From Gemmata obscuriglobus (lineage in GTDB: Bacteria; Planctomycetota; Planctomycetia; Gemmatales; Gemmataceae), in NCBI RefSeq assembly GCF_008065095.1, contig NZ_CP042911.1, positions 2,730,001 to 2,762,000 of the forward strand: a stretch of DNA of 32,000 nucleotides, in the 5' to 3' direction. Within the stretch, counting starts at the first letter, position 1, and each line of letters opens with the position of its first letter. The position numbers were made by a program, and so were the translations under genes. The notes under the pieces were generated by a model, which ran no database searches, was not told the DNA's origin, and saw only the letters and a program-made list of their open reading frames with translations. This document shows positions 1 to 32,000 of the stretch, piece after piece.

Positions 1-855
1 GTGACGGATGCGGGTCTGAAGGAACTGGCCGGGCTCACGAACCTCACCCAACTCATCCTGCTTGGTACGGCTGTAACGGACGTGGGGCTGGAGGAGTTGG
101 CCCCGCTCAAGAACCTTAACACGCTCGACCTGGGCAAAACGAAGGTGACGGACGCGGGGCTGAAGGCGCTGGCCCCGCTTACGGGCCTCACCCGGCTCGC
201 CCTGGGCGACACAGGCGTGACGGACGCGGGGCTGAAGGAGTTGGTGCCGTTCAAGAGCCTTAAGACCCTTTATCTGTTCTCTACCAAGGTGACGGACGCG
301 GGGCTGAAGGAGCTGGGCCGGTTCAAGAATCTCACCGTCCTCGGCTTGGGCGGCACAGGTGTGACGGACGCAGGGCTGAGGGAGCTGGGCCGGTTCAAGA
401 ACCTCACCGCCCTCGGCTTGAGCGGGACAGGTGTTACGGACGCGGGGCTGAAAGAGTTGGCCCCGCTCAAGAACCTCACCGAGCTCGGCCTGGGCGGCAC
501 AGGTGTGGCGGACGTTGGGCTGAAGGAACTGGCCCCGTTCAAGAACCTCGCCAAGCTCGACCTGTACTCTACCAAGGTGACGGACGCGGGGCTAAAGGAG
601 CTGGGTCTGCTCAAGAACCTCACCTTACTCGACCTCGGCCGTACGCAGGTGACGGACGACGGGTTGAGAGAACTGACCGGGCTCAAGGCCCTCACCACAC
701 TCATTTTGATTGGCACGGGTGTAACGGACGCGGGGCTGAAAGAACTGGCCGGGCTCACGAACCTCACCCGGCTCAACCTGTACCGCACGAAGGTGACAGA
801 CGCAGGCTGGAAGGAACTGAAATCGGCGCTGCCAAAGTGCGAAATTAGCAAGTGA
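1..855 (+). CDS. Leucine-rich-repeat protein, 5' end cut by the window edge
   Basis: The frame is open from base 1 to TGA at 853-855. It contains about 11 tandem 24-aa units with consensus L..L.L..T.VTDAGLKEL. The C-terminal ALPKCEISK tail is shared with the next gene. The antisense ORFs 270..851 and 625..951 are shadow frames. Confidence 0.85.
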   Translation: MTDAGLKELAGLTNLTQLILLGTAVTDVGLEELAPLKNLNTLDLGKTKVTDAGLKALAPLTGLTRLALGDTGVTDAGLKELVPFKSLKTLYLFSTKVTDAGLKELGRFKNLTVLGLGGTGVTDAGLRELGRFKNLTALGLSGTGVTDAGLKELAPLKNLTELGLGGTGVADVGLKELAPFKNLAKLDLYSTKVTDAGLKELGLLKNLTLLDLGRTQVTDDGLRELTGLKALTTLILIGTGVTDAGLKELAGLTNLTRLNLYRTKVTDAGWKELKSALPKCEISK

Positions 856-1009
856 CGAAGGGTACGCTCGCATCGAAGTCACGACGGCCCGCCGGACTTC
901 TCCAGCGGACCGTTTGCGTTCATACGAACCCGCACTTCTGGTTCCCGGCACTCCGGTCCCGGGCGCCGTAAAACGCCCTTGAGGTCGTCACCTTCAGCGG
1001 GAGCAACCG

Positions 1010-2263
1010 ATGTTCAGGGCGTTGGCTTTTGCTTCGATCATTTCGGCTCTGTGCGTGTGCTCTTCGGTGCGTGCCGACGAGGCCGAAGACAAGGCCGTCG
1101 CCTTCGTCGAGAAGCTCGGGGGGAAGGTGCATCGCGGCGAAACGCCATCCGGCAAGCCGGTGGTGAGTGTCTTCCTGTACGCTTGCCCGCTTTCGGATGC
1201 AGGTGTGAAGGAGTTGGCTGGGCTCAAGGCCCTGACCACACTCAACCTGGGCGCAACGAAAGTGACGGACGTGGGGGTAAAGGAGCTGGCCGGGTTCAAG
1301 GCCCTCACCACACTCAACTTGAGTTTCACAACTTTGACGGACGTGGGGGTAAAGGAGTTGGCCGGGTTCAAGGCCCTCACCACACTCGAGCTGAATTACA
1401 CGGACGTGACGGACGCGGGTGTGAAGGAGCTGGCCGGGCTCAAAGCCCTCACCACGTTAGGCTTGGGTGGAACGAAGGTGACGGACGCGGGTGTGAAGGA
1501 GCTGGCCAGCCTCAAGGAACTCTCCGTACTCGGCCTTTTTGCGGCCAAGGCCGTGACGGACGCGGGGGTGAAGGAGTTGGCCGGGCTCAAGGCCCTCACC
1601 ACACTCGAACTGGGCCTCACGAAGGTGACGGACGCGGGGGTGAAGGAGCTGGCCGGACTCAAGGCCCTGACCACACTCGATCTACACTACACGGGGGTGA
1701 CGGACGCGGGGGTGAAGGAACTGGCCGGGCTCAAGGCCCTCTCCGTACTCGACCTGGGCAACACGGGGGTGACGGACGCGGGGGTGAAGGAGCTGGCCGG
1801 GCTCAAGGCCCTGACCACACTCAACCTGGGTGGAGCGAAGGTGACGGACGCGGGGGTGAAGGAGCTGGCCGGACTCAAGGCCCTCTCCACACTCAACCTG
1901 GGTGGAACGAAGGTGACGGACACGGGGTTGAAGGAGTTGGCCGGGTTCAAAGCCCTGACCACACTCGATCTGAGCTTCACGACTTTGACGGACGCGGGGG
2001 TGAAGGAGCTGGCCGGGCTCACGGCCCTCACCCTACTTGACCTGAGTGGAACGACTTTGACGGACGCGGGGGTGAAGGAGCTGGCCCCGCTCACGAACCT
2101 CACCATGCTCTACCTCGGAGAAACGGGGGTGACGGACGCGGGGTTGAAGGAGTTGGCCGGGCTCAAGAACCTCACCGCACTCTTCCTGTTCAACACGAAG
2201 GTGACGGACGCGGGGGTGAAGGAGCTCACCGCAGCATTGCCGAAGTGCAAAATCATGAGGTGA
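1010..2263 (+). CDS. Secreted leucine-rich-repeat protein, tandem paralog of the upstream gene
   Basis: ATG at 1010 is preceded by GGGAG. The N-terminus MFRALAFASIISALCVCSSVRADEA is hydrophobic and signal-like. About 15 24-aa VTDAGVKELAGLKALTTL repeats follow, and the C-terminus is ALPKCKIMR. Confidence 0.9.
   Translation: MFRALAFASIISALCVCSSVRADEAEDKAVAFVEKLGGKVHRGETPSGKPVVSVFLYACPLSDAGVKELAGLKALTTLNLGATKVTDVGVKELAGFKALTTLNLSFTTLTDVGVKELAGFKALTTLELNYTDVTDAGVKELAGLKALTTLGLGGTKVTDAGVKELASLKELSVLGLFAAKAVTDAGVKELAGLKALTTLELGLTKVTDAGVKELAGLKALTTLDLHYTGVTDAGVKELAGLKALSVLDLGNTGVTDAGVKELAGLKALTTLNLGGAKVTDAGVKELAGLKALSTLNLGGTKVTDTGLKELAGFKALTTLDLSFTTLTDAGVKELAGLTALTLLDLSGTTLTDAGVKELAPLTNLTMLYLGETGVTDAGLKELAGLKNLTALFLFNTKVTDAGVKELTAALPKCKIMR
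1195..2230 (+). repeat. 72-bp tandem coding repeats (LRR units) with near-identical DNA copies
   Basis: The gtgacggacgcgggggtgaaggagctggccgggctcaaggccct blocks recur with a 72-nt period (for example 1263 and 1335). The array lies entirely inside the LRR CDS. Confidence 0.8.
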
Positions 2264-2450
2264 CGTGGTAACGCGCTCATGCCGAATACCTGACGGCCCG
2301 CCGGATCTCTCCCGCGAGCCGTTCGCGTTGGTGGGTACATAGCCGCATGAAGTGTCCCAACCCCCTGAACGGGATTCGCTTCGCGAATTGCTGGCCGTGG
2401 TCGTACGGGCATAGCCGGCGGAATCAATCGAACGGCGGTCTGTGAGTGGG

Positions 2451-2996
2451 TCAGTTGTCAGAGGGGCGTTGAGCGCGGAGCTTCCAGGGGAGCGGTTCCC
2501 CGTCCGGGACGATGAGGATTTCGGCCTCGATCCACCCGAGTTCGGTGCGTCGGTTGAGGACGTGGTTCACCTCCTTGACCCGGTACCGGACGTGCGGGTT
2601 GCGGGTGGCGTCGGAGATGAACTCGCCGACCCGCGGAAGGGCCGGGAACGTGCGCAACTCGCCGTCGTAGGTCGGGTCTTGGAGCCGCCCCTCGTCCAGG
2701 ATCAGGGCCAGGACGGTACCACTCCGGGCGCTCCCGCTGCGCCCGCCCTTGGGCAGGTGATCGAGTTCGACCCGGGCCGGGCCGGCCACCAGTTCCCCGG
2801 CCGTCGTGCTTGATGCGAGGGGGAATTCGACGCGGGCGACGACCCAGGATTCTTTGCCGTAGGTGACAACCTGGCCGATGCGGGGCAGCACCTCGAAGCG
2901 GACCATGTACTCGGTCGAACTCTCGACCGGCCGGACGCCCGACTCGTTCGGAGGGCCGTACTGGGGGATCCGGATGATTCCCGTGGCGACGTGCAT
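2451..2996 (-). CDS. Hypothetical protein with two copies of a small LPxxG-containing domain
   Basis: The 181-aa ORF starts at ATG 2996 and has ordinary amino-acid composition. The overlapping + ORF 2442..2813 and the - ORF 2702..3415 are R/P/G-rich shadow frames. Confidence 0.6.
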   Translation of the reverse strand: MHVATGIIRIPQYGPPNESGVRPVESSTEYMVRFEVLPRIGQVVTYGKESWVVARVEFPLASSTTAGELVAGPARVELDHLPKGGRSGSARSGTVLALILDEGRLQDPTYDGELRTFPALPRVGEFISDATRNPHVRYRVKEVNHVLNRRTELGWIEAEILIVPDGEPLPWKLRAQRPSDN

Positions 2997-3051
2997 CGGG
3001 GCGCTTTCCGTTCCGGAGGTCGCCCGGCTGGTGGTGCCCGGCCGGGCGGGG

Positions 3052-3297
3052 TCAAGTGGGACCGGGGCCGACGGTGATCACGATGGCGAGCCAGCACCCG
3101 TGTTCGGACCCGCCCCGGGGGCACAACTCGTAGCCGACCGATTCGACCTGGAGTTTGGTTCCGAACTCTTTGGTGCCCTCGAAGGCGAACGGGGCGCCGA
3201 CCTCGGGCAGCTTCTGCCCCCAGGCGGTGAACTGTTTGTCCCCGACCCGCACCACGAACTCGATTAAGGGGACCTTGTCCTCCGGGGAGCCGGTCAT
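3052..3297 (-). CDS. Small hypothetical protein, single-domain paralog of 2451..2996
   Basis: ATG at 3297 has GGAG upstream (MTGSPEDKVPLIEF...). The ORF track begins at a TTG at 3339. The protein shares the KLPEVGAPFAFEG...LQVESVGYEL pattern with the neighbouring gene. Confidence 0.5.
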   Translation of the reverse strand: MTGSPEDKVPLIEFVVRVGDKQFTAWGQKLPEVGAPFAFEGTKEFGTKLQVESVGYELCPRGGSEHGCWLAIVITVGPGPT

Positions 3298-3521
3298 GTG
3301 TCTGCTCCGATGCGGGGACGCCGTGCGTGAAATGAGCAACCGCCCCGCCGAACTGGTGCCCGGCGGGGCGGTGGGGTAGTCGCTGGAATTTAACCCCGCT
3401 GACCCATGTAATCAATCTGGATCAGCGGAATTATTGACTTCGCTGCCCGGTTGTGACTCCGAGCAGATCAGTCAGCTACTGATTTCCCGTCGGCTCAAAA
3501 TCCGGACGGGACATCAGGGCA

Positions 3522-3566
3522 GTCGGGCCGGCGGGATTTGAACCCACGACCTCTTGCACCCCAAGC
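3522..3566 (-). repeat. attL: 45-bp copy of the 3' part of tRNA-Pro (distal end of the integrated element)
   Basis: gtcgggccggcgggatttgaacccacgacctcttgcaccccaagc is identical to 20719-20763. There is no 5' half of a tRNA next to it, so it is not a gene. Confidence 0.92.
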
Positions 3567-3695
3567 CAGAGATCGCCCGCCGCAAATCTTCTCTAAACAC
3601 TATGGAACCAAGCACTTCGCGCGTCAAGCCCGTTTATCCGACCCTTCTCGAAAATACGCAAAATCCCCGGGGATTTCACTCATGTGATGAAACAA

Positions 3696-3714
3696 CCCCG
3701 TAGCCTACGGGACT
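3696..3714. repeat. Near-palindromic motif CCCCGTAGCCTACGGGACT, end-proximal copy 1 (partner at 20625-20643)
   Basis: It matches ccccgtagactacgggact at 20625-20643 at 18 of 19 positions. Both copies lie 76-130 bp inside the att repeats. Confidence 0.6.
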
Positions 3715-3831
3715 GGACACGCGCCAACCGAAGGCGCTTGGAATCGCATAAGAGGTCGTAAGTTGGGGCGGTCCGACTTGCTCCGAACGAAGCAAACCAG
3801 ACCGCCCCCAAGTGTGATGGACCTGTCGAAT

Positions 3832-4338
3832 TCAGACCGCCGAGACGTGCGCAAGAGGTCGTCGCTTCGGCTTGGTCGCTTTCGGCTTCGAGGGCTCGCG
3901 AGGTGCCTTAGGTGGCGTTCTCAGTTCCTGCGGATGCAGTGCGAGCAGCGGAGTGAACTCCGCGATTAGCTTCGCAATGGCGGGCGGTTCCAAGAGGAAG
4001 TAGAACTCGGTCCATTCGGCCTCACCGCGGCGCCACTTCGAGAGGCCTTGGAACAACCCAACGTAGAAGGCCGACGAAGACGAGTGATCGACCCCCTTGA
4101 CCTCCCACACCTCGATAGCCGGTGAGTCGAAGTCCAGGCAGTCCCGGTGATGGGTCGTGAGCACGTGTGTCCCGGCGTTCGTGTTAACCCACTCTTGGGC
4201 CTTGCCCGGGAGCCACGGTGCAGGTGCCTCTACCCAAGTGCCCGCGACCGTCGCCTTCCAGCATTTACCGTAGCTGCCGGCATTCGTCGAAGAGCCGCTT
4301 GAGACCGTCGGGGCCGGGATCGTCGTCGGTGCGCTCAT
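3832..4338 (-). CDS. Hypothetical protein with a basic K/P-rich C-terminal tail, last gene of the replication operon
   Basis: ATG at 4338 (MSAPTTIPAPT...) lies 67 nt downstream of the primase-like stop codon. The upstream part of ORF 3832..4530 overlaps the primase-like gene and is R/S-rich. A 9-bp-stem hairpin (3765-3773 with 3800-3808) follows the stop codon. Confidence 0.6.
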   Translation of the reverse strand: MSAPTTIPAPTVSSGSSTNAGSYGKCWKATVAGTWVEAPAPWLPGKAQEWVNTNAGTHVLTTHHRDCLDFDSPAIEVWEVKGVDHSSSSAFYVGLFQGLSKWRRGEAEWTEFYFLLEPPAIAKLIAEFTPLLALHPQELRTPPKAPREPSKPKATKPKRRPLAHVSAV

Positions 4339-4405
4339 CGTGGCTACTCTCGGTGAGGGACAAGGACGGGGCGAACGGGTGGACAGGAACGGCGTAGCGG
4401 CTTGG

Positions 4406-6676
4406 CTACTGACCGATCGTGTCCTTAATCTTGTCGAACTCAGGCGTGTCGGTCTTGTCGTCTCTGACCTTCCGTTGGCGCTTTGGCTTCTTCTCAGGCG
4501 GAGGAGGCCACAGAGACCCCAGGAAATCACGAATGTATGGCAAATCGATAGATAGCAGCTCGTGGTCGGTCATCGCAGCCCCAATCAGCTTTTCACTGTC
4601 CCCCATTGTGGGTAGTCGGTGAACCATCTCCTGTAGTACGCCGAAAAGGATGCCAGTCGTCGAGAACGAGCCAGAAGCTACACCGCTGAGGGACTGCTCG
4701 ATAACCATCCGCCATCTCAAGAAGCGAGCTTCAAGTTCATCAATATCCGGCTTCGGAGCCGTTTTGCTGGCCTTGAGCATTTCTCGCAGCATTGCGGAGA
4801 GAAGCTCAGTGAACGCGGCGAAATTCTCCTTGCTCCAAAGAGCTTGTGCCTGCACCGTCTCGGCATGAACTGCGGCCTCTGTGTCCTGAATTCTGAGCCG
4901 CCGGATTAGATCCTCCACAGCCGATACAGGAAACGCAGAAAGCCCTTCTCGATTCCAACGGCCGGGTTCTGGCTCTGGCATCTTCCACCCAGAACTCGTC
5001 GTAAAAGGACGGTGCCGTTTTTTCCCGTCCGGTAGATCCAGAGGAATCTGTTCTGTAGCCCACTCCAGAAGCTCGACAGCCTGTTGAGCGGGAGTGAGCT
5101 TCAGCACCTTCGGCGCAGGCTCTTCCCCCTCCGAAGCCGGGTCAAGGGCCACAATGACTAGTGCACGGGAAAGGCGGCTGGACTTAACACGTCGTGTAGA
5201 CCTCGGTTCCTTCTCGTTGACAAGGCCTCGATACCGCTCTGGGATTTCGCAATCCCCGATTTTAACAACGGCGTACTCCACAGCGATTCGTTGACGAGTG
5301 TTGCGGCTACGCAGCCTTTTCCCAATGCTGCTAAATTGCGATCCGTGAACAATCGCCGCATAAATATTCCATCCACCGACGTCTTTATGGTCCGGTGCGT
5401 GATCCAATTCGCCCTTACGAACAAGCGGGGCGTTGGTAATAATTGGGTCCAGCTCATCGGCCCACGCCCCGACGCAGCGGTATAGCCAAGCCAGCCACCG
5501 ATTCTGGTTGTAGTCGTGGCATTCCTCGCAGGTCCATCTCCGACACTTGAACGCCGCAACCCCGCTGTTGTCGCTGACATTCGTAGCGGGTTTACCCTGC
5601 AAGACTGCATTGGTTGTGCAATGGCAACGTCGTTCTTGCTTCTTCTCCGGTTGTTCGACCGGCAGCGTTCGAGCAATTTGGCAGGTCGAGAGCAGGTCAT
5701 TGGCAAACTTTGCCCCGATATTCTGCCAACGGTCGCGGCGTTCGGACCCTTTTGCCTCTCTCGCAATCGCAATCTTCAGCCAGTCACGAGCGTCCTTCGC
5801 ATTCCTGTTCGTGTCTGGAACGACGGCGGGCGCAATGCACCACGATATCGGCCGTCCCATTTTGGCCGCGAGTTGCCGAGCTGTCGCGATGGCGCCCGTT
5901 CGTCCAGGCCACAGCCGCCGGCTCGCGCTCTTTGGAGTTCGCCGAAGGTCGTTCTCGCCTACAACCACAATCTGCCGGTCGGGTGCAACGTGGCGGAGTA
6001 ATTGTGCCAAATCATCAACACCCCCAACGTTCGACGGGCGACCGATTGCGGGTAGACCCGCGGCCGACATGGCCAGCACATCGCTCCAGCCTTCGACCAG
6101 AAACACCGGCCCGCTTCTGTCCTGCCAACCGGCCGGAACGGCAAGGCCACGTGACGTGTCTCTCTCCTGCCACTTCTCCCCGGCTGTCGAACGGAAATGA
6201 ATGCCGACGACACGGCCTTCACCGTCGTACTCGGGGAAGCTCCACGCTCCCGCGCTTCGTGATTTCCCTTTTGATCCGCGAGGCTGTGCTTTCCAACCGA
6301 GCAGAGGAACGTATTCAGAGACCCACCTCGGGAGCCCCAAATGAGGCGCCAGTTGCGCCCCTTGCTCGGGCGACAAGTTCGCGGCGTACTCCTGAGCCAA
6401 TGGCAGTACGCTGTCACGCTGGCGAACGTGCTCGGGAGCGACAAAGCTCGGCGTGGGGATGCCTTCACCATCAAGACGGTGAAGCATGAAGTCGCCGATC
6501 TTCCCGGTTCGTCGTTTCCCCCTTCGACCGGTTGTCGGGTTGTGAACGCCTCGCGTCAGGTCGTAGCACATCAGCCACGAGCCGTCATTCGTTCGTTGGC
6601 ACCGCGTTTCTGCACCGCAAAGTGGGCATGGGTTGCGGCGTGTAAATGCGACCCAAGTACGGTTTGATTGGCTCAC
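4406..6676 (-). CDS. Primase-like replication protein with an N-terminal Zn-ribbon, a TOPRIM domain and a large uncharacterised C-terminal half
   Basis: 756 aa with a GTG start. CPLCGAETRCQRTNDGSWLMC looks like a P4-type primase zinc ribbon. VFLVEGWSDVLAMSAAGLPAIGRP...IVVVGENDL looks like TOPRIM (EG ... acidic motif). The C-terminal half carries a KCRRWTCEEC Cys cluster. No Walker A motif was seen. Confidence 0.65.
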   Translation of the reverse strand: MSQSNRTWVAFTRRNPCPLCGAETRCQRTNDGSWLMCYDLTRGVHNPTTGRRGKRRTGKIGDFMLHRLDGEGIPTPSFVAPEHVRQRDSVLPLAQEYAANLSPEQGAQLAPHLGLPRWVSEYVPLLGWKAQPRGSKGKSRSAGAWSFPEYDGEGRVVGIHFRSTAGEKWQERDTSRGLAVPAGWQDRSGPVFLVEGWSDVLAMSAAGLPAIGRPSNVGGVDDLAQLLRHVAPDRQIVVVGENDLRRTPKSASRRLWPGRTGAIATARQLAAKMGRPISWCIAPAVVPDTNRNAKDARDWLKIAIAREAKGSERRDRWQNIGAKFANDLLSTCQIARTLPVEQPEKKQERRCHCTTNAVLQGKPATNVSDNSGVAAFKCRRWTCEECHDYNQNRWLAWLYRCVGAWADELDPIITNAPLVRKGELDHAPDHKDVGGWNIYAAIVHGSQFSSIGKRLRSRNTRQRIAVEYAVVKIGDCEIPERYRGLVNEKEPRSTRRVKSSRLSRALVIVALDPASEGEEPAPKVLKLTPAQQAVELLEWATEQIPLDLPDGKKRHRPFTTSSGWKMPEPEPGRWNREGLSAFPVSAVEDLIRRLRIQDTEAAVHAETVQAQALWSKENFAAFTELLSAMLREMLKASKTAPKPDIDELEARFLRWRMVIEQSLSGVASGSFSTTGILFGVLQEMVHRLPTMGDSEKLIGAAMTDHELLSIDLPYIRDFLGSLWPPPPEKKPKRQRKVRDDKTDTPEFDKIKDTIGQ

Positions 6677-6904
6677 GTCGCACGCTCCCGCTGTGCGCAG
6701 GGGATCGCACGCCGCGAGCGCGGGCGCACCACTTCGACAAACCGGCGACGGTGAAGAATCACTGGTGAAACCACTTCACTTGGCCGGTTCGTGGCGGCAA
6801 CCACGGGCCGGCTTTCTTCGTTTCAGAACCAAATCATCGGCGAACAGACCGCCGCTTTTGCAGGTCAGATGCGCTCGATCCCAGAGCGGCCGACTGCACG
6901 CTGG

Positions 6905-7105
6905 CTACACGTGCGTCGTGTTGGTTGCGGCAATGAACCGCGTCACGGCCTCGCGCGAGGTCACGAGGCTCTTGCCAACCTTGACCGCTTCAAGCTTAAT
7001 TCCGCGGATACCCTTCGAAACCCACCGACGTAGGGTCAAGGCGTCACGCTTGATGAACGCACCCGCTTCGCTCATCGTCATTCGGGTTTCGTCTAGAATA
7101 GCCAT
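6905..7105 (-). CDS. Excisionase/AlpA-like helix-turn-helix DNA-binding protein
   Basis: 66 aa. MTMSEAGAFIKRDALTLRRWVSKGIRGIKLEAVKVGKSLVTSREAVTRFI matches the short excisionase-family HTH pattern. It lies just upstream of the replication gene. Confidence 0.7.
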   Translation of the reverse strand: MAILDETRMTMSEAGAFIKRDALTLRRWVSKGIRGIKLEAVKVGKSLVTSREAVTRFIAATNTTHV

Positions 7106-7290
7106 CGGCGTTGCTCCGCTCGGTTGTCAAGCTGATACTCACTCCGAATACTTGTCCGTCGCTTGCGAAGAGCGAACCATCCCACACGCTCCTCAAATCC
7201 GTCTGCGGTTGGTCTGTAAATGACGAAAGCCGGGCGTCCGTGCCCGACCTTCGCCACCGCGGCGCGTACGCACCGCGTCCCGGGGCCGCG

Positions 7291-7614
7291 TCATGCGGCA
7301 TGCCGGGTGTCCCCTGCCACGTTTGTCGCCGGCACGACGCGCTCACCGTCAACGGTCCAGTACGGAAGCTGGCCGTACTGCAAGCCGATGAACTGATCCA
7401 GCGCCCACGCCACGCCCACGGCATCGCGGAACACCGGGGCTAGCGCCTTGTCGTCGGTAAATCGCTTGAACACGTCGCAGAACTCTTGGAGCTGGCAGGC
7501 CATCGCGTCGAGCTGGTCGGTGAGTGCCCAAATCGCTTTGAGGCAGGCGTCAGCGGTTACCCCTTCGGCTTCTGCGATTTCGGCCGGGCTAGTGGGGACC
7601 GGTTCCGTGCTCAT
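7291..7614 (-). CDS. Hypothetical early-operon protein
   Basis: ATG at 7614 overlaps the stop of the upstream gene as ATGA, which suggests translational coupling. 107 aa beginning MSTEPVPTSPAEI... Confidence 0.6.
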   Translation of the reverse strand: MSTEPVPTSPAEIAEAEGVTADACLKAIWALTDQLDAMACQLQEFCDVFKRFTDDKALAPVFRDAVGVAWALDQFIGLQYGQLPYWTVDGERVVPATNVAGDTRHAA

Positions 7615-8021
7615 GCTGCTTCCCCTTTCGCGCTGGCGACAGGGGGCGTGCTGCGCAGGTCCATCGGCAGAATCAGCGCCGGCTCGATGCCACTGCGAAT
7701 GATGTCCAGGAACCAGACCGCGCCCAACACGTCGCGGTGAACGGTCTCGAAGTCTTCGCACAGGTCGCTGGTTCGGAACCCTTCGCCGCGGAGGTAAACG
7801 CGAATCGTGTCCGGGTGATACCGTTCTGTGAATTCGTCGCAGAGCGCTCGAAGGCTCTCGATGGCGTCACGGATGACGACGGCCTCGCGGTACGCCGGGT
7901 GCGCCTTGCAGGCGTCGTAGGCCGACTTGAAGTTGTCCTGATCGGGTTCGGCGGCCGGCGCGGTGCGCACCGGAAGCGGGACCGCTTGCAAAGCGGTCTG
8001 CTCGTGGGTAAAAATGCTCAC
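7611..8021 (-). CDS. Hypothetical early-operon protein, first gene of the leftward operon
   Basis: 136 aa with an ATG start. It shares an RD-x-x-G-x-x-W-x-LD motif with the downstream gene, and it diverges from the XRE regulator gene. Confidence 0.6.
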   Translation of the reverse strand: MSIFTHEQTALQAVPLPVRTAPAAEPDQDNFKSAYDACKAHPAYREAVVIRDAIESLRALCDEFTERYHPDTIRVYLRGEGFRTSDLCEDFETVHRDVLGAVWFLDIIRSGIEPALILPMDLRSTPPVASAKGEAA

Positions 8022-8230
8022 GGCTCTTCGATCTCCTTCGAGGGGGACACGGGGATGCCACCGCCCTGGGGGAGCTGCAATCTCCCCCAGGGCAATTTTG
8101 CGGACAGCATTATGCCGTCGGGCATAGCATGGCTGGTCTTATCGGCTCTGTCAACGGGCATAATTTACCCGTTTCTAAAGAGGTGCCCACGCTTCGCCGA
8201 TTTACCCGGAGTGCAGATTGACCGGCAGAA
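8022..8230. promoter_or_regulatory. Divergent control region between the early operon and the XRE-type regulator
   Basis: It contains an 11-bp-stem palindrome (8064-8074 with 8082-8092). GGCATA(A/G) half-sites lie at 8109-8116 (inverted), 8121-8128 and 8157-8164. The direct repeat ATTTACCCG occurs at 8163-8171 and 8200-8208. Confidence 0.5.
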
Positions 8231-8545
8231 GTGGCAGGATTACCCTTGTCTACCGAACTCGACACGAATCCGGTGGATGGGGGAACCGACTTGATCGCGG
8301 TACTCAAGGATGTCGTGAAGCAAAGCGGACTGTCGCTCAACAAGATCGCGACCGAAAGCGGTCTGAACCAAAGCCAACTGCACCGTTTCGTGACCGGTGA
8401 ACGAACCCTTTCACTCGTCTCAGCAGCGAAGCTATTCGCTTACTTCAAACTTGAAATTGTTGTTCCGACGCCTTTGACGCCTGAAAGTGCCACATCCCAG
8501 ACACCGCCGCAGCTCGCTTCACCCGCCAAGAAGCCAAAAAAGTGA
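8231..8545 (+). CDS. XRE/Cro-CI-type helix-turn-helix transcriptional regulator
   Basis: SGLSLNKIATESGLNQSQLHRFVTGERTLSLVSAAKLF is a typical XRE HTH. The start is uncertain: GTG at 8231 or in-frame GTG at 8273. The C-terminal tail is P/K-rich. Confidence 0.7.
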   Translation: MAGLPLSTELDTNPVDGGTDLIAVLKDVVKQSGLSLNKIATESGLNQSQLHRFVTGERTLSLVSAAKLFAYFKLEIVVPTPLTPESATSQTPPQLASPAKKPKK

Positions 8546-8652
8546 CACGCTGATCTCGATCTCTTCCCCGCTTCTGTTGACTGATGCCGGACGCATAAAT
8601 CGGCCGACAGCGTTGGAGAGGTGTTCGCAGGATACAAGCGAGCCGCTTCACT

Positions 8653-8760
8653 CTGCCCGAAATCGAAGTGTGGCCAAAAAGGGGCGACTTAGTCAGATAG
8701 TAAAGAAGCCTGTCATCTGACTAACTAACCCCATTTCGGCCACACTTCGATTTCGGGCAG
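8653..8760. repeat. 108-nt compound perfect hairpin (23-bp outer stem plus 10-bp inner stem)
   Basis: ctgcccgaaatcgaagtgtggcc (8653-8675) pairs perfectly with ggccacacttcgatttcgggcag (8738-8760). ttagtcagat (8689-8698) pairs with atctgactaa (8715-8724). The structure is intergenic between the XRE and methyltransferase genes. Confidence 0.85.
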
Positions 8761-8788
8761 AACGTTTTCCGGCACTACCGAAGGCTGC

Positions 8789-9724
8789 ATGGCCGACCGT
8801 TCTTGGCCCGCCGCAGGCGTAAAGATTTACCGATTATCGCGAATCGGAGCGACGATGCTGGGGTACTTGAGGCGTGCATGGACCACGTGGCACGCGAAGT
8901 CCGACTTCATTGCTTCCATCCGGCGTAATCCCTCGCACACGCTCTTTTATGCGGCCGAGTTGCAGTTTCCAGAGCTTCAAGAAGTATGGGAAACCGGCGG
9001 CCCGGAGCTTCAACCGTACGAAGGATTGGCGTCAGCGTGGGACGAATACGGCTCCTGCAATCAGCCAGATTATTTAGGATTGATTAAATTTTTATCTGAT
9101 CGACATTCTATCGAGTTGCGATCGGTCCTTGATCTCGCGTGTGGTACCGGGTTACTGACAGCTCGACTCGTCCGCAGCTTCAATGAAGTGGTCGGACTGG
9201 ACGCCAGCCCGCGCATGCTGGAGGTCGCGCGGGCACGCCTGGACGGTTGCAAAGGCGCAAGCTTCGTTTTTGGCGATTTCCGCACGTTTTCGCTAGGACG
9301 TCAATTTGATGTTATTGTTTGCACATTTAATTCGTTAAATTACCTGGGCGACTTGAATGAGTTGTCGGGCACCTTTGCCGTGGTGGCAAAACACCTCACA
9401 CCCGGCGGCATCTTCGTTTTTGACGTTACGACCGAGCGGTCGATGCGCGAGCGGTCCGGCCTGTACGCCCACGTCACCACAAACGCATTCCGGTTCGCGC
9501 TTTACTCCAACTACGACCGAAAACAGCGGAAACAAATCTCACGGGCTATCACGCCGACCGGAATCGAGTTACACCGACGAATCCCGATCAGCCTGCAGGA
9601 CGTGAAGACGGCAGCCCGTGAATCCGGCTTGCGTGTTGAAGAGTGCTTCTCTCCGAGTCTCATTCCGGTCCGCTGGCTTGAAGGGTACGCCTCCTTTTTC
9701 GTTCTTACGAAAGCGCCCGACTGA
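8789..9724 (+). CDS. Class I SAM-dependent methyltransferase (small-molecule/protein type, no obvious DNA-MTase motifs)
   Basis: VLDLACGTGLLT is motif I. FDVIVCTFNSLNYL and LTPGGIFVFD are the post-I motifs. An alternative ATG lies at 8855. The gene contains AT-rich stretches compared with the flanks. Confidence 0.75.
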   Translation: MADRSWPAAGVKIYRLSRIGATMLGYLRRAWTTWHAKSDFIASIRRNPSHTLFYAAELQFPELQEVWETGGPELQPYEGLASAWDEYGSCNQPDYLGLIKFLSDRHSIELRSVLDLACGTGLLTARLVRSFNEVVGLDASPRMLEVARARLDGCKGASFVFGDFRTFSLGRQFDVIVCTFNSLNYLGDLNELSGTFAVVAKHLTPGGIFVFDVTTERSMRERSGLYAHVTTNAFRFALYSNYDRKQRKQISRAITPTGIELHRRIPISLQDVKTAARESGLRVEECFSPSLIPVRWLEGYASFFVLTKAPD

Positions 9725-9733
9725 AAACGCCAC

Positions 9734-9787
9734 CGCGAGCGGCCGGAGTCAGGCACCGTTGCCCAACCCCGGCCGCTCGCGTTTCTA
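9734..9787. terminator. Bidirectional hairpin terminator between the convergent methyltransferase and sigma genes
   Basis: A 13-bp GC-rich stem (9734-9746 with 9769-9781) is flanked by aaaa on the left and gtttct on the right. Confidence 0.55.
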
Positions 9788-9801
9788 TGGCCCCAGCGCG
9801 T

Positions 9802-10755
9802 TCACCGTGCGATTAACTCGCCCTGATCGACCGTCGCGGCCGTTGCCCCCTTCCGGCCCACAGCAGACACCTTCCTGAGCTTCCCGAGAACGGCCCGCCG
9901 ACTCTCCCCGAGCAGTTCGGCCGCTTCGTCAATTGTGAAGTCGCGTGCGAGCAGGGCCTTCACGACTGTCCGGGTGTCGTCGTCCAGGCGGGCCAGCTCC
10001 GCGGTGAACCCGTCCGCCCGTGCGGCTTCGTCAAGGTGGTTCACGACCTGGGCGTTCACCGCGAGGTGACTTCGCTTGCGGTTCAGTTCGTTCGACCGCT
10101 GGCGTTGTTCCGCGGGCACTTTCGATGTCGTGGCGTTGTCGATCTCTTCCGCGCTCACGGCGTGTTGCGTGAACCCGATGCGACACAGCGCCCGCACCGC
10201 GGCCTTCAGGTTGACCCGCACCGACTTGAGCGGGTGACCGAGCTGAACCGCGATCTGATCCGGGGACAGCCGGTCGAAAACAACCAGCTCGACTAACCGT
10301 CGGTGCCCGGCCCCGAGCTTCGACAGCACACCGCCCGCGAGCGTCCGCCGCACCTCGGTTGCCAGCGTGCCCATCGTCTCGTCGTCGAGCGGTTCGTCAT
10401 CCTCGGTGTGGTGACCTGACGGCGCCTGATCCTGTGGCCATGCGAACTTGTCGAAATAGTCGCTGTCCTTGTTCCGAATCGACCCGTCGTCTTCGTGGTG
10501 GTGGTTCGCCTTCCAGTTCTTCAGCGTGTTCTTCATCACCCCGATCGCATACGTGGACCACTTCACGCCGCGGGTCGCGTCGAACTTCTCGGTCGCCTGC
10601 CACACCGCGACTTGAACATCCTGCTCGACGTCCTCGCGGTGCCGCGGGACGATTCCCGAGCACCGCACTTCAGCCCCGATGGCCTTCTGTACCTGCATCA
10701 GCATCGCTTCGCGTTCGGCCTTGGTGCGCGCAATGGTCGTTGCTGTCGCGGTCAT
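9802..10755 (-). CDS. Element-encoded sigma-70-family (ECF-like) sigma factor with an extra C-terminal region-4-like HTH
   Basis: EDVEQDVQVAVWQATEKFDATRGVKWSTYAIGVMKNTLKNW looks like region 2. RRLVELVVFDRLSPDQIAVQLGHPLKSVRVNLKAAVRAL looks like region 4. A second similar segment is TRTVVKALLARDFTIDEAAELLGESRRAVLGKLRKV. Confidence 0.75.
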   Translation of the reverse strand: MTATATTIARTKAEREAMLMQVQKAIGAEVRCSGIVPRHREDVEQDVQVAVWQATEKFDATRGVKWSTYAIGVMKNTLKNWKANHHHEDDGSIRNKDSDYFDKFAWPQDQAPSGHHTEDDEPLDDETMGTLATEVRRTLAGGVLSKLGAGHRRLVELVVFDRLSPDQIAVQLGHPLKSVRVNLKAAVRALCRIGFTQHAVSAEEIDNATTSKVPAEQRQRSNELNRKRSHLAVNAQVVNHLDEAARADGFTAELARLDDDTRTVVKALLARDFTIDEAAELLGESRRAVLGKLRKVSAVGRKGATAATVDQGELIAR

Positions 10756-10951
10756 GCGGCATGCCTCGGTTGTTACGAAAGTGGCTGAGAATTAAGGCGT
10801 TCGACGTGTGGCGGGTACTCGGCATGGGGAGGCCGATATACCCACCTCGGAATTCGGGGCGAATTTTTGGAGCACTGCACGTACGGTCTGCATTACCGGA
10901 ACACATTAAAAATCGTAACAATGTTGCGAGCGTTCCGGCCTTACCCGCCGC

Positions 10952-11353
10952 TCACGCTTCGAGCTGTGTCGTCCAGAGTTCGCCAACGCCGATTTGGCCC
11001 TCGAACGTGACCACCAGCGCGTTTACGGCGTTGGCGAACCCGGTGATGTATTCGAGGTAATTGACCCGGAGCATGCGCCAGAAGGTCAGCGTCTCACCCG
11101 GCCGCACGGACTGCTCGGCAATCAGGGCGGTGCCGGCCGCCGCTGCACCACTGGCCCCAAGGAAGAGACTGAACTTCGCGGTTGCGAGCGAGTCATTGGT
11201 AACGTGGATAGCGCGCAGCTCGATGCACTGCGCGCAGATGCCCGCGTTCACGCCCCCGATCGCGCCGGGCGGGGACAGCAGGTTCTGAGCCTCACCGGGT
11301 GCGGCGGTCGGTATTGCGATCGGTCCCGTGCGAAACGTCTTTGCAGCCGTCAT
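10952..11353 (-). CDS. Hypothetical protein, possibly structural
   Basis: 133 aa. ATG at 11353 has GAGGT upstream. The composition is Ala/Gly-rich and looks beta-rich. No motif was recognised. Confidence 0.55.
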   Translation of the reverse strand: MTAAKTFRTGPIAIPTAAPGEAQNLLSPPGAIGGVNAGICAQCIELRAIHVTNDSLATAKFSLFLGASGAAAAGTALIAEQSVRPGETLTFWRMLRVNYLEYITGFANAVNALVVTFEGQIGVGELWTTQLEA

Positions 11354-11508
11354 GACCGAACCTCATGGATGGGTGGAGCGGTGAACGGTCCGGCGAGTGG
11401 AACGGGACCGGTGACGGTAGAGGTTCTTGGGTCATGGGCGCCGCGGACAATGGGGCTTGGCACCGGGCGGCGCGTCAGTCATGCTGAGGTGAGTTCAGAG
11501 GGGAAGTG

Positions 11509-12306
11509 ATGACGGAAGCGGAATGGTTGACGTGCGAAGATGCTGAGGCGATGTTGGAACACCACCACCGCGCTCCTGATCGCAAGTTGCGACTCTTCGC
11601 ATGCGCGTGTTGCCGCTTAGCTTGGGAGTGCATTCCGCCCGGCTACTACCGCAAGCTTGTCGCCGTTTGCGAACAGTTCGCGGATGGGGATCTTGGAAAG
11701 GGAATCGTTGACCTCGTCCGAAAGCGGGCTCAGAGCGAACCTGTCCAACGCGATGGGGTCGCGCAAGTGCCTCACGCCGCACTCGCAACGGTTCAGCCCC
11801 TCGCGTGGTTGGCTGCTCGCGATGCCTTGCGGACCGCCACTGCCGCCACGTGCCAACGGGCTGTTTACACCGCGAGCGTCGGTGAGCCCGATCTGTCGTC
11901 GCCTGTCAGTGTTGCGGCGGTTCAGGCATGGCAGGAGGACTACAAACGGACGGACGCGTGGAGCAGTTCAGGAAAAGTACCGTGGAACGATAGTCGCCTC
12001 GACGCCGCACGAGCAGCCGAGCAAGTTGCTCGCGCGACCTCGGGGCGGCTATTCGCTTCTGCATTACGCTGCGTGCTCTTCAGTACCTTCAGGAGCATCG
12101 AATTTGATTGGGCCTATCTCACCGCAACGACAGTCGCGATTGCACGCCAGATGTACGAAAGCCGCGACTTCAGCGCGATGCCGATCCTCGCGGATGCGCT
12201 GCAAGACGCCGGGTGCGACAACGACGACGTGTTGAACCACTGCCGCGGACCCGGGCCGCACGTTCGCGGATGCTGGGTTGTGGACTTGCTGCTCGGGAAG
12301 GAATGA
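11509..12306 (+). CDS. Hypothetical protein of a planctomycete/myxobacterial paralogous family
   Basis: ATG at 11509 (GTG at 11506) has GAGGGG upstream. It has the N-terminal EWLTCEDAEAMLEHH..DRKLRLFACACCRLAW motif and the C-terminal MPILADALQDAGCDNDDVLNHCRGPGPHVRGCWVVDLLLGKE motif. I recall both from many Gemmata-like paralogs. Confidence 0.7.
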   Translation: MTEAEWLTCEDAEAMLEHHHRAPDRKLRLFACACCRLAWECIPPGYYRKLVAVCEQFADGDLGKGIVDLVRKRAQSEPVQRDGVAQVPHAALATVQPLAWLAARDALRTATAATCQRAVYTASVGEPDLSSPVSVAAVQAWQEDYKRTDAWSSSGKVPWNDSRLDAARAAEQVARATSGRLFASALRCVLFSTFRSIEFDWAYLTATTVAIARQMYESRDFSAMPILADALQDAGCDNDDVLNHCRGPGPHVRGCWVVDLLLGKE

Positions 12307-12433
12307 ACGCGGCGGGGAAGTGCCCGGGGCTGGCCGACTCGGAACGACGACGGCTCCCACAAACGACCGCGACCGGCCGGAACCGGTAAAGTGGTCCCGA
12401 ACCGGTCGCGGGGATGCTCAGTCGGCGCAAGGG

Positions 12434-12976
12434 TTAGACGAAGGCGAGGAACGTCGGCTTCCCGCTAATCTCGACCGTGAGTTCTATAGTGATGCGATTG
12501 TCTTCCGGAATCTCGACGGGGCTGGACTTGATGAACCCGGTGAGGAGCCAGATGCCGTTGTCCGGAAAGAACACGGCCCAACTCAGCCGGCCCCATTTCG
12601 GGTGCGTGTAAGGCGCGATGTTCGGGTCGCCGGCGGGCATCAGCGTTTGGAGTTTCGCCAGTAGCCCTTTGTTCGAGTTCAGGCGCAACGTGAGCTGCCC
12701 CGCGTCAAGGAACCCCGGGATCTTCTCCGCGGCCATGCCGGGTGAGCGCAGGTGCGTCAACGGCGTGACGCTCCGCTCCATCGGCACGCCGTTCAGGGAG
12801 ATGACGTCGCCCAGTTCCTTCCAGACCGCGGAGTTGTTGGTAATCGACAGGTGCGTGTTGTACGGCGGCACCGTGGGCTGGTATGGTGGTATGCCAGAAG
12901 GGCCGGTTGTCAGGGTCACGAAATCGGCGTAGTACAGGGCCGTATCGAAGCTGTTCATGCCGGTTGCGGCACCCAT
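12434..12976 (-). CDS. Putative phage structural protein, tail-tube-like (function uncertain)
   Basis: ATG at 12976 is preceded by GGGGAG, whereas the ORF track starts at a TTG at 12991. SVTPLTHLRSPGMAAEKIPGFLDAGQLTLRLN and the C-terminal ITIELTVEISGKPTF resemble conserved blocks of major tail (tube) proteins. It lies downstream of the capsid gene on the same strand. Confidence 0.45.
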   Translation of the reverse strand: MGAATGMNSFDTALYYADFVTLTTGPSGIPPYQPTVPPYNTHLSITNNSAVWKELGDVISLNGVPMERSVTPLTHLRSPGMAAEKIPGFLDAGQLTLRLNSNKGLLAKLQTLMPAGDPNIAPYTHPKWGRLSWAVFFPDNGIWLLTGFIKSSPVEIPEDNRITIELTVEISGKPTFLAFV

Positions 12977-13075
12977 GCGAGAACTCCCCAAGTGGTTACG
13001 ATCTGGGGAGGTTCTTGGACGACGAGGGACGATGTGAGGTGTTCGCGTTGCTGGCCAACACAGAACGTCGATGGC

Positions 13076-13225
13076 TCACTCAAAACACGGGGCCGCGAGT
13101 ACGATGTTGGCCCCGTCCACCGGGTTCGAGGTGCGTACGATCCAGGCGCGCCGGTACCGCTTGTTGGTGTCAACGTCCTTCGACCCGTCCCGGCCCGTGA
13201 TTTCTTGAACGAACACGACCGACAT
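13076..13225 (-). CDS. Possible 49-aa protein, below the ORF-track cutoff
   Basis: Hand translation gives MSVVFVQEITGRDGSKDVDTNKRYRRAWIVRTSNPVDGANIVLAAPCFE. There is a strong G/C third-position bias. It lies between the HEPN gene and the tube-like gene on the same strand. Confidence 0.35.
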   Translation of the reverse strand: MSVVFVQEITGRDGSKDVDTNKRYRRAWIVRTSNPVDGANIVLAAPCFE

Positions 13226-13287
13226 GAGGAGCGCTCCCGCGGGTGAGTGCTATTCCGCGAGAGGTTCTTGTGCGACGGGTGCGGTGC

Positions 13288-14316
13288 TTAGCATTCACGC
13301 AAATCGTTCATTAGCAGCGGATCATCGAGGTAATGACGCATCAATGCGGTAGTAGAACGGGTAATAAACTCCAGGGCGATGGCTGGAGACCTGAGGCAAG
13401 AGAACTCATTTGAGAAATTAGGCTTTGATCCGTGTGCAATGGCGCTGCGATATGAATATAATATCCTCCAAGACTGCACTTCCATTGTATGTTTATTTGT
13501 GCCCTTCACACCTAGCAAGTCATAAGGGATAGGCAGTTTGGAACGGTGGCCAACTAGTGCCATTTTCTTAGATACTTGATTTGTTAATGAATCTGCTGGA
13601 TTATTCTGGTCTGATTTATGGGCAATTAGTGATTCAATTATGGATACATACCCTAAAAACCGAAGTGCGGAGTGAGATGGTATACTGTCTAGTTGTGCAA
13701 ATTGTGTCAAGGCATTGGCGAGCCGGGGGATGGTGTCGCGCCCGGATTTTAATTTCGTGTACACACTTTTCATATCATCGATATCCGCCTCGGTAACATT
13801 GCAAAATACTTCGTCCGAATTCCAGAACGCTTCGCTATGGCGGGCTAAATTAGAGTATCCGCCGTAACAAGGGGCAGGGCTGCCAGGGAACGTGTGGACG
13901 ACCATTCCCATCTGTAGGCGGTTCTTTGTAAGAATTGTAGATTCAATAAAGTCAAAAAGCTGCCGGCTCGGTCCGTCAAAGTATACTACGTGATATCGCC
14001 ATTGATCTTGCGGGAGATTTTCTACAATTATGGAGCTATGGCTCGACGATTGCCTTTCCTCGCGCACGAACGTTTCATACGGATTCCGCAAAGGGAACGA
14101 GAACGCCCGCGGCGGGTATGTTAAAGCAAACGCCTTCTGTAGCGTGGCAAGTTCGTTAGGTAGAGCTCGGCGCAACTGAAGCCCATCGTCGATTTTGAAC
14201 GATCCATTAAGAGGAAGAGCCCCCAGATTAATCACTTGCGCGAATCCGGAACCATTCAGATCTGAATGAGCAGTAGTGGTAAATTCAATGAATTGCTTTT
14301 CTGATTCAATCATCAT
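13288..14316 (-). CDS. HEPN-domain protein (Rx4H motif), candidate abortive-infection/defence cargo
   Basis: 342 aa with an ATGATG start. The C-terminal SWRILYSYRSAIAHGSKPNF contains R-SAIA-H, which fits the HEPN Rx4-6H signature. The gene is visibly AT-rich: my hand count for 13561-13620 is 18/60 G+C, versus 43/60 at 14941-15000 in the capsid gene. Confidence 0.6.
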   Translation of the reverse strand: MMIESEKQFIEFTTTAHSDLNGSGFAQVINLGALPLNGSFKIDDGLQLRRALPNELATLQKAFALTYPPRAFSFPLRNPYETFVREERQSSSHSSIIVENLPQDQWRYHVVYFDGPSRQLFDFIESTILTKNRLQMGMVVHTFPGSPAPCYGGYSNLARHSEAFWNSDEVFCNVTEADIDDMKSVYTKLKSGRDTIPRLANALTQFAQLDSIPSHSALRFLGYVSIIESLIAHKSDQNNPADSLTNQVSKKMALVGHRSKLPIPYDLLGVKGTNKHTMEVQSWRILYSYRSAIAHGSKPNFSNEFSCLRSPAIALEFITRSTTALMRHYLDDPLLMNDLREC

Positions 14317-14458
14317 TTGTGGCCATGCCCTTTTTAATGATATTTTTTCTTGTTCTGCCTGGATTCTATCTTGTCGATGCGGTTTTTACAAGCAATTGCG
14401 TCATTGCTGTGCGAGACACTTTCTCAGAAAAGGAGGTAATAAGGTAGGAAAATATGGC

Positions 14459-14499
14459 GTCCCAGGCGAGCCAAAATCCCCTTTTGGCTCGCCTGGGAC
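14459..14499 (-). terminator. Perfect 18-bp-stem hairpin just downstream of the capsid gene
   Basis: gtcccaggcgagccaaaa (14459-14476) pairs with ttttggctcgcctgggac (14482-14499) around a 5-nt loop. It lies 23 nt after the capsid TAA. On the minus strand it is followed by gccatattttcc. Confidence 0.7.
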
Positions 14500-14522
14500 A
14501 CAGCTTAGTCGCTTGTCTTTGT

Positions 14523-15857
14523 TTACGGATGCACGAGGTGCCGAATCGGTCCGGTTCCGGCGTTCAGGACTCGCGAGTCGGACCGCAAGAACCCGATGAA
14601 CCCGACCTGATCGAACTCCGCGTACCGCTCCTCCAGCTTCTTCAGCCGGAGCCCCCGCACGTCCCGAATCTTGAACTTCCGGAACGGCCCCGCGAGCATC
14701 GTCTTCGCCCCGCTCGCCGGCGCGCTGTCCATGTTCTGGTTAATCACGTACCGCACGCCCTTGATCTTGTCCGGGGCGCCGTTCTGGCCCTCCTCGAACA
14801 GGTACCGGCCCTGACCGTCCTTGAGCTTGCGGATGATGGCCAGGATGCCGTCATGGAACATGAGGCGGAACGACGGGTCGCGGCGGTACGCGGGATCGAC
14901 CGAGTGAATCAGGTCGATGATCTCGTCTGCCGTGAGTGCCGAACCGCTGGCGGCCGTCTTGCCGAGCTTGGAACCGGTCACCACGCCCTGCGGCTCGCTC
15001 GAACCGCGGCCGACGGTGAAGTGCCGGTTCTGCGCCCGCCCGATGCGCTCCCCGAGCAGTTCGCCCAGGAACGTATCCAGGTCGAATTCGGTATCGTCCA
15101 TCAGCTCGCTCGGCACCTTGACCATCTTCGAGCTGTACTTGTACGCGCTCAGCAGCGTGGTCCCGACCTTCGCGTCCTGGGTGCTCACCTCGCGGTTCTC
15201 GCCGATCAGCTCGCCTTCGTTGCTGGTGTCGTCGCTGGTCGGCCACGGCATCGGGGCGCCGTCGTCGGTGCGGAGCACGTCGGCCACCTCGCGCGGCCCG
15301 CTGTAATCCTTCAGCGCCTTCTCGATGGCCCCGGCGAACTTCCCGCCCGCGATCAGACTCGCCCCGCTGGACGGCTGTTGGGCCGACATGGCGCGGGATT
15401 GGGGTCCCTTGCCCGGGTGCCGATCCAGACGGATTTCGAGCACCTTGCGGTTCGGGTTCAGCCCCATCGTCCGACACGCCCGCTTGTGCGCGTCGGTCAG
15501 GTCGAACCCGTGCTGGCGACGGCACCACGCCTGCAACGCCAGGGACCGCATCTCTTCGGCCGCTTCGGCGCGGTACCGGCGGGTGGCCTTGTTGCGCATG
15601 CTCCGCGGCACCGTGTCTTCTAGGCCGGGGATGTTCCGGCGGTCGCCGGGTCCGTCCAGGATGGCGCCCACCTCGGCGGCCCGGCGCTGCGCCTCGATCA
15701 GGTCCGACTTCTGGTTGAACTCGGTGTTCAGCCGTTCCCACTGTGACCGCTCTTCGGCGTTGAAGTCGCGGCCCTCGGCTTGGAGCACGTCGGCCATCTT
15801 GCGAATCTGAACGCCGATCGGTGCCCGCTCTTCTTGCAACTGCTTGACGGAGGGCAT
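14523..15857 (-). CDS. Phage major capsid protein, HK97 family
   Basis: ATG at 15857 (MPSVKQLQEERAPIGVQIRKMADVLQAEGRDFNAEERSQWERLNTEF) opens a coiled-coil delta-domain-like N-terminus. The core block LLSAYKYSSKMVKVPSELMDDTEFDLDTFLGELLGERIGRAQNRHFTVGRGSSEPQGVVTGS matches the HK97 MCP signature. The overlapping ORFs 14454..15623(+) and 14851..15996(-) are shadow frames. Confidence 0.92.
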   Translation of the reverse strand: MPSVKQLQEERAPIGVQIRKMADVLQAEGRDFNAEERSQWERLNTEFNQKSDLIEAQRRAAEVGAILDGPGDRRNIPGLEDTVPRSMRNKATRRYRAEAAEEMRSLALQAWCRRQHGFDLTDAHKRACRTMGLNPNRKVLEIRLDRHPGKGPQSRAMSAQQPSSGASLIAGGKFAGAIEKALKDYSGPREVADVLRTDDGAPMPWPTSDDTSNEGELIGENREVSTQDAKVGTTLLSAYKYSSKMVKVPSELMDDTEFDLDTFLGELLGERIGRAQNRHFTVGRGSSEPQGVVTGSKLGKTAASGSALTADEIIDLIHSVDPAYRRDPSFRLMFHDGILAIIRKLKDGQGRYLFEEGQNGAPDKIKGVRYVINQNMDSAPASGAKTMLAGPFRKFKIRDVRGLRLKKLEERYAEFDQVGFIGFLRSDSRVLNAGTGPIRHLVHP

Positions 15858-16187
15858 GGTTGCTCTCGGTTGGGTGGTGATGAATCCGAACGACACGCGC
15901 CCCGAAGTGTCGAAGGTTCCCGCCGGCTGGGCGGCGGCCCTCCCGAACAACGGTCAGCAGTGGTCGTGAGCGGTGCCCGGTATGCCCGTCGGACACCGCT
16001 CACGGCCGGCGGAGGGGTGAACGAACGCGGCGGTCGCTGGGTACCGCCGCGTTGCTCCGCACCTACAAGCATTGGTCGTCGGGCCGATGGGAAATGCGCT
16101 CGCCGAACGGACGCAAACGATCTTGCGTCCGACCTCGCTGGCCGACTATGCTCTCTCACCTTGACCACCATTCGAAACGGTGCCGAC

Positions 16188-16640
16188 ATGAAGAAGAGCC
16201 ACCTGATTGCCATTTGTGCCGCGGCAATCGTCGCATGCGGGATCAGCCTCGCGCAACAACCGAATACGACGCCCCCTGCGCCTCACCCGGGCATCCCGGC
16301 GACAAACACTCTTCCTCCCCCTCGCTATACTCCTCGCTACGATCTGGCCTCACCTCCCGGGCGGGACACAGTAACGCCGTATGCTCCCGCAGGGCTTCCG
16401 AACGAAGAAGTGAAGCCGGAAGACTTGTCCATCGAACAGTTGATTGAGGCGATGGAGAAGACGCGGGCCGAAATCGTCGAGCGGGAGAAGAAGAACCAAG
16501 CGCGCCTGAAGGTCCTTCAGGATAAAGTTGGCAAGGTGAAGACGCGCATGGACACGTTCACCGGAAACCCGCAGCCAGTCGTTGTGCCTGAGATTGTCCC
16601 CCCAGAGTTGCCCACAAGCCCACTGCGGATAATTCGGTAG
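16188..16640 (+). CDS. Secreted proline-rich / coiled-coil protein encoded opposite to the head module (moron)
   Basis: ATG at 16188. MKKSHLIAICAAAIVACGISLAQQ looks like a signal peptide. A P-rich segment follows, then the charged helix EDLSIEQLIEAMEKTRAEIVEREKKNQARLKVLQDKVGKVKTRM. The gene has its own hairpin terminator. Confidence 0.7.
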   Translation: MKKSHLIAICAAAIVACGISLAQQPNTTPPAPHPGIPATNTLPPPRYTPRYDLASPPGRDTVTPYAPAGLPNEEVKPEDLSIEQLIEAMEKTRAEIVEREKKNQARLKVLQDKVGKVKTRMDTFTGNPQPVVVPEIVPPELPTSPLRIIR

Positions 16641-16662
16641 TAAACCAGCTTTGTTAGCAGGA

Positions 16663-16710
16663 AAGAGCCGGATGGCCTAATGCGCGGGCGCCATCCGGCT
16701 CTTCATTTTC
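16663..16710. terminator. Hairpin terminator between the convergent genes 16188..16640(+) and 16718..17356(-)
   Basis: aagagccggatggc (16663-16676) pairs with gccatccggctctt (16690-16703). The hairpin is followed by cattttc. Confidence 0.65.
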
Positions 16711-16717
16711 ACTCATA

Positions 16718-17356
16718 TCACAGCAGGTCCGGGAACGCGGCGTTGACGGTAGCCGCGTCGGTATGCCCGTCGTGGATCAGCTCGCGGGCGAACTCGGCGA
16801 ACCCGTCTCGGTCGGCCAGTGACACCGGCACCCGGCCGTTGAACGGGCTGAACGTGTTGCTCCCTACCCCGCGCGTCTGGATGTCCTCAACCACGAGCCG
16901 GAACGCCTCGATCCGTTTCACCGCGTCGAGCCAGTCGCGCACCGCGGCCCGCACGCCGGGCAAGAACACCTCTTCGCGAACTACCGCCGTCAGTTCACGG
17001 GTCGCCGTCTCGCGGGCCTTGCGGACGTCGTCGGCCACCAGCTCGACGGCCTGGGCGGTCACCCGCTCGGTACGCCGCGCCTCGCGTAGCTTGGTGATGC
17101 CGTCGGTGGACTGCCCGCGGGCCAACAGCTTCGCTTCCAGCTCTTCATCCGACTCGCCGGACTTGGCGCCCAGCTCGCGTTCGAGCTGCACACGGGTGCG
17201 GCGGGCGGTGGCCAACTGCTCGCGCAGCGCGTCGTGACGACTTACCGCGGCAACAACCGCCGGATGGTTTTCCAGGCTGGGAATCTCGAACCCCTTCGGC
17301 TCGCTCGGAGCGGTCGCGGTGCGCGGTTCGGCCACGGGTGCGTTCTTCTTGCTCAT
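16718..17356 (-). CDS. Alpha-helical/coiled-coil protein between the protease and capsid genes (possible scaffold or accessory head protein)
   Basis: 212 aa. ATG at 17356 has AGGTGA upstream. It contains long charged helices (RHDALREQLATARRTRVQLERELGAKSGESDEELEAKLLARG...). Assignment is by position in the head module, and no specific motif was recognised. Confidence 0.55.
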   Translation of the reverse strand: MSKKNAPVAEPRTATAPSEPKGFEIPSLENHPAVVAAVSRHDALREQLATARRTRVQLERELGAKSGESDEELEAKLLARGQSTDGITKLREARRTERVTAQAVELVADDVRKARETATRELTAVVREEVFLPGVRAAVRDWLDAVKRIEAFRLVVEDIQTRGVGSNTFSPFNGRVPVSLADRDGFAEFARELIHDGHTDAATVNAAFPDLL

Positions 17357-17440
17357 GTGGTCACCTGGGTGAAGGACGGGGCGGGAACACTTGGTGGAAA
17401 ATTGCCACCAAGTGTTCTTTCGGGAATGGGGTGCGGCGTG

Positions 17441-18049
17441 TCAGTTGGCCATCGCCAGCATGACTTCGACGGCGCGGGCGCGGGCCTTAACCGCGGCGTG
17501 GCTGATGCCGCTCCGGGACTTGATCCACTCGTTTACTTCGGCCCGCACGCCCGTGTCGGTGGCCGTGTACGCGGGGAACGTGACCGGCCCAACGTCGTAC
17601 AGCTCGACCGCGTTCCGCTCCACGATGTACAGCCCGTCCACGTCGCGGTAGGTGTTCGAGACCGGGCGGAACATGAACGAGCTGCCCGTCACGTCCCCGC
17701 GGCGGATCGACTCGACGACATCCCGGCCCGCGGTCGTGTCAGGCGGGTCGATTTCGTACTTGAGCCCGCGCTGATCGGTCCACACGCGCAGGGTGCCGGC
17801 CCGCACGCGGCCAAGGATGTTGTCGTCGCGGTGGTTGAACAGGGCGCGCACGTCGCCCTCGCGAAGGGTCTTGTCGAAGGCGCCGGGCATGATCCGCTCA
17901 ACCATGTCCTCGAACATGCGGTATTCGGTCCCGGGGTCGGCCGGGTTGTAGAACACCGCGGCGTAACCGGTGATGACCGGCTTGCCGCCGCGGGTGTGCA
18001 GGTCGACCGGGAGCCCGCGCGCGTTGCGGGTGTAGAGGGGGTTCGGCAT
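17441..18049 (-). CDS. HK97-family prohead serine protease (peptidase S78)
   Basis: ATG at 18049 has GAGGTG upstream. ITGYAAVFYNP...ERIMPGAFDKTL..GDVRALFNHRDDNILGRV...WTDQRGLKYEIDPPDTTAGRDVVESIRRGDVTGSSFMF matches the conserved His and Ser blocks of prohead proteases. Confidence 0.9.
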   Translation of the reverse strand: MPNPLYTRNARGLPVDLHTRGGKPVITGYAAVFYNPADPGTEYRMFEDMVERIMPGAFDKTLREGDVRALFNHRDDNILGRVRAGTLRVWTDQRGLKYEIDPPDTTAGRDVVESIRRGDVTGSSFMFRPVSNTYRDVDGLYIVERNAVELYDVGPVTFPAYTATDTGVRAEVNEWIKSRSGISHAAVKARARAVEVMLAMAN

Positions 18050-18219
18050 CGTTCACCTCGGAAGTGGAGCAGGTGAACGGGATTCTTGGACGTCAGGTGA
18101 TTGTCCGGCCCGATGGTGCAGTGAGGACTAGCTGACCACGTTTTTCGTGGAGCCATTGACAAGATTGGGCGGCTAGCTGACACTTGGTGCTTAGACTTGC
18201 AGGAAATAAACACTTTTGG

Positions 18220-18259
18220 GCGCGTCCTGCTCGGGCAGCAGGGACGCGCGAACTTTTTT
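18220..18259 (+). terminator. Plus-strand intrinsic terminator-like hairpin with a T6 tract, upstream of the AbiV-like gene
   Basis: gcgcgtcc (18220-18227) pairs with ggacgcgc (18242-18249), and tgct pairs with agca inside, with one bulge. The hairpin is followed by gaactttttt. No annotated plus-strand gene lies upstream of it. Confidence 0.5.
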
Positions 18260-18315
18260 GCAGTCCTCAAGGTCACTTCTATTCAGGGGCCAAAGTTTGC
18301 AGCAGGGGAGAAGCA

Positions 18316-18978
18316 ATGAGTCCGCTAACGCCTGCCCAGATAAAAGATGGGATGATAAAGATACAAAGCAATTCTCGAGAATTAATCGAGGACGCTCGCG
18401 TTCTATTCGCAGCAAATCGCTTTGTTCGATCTTTCACCCTAGCCCATCTTGCGAGCGAAGAGCTAGCCAAGATCGGGATGCTATTTAGGGCTGGAATATT
18501 CACGATATGTGGAATTCCAGTTGACTGGAAATCGTTGCGCAAAAGGCTTGCAAATCACAAGAACAAGTTAAGGCTAGAGTCGCTATGGGGGATTTCGCAG
18601 CTTGAGCAATTCAGGAAAATGACGGGCAAAGACTTTGCAAATATGATTGAGAAAACATGCTTGCACAGAAACGAAATGAAGAATGCAAGCATTTATGTTT
18701 CAATTGATGGAAATCAATTTGTTGATCCTAAAGAGGTTATCACGCGCGAGAATGCGGAACGCGCAATCAAGCTTGCGGAGCGCTCCTTTACGGAAACGGG
18801 TGAAGTAATTGAATCGTATGCGTCCACACTCTCGAAGCCAGAAAGCGTTGCCCAAGAGATTTACTCAGACTACCATCGATTAATGCAACAAAGCCCTCAG
18901 GAAATGCTCGAATGCATGCGCGAAATGCAACATGCACTCGGCGAACTCATACGAACAAAGTCGGACAAGATGTCATAG
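18316..18978 (+). CDS. AbiV-like (HEPN-type) abortive-infection protein
   Basis: ATG at 18316 has GGGGAG upstream. ELIEDARVLFAANRFVRSFTLAHLASEELAKIGMLF and LANHKNKL resemble the AbiV-family signature. The gene is AT-rich: my hand count for 18661-18720 is 18/60 G+C. Confidence 0.6.
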   Translation: MSPLTPAQIKDGMIKIQSNSRELIEDARVLFAANRFVRSFTLAHLASEELAKIGMLFRAGIFTICGIPVDWKSLRKRLANHKNKLRLESLWGISQLEQFRKMTGKDFANMIEKTCLHRNEMKNASIYVSIDGNQFVDPKEVITRENAERAIKLAERSFTETGEVIESYASTLSKPESVAQEIYSDYHRLMQQSPQEMLECMREMQHALGELIRTKSDKMS

Positions 18979-19194
18979 CTACTTAGCCAGTAGTGCAATT
19001 ATCTCATCCCGCATTTCCTTTGGAAGAGTCGGCCACCGCGCCACGAGTCGGGCTAAATCGGTGTCCGTTCGGAGTTGTGTAAGCAGGAGTGCAATCTTCT
19101 CCATGTAACGGTCGCAAAAGCTTTCGGGACAGGGCTTTTGCGATGTCACCACATCTCTTTCGAAAAGTACGGTTCCTCTCGTTTTCGAGTTCAT
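18979..19194 (-). CDS. Small protein translationally coupled to the integrase
   Basis: Its ATG at 19192-19194 overlaps the integrase TGA at 19191-19193 as ATGA. The C-terminal motif is LARLVARWPTLPKEMRDEIIALLAK. Its stop codon directly abuts the stop of the convergent AbiV-like gene. Confidence 0.5.
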   Translation of the reverse strand: MNSKTRGTVLFERDVVTSQKPCPESFCDRYMEKIALLLTQLRTDTDLARLVARWPTLPKEMRDEIIALLAK

Positions 19195-20546
19195 CCGGTT
19201 TCACGTGCAATTCGCTTTCGCACTGCGCTTTGCGGGTCAACGTAAATGGTGCGGGCCACTTCTTCCGAGTCCCCGATGACCGCCGCCGCCGCCGAGTTGC
19301 TTTCGTAGATCCTCATGACCTCGGTGGCGCGCGAGTGCCGGAGCTGGTGCGGCGTCCACGGCTTCACTCCGGCCCGCTTGCAGGCGTCCTTGACCCGGTT
19401 CCCGTAAGTGCCGCGTCGAATCGGTGTCGGCGGATCGGAACCGACAGCCGGGTAAATGAACACGAGGTCGGTGGCCGACTTGCCTTCGAGCAGGGGCGCG
19501 AGGATCGCTTGCGCCTTCGGGCCGATGAAGTACTCGAGTTCCTGTTCGCGGTGCTCGTTCTTGTGCGTGTCCGGGACGTAGCGCCAGACGTCTTCGGTGC
19601 GGTCCAGGTCGCCGGCCCGCATCGACACGAGGTCTTCCGGTCGGCCACCGAGCCACCAGTGAACACGCACGAGCGCTTCGAGAACAGCCCGGCACGCTTC
19701 GTTCTGGTGCAGGTGCGGGAACACGGCTTCGACGTTGGCCCACGGTGCCGCGGTCTTCTTTGGTGTCTCACGGGCTTGACTCTTCCCCTTGATGAGACGC
19801 CCCACGGCCTTCAACTCATGCCACACGTTGGCGGGTACGAGCTTCCGTCCCACGCCCCAACCGAACATGTGGACGATTCGCGACTGGTAGCCGTTGATCG
19901 TGCTGCGTGCCAGTCCCTGCGAGGCCGGCTTACCGTTCCGCTTGGGGCGAGCCTCGATCATCGCCCGACGCACGGCCCGGAGCTGATCCGGACCGAATTC
20001 ATCGACCGTCAGTCCCGAGTGTGATTCGAGCAGGTAGGCCACCGCCGCACGCTGGGCGTGAATTTCCGACGTGAGCTTACCGTGCTTTCGATACCCGCCT
20101 TCGCCGTCGTCACCCTGTTCGCAGTATTCGAGCCATTGTTCGGCCAGCTCGCACACGAGAAGCGTTTCGCCCAACGGCACCGGGGACTTCTTCACGAGCT
20201 GGGTGGCCCACTCCAACTGAAACCGTGCGTAAGCCTGTTGCGCCTCTTCAGAGCCCCATTTCCCGAAGTAGCGAACGTTCCGCTTGTTCCCCATTTGCCA
20301 TTCGCAGTGAGCCTGCCCGGTGGCTTTGTGGGGCTTCATGCGAGGGCAGGGGCGGACCGACGCGACCGCGGGCTTGGAAGTCGGACGGAACCGGCGGTCG
20401 GGTTTCGTGCTGACGGCGTCGGCCACCGACCACCCGAGTTTGATTCGGGCGTTAATGGTCGTGACCGGCACCCCGTGCCGTTTTGACCACTCTTTGAGGG
20501 TGAGCGATTCAGCACCAACTGTGTACAGTTTCGGCGGGTTGGGCAT
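19191..20546 (-). CDS. int: Tyrosine-type site-specific integrase
   Basis: 451 aa. It has GGRPEDL (catalytic Arg block), HQLRHSRAT (H-x-x-R) and a downstream Tyr in ARTIYVD. It lies next to the tRNA-Pro att site. ORF 19089..20024(+) is a shadow frame. Confidence 0.9.
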   Translation of the reverse strand: MPNPPKLYTVGAESLTLKEWSKRHGVPVTTINARIKLGWSVADAVSTKPDRRFRPTSKPAVASVRPCPRMKPHKATGQAHCEWQMGNKRNVRYFGKWGSEEAQQAYARFQLEWATQLVKKSPVPLGETLLVCELAEQWLEYCEQGDDGEGGYRKHGKLTSEIHAQRAAVAYLLESHSGLTVDEFGPDQLRAVRRAMIEARPKRNGKPASQGLARSTINGYQSRIVHMFGWGVGRKLVPANVWHELKAVGRLIKGKSQARETPKKTAAPWANVEAVFPHLHQNEACRAVLEALVRVHWWLGGRPEDLVSMRAGDLDRTEDVWRYVPDTHKNEHREQELEYFIGPKAQAILAPLLEGKSATDLVFIYPAVGSDPPTPIRRGTYGNRVKDACKRAGVKPWTPHQLRHSRATEVMRIYESNSAAAAVIGDSEEVARTIYVDPQSAVRKRIARETG

Positions 20547-20624
20547 GACGCATTCTCGGGGTTGTGAGTTCCGAGATTACATCGGCAGGGTTTAGCGTTG
20601 CAGGGGAGTAGGCGAAAAAACGAC

Positions 20625-20643
20625 CCCCGTAGACTACGGGACT
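20625..20643. repeat. Near-palindromic motif CCCCGTAGACTACGGGACT, end-proximal copy 2 (partner at 3696-3714)
   Basis: It lies between the integrase start and attR and matches the attL-proximal copy at 18 of 19 positions. Confidence 0.6.
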
Positions 20644-20667
20644 TCTTGCACAAAACAGGGTAGGGTC

Positions 20668-20705
20668 AAAAAACGACAAAACCCCGGTTTTCACCAGGGT
20701 TTTGT
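20668..20705 (-). terminator. Intrinsic terminator for tRNA-Pro, supplied by element DNA
   Basis: On the minus strand, acaaaaccc pairs with gggttttgt (20676-20684 with 20697-20705). The hairpin is followed by cgtttttt (plus-strand aaaaaacg at 20668-20675). Confidence 0.55.
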
Positions 20706-20718
20706 GGGGTTCTAACAT

Positions 20719-20794
<76 letters not shown>

Positions 20795-21016
20795 AAACCA
20801 TCCAACTCTTGCTTTGTAACACCCGGAAGGCCGAACGGCAACGGGTGGCCTCCGAACCGGTCACACTGGCTGTATCACCCGGCGCCCCGTGAACCGAATC
20901 GCTGCTCCCTTGCAACCCGCGTATCGGCCGGTTAGCCTGAAAGAATCGGCCAACAGAAACTCGCTCGGCGCCGTTTTAAATACTAGCCCAACCCATTTCA
21001 TGGTTCGGGGAAACCG

Positions 21017-22450
21017 ATGACCCTCGCTCGCTGCATCTCCTGGACGCTGCTCGCCGGCGCTGGGTTCGCGCTGTTCGCCGGTCCCGCTGCGGGGCAGGCC
21101 CCCCCGCTCCCCAGAAAGGACAACTCCGCCGTTGAGAAGGTGGTCGGGTATCGCGACGCCTTGAAAGGGATTCCGGCGGACGGCTTGAACGAGGCGAAAG
21201 AGAACTTCGCCAAGTTCGCCAAGTACTATGCCGATGTGGTCGCGCACCCCTCCGTCTACAAAACCCCGCAAGAGTTCAAGCTCGACGCGCCCGGGACGCT
21301 GCACCTGTCCATCGACGGGCCGAACGGCATCCTCCAGGATATCGCCCGCTTCACGCTCGAAGCGGCCCCGGGGGCGAGCCGGCCCACGCCCGAGCACGCG
21401 GTTTACATTCGCGAACTCGGTGCCGCGCTCGACGCCGCGTTCAAAGAGCTGATCGAAAAGCACCCGGACCCGATCGTCCGCGTGAACGCGGCTCGCGTGC
21501 TCTCGGTCGTGTGCCGTTCCGGTTCGTCCGCCCACTACCCGACGCTCACCGGACTGATCGCCAACGCGAACACCCGTACCGAGATCAAGTATTATGCGCT
21601 CCAGGGGGCCGCGAACCTTCTGGCGGCGTACGACGCGGACTGGATCAAGACGCGCAACCACGTCGCCCAGACCGAGGAGCCCAACCTCGTCGGTGAACTG
21701 GTTAAAGTGCTGGACGCCGGCGTGAACGACCCGGCGCGGCTCGTCGCGGGCCTCCCGGAAAACAAAGTTACCAAGGCGACCGAGGAGCAGTTGGCGGTCG
21801 TTGCGCTGGTCCGCCGCCAGGGCATCAAGGCACTCGCGCAGTTCCGGTACGTCAGCTCGACCGACGGGAGCGGGCAGGTGATTTACCCCGTTCACACGCT
21901 CGCGCGGATCGCGCTTTCGGACCCGGCGCTGGTCCCGGCGCCTGGGCCGGCGGACGCCGCCGAAGCGGTCATCGGCATCTGCAACATGGCCCCCGTACAG
22001 GTCAAAGGGGTGCGCGTCACCCCTCTGAAGTACAACGCCGACGCCGCTCTCGAAGCCGTGACCGCCGGCCTGATCACCTTTGCCAGCCCGCGCGCCGCCG
22101 ACGCGTTCGACCGGCGGTTGCCCTGGCGCACGTACTCGCTGCGGATCGCGATCGCCGTCCGCAACTGGCGCCCGCTGTTCGATCCCGATTTCGACGTGAC
22201 CAAGCCGAGCGCGTTCGACGCCGGGCGGGTACCGGCCGCCGTGGAAGACTTCTACAAGGACACGATCCCGAAAGTGCTCGCTCCCATGGACCGCGTCGAC
22301 AATTCTGGCAAGCCCGACATCGGGGCCAAGGTGGACATTGAGGGGCTCCGCAGCCGGCTCACCGCCCTGCGCGCGAACCCGAAGCGCAGCACGACGCTGC
22401 TGGCGGGCGTCGCCGCAACCAGCATCGAGTTCGGGCCGGCGCCCAAGTGA
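21017..22450 (+). CDS. Secreted hypothetical protein, possibly with HEAT/ARM-like helical repeats
   Basis: 477 aa. MTLARCISWTLLAGAGFALFAGPAAGQ looks like a signal peptide. The composition is helical and ordinary. The 568-aa antisense ORF 20861..22567 is an R/G/P-rich shadow frame. Confidence 0.8.
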   Translation: MTLARCISWTLLAGAGFALFAGPAAGQAPPLPRKDNSAVEKVVGYRDALKGIPADGLNEAKENFAKFAKYYADVVAHPSVYKTPQEFKLDAPGTLHLSIDGPNGILQDIARFTLEAAPGASRPTPEHAVYIRELGAALDAAFKELIEKHPDPIVRVNAARVLSVVCRSGSSAHYPTLTGLIANANTRTEIKYYALQGAANLLAAYDADWIKTRNHVAQTEEPNLVGELVKVLDAGVNDPARLVAGLPENKVTKATEEQLAVVALVRRQGIKALAQFRYVSSTDGSGQVIYPVHTLARIALSDPALVPAPGPADAAEAVIGICNMAPVQVKGVRVTPLKYNADAALEAVTAGLITFASPRAADAFDRRLPWRTYSLRIAIAVRNWRPLFDPDFDVTKPSAFDAGRVPAAVEDFYKDTIPKVLAPMDRVDNSGKPDIGAKVDIEGLRSRLTALRANPKRSTTLLAGVAATSIEFGPAPK

Positions 22451-22515
22451 CGGTTCGCCCGCGGGCGCCCCGGCTGGCGAGGCCGACCCCACAGGTTTCC
22501 GATGGAGAGGATCGA

Positions 22516-24702
22516 ATGAGACGGTTCCTGCTGTCCCTGGCGGTTCTCGTGACCGTCGGAGTGACACCGACGTTTGCGGGGTACATTATCATCCGGGTTC
22601 TGCTCGAAGGTGGCGGCGCCACACCGGGCGGCGAATCGATTCCCGGCGGCCCCGGCGGCATCGCTCCGCCCGGCTCGTTCGGCGGCCCGGGTCCGCGCGG
22701 CGGTTCACCCGGAGGGGGGATGCCGCTACCGGGTGGGCCGGGTGGAACGGGACCGTTCGGTCCGGGCGGCGGCATGCCGATGGGGCCGGGGGGCACTGCG
22801 GCGCCAGGCGGCTCCTCCGACCACACGCGGTCCATTGTGGTTGTGGTGCCGCTCGAAACCGATCTCAAGCGAGGGAAGCTTCTCCCCAACCGCGCCGGCC
22901 ACCCGCAGCTCAACCCCGAGTTCCGAAAGCTCGAGCTGCGTCACTACGGGCAGAAGCTGTCTGCTTTCCTGTTCATTGATAGCACCACCATTCAGCTTTA
23001 CGAAGAATTGCTCACCACACCGGGGCCGAAAAAGACCCGTCACACAGAGGTGCTCGATAAATATGCCGCCTGGCGCCTGGCCAAGACCGACGGTCGCGTG
23101 CTCTACGACGCGGTCGTGATGGCGCTCCAGGCGGGGATGGTGACCGAAGCACTGACTTACGCCGATGAGCTGGTCGCGGCCGCGCAAGACACGAAGGTCA
23201 CCATTCCGGAGCGCGACGTGAAGCCGTTTGTGGCGGCGTGGTCCGCCGTCCGCAAGGCCGTGGCCGACACCCCGGGGGCGCCGAGCGATGCCGCCCTGTG
23301 GCAGGAGCGGCTCGACTTTCGCAACGGAAACGTCACCACGCTCGGCCACTACTCCGTCCTCGCGGCGGACAATAACTCAGCGGATGTTGCGCGCCGGGCG
23401 GCGCAACTGAACGACAATTTCAAGGCGTTTTACCTGTGGCACGCCACCCGAGGTGAAACGCTTCCGGTGCCAAACAAGCCGCTCGTCGCGGTGCTCGCGC
23501 CCGGGCCGGAAGCCGTCCGCAGCCTGAACCGCGCGCTCGACGGGCTGCCGATATCCGACGCGTTTTACGCGCCCGATCACGGGGTTCTGGTGCTTTCGCC
23601 CGAACGCATGGACGACGTCGGCCAGACGTTTCTGCGGCAGAACCAGCAACTGTTCGGGCGCGGGCTGAACCGCCAGCAGTTGCTCGCGGGTAAGGCCCCC
23701 GAGATCGATTTCAGTGGGCAGAAGGGCACCAAGCCGGACGACGTGGCGCACGCGTCCACGCTCGCCGCCGTCGAGCGCCTGGCGATCGACGACGCGGAGA
23801 TCGCGGCGGTCAGCCGCGAGGGTTCCAGGCAACTGCTGTACGCCACCGGGGTCCTGCCGAAGCACGTTACGCTCCCGGTGTGGCTCACCAACGGGGCGGT
23901 CAACTTCTTCACCCGGCCGCGCGGGCCGGCCTACGTCACCGTTGGCGATGACGAGACACCCAACATGCACGTCGCGCTGGCCACCGGGTACGGCGGGCCG
24001 AACTACGTGCTTCAGCGCCACTTCCGCGACTTCGTTACCAAAAAGGAACTGCCCTCAGAAGCCGACCGGTTGCTGGAGAACGTGCTCGGCGATGTGTACT
24101 TTAACGGGATCAAGAACGGCGACGACCCCGACCCCGCTCCGCCGAAAAAGGTGACGAAGAAGGTCAACCCGAACCCAATGGCCCCGATGTTCCCTGGCCA
24201 ACCGGGGCGCCCCGGGATGGACGGGGAGGGGGGGCGCGGCCCCGGGATTCCGGGCGGCCCGGGCATGCCCGGCCAAGGCGCTGCGACCGCATCGGCGGAG
24301 GAAGATCCCGCTCTGCTGCTCCGGCGCAAGCAACAGCGATTGGCGCTCAAGGCAAACGCCACGTCATGGGCTCTCTACTACTACCTCGCCAAGGCCCGAC
24401 CGGCCGAACTCAAACGGTACATTGCCGAACTAAATAAGCTGCCGCGCGACCTGCCGATCGACGGCCGTACCGCGTTCGGGGTGTTTGTGCGGGTGTTCGG
24501 GCTTTCGACCTCAGAAGACGGCCCGGCCGATCCGGTTGCGGTCAAGAAATTCGCTAACGACTGGTTCACCTACATCAACAGCGTCGGGCTGGTCGGGGTT
24601 GATGTCCCCCTGGTGCTTTCGGCGCCGAAAACGCCGGCGACCAACCCGATGGGCATGCCGGGTTTGTTTGGACCTGGTAGTGGCGGGGGCGATGGGCGCT
24701 GA
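22516..24702 (+). CDS. Secreted hypothetical protein with Gly/Pro-rich low-complexity segments near both ends
   Basis: ATG at 22516 has GGAGAGG upstream. MRRFLLSLAVLVTVGVTPTFAG looks like a signal peptide. PGGPGG-type tracts span roughly 22620-22830 and 24180-24290. It is co-directional with the previous gene. Confidence 0.8.
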   Translation: MRRFLLSLAVLVTVGVTPTFAGYIIIRVLLEGGGATPGGESIPGGPGGIAPPGSFGGPGPRGGSPGGGMPLPGGPGGTGPFGPGGGMPMGPGGTAAPGGSSDHTRSIVVVVPLETDLKRGKLLPNRAGHPQLNPEFRKLELRHYGQKLSAFLFIDSTTIQLYEELLTTPGPKKTRHTEVLDKYAAWRLAKTDGRVLYDAVVMALQAGMVTEALTYADELVAAAQDTKVTIPERDVKPFVAAWSAVRKAVADTPGAPSDAALWQERLDFRNGNVTTLGHYSVLAADNNSADVARRAAQLNDNFKAFYLWHATRGETLPVPNKPLVAVLAPGPEAVRSLNRALDGLPISDAFYAPDHGVLVLSPERMDDVGQTFLRQNQQLFGRGLNRQQLLAGKAPEIDFSGQKGTKPDDVAHASTLAAVERLAIDDAEIAAVSREGSRQLLYATGVLPKHVTLPVWLTNGAVNFFTRPRGPAYVTVGDDETPNMHVALATGYGGPNYVLQRHFRDFVTKKELPSEADRLLENVLGDVYFNGIKNGDDPDPAPPKKVTKKVNPNPMAPMFPGQPGRPGMDGEGGRGPGIPGGPGMPGQGAATASAEEDPALLLRRKQQRLALKANATSWALYYYLAKARPAELKRYIAELNKLPRDLPIDGRTAFGVFVRVFGLSTSEDGPADPVAVKKFANDWFTYINSVGLVGVDVPLVLSAPKTPATNPMGMPGLFGPGSGGGDGR

Positions 24703-24795
24703 GCGAGCCGAGAAAGAGCGGAAGGTTTCGTGCGCGGCGCTTGACCTTCCGCCTCGTCTCTTTAAGATAGCTTCACACCCCTGACGCAAGGGGAT

Positions 24796-24879
24796 GCCGA
24801 GGTGGCGGAATTGGCAGACGCACTAGATTCAGGTTCTAGCGCTCGCAAGGGCGTGGAGGTTCAAGTCCTCTCCTCGGCA
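24796..24879 (+). tRNA. tRNA-Leu (anticodon CAG), long variable arm
   Basis: The acceptor pairs GCCGAGG with CCTCGGC. The anticodon arm is CTAGA-TTCAGGT-TCTAG. The variable arm is GCGCTCGCAAGGGCGT and the T arm is GGAGG-TTCAAGT-CCTCT. Confidence 0.9.
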
Positions 24880-24884
24880 CCTTC

Positions 24885-24916
24885 AGCCCATCGGGTAAAA
24901 CCGGTGGGCTTTTTTC
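24885..24916 (+). terminator. Intrinsic terminator after tRNA-Leu
   Basis: agcccatcgg pairs with ccggtgggct (one G-U pair) around the loop gtaaaa. The hairpin is followed by tttttt. Confidence 0.75.
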
Positions 24917-25140
24917 GTTTCTAACCGGATTCCTAGCAGACTACCGGCTTCACATTATTTAGGCCGATGTTTAAGCAATAACGGCTTTCGGGCACCCAAA
25001 AGGACGAGAAGCCGAGTGCCCACTTCACGCCCCCGAACCTGAATCCGTTGCGGTCGCTGTTCTTAACGGATTTACACGTCCGAGTTTCGCACTGACGGCG
25101 TGCGGTCGGCGGCTCGAACTCACCGACGAGCGAGGACGGC

Positions 25141-25386
25141 GTGACACTGTTCGAGGACCCGTTCTTCACCTTCCGGTTCGCCGACGACCGGCGCATTGCT
25201 CGTTTCCATTTGGAGGGTGTCGAAGCCGGTATTCGGGTGGCCGTCTACCAGATCGATCCCGGCACCGGCGAGCGGCGGCGCCTGTTGGCAGAAGCGGCGG
25301 TGGGCGACGGCGGGTGGGTGGACTTGTCCGAACCTATTATGGTCGGGGCGGGTGATGCGTTCATAGCCGTGCCGCAGAACCTGTAA
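25141..25386 (+). CDS. Small hypothetical protein
   Basis: 81 aa with a GTG start and GAGGAC upstream. The composition is ordinary, and it ends 13 nt before the TspO start codon. Confidence 0.55.
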   Translation: MTLFEDPFFTFRFADDRRIARFHLEGVEAGIRVAVYQIDPGTGERRRLLAEAAVGDGGWVDLSEPIMVGAGDAFIAVPQNL

Positions 25387-25399
25387 GGACGCAACCGAG

Positions 25400-25792
25400 A
25401 TGAACTGGATCGACTGGTACGATTCGCTCGCCAAACCCTGGTGGACCCCCGCCCCGGCAACGATCCGCCTGATCTGGGGGTGCCTGTACCCAATCATCCT
25501 CGTCAGCTTCGGGTTCGTGTTCATACAGGCGTTACGGCGCAAATTGCCACGCCGGGTCGCCCTGCCGTTCGCCGCGAACCTCGTCGCCAACCTCTTGTTC
25601 ATGCCGATCTTCGCCGGACTGCGGAGCGTGCCGTTGGCGGCGGCGGACATCGTGGTCGTGTGGGCGACGATCCTCTGGTGCGTGGTCGCCGTCTGGTCGC
25701 ATTACCGGTGGGTCGCCTTCGCCCAAGTTCCGTATTTCATTTGGGTGTCGCTCGCTACAGCGATCCAATTGTCGATTACAGCGATGAACTGA
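25400..25792 (+). CDS. tspO: TspO/MBR-family tryptophan-rich membrane protein (short form)
   Basis: WYDSLAKPWWTPAPATIRLIWGCLYPII and the C-terminal VPYFIWVSLATAIQLSITAMN match the TspO signature blocks. Several hydrophobic helices are present. Confidence 0.8.
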   Translation: MNWIDWYDSLAKPWWTPAPATIRLIWGCLYPIILVSFGFVFIQALRRKLPRRVALPFAANLVANLLFMPIFAGLRSVPLAAADIVVVWATILWCVVAVWSHYRWVAFAQVPYFIWVSLATAIQLSITAMN

Positions 25793-25866
25793 CGGACCTG
25801 CGGTTCGGAGCGTTCACCCGAGACGAGCGAGTTCGTGGAGAATCGACTCGCACCAGCCCTGTGGCG

Positions 25867-25891
25867 TGGAACCTGGAACCTGAAGCTACTG
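25867..25891. repeat. Solo copy of the (T)GGAACC heptad / TGAARCTACTG motif related to the TIR of the 30.7-kb MITE-like element
   Basis: tggaacctggaacctgaagctactg compares with ggaacctggaatttgaaactactg at 30953-30976, with 21 of 24 positions aligned by eye. It sits at the 3' end of the DUF2256 gene. Confidence 0.5.
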
Positions 25892-26062
25892 CGAACTCTG
25901 TGCGACACGTTTCGCCCGCCCTGCTCGGCACGCCTCGCTGCAGTACCGCACGTGATCCCAGCACCGTTCCCACTTCTTCCGCCAGGTGAACGGGCGCCCG
26001 CAGACCGCACACGTCTTCGAGGGCAGGTTCTCTTTCTTGCGGGCCACGGCAGCACTCGGCAT
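25886..26062 (-). CDS. DUF2256-type small zinc-ribbon protein
   Basis: Only the last 58 codons of ORF 25886..27154(-) look real: [49 protein letters not shown]. This matches the DUF2256 pattern as I recall it. The rest of that ORF is antisense to 26123..27214. Confidence 0.75.
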
Positions 26063-26122
26063 TGATGATGTTCGGGCAACGGCCATTGTAGCGCACGGCG
26101 GTGAGCGCCGCAGGGCAAGGCG

Positions 26123-27214
26123 ATGTCCGCCGGGAATCCAGGCATGACCCCTGAACACGTCGCCGCCAGCTACGACCAGATCGCCCATCAGTGGCTCGAC
26201 CTCTCGACCTACGGGTTCGCCCAAATCGAGCGGGCCGTCGCCTTCGTAAAACGCAAAGGCACGGCCCTCGACGTGGGGTGCGGCACCGGGCGACTGATGG
26301 GACTGTTGGACAAGCACGGGTTCCGCACGGACGGCCTCGACGTGTCCCCGGCCATGATCGCCCTCGCACGCGACCGTCACCCGAACGCCCGGCTGTTTCA
26401 CGCCGACATCTGCGGGTGGGAACAGCCCCAGCCATATGACCTGATCGTGGCCTGGGACAGCGTGTGGCACGTCCCGCTGGACCGCCAGGGGCCGGTCCTG
26501 ACGAAGCTCTGTCGGGGGCTGGCGGCGGGTGGCGTTCTGGTCTTCTCGACGGGCGGCACGGACGGGCCGGACGAGCGGCAGAACACGTTCATGGGACCAC
26601 CCATGTACCACGCCACACTCGGCATCCCCAGGACGTTGCGAATCCTGGCCGCAGCGGGCTGCGTCTGCCGCCACCTGGAGTACGACCAGCACCCTGAAGA
26701 CCACGTCTACTTCATCGCTCAGAAACCGGCGAACGCCAACCCAACGACGGGTGGTCCCGTGCGGCTTCGTGCCGTTCAACCGGGCGATCTTCCCCGCATG
26801 TTCGAGATGCAACTCGACCCGGAGTCGAACCGCATGGCGGTCACGAACCCCCGGAGCCGTGAGGCGTTCGACGCACACTGGACGAAGGCGCTGGCCGACC
26901 CGGTGAACACCACCAGGGCCGTTCTGTTCGACGGGGAGATGGTCGGGTACATTTCTTGCTTCCCGATGGACGGCGAGGACCACGTCGGGTACTGGATCGA
27001 CCGGGCGTTTTGGGGCATGCGGATCGCCGGCCGGGCGCTGCACCTGTTGCTGGGCGAAGTCACGAAGCGCCCGCTGGTCGCCACCGCCGCCACGAGTAAC
27101 GGTGCGTCCCTGCGGGTGCTCCAGAAGTGCGGGTTCGTCGTCGAGCGGGTTCACCTCGCGCCCGCCAGCGACCGGTACCCGGAGTGCGAAGAGGCCGTCC
27201 TCGTGCTGCGGTAA
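26123..27214 (+). CDS. Fusion protein: class I SAM-dependent methyltransferase (N-terminal) plus GNAT-family N-acetyltransferase (C-terminal)
   Basis: [15 protein letters not shown] is motif I, followed by [10 protein letters not shown]. The C-terminal half is GNAT/RimJ-like: [23 protein letters not shown]...[32 protein letters not shown]...[17 protein letters not shown]. Confidence 0.75.
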
Positions 27215-27421
27215 GCCCCGGCTTCATCCCGCGACTCTCCCGCTGATTGATTCAATGCGCCGCTTGATCTCGATGCCATGCTTTGGGCGACGGCGAGCCG
27301 TTTCTCGATCTCGTGGGTGGTCGGCGGCGGTCGTCGCTCCTTCGGCAAGTCATTTCGGTGGGCGATGCCAAACTGGTGGATCAAAACAGGCCGCATCGAG
27401 GATAATGAAGAAGAGGCGACG

Positions 27422-28762
27422 ATGGCGGTGAGGCTGAAGACGATGCCGACGGGCCAGATAAGCGTGGTCATCCAGCACCTTCGGGCTGATGTCAGGCCGG
27501 ACGGTGACGGCGTGACCGATGGGGAACTCTTGGCCCGCTTCGTGAGAAGCCGGGATGAAGACGTCCTTGCAGCCCTTGTGCGGCGTCACGCCCCGATGGT
27601 GTGGGGCGTCTGTCGCCGCCTCCTCGACCACCACGATGCCGAGGATGCGTTTCAGGCCACGTTCCTTGTCCTCGTCCGCAAGGCAGCGGACGTGCCGAGG
27701 CATGCTGTCGCCAACTGGCTCTACGGCGTGGCCCGGCAGACGGCGGGGCGGGTGAGGGCGTTGGCGGCGAAGCGGGGACGACGTGAGACGCAGGTGGTGA
27801 TTATGCCCGAACCGACCGTGGCGGAAGTCCGTGTCTCCGACTTGCAGAGCGTCGTGGACAAGGAGTTGAGCCGCCTGCCCGACCACTACCGGGTCGTCGT
27901 CGTCCTGTGCGACCTTGAGGGCATGACCCGCAGGGAGGCGGCCAGGCAACTCGACATCCCCGAAGGGAGCGTGGCGAGTCGGCTGGCGAGGGCGAGGGCA
28001 ATGTTGGCGAAGCGACTCACTCAACGGGGTGTCACGCTGTCCGGTGGGTCGTTGGCGGCGGTCCTGTCGCAGAACGTGGCGTCGGCGGGCGTCCCGGCGT
28101 TGGTGGTGTCGAACACGATCAAGGTCACAAGCCTCACGGCGGCGGGGCGGGCGACAACGGGGGTGATATCGGTCAAGGTCGCCGCTCTCACGGAAGGAGT
28201 GCTGAAAGCCATGTTCATGAGCAAACTCAAAGCGTTGGCGGGAGTCCTGATGCTGGCGACGTGCCTCATCGGAGTCGGCGTAACTGTCGTTCTGGCGAAG
28301 CAGGACCACGCACCAACGAAGGCCGGGTCGGATGCACCCGATGCGAAGCAAGCAGCGGCGAAGGAAGCCGCTGTCAAGGCGATGCAGGAGCGTCTTCAGG
28401 GGACATGGAAGCTCGTGGCCATGCACAGCAATGGCACGAAGAGCGAGCTTGACATCATCAACACGATCAAGGGGAACACCTGGGAAACCAAGCTGGATGG
28501 CAAGGTCTTCCAGTCCGGGACGTTCAAGTTGGTCGATCTCGACGCCAGCCCCAGGCAGATCGAGTGGGTAATTACTTTTGCCGAAGCCGAAGAAGTTAAG
28601 GGCAAGACCATCCACGGCATCTTCATGCTCGATGGCGACTCGCTGTGTTGGAACACCTGTGATGCCGCCAAGTACCCACGCCCGCAGGCTTTCTTCACCG
28701 AGCAGGACGACGGGTGCTGTGCGGGGATGTTCAAACGTGCCGACCCAAAGAAGGACCGGTGA
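27422..28762 (+). CDS. ECF-type sigma factor fused to a transmembrane segment and a C-terminal lipocalin-like planctomycete domain
   Basis: HAPMVWGVCRRLLDHHDAEDAFQATFLVLVRKA looks like region 2. LPDHYRVVVVLCDLEGMTRREAARQLDIPEGSVASRLARARAML looks like region 4. LKALAGVLMLATCLIGVGVTVVL is a TM helix. LQGTWKLVAMHSNG...TFKLVDLDASPRQIEW...KTIHGIFMLDGDSLCW resembles the domain I recall as TIGR03067. The start is uncertain: 27422 or 27443. Confidence 0.8.
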   Translation: MAVRLKTMPTGQISVVIQHLRADVRPDGDGVTDGELLARFVRSRDEDVLAALVRRHAPMVWGVCRRLLDHHDAEDAFQATFLVLVRKAADVPRHAVANWLYGVARQTAGRVRALAAKRGRRETQVVIMPEPTVAEVRVSDLQSVVDKELSRLPDHYRVVVVLCDLEGMTRREAARQLDIPEGSVASRLARARAMLAKRLTQRGVTLSGGSLAAVLSQNVASAGVPALVVSNTIKVTSLTAAGRATTGVISVKVAALTEGVLKAMFMSKLKALAGVLMLATCLIGVGVTVVLAKQDHAPTKAGSDAPDAKQAAAKEAAVKAMQERLQGTWKLVAMHSNGTKSELDIINTIKGNTWETKLDGKVFQSGTFKLVDLDASPRQIEWVITFAEAEEVKGKTIHGIFMLDGDSLCWNTCDAAKYPRPQAFFTEQDDGCCAGMFKRADPKKDR

Positions 28763-28947
28763 GCAGGGCCATCGGCTTCAACTTCGGGATCAACTCATTA
28801 AGGACCATCCCCTTCACCTTCTGCACGGTCGGGGGCGAACGGCTTGGGCGGCTTCACCTGCTTTGGGTGAAGCCGCTTTCGTTGTCCTCCTTCTCGACGT
28901 AGGCGAAGTCGTGATTCCGCCATCCCGAGCACGCGGGGCCGCGGCGG

Positions 28948-29886
28948 TCAGCCGGTCGTGTCGCCGAGCGCCTTCTGGATCGCTGCGCGAACGCTCATCG
29001 GCCTGATCGGGAACACGTCCAGCGCCGCCTTGTCCCGCACCACGGTGGGGTTCTTCAGCCCCTCGATCAGGTGGCGGCCGACCTCGAACGCCGCGGGCGT
29101 CACCAGCGCCAGCCACAGCCCGGACAGGTACGGGGTCAGCACGGGCACCGAGATCAGCCACCGGCGCCGCCCCGTCTGCCGGGCGTACTCCCGGATCATC
29201 CCGCCGTAGCTGGTTGCCTCCGGGCACCCGATCTCGAAGGTCCGGCTCCCGCCCGGCGGCAGGTCTTTCGCCGCCAGCAGGTAGGCCAGCACGTCGTCCA
29301 CGGCGACGGGCTGGGTCGGCGTGTTCAGCCAGCGCGGGCACAGCATCACCGGCAACCGGTCGGTCAACTTCTTCACCAGGTCGAACGACAGGCTCCCGGT
29401 GCCGATCACCAGGGACGCCCGGAACTCGACGGTTTCCACGCCCGACGCCCGCAGGATGTCGCCGACCTCGTGGCGGCTCCGCAGGTGGGGCGAGAGGTCC
29501 GGGTCGGCGTCGTCCCCCAACCCGCCGAGGTAAATGATCCGCCGCACCCCGGCCCGCGTTGCCGCCCGGGCGAAGTTGGTCGCCCCCTCACGGTCGTCCT
29601 TCTCGAAGTCGCCGGGGCCGGACATCAGGTGAACGAGGTAGTAGGCCGTCCGAACGCCCTGCAGCGCCCCGTCCAGCGAGTGCGGGGTGAGCACGTCGCC
29701 CGGAACGACCTCCGTGGTCGCCCGAACGTGCGGGCGCAACTTGTCCGGGTTCCGGGCCAGGCACCGAACAACCCCCGGTTGCGCTTCGAGGAGCGGGATC
29801 AGCCGCCCGCCGACGTAACCGGATGCCCCGGCCACGAGGGTGACAGCGGTGTTCGGGTCTTCGGAACGATTCGGCTCCGGTTGCAT
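28948..29886 (-). CDS. NAD(P)-binding SDR/NmrA-like oxidoreductase with a C-terminal DUF2867-like region
   Basis: VTLVAGASGYVGGRLIPLL is a Rossmann GxxGxxG motif. The start is ATG at 29886 (alternative at 29934). ORF 29071..29985(+) is a shadow frame. Confidence 0.75.
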   Translation of the reverse strand: MQPEPNRSEDPNTAVTLVAGASGYVGGRLIPLLEAQPGVVRCLARNPDKLRPHVRATTEVVPGDVLTPHSLDGALQGVRTAYYLVHLMSGPGDFEKDDREGATNFARAATRAGVRRIIYLGGLGDDADPDLSPHLRSRHEVGDILRASGVETVEFRASLVIGTGSLSFDLVKKLTDRLPVMLCPRWLNTPTQPVAVDDVLAYLLAAKDLPPGGSRTFEIGCPEATSYGGMIREYARQTGRRRWLISVPVLTPYLSGLWLALVTPAAFEVGRHLIEGLKNPTVVRDKAALDVFPIRPMSVRAAIQKALGDTTG

Positions 29887-30019
29887 CTTCGGCCCGGCTC
29901 TCGGTTGGGAAGTGGTTCGTTCTGCGGGTATCATTCCTCACGGGCGGTACCCGCGCCCGTCTCTATCGCAATAGTTGTACCGTAATCCCGAATCGTTTCG
30001 GGCGAGATCGAAGGTGCGA

Positions 30020-30616
30020 ATGCTGTCGTTGCGAAAGCCGTCGGCCGACACGCTGCGCCCGTTCCTGGCGGCGCAGTCGGACCTGCCGTTCACCTATGCG
30101 GCGGTGGGCGCAACCGCCGGCACCCCGCCCGACGGGTTCGACGTGGACCGCACCCGCACCAAACTGGGGGAGGGCGAACCGGTGTTCCGCTCGGCGGTCG
30201 ACGCACTGCGGCGGTGGGAGCAGTTCCGGCTGGGCTGGGTCGAGGCCTGGTCGCCGGACACGCCCATCCGAACCGGCGCGGTGGTGGCGGTGATGGGCCG
30301 GGCCGTCGGGCTGTGGTGGCTCAACGCCTGCCGGATCGTGTACACCGTGGACGAGGCGGGGCCGGTGTCGAGGTTCGGGTTCGCCTACGGGACGCTGCCG
30401 GGCCACGTCGAGCGCGGGGAGGAGCGGTTCCTGATCGAGTGGGACCGGGCAAGCGGCGGCGTGTGGTACGACATCCTGGCGTTCTCCCGCCCGAAGCACG
30501 TCTTGGCCCGCATCGGCTACCCCGTGGTGCGGCGCAAGCAGAAGCGGTTCGGGCGGCACTCGGCGGCGGCGATGCTCCGGGCCATCCGCCCCGCCGGGGC
30601 CGGTCATCCCGAATGA
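30020..30616 (+). CDS. DUF1990-family protein
   Basis: ATG at 30020. FTYAAVGAT...LGEGEPVFRSAVDALRRWEQFRLGW...CRIVYTVDE...FAYGTLPGHVERGEERFLIEWD matches the DUF1990 pattern. It diverges from the SDR gene. Confidence 0.75.
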   Translation: MLSLRKPSADTLRPFLAAQSDLPFTYAAVGATAGTPPDGFDVDRTRTKLGEGEPVFRSAVDALRRWEQFRLGWVEAWSPDTPIRTGAVVAVMGRAVGLWWLNACRIVYTVDEAGPVSRFGFAYGTLPGHVERGEERFLIEWDRASGGVWYDILAFSRPKHVLARIGYPVVRRKQKRFGRHSAAAMLRAIRPAGAGHPE

Positions 30617-30690
30617 CTGGAGTCAGGGGACGCGGTATGATCGCCGAAAAGCAACTTCGATCCGAACCGCTCAGGTGGCTCAAAACCGAA

Positions 30691-30978
30691 TCCAGTAGTT
30701 TCAAGTTCCAGGTTCCAAGTTCCACGTCAAGCCAAACGGCACACGGGCGGTCCGGAGCGGGTACCGAGTCCCATCGTTTCAAGTTCGCGCGGCCGTGGCG
30801 ATCGGCCGGGAGCCCAGAGCACGCCGAAGTTACACCGGCCTGCGGACGCCGACGGTTCGACCGTGGCTCGTCGAACCGTCGGCATCCGCAGGCCGGTGGC
30901 GCACGCACGTGACCAACTTGGAACGACTGGAGCCGGTTTCCACTTGGAACTTGGAACCTGGAATTTGAAACTACTGGA
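30691..30978. mobile_element. 288-bp MITE-like non-coding element with 34-bp terminal inverted repeats and a nested 27-bp-stem hairpin
   Basis: tccagtagtttcaagttccaggttccaagttcca (30691-30724) matches the reverse complement of 30945-30978 at 33 of 34 positions. The inner palindrome 30835-30861 with 30870-30896 matches at 26 of 27 positions around an 8-nt loop. The ORFs spanning it are low-complexity artefacts. Confidence 0.7.
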
Positions 30979-30992
30979 ATGACGTTGACGCC

Positions 30993-31154
30993 ATGACCGA
31001 CGGCTTGGTCGAGTACAAGAAGACTCAGTACCCGGACGACCGGCGGCGGATTCTTGTCTGCGGCATCCCGGACGGCAAGGTGCGGGTGGAGTTGCTCTCC
31101 GCCGCACCCGGCACCGATTCGATCTGGGAGTTCAAACTCTACGGTCTGGTGTGA
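30993..31154 (+). CDS. Small hypothetical protein (53 aa) whose frame stays coding-like past its TGA to 31265
   Basis: Hand translation gives MTDGLVEYKKTQYPDDRRRILVCGIPDGKVRVELLSAAPGTDSIWEFKLYGLV*. The codon third positions show a strong G/C bias. It is below the ORF-track size cutoff. Confidence 0.45.
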   Translation: MTDGLVEYKKTQYPDDRRRILVCGIPDGKVRVELLSAAPGTDSIWEFKLYGLV

Positions 31155-31296
31155 ACGGGCGAGCGGACACAGGCGATCCGGTACTTGCGCGAGACTCGCC
31201 AGATGGCCCGCCGGGAGGCGGAACGCAAAGTGAAGGCGGTCGTCGCCGAGTTGGGGATGCAGTAGCGGACATCAGAGCCAATCACGGGAGGCACGA

Positions 31297-31851
31297 GTGG
31301 CGAAGCGAAAGAAGCCCGGCGCCGGGATCACCGAGGACGTGCGGCCCGCGTTTGAGGAGATCGCCCGGCTGGTTGAGACGTTCTGCCAGAAACACCTGAA
31401 CGAAGAGTACGCCGAACTCTGCCGACGCCTGACCGAGAAACTGGCCCGCAAGCGTCCGTCGCCGCTCCTCGGCGGCAAGCCGACCACCTGGGCCTGTGGC
31501 ATCGTGCGCACGGTCGGGTGGGTGAACTATTTAGACGACCGGGACCAGACGCCCCACATGAAGCTGACCGCCATCGACAAGGCGTTCGGGGTCGGCGAAA
31601 GTACGGGCCAGGGGAAGTCCGTGCTGATCCGCAAGATGTTCAAGATCAGGTCGATGGACCCGGCCTGGACGCTCCGCAGTCGAATGGACCGCAACCCGAC
31701 GGCCTGGATGATTCAGATCAACGGGTTCATCATCGACGCCCGGTATCTGAAGCGGGAGGTTCAGGAGGAGGCGCTTCGCAAGGGGCTGATCCCGTACATC
31801 CCCGAACGACCGCCGTCCGTTGCTGACGAGCAACCGGACACCGCGGAGTAG
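31297..31851 (+). CDS. Hypothetical protein, resembles DUF6398-type proteins (recollection, needs verification)
   Basis: GTG at 31297 lies 5 nt after GGGAGG. 184 aa of ordinary composition, containing HLNEEYAELCRRLTEKLARKRPSPLLGGKPTTWACGIV...INGFIIDARYL...GLIPYIP. Confidence 0.7.
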   Translation: MAKRKKPGAGITEDVRPAFEEIARLVETFCQKHLNEEYAELCRRLTEKLARKRPSPLLGGKPTTWACGIVRTVGWVNYLDDRDQTPHMKLTAIDKAFGVGESTGQGKSVLIRKMFKIRSMDPAWTLRSRMDRNPTAWMIQINGFIIDARYLKREVQEEALRKGLIPYIPERPPSVADEQPDTAE

Positions 31852-32000
31852 GACAACGGCGAAGTCGAAACCGGGAACGGTCGGCTCGCTACACGGGACG
31901 TGCAACCCTGTGTCGGGTGGATTTTGCAAAGGTAATAAAGCGATGGAAACGACGCTTTGAGAGCGACGCCCATCGCGGTAATCGCACAGTCAAAAATGTC

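Follow-up and report, generated by a model that had tools for sequence, protein, structure and literature searches.

Does a 17.2-kb phage-derived island of Gemmata obscuriglobus that encodes a capsid protein and a prohead protease, and none of the packaging machinery, act as a capsid-forming satellite of a helper phage, or is it what is left of a decaying prophage? The original prediction favoured a satellite-like island and named a decaying prophage as the fallback. We analysed the island within a 32-kb window (the whole stretch of DNA under study) and find the fallback to be the better-supported reading. At a probability of about 0.55, the island is best read as a defective (cryptic) prophage with AbiV defence cargo, derived by deletion and rearrangement from a temperate HK97-like cos siphovirus lineage infecting Gemmataceae, an ancestry that is part of the same estimate.

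The island is bounded by 45-bp exact direct repeats (Table 1), which supply the ends of the small element proposed earlier; the features then listed all lie where they had been placed or a few bases off. What remains of the late region is (i) the protease–p212–capsid block, (ii) the tail tube gene, (iii) a 46-codon stump of a tail gene and (iv) a cos-like motif of ~95 nt. TerS, TerL, HNH, portal, connectors, tail chaperones, tape measure, tail tip and lysis genes are all lacking, and the island can therefore neither make nor fill a virion alone. Its acquisitions are the low-GC cargo genes for AbiV and p342, a methyltransferase gene and ORFs on the opposite strand; GC3 is 0.46–0.48 in the AbiV and p342 genes against 0.8–0.9 in host and phage genes.

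Table 1 Features of the island, in window coordinates
Feature	Position	Strand	Evidence or remark
attL repeat	3522..3566	.	45-bp exact copy, tRNA-Pro 3′ half
p168	3832..4338	-	34%-identical homologue comes after replication gene in L097
p756, DnaG-type primase	4406..6676	-	AF2 and Foldseek
DUF1580 small HTH protein	6905..7105	-	Pfam 5.5e-8
p83/p107 small early protein	7291..7614	-	57%-identical homologue in L097
p136 small early protein	7611..8021	-	Divergent from HTH gene
Cro/CI-type HTH regulator	8231..8545	+	HTH_3 4e-5; phrog_4268
SAM-dependent methyltransferase, cargo	8789..9724	+	Methyltransf_25 2e-18
ECF-like sigma-70 family factor, extra region-4 copy	9802..10755	-	Profile searches
Conserved non-coding motif, ~95 nt, candidate cos site	10827..10916	-	80–90% identity to HNH-to-TerS region of L005, L007, L095, L092
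p133, orphan ORF, coding-like GC3	10952..11353	-	Matches itself alone among 5.8 billion clusters
p266, cargo, opposite strand	11506..12306	+	ORF call; profile searches
Tail tube protein, full length	12434..12976	-	phrog_158 4e-7
Truncated tail-gene remnant, 49-codon ORF	13076..13225	-	46 aa match L006/L007/L008, 71–83% identity
p342, low-GC foreign gene	13288..14316	-	GC3 0.46
Terminator-like hairpin, 20-bp stem, 3′ of capsid gene	14457..14501	-	Stem 14501->14457
HK97-type major capsid protein, delta domain, intact	14523..15857	-	Pfam Phage_capsid PF05065 8e-51; phrog_10 6e-55
150-aa protein, cargo, opposite strand	16188..16640	+	Hydrophobic N-terminus resembling lipoprotein signal
p212, helical protein, 212 aa	16718..17356	-	Between protease and capsid genes
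S78 prohead protease, intact	17441..18049	-	Peptidase_S78 1e-38; phrog_80 8e-49
AbiV (HEPN) abortive-infection protein, low-GC defence cargo	18316..18978	+	PF18728 3e-28; TIGR04498 6e-34; PADLOC AbiV
Tyrosine integrase	19191..20546	-	PF00589; phrog_1 6e-22; 42%-identical L098 homologue adjoins same tRNA
tRNA-Pro(GGG), integration target	20719..20794	-	3′ half = attR repeat, 20719-20763

The capsid and protease assignments of the original prediction are borne out by the profile matches. The capsid protein can be aligned end to end, the delta region of the N-terminal ~100 aa included, with 100+ homologues of 431–445 aa. In a set of 100 homologues, 60 columns reach a conservation of 95% or more; the island protein keeps all 60 and does not stand out by a long branch. 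The coiled-coil protein reported between the two genes corresponds to p212, whose profile picks up only designed coiled coils, and these weakly; other members of its small family are encoded just 5′ of the capsid gene in L002 (49%) and L097 (56%). The possible tube-like protein proves to be a true tail-tube homologue, with 53–63% full-length identity to the product of the gene flanked by tail-completion gp17 and the tail chaperones in the three complete phages L006, L007 and L008.

Searches of the 19 ORFs taken as genes against Pfam and PHROGs, and of the unassigned ORFs with NCBIfam and PADLOC, yielded no match to genes for terminase, portal, connector, tape measure, baseplate or lysis. Likewise, 85 proteins from four complete relatives, compared by tblastn with the whole window at E<0.1, revealed none of these genes, intact or fragmentary, in agreement with the earlier account. 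Called ORFs are separated by gaps of at most ~300 bp, which leave hidden remnants no room. The claim that the island lacks Walker A patterns holds but for two chance occurrences in the integrase. The single exception in these searches, 46 aa long, derives from the gene next after that for the tape measure: terminase or portal fragments, proposed as a sign of simple decay, are absent, and the stump of a tail gene was found instead.

We compared the island with relatives found via the capsid gene. The four closest capsid homologues with genomic context (P0001, 70%; P0002, 68%; P0003, 68%; P0005, 67%) lie in complete loci with the order TerS-TerL-portal-protease-capsid-connector-HCP-gp10-gp17-tube-chaperone-tape-measure-x301. 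A portal gene lies upstream of the capsid gene in 32/32 loci with at least 4.5 kb of upstream sequence among the first 91 loci, and also in L092, L093, L095 and L096, which were fetched later. The complete relatives are Gemmata, Frigoriglobus and Urbifossiella contigs; judged by capsid identity, which is at best 33% to any deposited phage, no closely related phage appears to have been isolated from a planctomycete host. The circular gene order of the island does not match that of the phages; deletion alone would not account for it, and rearrangement is required too.

The truncated fragment is informative on the time scale of this reduction. Of the 301-aa gene it preserves just the initial 46 codons, after which a stop intervenes, and its place between the capsid and tube genes does not agree with phage order. 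It is 70–83% identical to full-length homologues that are themselves 72–80% identical to one another. A dead fragment has thus diverged no further than the intact genes have, whose intactness, offered earlier as an argument against decay, is no sign of selection; the absence of decay indicates only that the reduction was recent. The terminator after the capsid gene does have a strong stem, of 20 bp, but such hairpins occur in all related phages and do not speak against decay. That the retained structural genes are full length with clean boundaries is a point against the decay reading.

Two other portal-less loci, L097 and L098, are located on Gemmataceae chromosomes, and both look degraded: in L097 the capsid gene is split, only a stump of the tape-measure gene is left and three IS elements are present; in L098 a second att copy was not detected, and an IS and part of a host gene adjoin the island. 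The proposed comparison with related genomes produced portal-less relatives, none of them with the layout of the island. With the retained genes out of order and these relatives degraded, the arguments against decay are weak. The island has integrase (42%), primase (31%), sigma factor (33%, adjoining the L098 capsid gene), capsid (52%) and the tRNA-Pro target in common with L098, whose deep divergence could point to a long-lived reduced lineage. The island capsid is nearer to complete-phage capsids (68–70%) than to that of L098, which argues against a separate satellite capsid clade. The reduced relatives differ from one another in layout.

The sigma factor and the integration and replication module described earlier were confirmed. 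The N-terminal 340 aa of p756 form a zinc finger and a Toprim/RNA-polymerase domain (AF2 pLDDT 83.4) with Foldseek matches to the DnaG core, T7 gp4 and T4 gp61 at E 3e-6; no helicase P-loop or Walker A pattern was found in p756, and no domain was assigned to its C-terminal ~400 aa. The DUF1580 gene lies immediately 5′ of the primase gene, the usual place of AlpA or excisionase, and the L097 homologue of its product likewise gives a weak HTH_17 match. The Cro/CI-type regulator is likely a repressor, judging from its profile matches. The AF2 model for p133 was unusable. Homologues of p83, DUF1580 and p168 occur in L097, a locus with a replication protein akin to x680 of complete phage L007, and a p756-like primase and sigma factor adjoin HNH in a 39-kb phage-like contig; the backbone is therefore phage-derived as well. 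Against a defective state, the two att copies agree at all 45 bp and no damage is seen in integrase, regulators or primase: the island looks competent for excision and replication. As a defective prophage, it would be a resident island that benefits its host through phage defence, and the capsid, protease and tube genes would be recent leftovers, not yet degraded. We infer that these structural genes have no dedicated role.

A possible but less likely explanation than a defective prophage is a helper-dependent cos-type satellite, which, once induced or when a related HK97-like Gemmata phage superinfects the cell, would excise, replicate with its own primase and be cut and packaged by helper TerS/TerL/HNH at the cos-like site. 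Portal, connectors and tails would come from the helper; the island's own capsid and protease, perhaps with the tube, would co-assemble with or replace the helper's proteins, which could give 17-kb-sized capsids and disturb the helper, as Ccm of SaPIbov5 does. The intact att repeats, integrase, HTH switch and primase, the conserved capsid, protease and tube genes and the features shared with L098 fit this scheme. The motif, unnoticed in the original prediction, is a new point in its favour. It consists of the blocks CGATTTTTAA / TGCAGACCGTA / AAAAAT / GAATTC / GTAYWTCSG, and is more conserved than flanking coding DNA. Four complete relatives have it in the interval from HNH to TerS, their first packaging gene, which is the place of cos in HK97-like phages; it is a probable packaging signal. 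It includes conserved A-tracts, and an A-tract is also part of the 15-bp site of HK97 TerS (PMC11331095). Only the core is kept on the island, homology ending just outside it on both sides, and a diverged copy faces the 3′ end of the integrase gene in L098, which lacks TerS. This survival would be easier to explain if the motif were used, for example as cos for a helper terminase. On the other hand, it ends 13–25 nt before the next start codon in the phages and may be a promoter or regulatory element, and IMG/VR and the JGI metagenomes gave no exact match to its pattern. No helper is known, and the tube gene and dead tail stump have no role in the scheme. The delta domain is not shortened and the capsid resembles ordinary phage capsids, whereas Ccm has a shortened delta domain, is ~19% identical to the helper capsid protein and forms no capsids alone (PMC5052747). 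Recurrent capsid retention reflects ascertainment, the loci having been found via that gene.

Domestication of the capsid module is improbable. In this reading, portal-less, DNA-free shells made under the island sigma factor would serve the host or the island as decoy or assembly poison against related phages, or as an encapsulin-like compartment; HK97 capsid protein and protease are known to form proheads without a portal. The matched pair is intact with p212 between its genes, and the island carries AbiV defence cargo too, but we see no sign that the reduced state has been kept up over the long term: ordinary phage genes are the nearest relatives, no feature of encapsulins or of cargo targeting was found, the dead fragment is equally conserved, and the layout is a singleton. 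A small complete phage with portal, terminase or connector hidden among p133, p168, p136, p83, p266, p342 and the C-terminal part of p756 is close to refuted by the Walker A result and by tblastn with the family portal, TerL, TerS, connector and tape-measure proteins, and also because only low-GC p342 and the primase have portal size among unassigned ORFs, p133 is an orphan, and lysis genes and any tail gene beyond the tube are lacking.

With capsid-forming phage-inducible islands (cf-PICIs), the island shares a size of ~15–17 kb, an integrase, an HTH protein in the AlpA position, a primase and capsid and protease genes. By definition, however, cf-PICIs encode their own portal and head-tail connectors together with HNH, TerS and TerL; tail genes are absent from them, and no phage reaches 40% identity to their capsid genes (10.1101/2022.09.08.507074). 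The island lacks all of these packaging and portal genes, keeps a tube gene and has a capsid 68–70% identical to those of complete phages. It fails most defining cf-PICI features, and the analogy originally drawn does not hold. The cos SaPIs SaPIbov4 and SaPIbov5, integrative islands of ~14 kb, have a helper cos site and an HK97-fold, delta-domain capsid homologue and no terminase or portal (PMC5052747), and the island resembles them in all this, within a size range of 14–17 kb and with its cos-like motif; here the capsid is full length and phage-like and comes with its own protease and tube gene, and helper induction, cos function and small capsids would be predictions. HK97-like cos siphoviruses have the arrangement HNH / P27-family TerS (Terminase_4) / TerL / portal / S78 protease / capsid; capsid, protease and tube are orthologous, and the post-capsid terminator and HNH-TerS motif are shared, but the island lacks about two thirds of the morphogenetic module and its surviving pieces are reordered. 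E. coli e14 is a ~15-kb tRNA- or gene-integrated remnant with defence genes. From such cryptic prophages the island differs in its perfect att repeats, complete-looking regulation and replication, probable packaging signal and planctomycete host. Like them it is small, has defined ends and an integrase, retains morphogenesis genes here and there, some intact and some truncated, has no packaging motor and has acquired defence cargo, in this case AbiV.

The window holds a phage-derived element that is without genes essential for virion production. The 45-base 3′ half of a tRNA-Pro(GGG) gene recurs exactly at the other end of the element, and these repeats, the tRNA gene and the adjoining integrase gene define an integrated element of 17.2 kb, bearing out the bounded insertion put forward in the original prediction. 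In the host DNA on one side (1-2284), two neighbouring ORFs (1-855 and 1010-2263) are built of 72-nt tandem repeats, which code for leucine-rich repeats of 24 residues (VTDAGVKELAGLKALTTLxL); the second ORF starts with a hydrophobic N-terminus resembling a signal peptide. On the other side, 4 kb past the element, lies a tRNA-Leu(CAG) gene (24796-24881), with no associated integrase or repeat within the window.

Features of the integrated element and its attachment repeats (window positions)
Feature	Position	Strand	Basis or remark
45-base repeat of tRNA-Pro(GGG) 3′ half	3522-3566		exact recurrence
168-aa ORF	3832-4338		
756-aa ORF, primase	4406-6676		structural model
DUF1580 HTH gene	6905-7105		profile searches; directly upstream of primase
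Cro/CI-type HTH gene	8231-8545		profile searches
SAM methyltransferase gene	8789-9724		profile searches
ECF-like sigma factor gene	9802-10755		profile searches
Conserved motif, candidate cos	10827-10916		CGATTTTTAA-N13-TGCAGACCGTA-N13-AAAAAT-N7-GAATTC
133-aa ORF	10952-11353		
266-aa ORF	11506-12306		
Tail-tube gene, full length	12434-12976		tblastn, 53-63% identity
Stump, 49-codon ORF	13076-13225		first 46 codons of the 301-aa gene after the tape-measure gene, 71-83% identity
342-aa ORF	13288-14316		
HK97-type major capsid gene	14523-15857		PF05065 at 8e-51, residues 205-463
212-aa ORF	16718-17356		
S78 prohead protease gene	17441-18049		Peptidase S78 profile at 1e-38
AbiV abortive-infection gene	18316-18978		profile searches
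Tyrosine integrase gene	19191-20546		PF00589; adjoins tRNA-Pro(GGG)
tRNA-Pro(GGG) gene	20719-20794	-	ARAGORN

Profile searches and tblastn confirm that capsid and protease genes occur here without packaging machinery, as had been noticed from the sequence. The capsid protein aligns with its homologues over its full length, including an N-terminal delta region of normal length, and matches the whole PF05065 domain. The protease shares the conserved motifs LFNH..ILGR and GSSF with its counterpart in a complete related phage (L006); we take these His- and Ser-containing motifs to hold the catalytic residues. We compared 85 proteins from four complete-phage loci with the whole window by tblastn and recovered only the protease, the capsid gene, the tail tube and the 49-codon stump, which sits out of phage gene order; terminase, portal, connectors, chaperones and tape measure left no trace. 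Portal, connector, HCP, gp10 and gp17 gave no Pfam or PHROG match, and family-specific proteins found none of them by tblastn at E<0.1 in the whole window. Neither HNH nor TerS nor TerL was found in the element by Pfam, PHROG or tblastn, and no ORF carries a P-loop (Walker A), the only pattern matches being two chance ones inside the integrase. The spaces separating called ORFs measure at most ~300 bp and therefore leave no room for sizeable pseudogene remnants. The 212-aa ORF between the protease and capsid genes has homologues upstream of the capsid gene in two related loci (L002 and L097); its family is small (38 clusters) and carries no annotation, and a profile search against the PDB and a PHROG scan of family members were uninformative. 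Upstream of the capsid start, a 44-nt stretch (15898-15940) is 84% identical to the equivalent position in the related locus L001, perhaps as a conserved capsid leader or promoter element.

Profile searches gave nothing for the 756-aa ORF. Modelled with AlphaFold, its first 340 residues (pLDDT 83) resemble the DnaG primase core, T7 gp4 and T4 gp61, by which we identify the protein as a zinc-finger/Toprim primase of DnaG-type fold. The GC3 values of the AbiV gene and the 342-aa ORF are ~0.47 compared with 0.8-0.9 elsewhere, and both are therefore foreign cargo. A homologue search with the 133-aa ORF gave none at all, and its single-sequence AF2 model was set aside (pLDDT 47.6). PDB sequence searches with the 133-, 342- and 756-aa ORFs were empty, and PADLOC and NCBIfam gave nothing for the 342-, 266-, 168- and 133-aa ORFs. 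An Rfam E-value scan of the element returned only the tRNA and spurious miRNA-like matches on hairpins. The mir-5928 matches among these, on both strands, arise from a long inverted repeat at 8652-8761, whose 47-nt arms are 89% complementary and enclose a loop of 16 nt. It lies between the end of the HTH gene and the beginning of the methyltransferase gene and might act as a terminator in both directions or as an origin-like structure.

Relatives of the capsid protein number more than 1,700 (1754 matches), the closest of them from Gemmataceae; a second close homologue from G. obscuriglobus does not occur among the best 120. Relatives with genomic context are 70% (P0001), 68% (P0002, from a Gemmata MAG), 68% (P0003), 67% (P0005), 61% (P0012, from a phage seen in 24 runs) and 58% (P0017, Frigoriglobus tundricola) identical, and wherever the contig is long enough they belong to one common complete siphovirus module with the order (HNH)-TerS(Terminase_4)-TerL-portal-S78 protease-capsid-connector-HCP-gp10-gp17-tube-chaperones-tape measure-301-aa protein. 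Deletion alone cannot derive the gene order of the element from that of the phages. In an NJ tree, the sister group of the window capsid protein is a clade formed by capsids of phages. A capsid-profile scan of metagenomes contributed 80 more loci, and within the first 91 loci the portal gene lies upstream of the capsid gene in 32/32 with at least 4.5 kb of upstream sequence, usually together with TerL. The small phage ORFs that adjoin TerS (x80, x66 and x680) received no Pfam assignment. One complete phage (L095, 1312-4205) carries AAA_15/AAA_23 ATPase and Cap4 nuclease genes on the opposite strand just upstream of HNH, likely a defence module within its genome. In F. tundricola (L005, CP053452.2, 13684-16395), IS66-family (TnpB plus DDE) and ISAZ013 transposase genes break up the head-tail module of a prophage, and five opposite-strand genes lie between its protease and capsid genes.

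Portal and terminase are absent from two chromosomal relatives fetched after the first 91 loci, L097 and L098. L097 is a remnant: besides a homologue of the 212-aa ORF it has three IS elements and a tape-measure stump of 225 aa, and its capsid gene is split at a G6 run. We did not count this frameshift as firm pseudogenisation, since it lies in the G6 run and the contig may be a long-read assembly. L097 also has a DUF5906 replication protein similar to x680 from the complete phage L007, flanked by homologues of the window's 83-aa ORF, DUF1580 gene (the L097 homologue matching HTH_17 weakly) and 168-aa ORF. L098, an island of ~10 kb, occupies the identical tRNA-Pro(GGG). Its integrase is 42% identical to that of the window, its primase 31% (over 574 residues), its sigma factor 33% and the product of its intact capsid gene 52%; we found no second att copy in it, and it abuts an IS and a host-gene fragment. 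The contents of L097 and L098 therefore show that backbone and capsid gene co-occur in more than one genome, with the caution that every copy has an arrangement of its own and a degraded look. The recurrent retention of the capsid gene is an ascertainment effect because the loci were found through it, and the window capsid protein is nearer to those of complete phages than to that of L098. At the end of a 39-kb phage-like contig (L099), a primase like the 756-aa protein, HNH and an ECF-like sigma factor are consecutive, from which we conclude that phages of this group typically have a sigma factor close to the packaging junction. A small island in MAG GCA_037025045.1 (L010, 83-14127) combines integrase, HTH_17 and primase/AAA_25 genes with ORFs resembling a tape measure and TerS and with an S49 head-maturation protease (phrog_53, 2e-72), and may be the representative of another type of reduced, phage-derived element in Gemmataceae.

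The absence of packaging genes is accompanied by retention of a probable packaging site. Sensitive blastn aligned the non-coding stretch between the 133-aa ORF and the sigma factor gene to intergenic DNA of L005 and L007 (80-84% identity over 86-92 nt), exceeding the identity of the flanking coding DNA, and a profile of this motif also matches L095/L096 and L092/L093. In 4/4 independent complete phages it is bordered on one side by HNH (or the last of the early genes) and on the other by the gene that opens the packaging operon (x80-TerS or TerS). The motif comprises five conserved blocks, two of them A/T-tracts. HK97-type phages have cos at this position, where the HNH protein gp74 promotes cos cleavage (PMC9410871), and the HK97 TerS site spans 15 bp including an A-tract close to the cut (PMC11331095). 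The window retains only the ~95-nt core, homology ending just outside on both sides, and L098 has a diverged version of the motif with all these blocks, flanked by the primase and by the 3′ end of the convergently oriented integrase. From position only, we rate the odds that the motif is cos as slightly better than even. It could instead be a promoter or leader, as it ends 13-25 nt ahead of the next start codon in the phages; no sigma-70-like promoter was found in or around it. The palindrome around GAATTC is not conserved as a hairpin, and exact-pattern searches of IMG/VR and JGI metagenomes found nothing.

We asked how far the state of the retained genes speaks for function. An alignment of 100 homologues has 60 capsid columns with conservation of at least 95%; the window protein keeps all of them, the median homologue departing from one. 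The branch of the window protein shows no conspicuous length, and the retained genes contain no frameshifts and no signs of relaxed constraint. On its face, this conservation suggests constraint. The 46-aa stump, which cannot be functional, is nevertheless 70-83% identical to its full-length homologues, themselves 72-80% identical to one another; absence of decay therefore shows only that the reduction is recent compared with the divergence of the family. Protein divergence from the nearest relatives is ~30%, at which synonymous sites would be saturated for dN/dS. The strong hairpin behind the capsid gene, offered in the original prediction as a sign of retained function, recurs at this place in all related phages that we looked at. 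The 2008 draft contig ABGO01000003.1 is 99.7% identical to the window over 14.4 kb, all its differences being substitutions and indels clustered in three small patches (14936-15059, 9773-9790 and 8739-8756). One patch splits the draft capsid gene into ORFs of 297 and 112 aa; we rejected this split as decay, and it is probably a draft error rather than a strain difference because the differences are confined to small clustered patches typical of such errors.

With a probability of roughly 55%, the element is a defective prophage, recently reduced and rearranged, that derives from an uncultured lineage of HK97-like Gemmataceae phages and has come to carry AbiV and other cargo. A cryptic prophage fits best because intact and truncated late genes are scattered, their order is altered, the defence cargo is foreign and the sister loci are degraded. 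The satellite interpretation made at the outset is partly upheld: support for a helper-dependent cos satellite, a possible though rather unlikely reading, comes mainly from the surviving cos-like motif and from intact functions for integration and replication. It is doubtful whether the element and L098 form a planctomycete lineage of tRNA-Pro-integrating cos satellites on an integrase-primase-sigma backbone; such satellites would supply their own capsid (here with protease and tube protein), would depend on HK97-like helper phages for portal, terminase, connectors and tails and would be packaged through the candidate cos motif. A domesticated shell module is improbable, and a complete small phage with hidden packaging genes is very improbable.

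As a defective prophage, the element would be routine genome archaeology with two modest gains: (i) a first outline of an uncultured HK97-like temperate phage family of Gemmataceae, including its likely cos region, and (ii) an AbiV-carrying tRNA-Pro island in a model planctomycete. A satellite, if real, would extend phage satellites to Planctomycetota with a new design that brings shell and protease and not portal or motor, and would bear on whether capsid-forming satellites originate by phage gene loss or by module acquisition; a satellite lineage would be the first in the phylum, intermediate in design between SaPIbov5/Ccm and cf-PICIs. The interest thus lies in the host phylum, the newly outlined phage family and a testable satellite possibility.

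Among known systems, RcGTA-like gene transfer agents are head-tail clusters with terminase and portal and without integration or replication genes, whereas the element has integrase and primase and neither terminase nor portal. The cf-PICIs are defined by int, alpA and rep, by capsid, protease, portal and head-tail connector genes, by HNH, TerS and TerL, by the absence of tail genes and by capsid genes <40% identical to those of phages (10.1101/2022.09.08.507074). The element resembles them in its integrase, HTH gene at the alpA position, primase, capsid and protease genes, but has no portal or head-tail connectors and no HNH, TerS or TerL, carries a full-length tail-tube gene and a distal-tail stump, and encodes a capsid 68-70% identical to those of complete phages. 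It is not a cf-PICI, because it shares only the int/alpA/rep group, capsid and protease. The cos SaPIs are ~14-kb islands without terminase or portal that carry the helper cos site, and their Ccm is an HK97-fold capsid homologue making small capsids (PMC5052747). Set beside a SaPIbov5-type cos satellite, the element lacks terS, carries a candidate cos (the motif that related phages have at the HNH/TerS junction) and encodes a capsid homologue; it differs in that this capsid protein is of the ordinary full-length phage type and comes with a protease of its own, and in its additional tube gene and dead tail-gene stump. The resemblance is real at the level of sequence, and cos SaPIs are a closer precedent than cf-PICIs.

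Follow-up and report, generated by a model that had tools for sequence, protein, structure and literature searches.

The locus and its host element

Within the window, i.e. the whole stretch of 32,000 nucleotides of Gemmata obscuriglobus DNA that was analysed, the gene under study (hereafter the target gene) lies in an AT-rich block that is flanked by genes of phage type (Table 1). The open reading frame and the YRSAIAHG motif near the end of its product, from which the original prediction of a HEPN ribonuclease had set out, were both confirmed, and an identical copy of the 342-aa protein is present in the G. obscuriglobus assembly GCA_000171775.1. Likewise, the deviant composition proved to be real. 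The target ORF contains 474 G+C in 1029 nucleotides (46%) as compared with 954 in 1428 (67%) for the capsid gene, and the count of 18 in 60 given beforehand for positions 13561-13620 is exact, whereas 60-mers of the capsid gene contain 35-48 (mean 40). In a profile of 300-nt windows, G+C amounts to 0.44-0.49 within the AT-rich block versus 0.62-0.69 on either side, and the host level resumes directly past the stop codon of the target gene.

Table 1. Features of the island and of the target gene, with positions in the window
Feature	Position	Strand	Basis or detail
Second 45-bp att direct-repeat copy, far island end	3522..3566	.	Exact match to 20719-20763
Downstream gene, weakly major-tail-protein-like	12434..12991	-	phrog_158 E=3.8e-7; no Pfam match
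49-aa ORF directly downstream of target gene	13076..13225	-	Called as gene in public assemblies
AT-rich block (target gene and 142-nt upstream spacer)	13288..14458	.	45% G+C, 531/1171
Target gene, two-domain protein of uncatalogued family	13288..14316	-	ORF list, ATG start, 342 aa
C-terminal all-helical HEPN-like domain, residues 176-342	13291..13791	-	AlphaFold2; domain-only model pLDDT 91
YRSAIAHG, Rx4H motif, residues 289-296	13429..13452	-	R290, S291, H295, G296
ESLIAH, containing E228 (invariant; candidate acidic residue of HEPN helix-2) and H233 (near-invariant)	13618..13635	-	End of helix 217-231
N-terminal alpha/beta domain, residues 1-166	13819..14316	-	AlphaFold2 secondary structure, pLDDT mostly 80-96
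Promoter-like site TTGTAA-17-TAGAAT	14363..14391	-	Consensus scan; 47 nt 5′ of ATG
Intrinsic-terminator-like hairpin after capsid gene	14459..14499	-	Perfect 18-bp stem, 5-nt loop, T-rich tail
HK97-type major capsid protein, 444 aa	14523..15857	-	Pfam Phage_capsid E=8e-51, phrog_10 E=6e-55
Prohead serine protease (Peptidase_S78)	17441..18049	-	Pfam E=1e-38
AbiV-family HEPN protein, second AT-rich cargo	18316..18978	+	Pfam HEPN_AbiV E=3.4e-28
Tyrosine integrase of island	19191..20546	-	Pfam Phage_integrase E=2e-9, phrog_1 E=6e-22
tRNA-Pro(GGG); 3′ 45 nt (20719-20763) form one att copy	20719..20794	-	ARAGORN, Rfam, exact repeat

Towards the capsid gene, the block is bounded by a hairpin that begins 23 nucleotides beyond the capsid stop codon (14523-14525). 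In agreement with its initial description as the capsid terminator, the two arms (14459-14476 and 14482-14499, 18 nucleotides each) are 100% complementary, the hairpin is followed on the minus strand by CATATTTTCC, and it scored as terminator-like in the scan. A perfect inverted repeat of 18 bp is far beyond what would be expected by chance in 32 kb. The promoter-like site, on the other hand, provides weak evidence, since the region contains two such sites as compared with 1.9 in shuffled sequences, i.e. no more than by chance. Neither tandem repeats nor Rfam RNAs were found in the AT-rich block, and the idea of an RNA antitoxin was therefore dropped.

The host element is a phage-derived island of 17.2 kb at tRNA-Pro, satellite-like or decayed and not a full prophage. 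Its two 45-bp att copies have unrelated flanks, and the HK97-type capsid gene, whose longest ORF reaches position 15950, is called as 444 aa in locus L025. For an additional island protein of 756 aa, searches of PDB sequences and phage genomes gave no identification. The target gene, which was thought to split a late module, indeed lies between the capsid and the tail-like genes, but the module is a remnant, in that portal, terminase and tape-measure genes were sought in the island and none was found. The second AT-rich cargo gene (G+C 0.43-0.50) encodes an AbiV-family protein that is called as 220 aa in locus L025, with the longest ORF starting at 18184. With capsid and protease genes, no packaging genes and two apparent Abi-type cargo genes, the island resembles the defence-laden enterobacterial satellites, and as a small tRNA-integrated island it represents an unusual host element.

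An uncatalogued protein family carried as foreign cargo

Searches of Pfam, NCBIfam, PADLOC and PHROGs with the window protein yielded zero matches. PADLOC-DB 2.0.0 likewise assigned it to 0 families, and the members of its family gave only sub-threshold matches, confined to the HEPN segment. The family itself is large: at least 1,370 representative clusters (50% identity) match at E<=1e-3, and 794 at E<=1e-30. Nearly all members comprise 300-340 aa, match over their full length and share a common two-domain layout. Since this full-length architecture is conserved throughout the 1,370 clusters and the AlphaFold2 model of the complete protein is confident (pLDDT 88.9, pTM 0.88), the target protein belongs to a real, uncatalogued family. 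A profile of the C-terminal domain, compared with a set of 5.8 billion proteins, retrieved unannotated family members alone and no Pfam-annotated remote relatives. The family was not found among 50,697 GenBank phage records and is rare in IMG/VR, with 2 loci. Its homologues occupy non-phage chromosomal and plasmid contexts across many phyla, and in no homologue locus did we observe the capsid, protease, integrase or tail-like genes of the island.

The target gene is a horizontally acquired cargo gene, or "moron", of this island. This conclusion is drawn from its G+C content relative to that of the capsid gene, from the homologues, which are AT-shifted versus their own flanks in 21 of 23 genomic and in 2 of 2 viral loci, from the patchy distribution of the family across phyla, and from a related phage contig (L029), in which the capsid protein is 54% and the protease ~58% identical to those of the island and no AT-rich insert follows the capsid gene. 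Hence, the gene combines the features by which morons are recognized: deviant composition, a site between phage genes, a terminator-like hairpin, a weak promoter-like site and absence from the related phage.

The capsid gene on one side and a weakly tail-like gene on the other are encoded on the same strand as the target gene, and this location is the one observation that would fit a functional protein of head-tail morphogenesis (e.g. for decoration, connection or assembly) with incidentally low G+C. We consider this reading very improbable, since the protein has no PHROG match and the family is missing from the phage genomes searched, homologues exist in many phyla outside phage contexts and without the phage genes of the island, in the related phage the capsid gene is not followed by a counterpart, and a strong terminator-like hairpin separates the capsid gene from the target.

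The N-terminal domain was originally delimited as a region of roughly 230 aa that resembles nothing recognizable. The latter part was borne out, as comparison with Pfam, PDB and BFVD revealed no recognizable fold or family, but in the AlphaFold2 model this alpha/beta domain is compact and comprises about 166 aa instead. Foldseek matches of this domain to proteasome subunits (probability <= 0.2, TM <= 0.18) were regarded as noise. The mean pairwise identity amounts to 22% in the N-terminal domain versus 43% in the C-terminal core; the rate of evolution of the N-terminal domain is thus roughly double that of the C-terminal domain. This difference is reminiscent of a sensor joined to an effector, and we infer that the N-terminal domain may serve as the sensor.

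Features of the C-terminal domain

In the AlphaFold2 models the C-terminal domain comprises helices at residues 176-195, 197-211, 217-231, 244-258, 275-294, 311-331 and 333-341. Considering secondary structure alone, helix 275-294 carries R290 at its end, H295 opens the loop, and helix 311-331 comes next. In HEPN domains, which are all-alpha up-and-down bundles, the Rx4-6H motif occupies the end of core helix-3 and the beginning of the loop that leads to helix-4 (Anantharaman et al. 2013, PMC3710099). Judged by the secondary structure of the models, the Rx4H motif of the target protein would hence occupy the canonical HEPN position, with a helical insert (244-258, 265-268) between the helix bearing E228 and that bearing the motif.

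The R and H of the motif, whose conservation had been at issue from the beginning, are both invariant, as are S291, G296 and E228, in 54 diverse members of the family, and H233 is conserved in 98% of them. Moreover, R290 and H295 with their x4 spacing are invariant among 14 close members. S243, K251, W283 and Y287 are likewise invariant in the 54 diverse members. The residue after R, in HEPN domains usually N, D or H (PMC3710099), is S291 in the target protein, which is polar but outside this set, and the context of E228, ESL[IL][TA]H, differs from the HEPN sequence Ex3[KR].

With regard to profile matches to HEPN families, the window protein itself gave none and no member reached a curated threshold, but weak matches to HEPN models recur among the members in two libraries. 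Pfam HEPN_MAE_28990 matches 5 of the 54 members (best E 7e-4, below the gathering score), and PADLOC CARF_HEPN matches 12 of the 54, a second PADLOC model 3 of the 54 (best E 6e-4, below the cut-offs). In the two members that were inspected, the RSxxxHG segment aligns with the last ~47 positions of the PADLOC CARF_HEPN model. In addition, a homologue encoded on a Nostoc plasmid (WP_104902456.1), which aligns to 313 columns of the family profile (probability 100%), bears the RefSeq name 'HEPN domain-containing protein'. Taken together, the set of invariant residues, the helix-end position of Rx4H, the weak matches to HEPN models and the RefSeq label suggest that the C-terminal half looks like a divergent HEPN RNA-cutting domain.

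The structure prediction, in which a HEPN fold had been expected, gave no positive result. Among the best 50 PDB matches returned by Foldseek there was no HEPN chain, neither for the full model (best E 0.02, unrelated) nor for the model of the C-terminal domain (best E 0.94, generic helical bundles), and the full model had no match in BFVD. Profile searches of PDB sequences, performed with the full-length protein and with the C-terminal domain, retrieved no HEPN protein; the matches to a zinc protease, a fuculose aldolase and SidH were at chance level. As Foldseek returned no solved HEPN structure, the HEPN fold is to be regarded as putative. Of the claim that the protein carries a HEPN Rx4-6H signature, the invariant motif and its canonical helix-end position thus stood, whereas a match to a solved HEPN structure was not obtained.

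These structure searches, together with the lack of a significant profile or PDB-sequence match, would also be compatible with a non-HEPN helical bundle whose conserved R/S/H/E/K/Q residues bind a ligand or nucleic acid or perform some other chemistry, in which case the protein could be a non-toxic regulator or have an anti-defence or modification role. In line with this alternative, the most frequent weak Pfam match among the members (9 of 54) is MauJ, a family of unknown function that is not a named HEPN family, and the invariant residues S243, Q247, K251, W283 and Y287 lie outside the canonical HEPN signature. The family consensus, too, matched MauJ alone in Pfam (E 0.016-0.05), over E228 to H295, and a literature search for a relation between MauJ and HEPN came back empty. 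Nevertheless, we regard a non-HEPN bundle as quite unlikely, since the recurrent weak matches point to HEPN models in both of two independent libraries and cover Rx4H where they were inspected, the make-up of the motif (R, polar, x, aliphatic, A-H-G) and its place at a helix end are canonical, and RefSeq assigns a HEPN domain to one member; moreover, the outcome with Foldseek may reflect its known weakness on helical bundles.

Partner genes, known systems and a possible mode of action

In the AT-rich block there is neither a minimal nucleotidyltransferase (MNT) nor any other antitoxin-like gene, no MNT occurs among the neighbour Pfam matches listed, and the 23 homologue loci do not share a single neighbour family. 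The earlier statement that no obvious antitoxin partner is adjacent is supported by these findings. Because neither a conserved neighbour in the 23 loci nor an antitoxin, Rfam RNA or tandem repeat was found, the protein most likely acts alone, without a partner. Two neighbours of homologues with a length of 333 aa (L001) and 329 aa (L030), considered as possible tandem paralogues, turned out to be unrelated to the family.

Within three genes on either side, the homologues are accompanied by MazF (twice), HicA (twice), AbiEi/AbiEii, AbiV and AbiJ_NTD4, and further by type I and II methyltransferases, SoFic, mad2, PDC-S32 and PDC-M34; BrnT toxin-antitoxin (TA) genes also adjoin homologues. Many other neighbours are housekeeping genes, e.g. 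those for aconitase and thiolase. The anticipated recurrence in a defence context was thus observed in part, with TA, Abi and restriction-modification (R-M) genes near homologues but also numerous ordinary housekeeping neighbourhoods. The presence of AbiV in the second AT-rich block of the island and these TA, Abi and R-M neighbours lend the family a defence flavour. Judged from sequence and models, the target is most likely an abortive-infection or toxin-type effector, and a single-gene HEPN effector is a plausible form of it.

The same HEPN-like evidence would equally suit a selfish HEPN toxin that ensures the persistence of the island or plasmid in the population by addiction or stabilisation or by growth arrest under stress, with the N-terminal domain as a built-in inhibitor. 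The Nostoc plasmid that encodes WP_104902456.1 is mobilizable and carries PIN and other TA genes nearby, and the proximity of MazF, HicA and BrnT genes to other homologues is in line with such a function; given that there is no conserved partner, any inhibition would have to be intramolecular. However, the unstable antitoxin that classical addiction requires is absent, a fast-evolving N-terminal domain is more readily explained by an arms race with a variable trigger than by a fixed internal inhibitor, and the co-carriage of AbiV as well as the precedent of HepS (see below) point to defence. On balance, a selfish toxin appears unlikely.

HEPN-MNT pairs of the type II/VII TA class resemble the target in their small helical Rx4H RNase toxin and their frequent occurrence on mobile elements. 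Such pairs require an adjacent minimal nucleotidyltransferase antitoxin, which is found neither at the target nor in the 23 homologue loci. The lactococcal-type AbiD/F/J, AbiU2 and AbiV proteins are also single-gene HEPN effectors of mobile elements, but no Abi-family model in Pfam or PADLOC matched the target protein. In AbiJ, the HEPN domain is joined to variable N-terminal domains (PMC3710099), which are swapped, whereas the N-terminal domain is fixed throughout the family described here. Kinship of the C-terminal domain with the AbiV protein of the island was rejected (hhalign probability 0.1%).

By profile, the closest named HEPN family is that of the MAE_28990/MAE_18760-like proteins (Pfam PF18737), which was matched by the 5 of 54 members mentioned above but by neither the window protein nor the family consensus. 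Several N-terminal domains of these proteins have Pfam models of their own, e.g. HEPN/Toprim-NTD1 and HEPN/RES-NTD1, none of which matched the window protein. Proteins of this family carry Rx4-6H and N-terminal alpha+beta or beta-rich fusions and are encoded in conflict-system contexts (PMC3710099); operon partners of the ParB, methylase and ParA type, as in this family, are not present here. The CARF-HEPN proteins (Csm6/Csx1; PADLOC CARF2--CARF_HEPN) have the layout proposed for the target, in which a sensor domain precedes a HEPN RNase at the C-terminus, and the matches of family members to PADLOC CARF_HEPN range from E 6e-4 to 1e-2. In contrast to CARF, the N-terminal domain of the target is not Rossmann-like but mostly a beta-meander instead of beta-alpha-beta, and it has no CARF matches. 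CRISPR, cas or cyclase genes were not found among the neighbour families listed.

The possible action of the window protein is best modelled on HepS (STM14_3211) of the Salmonella prophage Gifsy-1, a solo HEPN abortive-infection protein that cleaves tRNA once a structural protein of a phage has activated it and that has no inhibitor partner (Sargen et al., Nature 2026, PMC13043305). Both are single-gene accessory cargo of a phage-derived element, contain Rx4-6H, lack a co-occurring partner and are presumably inactive at rest. Judged by its described features, HepS is set apart as a stand-alone HEPN protein with the motif R100-H105, and homologues of more than 250 aa or with extra predicted domains were left out by its authors (PMC13043305), whereas the window protein comprises 342 aa with an additional N-terminal domain of 166 aa and the motif at 290-295. 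There was no HepS-like chain in the top 50 Foldseek matches.

Modelled on solo HEPN effectors such as HepS, the account that we tend to favour, with somewhat better than even confidence, is that the target is a solo island-borne protein in which an infection-sensing N-terminal domain controls a HEPN RNase and which acts by abortive infection. The C-terminal domain would be a divergent metal-independent HEPN RNase with R290 and H295 as catalytic residues, aided by S291 and by E228/H233 of the preceding core helix. The AT-rich region upstream of the gene would drive constitutive production of the protein, which would be kept inactive as an oligomer until the N-terminal domain senses a sign of infection, most likely a protein from an invading phage. 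Two HEPN motifs would then meet and cut tRNA or mRNA, and the resulting halt of translation would abort the infection and thereby protect the clonal host population together with the island.

If this account is true, a sizeable, unannotated family that spans phyla would enlarge the small group of HEPN defence proteins that function by themselves, and the island would provide a concrete example of defence cargo in Planctomycetota, the phage-host biology of which is, to our knowledge, little explored. HEPN effectors as prophage cargo are a well-established concept, and the advance is in this respect incremental. More tentatively, and in our estimation with less than even probability, the family as a whole, with its 1,370 or more clusters in many bacterial phyla, may represent an uncatalogued single-protein Abi system. 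In such a system, a fast-evolving N-terminal domain of new fold would directly recognise a phage late protein and free the divergent HEPN RNase, with neither antitoxin nor partner, and phage-derived islands like the present one would carry the gene alongside AbiV as a means of excluding competing phages. As no relative of the N-terminal domain was detected, its trigger is open to experimental search; the best-conserved residues of this domain are A51, E81, W106 and Y108.

Insertion of an AT-rich gene into a phage-derived island

The open reading frame put forward in the original prediction is real, and the YRSAIAHG motif occupies residues 289-296 of the encoded 342-aa protein (see the table). 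Recounting the G+C content at positions 13561-13620 gave 18/60, exactly the value of the earlier hand count. The gene has a G+C content of 46%, compared to 67% for the capsid gene, and a 300-nt profile ranges from 0.44 to 0.49 within the AT-rich block and from 0.62 to 0.69 on either side. Since host-level G+C resumes immediately beyond the stop codon, the AT-rich unit consists of the gene and its upstream spacer of 142 nucleotides. This spacer contains a promoter-like TTGTAA-17-TAGAAT, a class of site that occurs in this region no more often than in shuffled sequence. Likewise, the perfect 18-bp hairpin assigned as the capsid terminator was confirmed in both arms; it lies 23 nucleotides past the capsid stop codon, is followed by a T-rich tail on the minus strand and was scored terminator-like in a scan. 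In line with the predicted lack of an adjacent MNT or other antitoxin partner, no MNT-like ORF, tandem repeat or Rfam RNA was found in the AT-rich block.

Features of the window
Feature	Position	Strand	Remarks
Direct repeat, 45 bp, exact	3522-3566 and 20719-20763		3' 45 nt of tRNA-Pro; flanks unrelated
756-aa protein gene	4406-6676	-	follows closely on a 66-aa DUF1580 gene, towards the att end furthest from integrase
Sigma-70/ECF-type sigma factor gene	9802-10755	-	Sigma70_r2 and r4 domains; inside island
266-aa ORF	11506-12306	+	flanked by tail-like gene and 133-aa gene of the structural-gene strand
342-aa ORF	13288..14316	-	ATG start
YRSAIAHG motif	13429-13452	-	residues 289-296
Hairpin after capsid gene	14459-14476 / 14482-14499	-	perfect 18-bp stem, 5-nt loop
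AbiV-family HEPN gene	18184-18978 (best start ~18316)	+	Pfam PF18728, E=3.4e-28
Tyrosine integrase gene	19191-20546		adjoins tRNA-Pro(GGG)
tRNA-Pro(GGG)	20719-20794		adjoins tyrosine integrase gene

The exact repeat of the tRNA-Pro 3'-end, with its unrelated flanks, bounds an integrated island of 17.2 kb. Its recognisable genes encode the integrase, the AbiV-family protein, a prohead protease, an HK97-type capsid protein and the 342-aa protein, alongside an ORF of 49 aa and genes for a sigma-70-family protein, a methyltransferase and a product weakly resembling a major tail protein. Nothing recognisable as a portal, terminase or tape-measure gene is present, and this element of Gemmata obscuriglobus is either satellite-like or a prophage that has decayed. 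The related IMG/VR phage contig L029 has only the protease (~58% identity) and capsid (54%) genes in common with the window; there, large ORFs upstream of the protease gene occupy the usual terminase and portal positions, the G+C content is uniformly high and no insert follows the capsid gene. The earlier proposal that the gene splits the late module is therefore only partly right: it is indeed inserted behind the capsid gene, but the island is no intact prophage. Moreover, a second AT-rich block (G+C 0.43-0.50), located between the protease and integrase genes on the opposite strand, encodes the AbiV-family HEPN protein, and the island thus contains two Abi-type cargo genes, each inserted separately.

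A solitary and mobile gene family

A word-indexed search retrieved only 14 relatives; an exhaustive profile search yielded 1,370 representative clusters at E<=1e-3 (794 at <=1e-30), almost all of which are 300-340 amino acids long and match end to end. An identical protein is recorded in G. obscuriglobus GCA_000171775.1 and on a 9.03-Mb contig. The protein itself has no match in Pfam, PADLOC, NCBIfam or PHROGs, no family member carries a Pfam domain, and almost all members looked at are named 'hypothetical protein' at source. The sole exception, a Nostoc plasmid homologue named 'HEPN domain-containing protein' in RefSeq, aligns with the family profile at an hhalign probability of 100% over 313 columns.

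The 21 genomic homologue loci are distributed over Ignavibacteria, Proteobacteria, Cyanobacteria, Actinobacteria, Verrucomicrobia, Planctomycetota, Bacteroidota and Deinococcota. Together with two metagenome loci (n=23), they were compared with their 10 kb flanks, and the homologue was AT-shifted at 21 of the 23, by up to 0.185; an AT shift is also seen at both IMG/VR loci. Between the 23 loci no neighbour family is shared, except in one chance pair. Among the 116 genes within three positions of the homologues, Pfam and PADLOC revealed MazF (two), HicA (two), AbiEi/AbiEii, AbiV, AbiJ_NTD4, type I and II methyltransferases, SoFic, mad2, PDC-S32, PDC-M34A/B, Imm33 and an integrase, but also plain housekeeping genes. 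The family is found on three plasmid records and is absent from 50,697 GenBank phage genomes. The picture is that of a solitary, horizontally mobile gene family residing often, but not always, among conflict genes; that the protein serves as a selfish stabilisation toxin appears unlikely. A role in morphogenesis is highly improbable, being contradicted both by the distribution outside phages and by the absence of the gene from the related phage L029.

The C-domain and a proposed mode of action

The AlphaFold2 model is confident (pLDDT 88.9, pTM 0.88) and comprises an alpha/beta N-domain (residues ~1-166) followed by a C-domain made up entirely of helices (176-342; pLDDT 91 when modelled separately). 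In an alignment of 54 diverse members, E228, S243, K251, L254, W283, Y287, R290, S291, H295 and G296 are invariant, all within the C-domain, and H233 and Q247 are kept in 98%; pairwise identity averages 43% over the C core versus 22% over the N-domain. The anticipated conservation of R and H was thus borne out by R290 and H295. In the model, R290 is located at the end of helix 275-294, H295 opens the next loop and E228 terminates the preceding core helix, a helical insert separating the two helices. The last residue of the family, residue 342 (13291-13293), is Cys in 87% of the 54 members, within a conserved tail, EPxLxxDLKxC.

Profile matches to HEPN families are individually weak, albeit convergent. 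Pfam HEPN_MAE_28990 matched 5/54 members (best E 7e-4) and two PADLOC CARF_HEPN models matched 12/54 and 3/54 (best E 6e-4); in the two members inspected, the RSxxxHG segment fell within the matched stretch, which aligned with the final ~47 of the model's 382 positions. The commonest weak Pfam match was MauJ (9/54; family consensus E 0.016), over the E228-to-H295 region. Topology and motif position agree with the predicted HEPN fold, but structure databases returned no match: no solved HEPN structure was among the best 50 PDB matches retrieved by Foldseek with the full or C-domain model, the best C-domain matches were generic helical bundles (E ~1), and neither BFVD searches with the model nor PDB sequence-profile searches with the family returned anything. 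HEPN membership of the C-domain is therefore likely yet not demonstrated, and it is rather improbable that the C-domain is some other kind of helical domain serving a different role.

The protein is foreign cargo of fixed two-domain architecture, with AbiV co-cargo, no partner gene, a fast-evolving N-domain and, in the C-domain, a set of invariant residues that looks catalytic. In the mode of action we propose, the C-domain would be a HEPN RNase requiring oligomerisation to juxtapose two Rx4H motifs, and the N-domain would hold it off and sense an infection cue; once activated, the C-domain would cleave tRNA or mRNA and thereby abort infection. In function, the nearest precedent is HepS of Gifsy-1: this solo HEPN protein, carried on a prophage and lacking an inhibitor, rests as an inactive tetramer, is switched on by a phage tail-tip protein and cuts tRNA anticodon loops (PMC13043305). 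In contrast to HepS, the 342-aa protein has an extra conserved N-domain.

Further features of the island

The sigma factor may be an island-specific transcription factor. The 266-aa ORF has no Pfam match and may represent a further insertion into the remnant module; on visual inspection, its C-terminal end looks similar to Gemmata/planctomycete paralogous 'TIGR02996-like' proteins. The 756-aa protein, for which we found no Pfam match, PDB sequence match or tblastn match in the 50,697 phage genomes, could be the island replication protein. In draft ABGO01000003 (L024 3486-4829) the capsid gene is broken into ORFs of 297 and 112 amino acids, reflecting an error of assembly or else frameshift decay at the strain level; other assemblies of this sequence have it intact (444 aa; L025 4892-6226; window 14523-15857). 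Directly upstream of the methyltransferase gene (8789-9724, plus strand) we observed an inverted repeat (8652-8698 / 8715-8761) with 47-nt arms, 89% complementary, and a 16-nt spacer. A further inverted repeat, outside the island (30833-30861 / 30870-30898), has 29-nt arms, 97% complementary, and an 8-nt loop.
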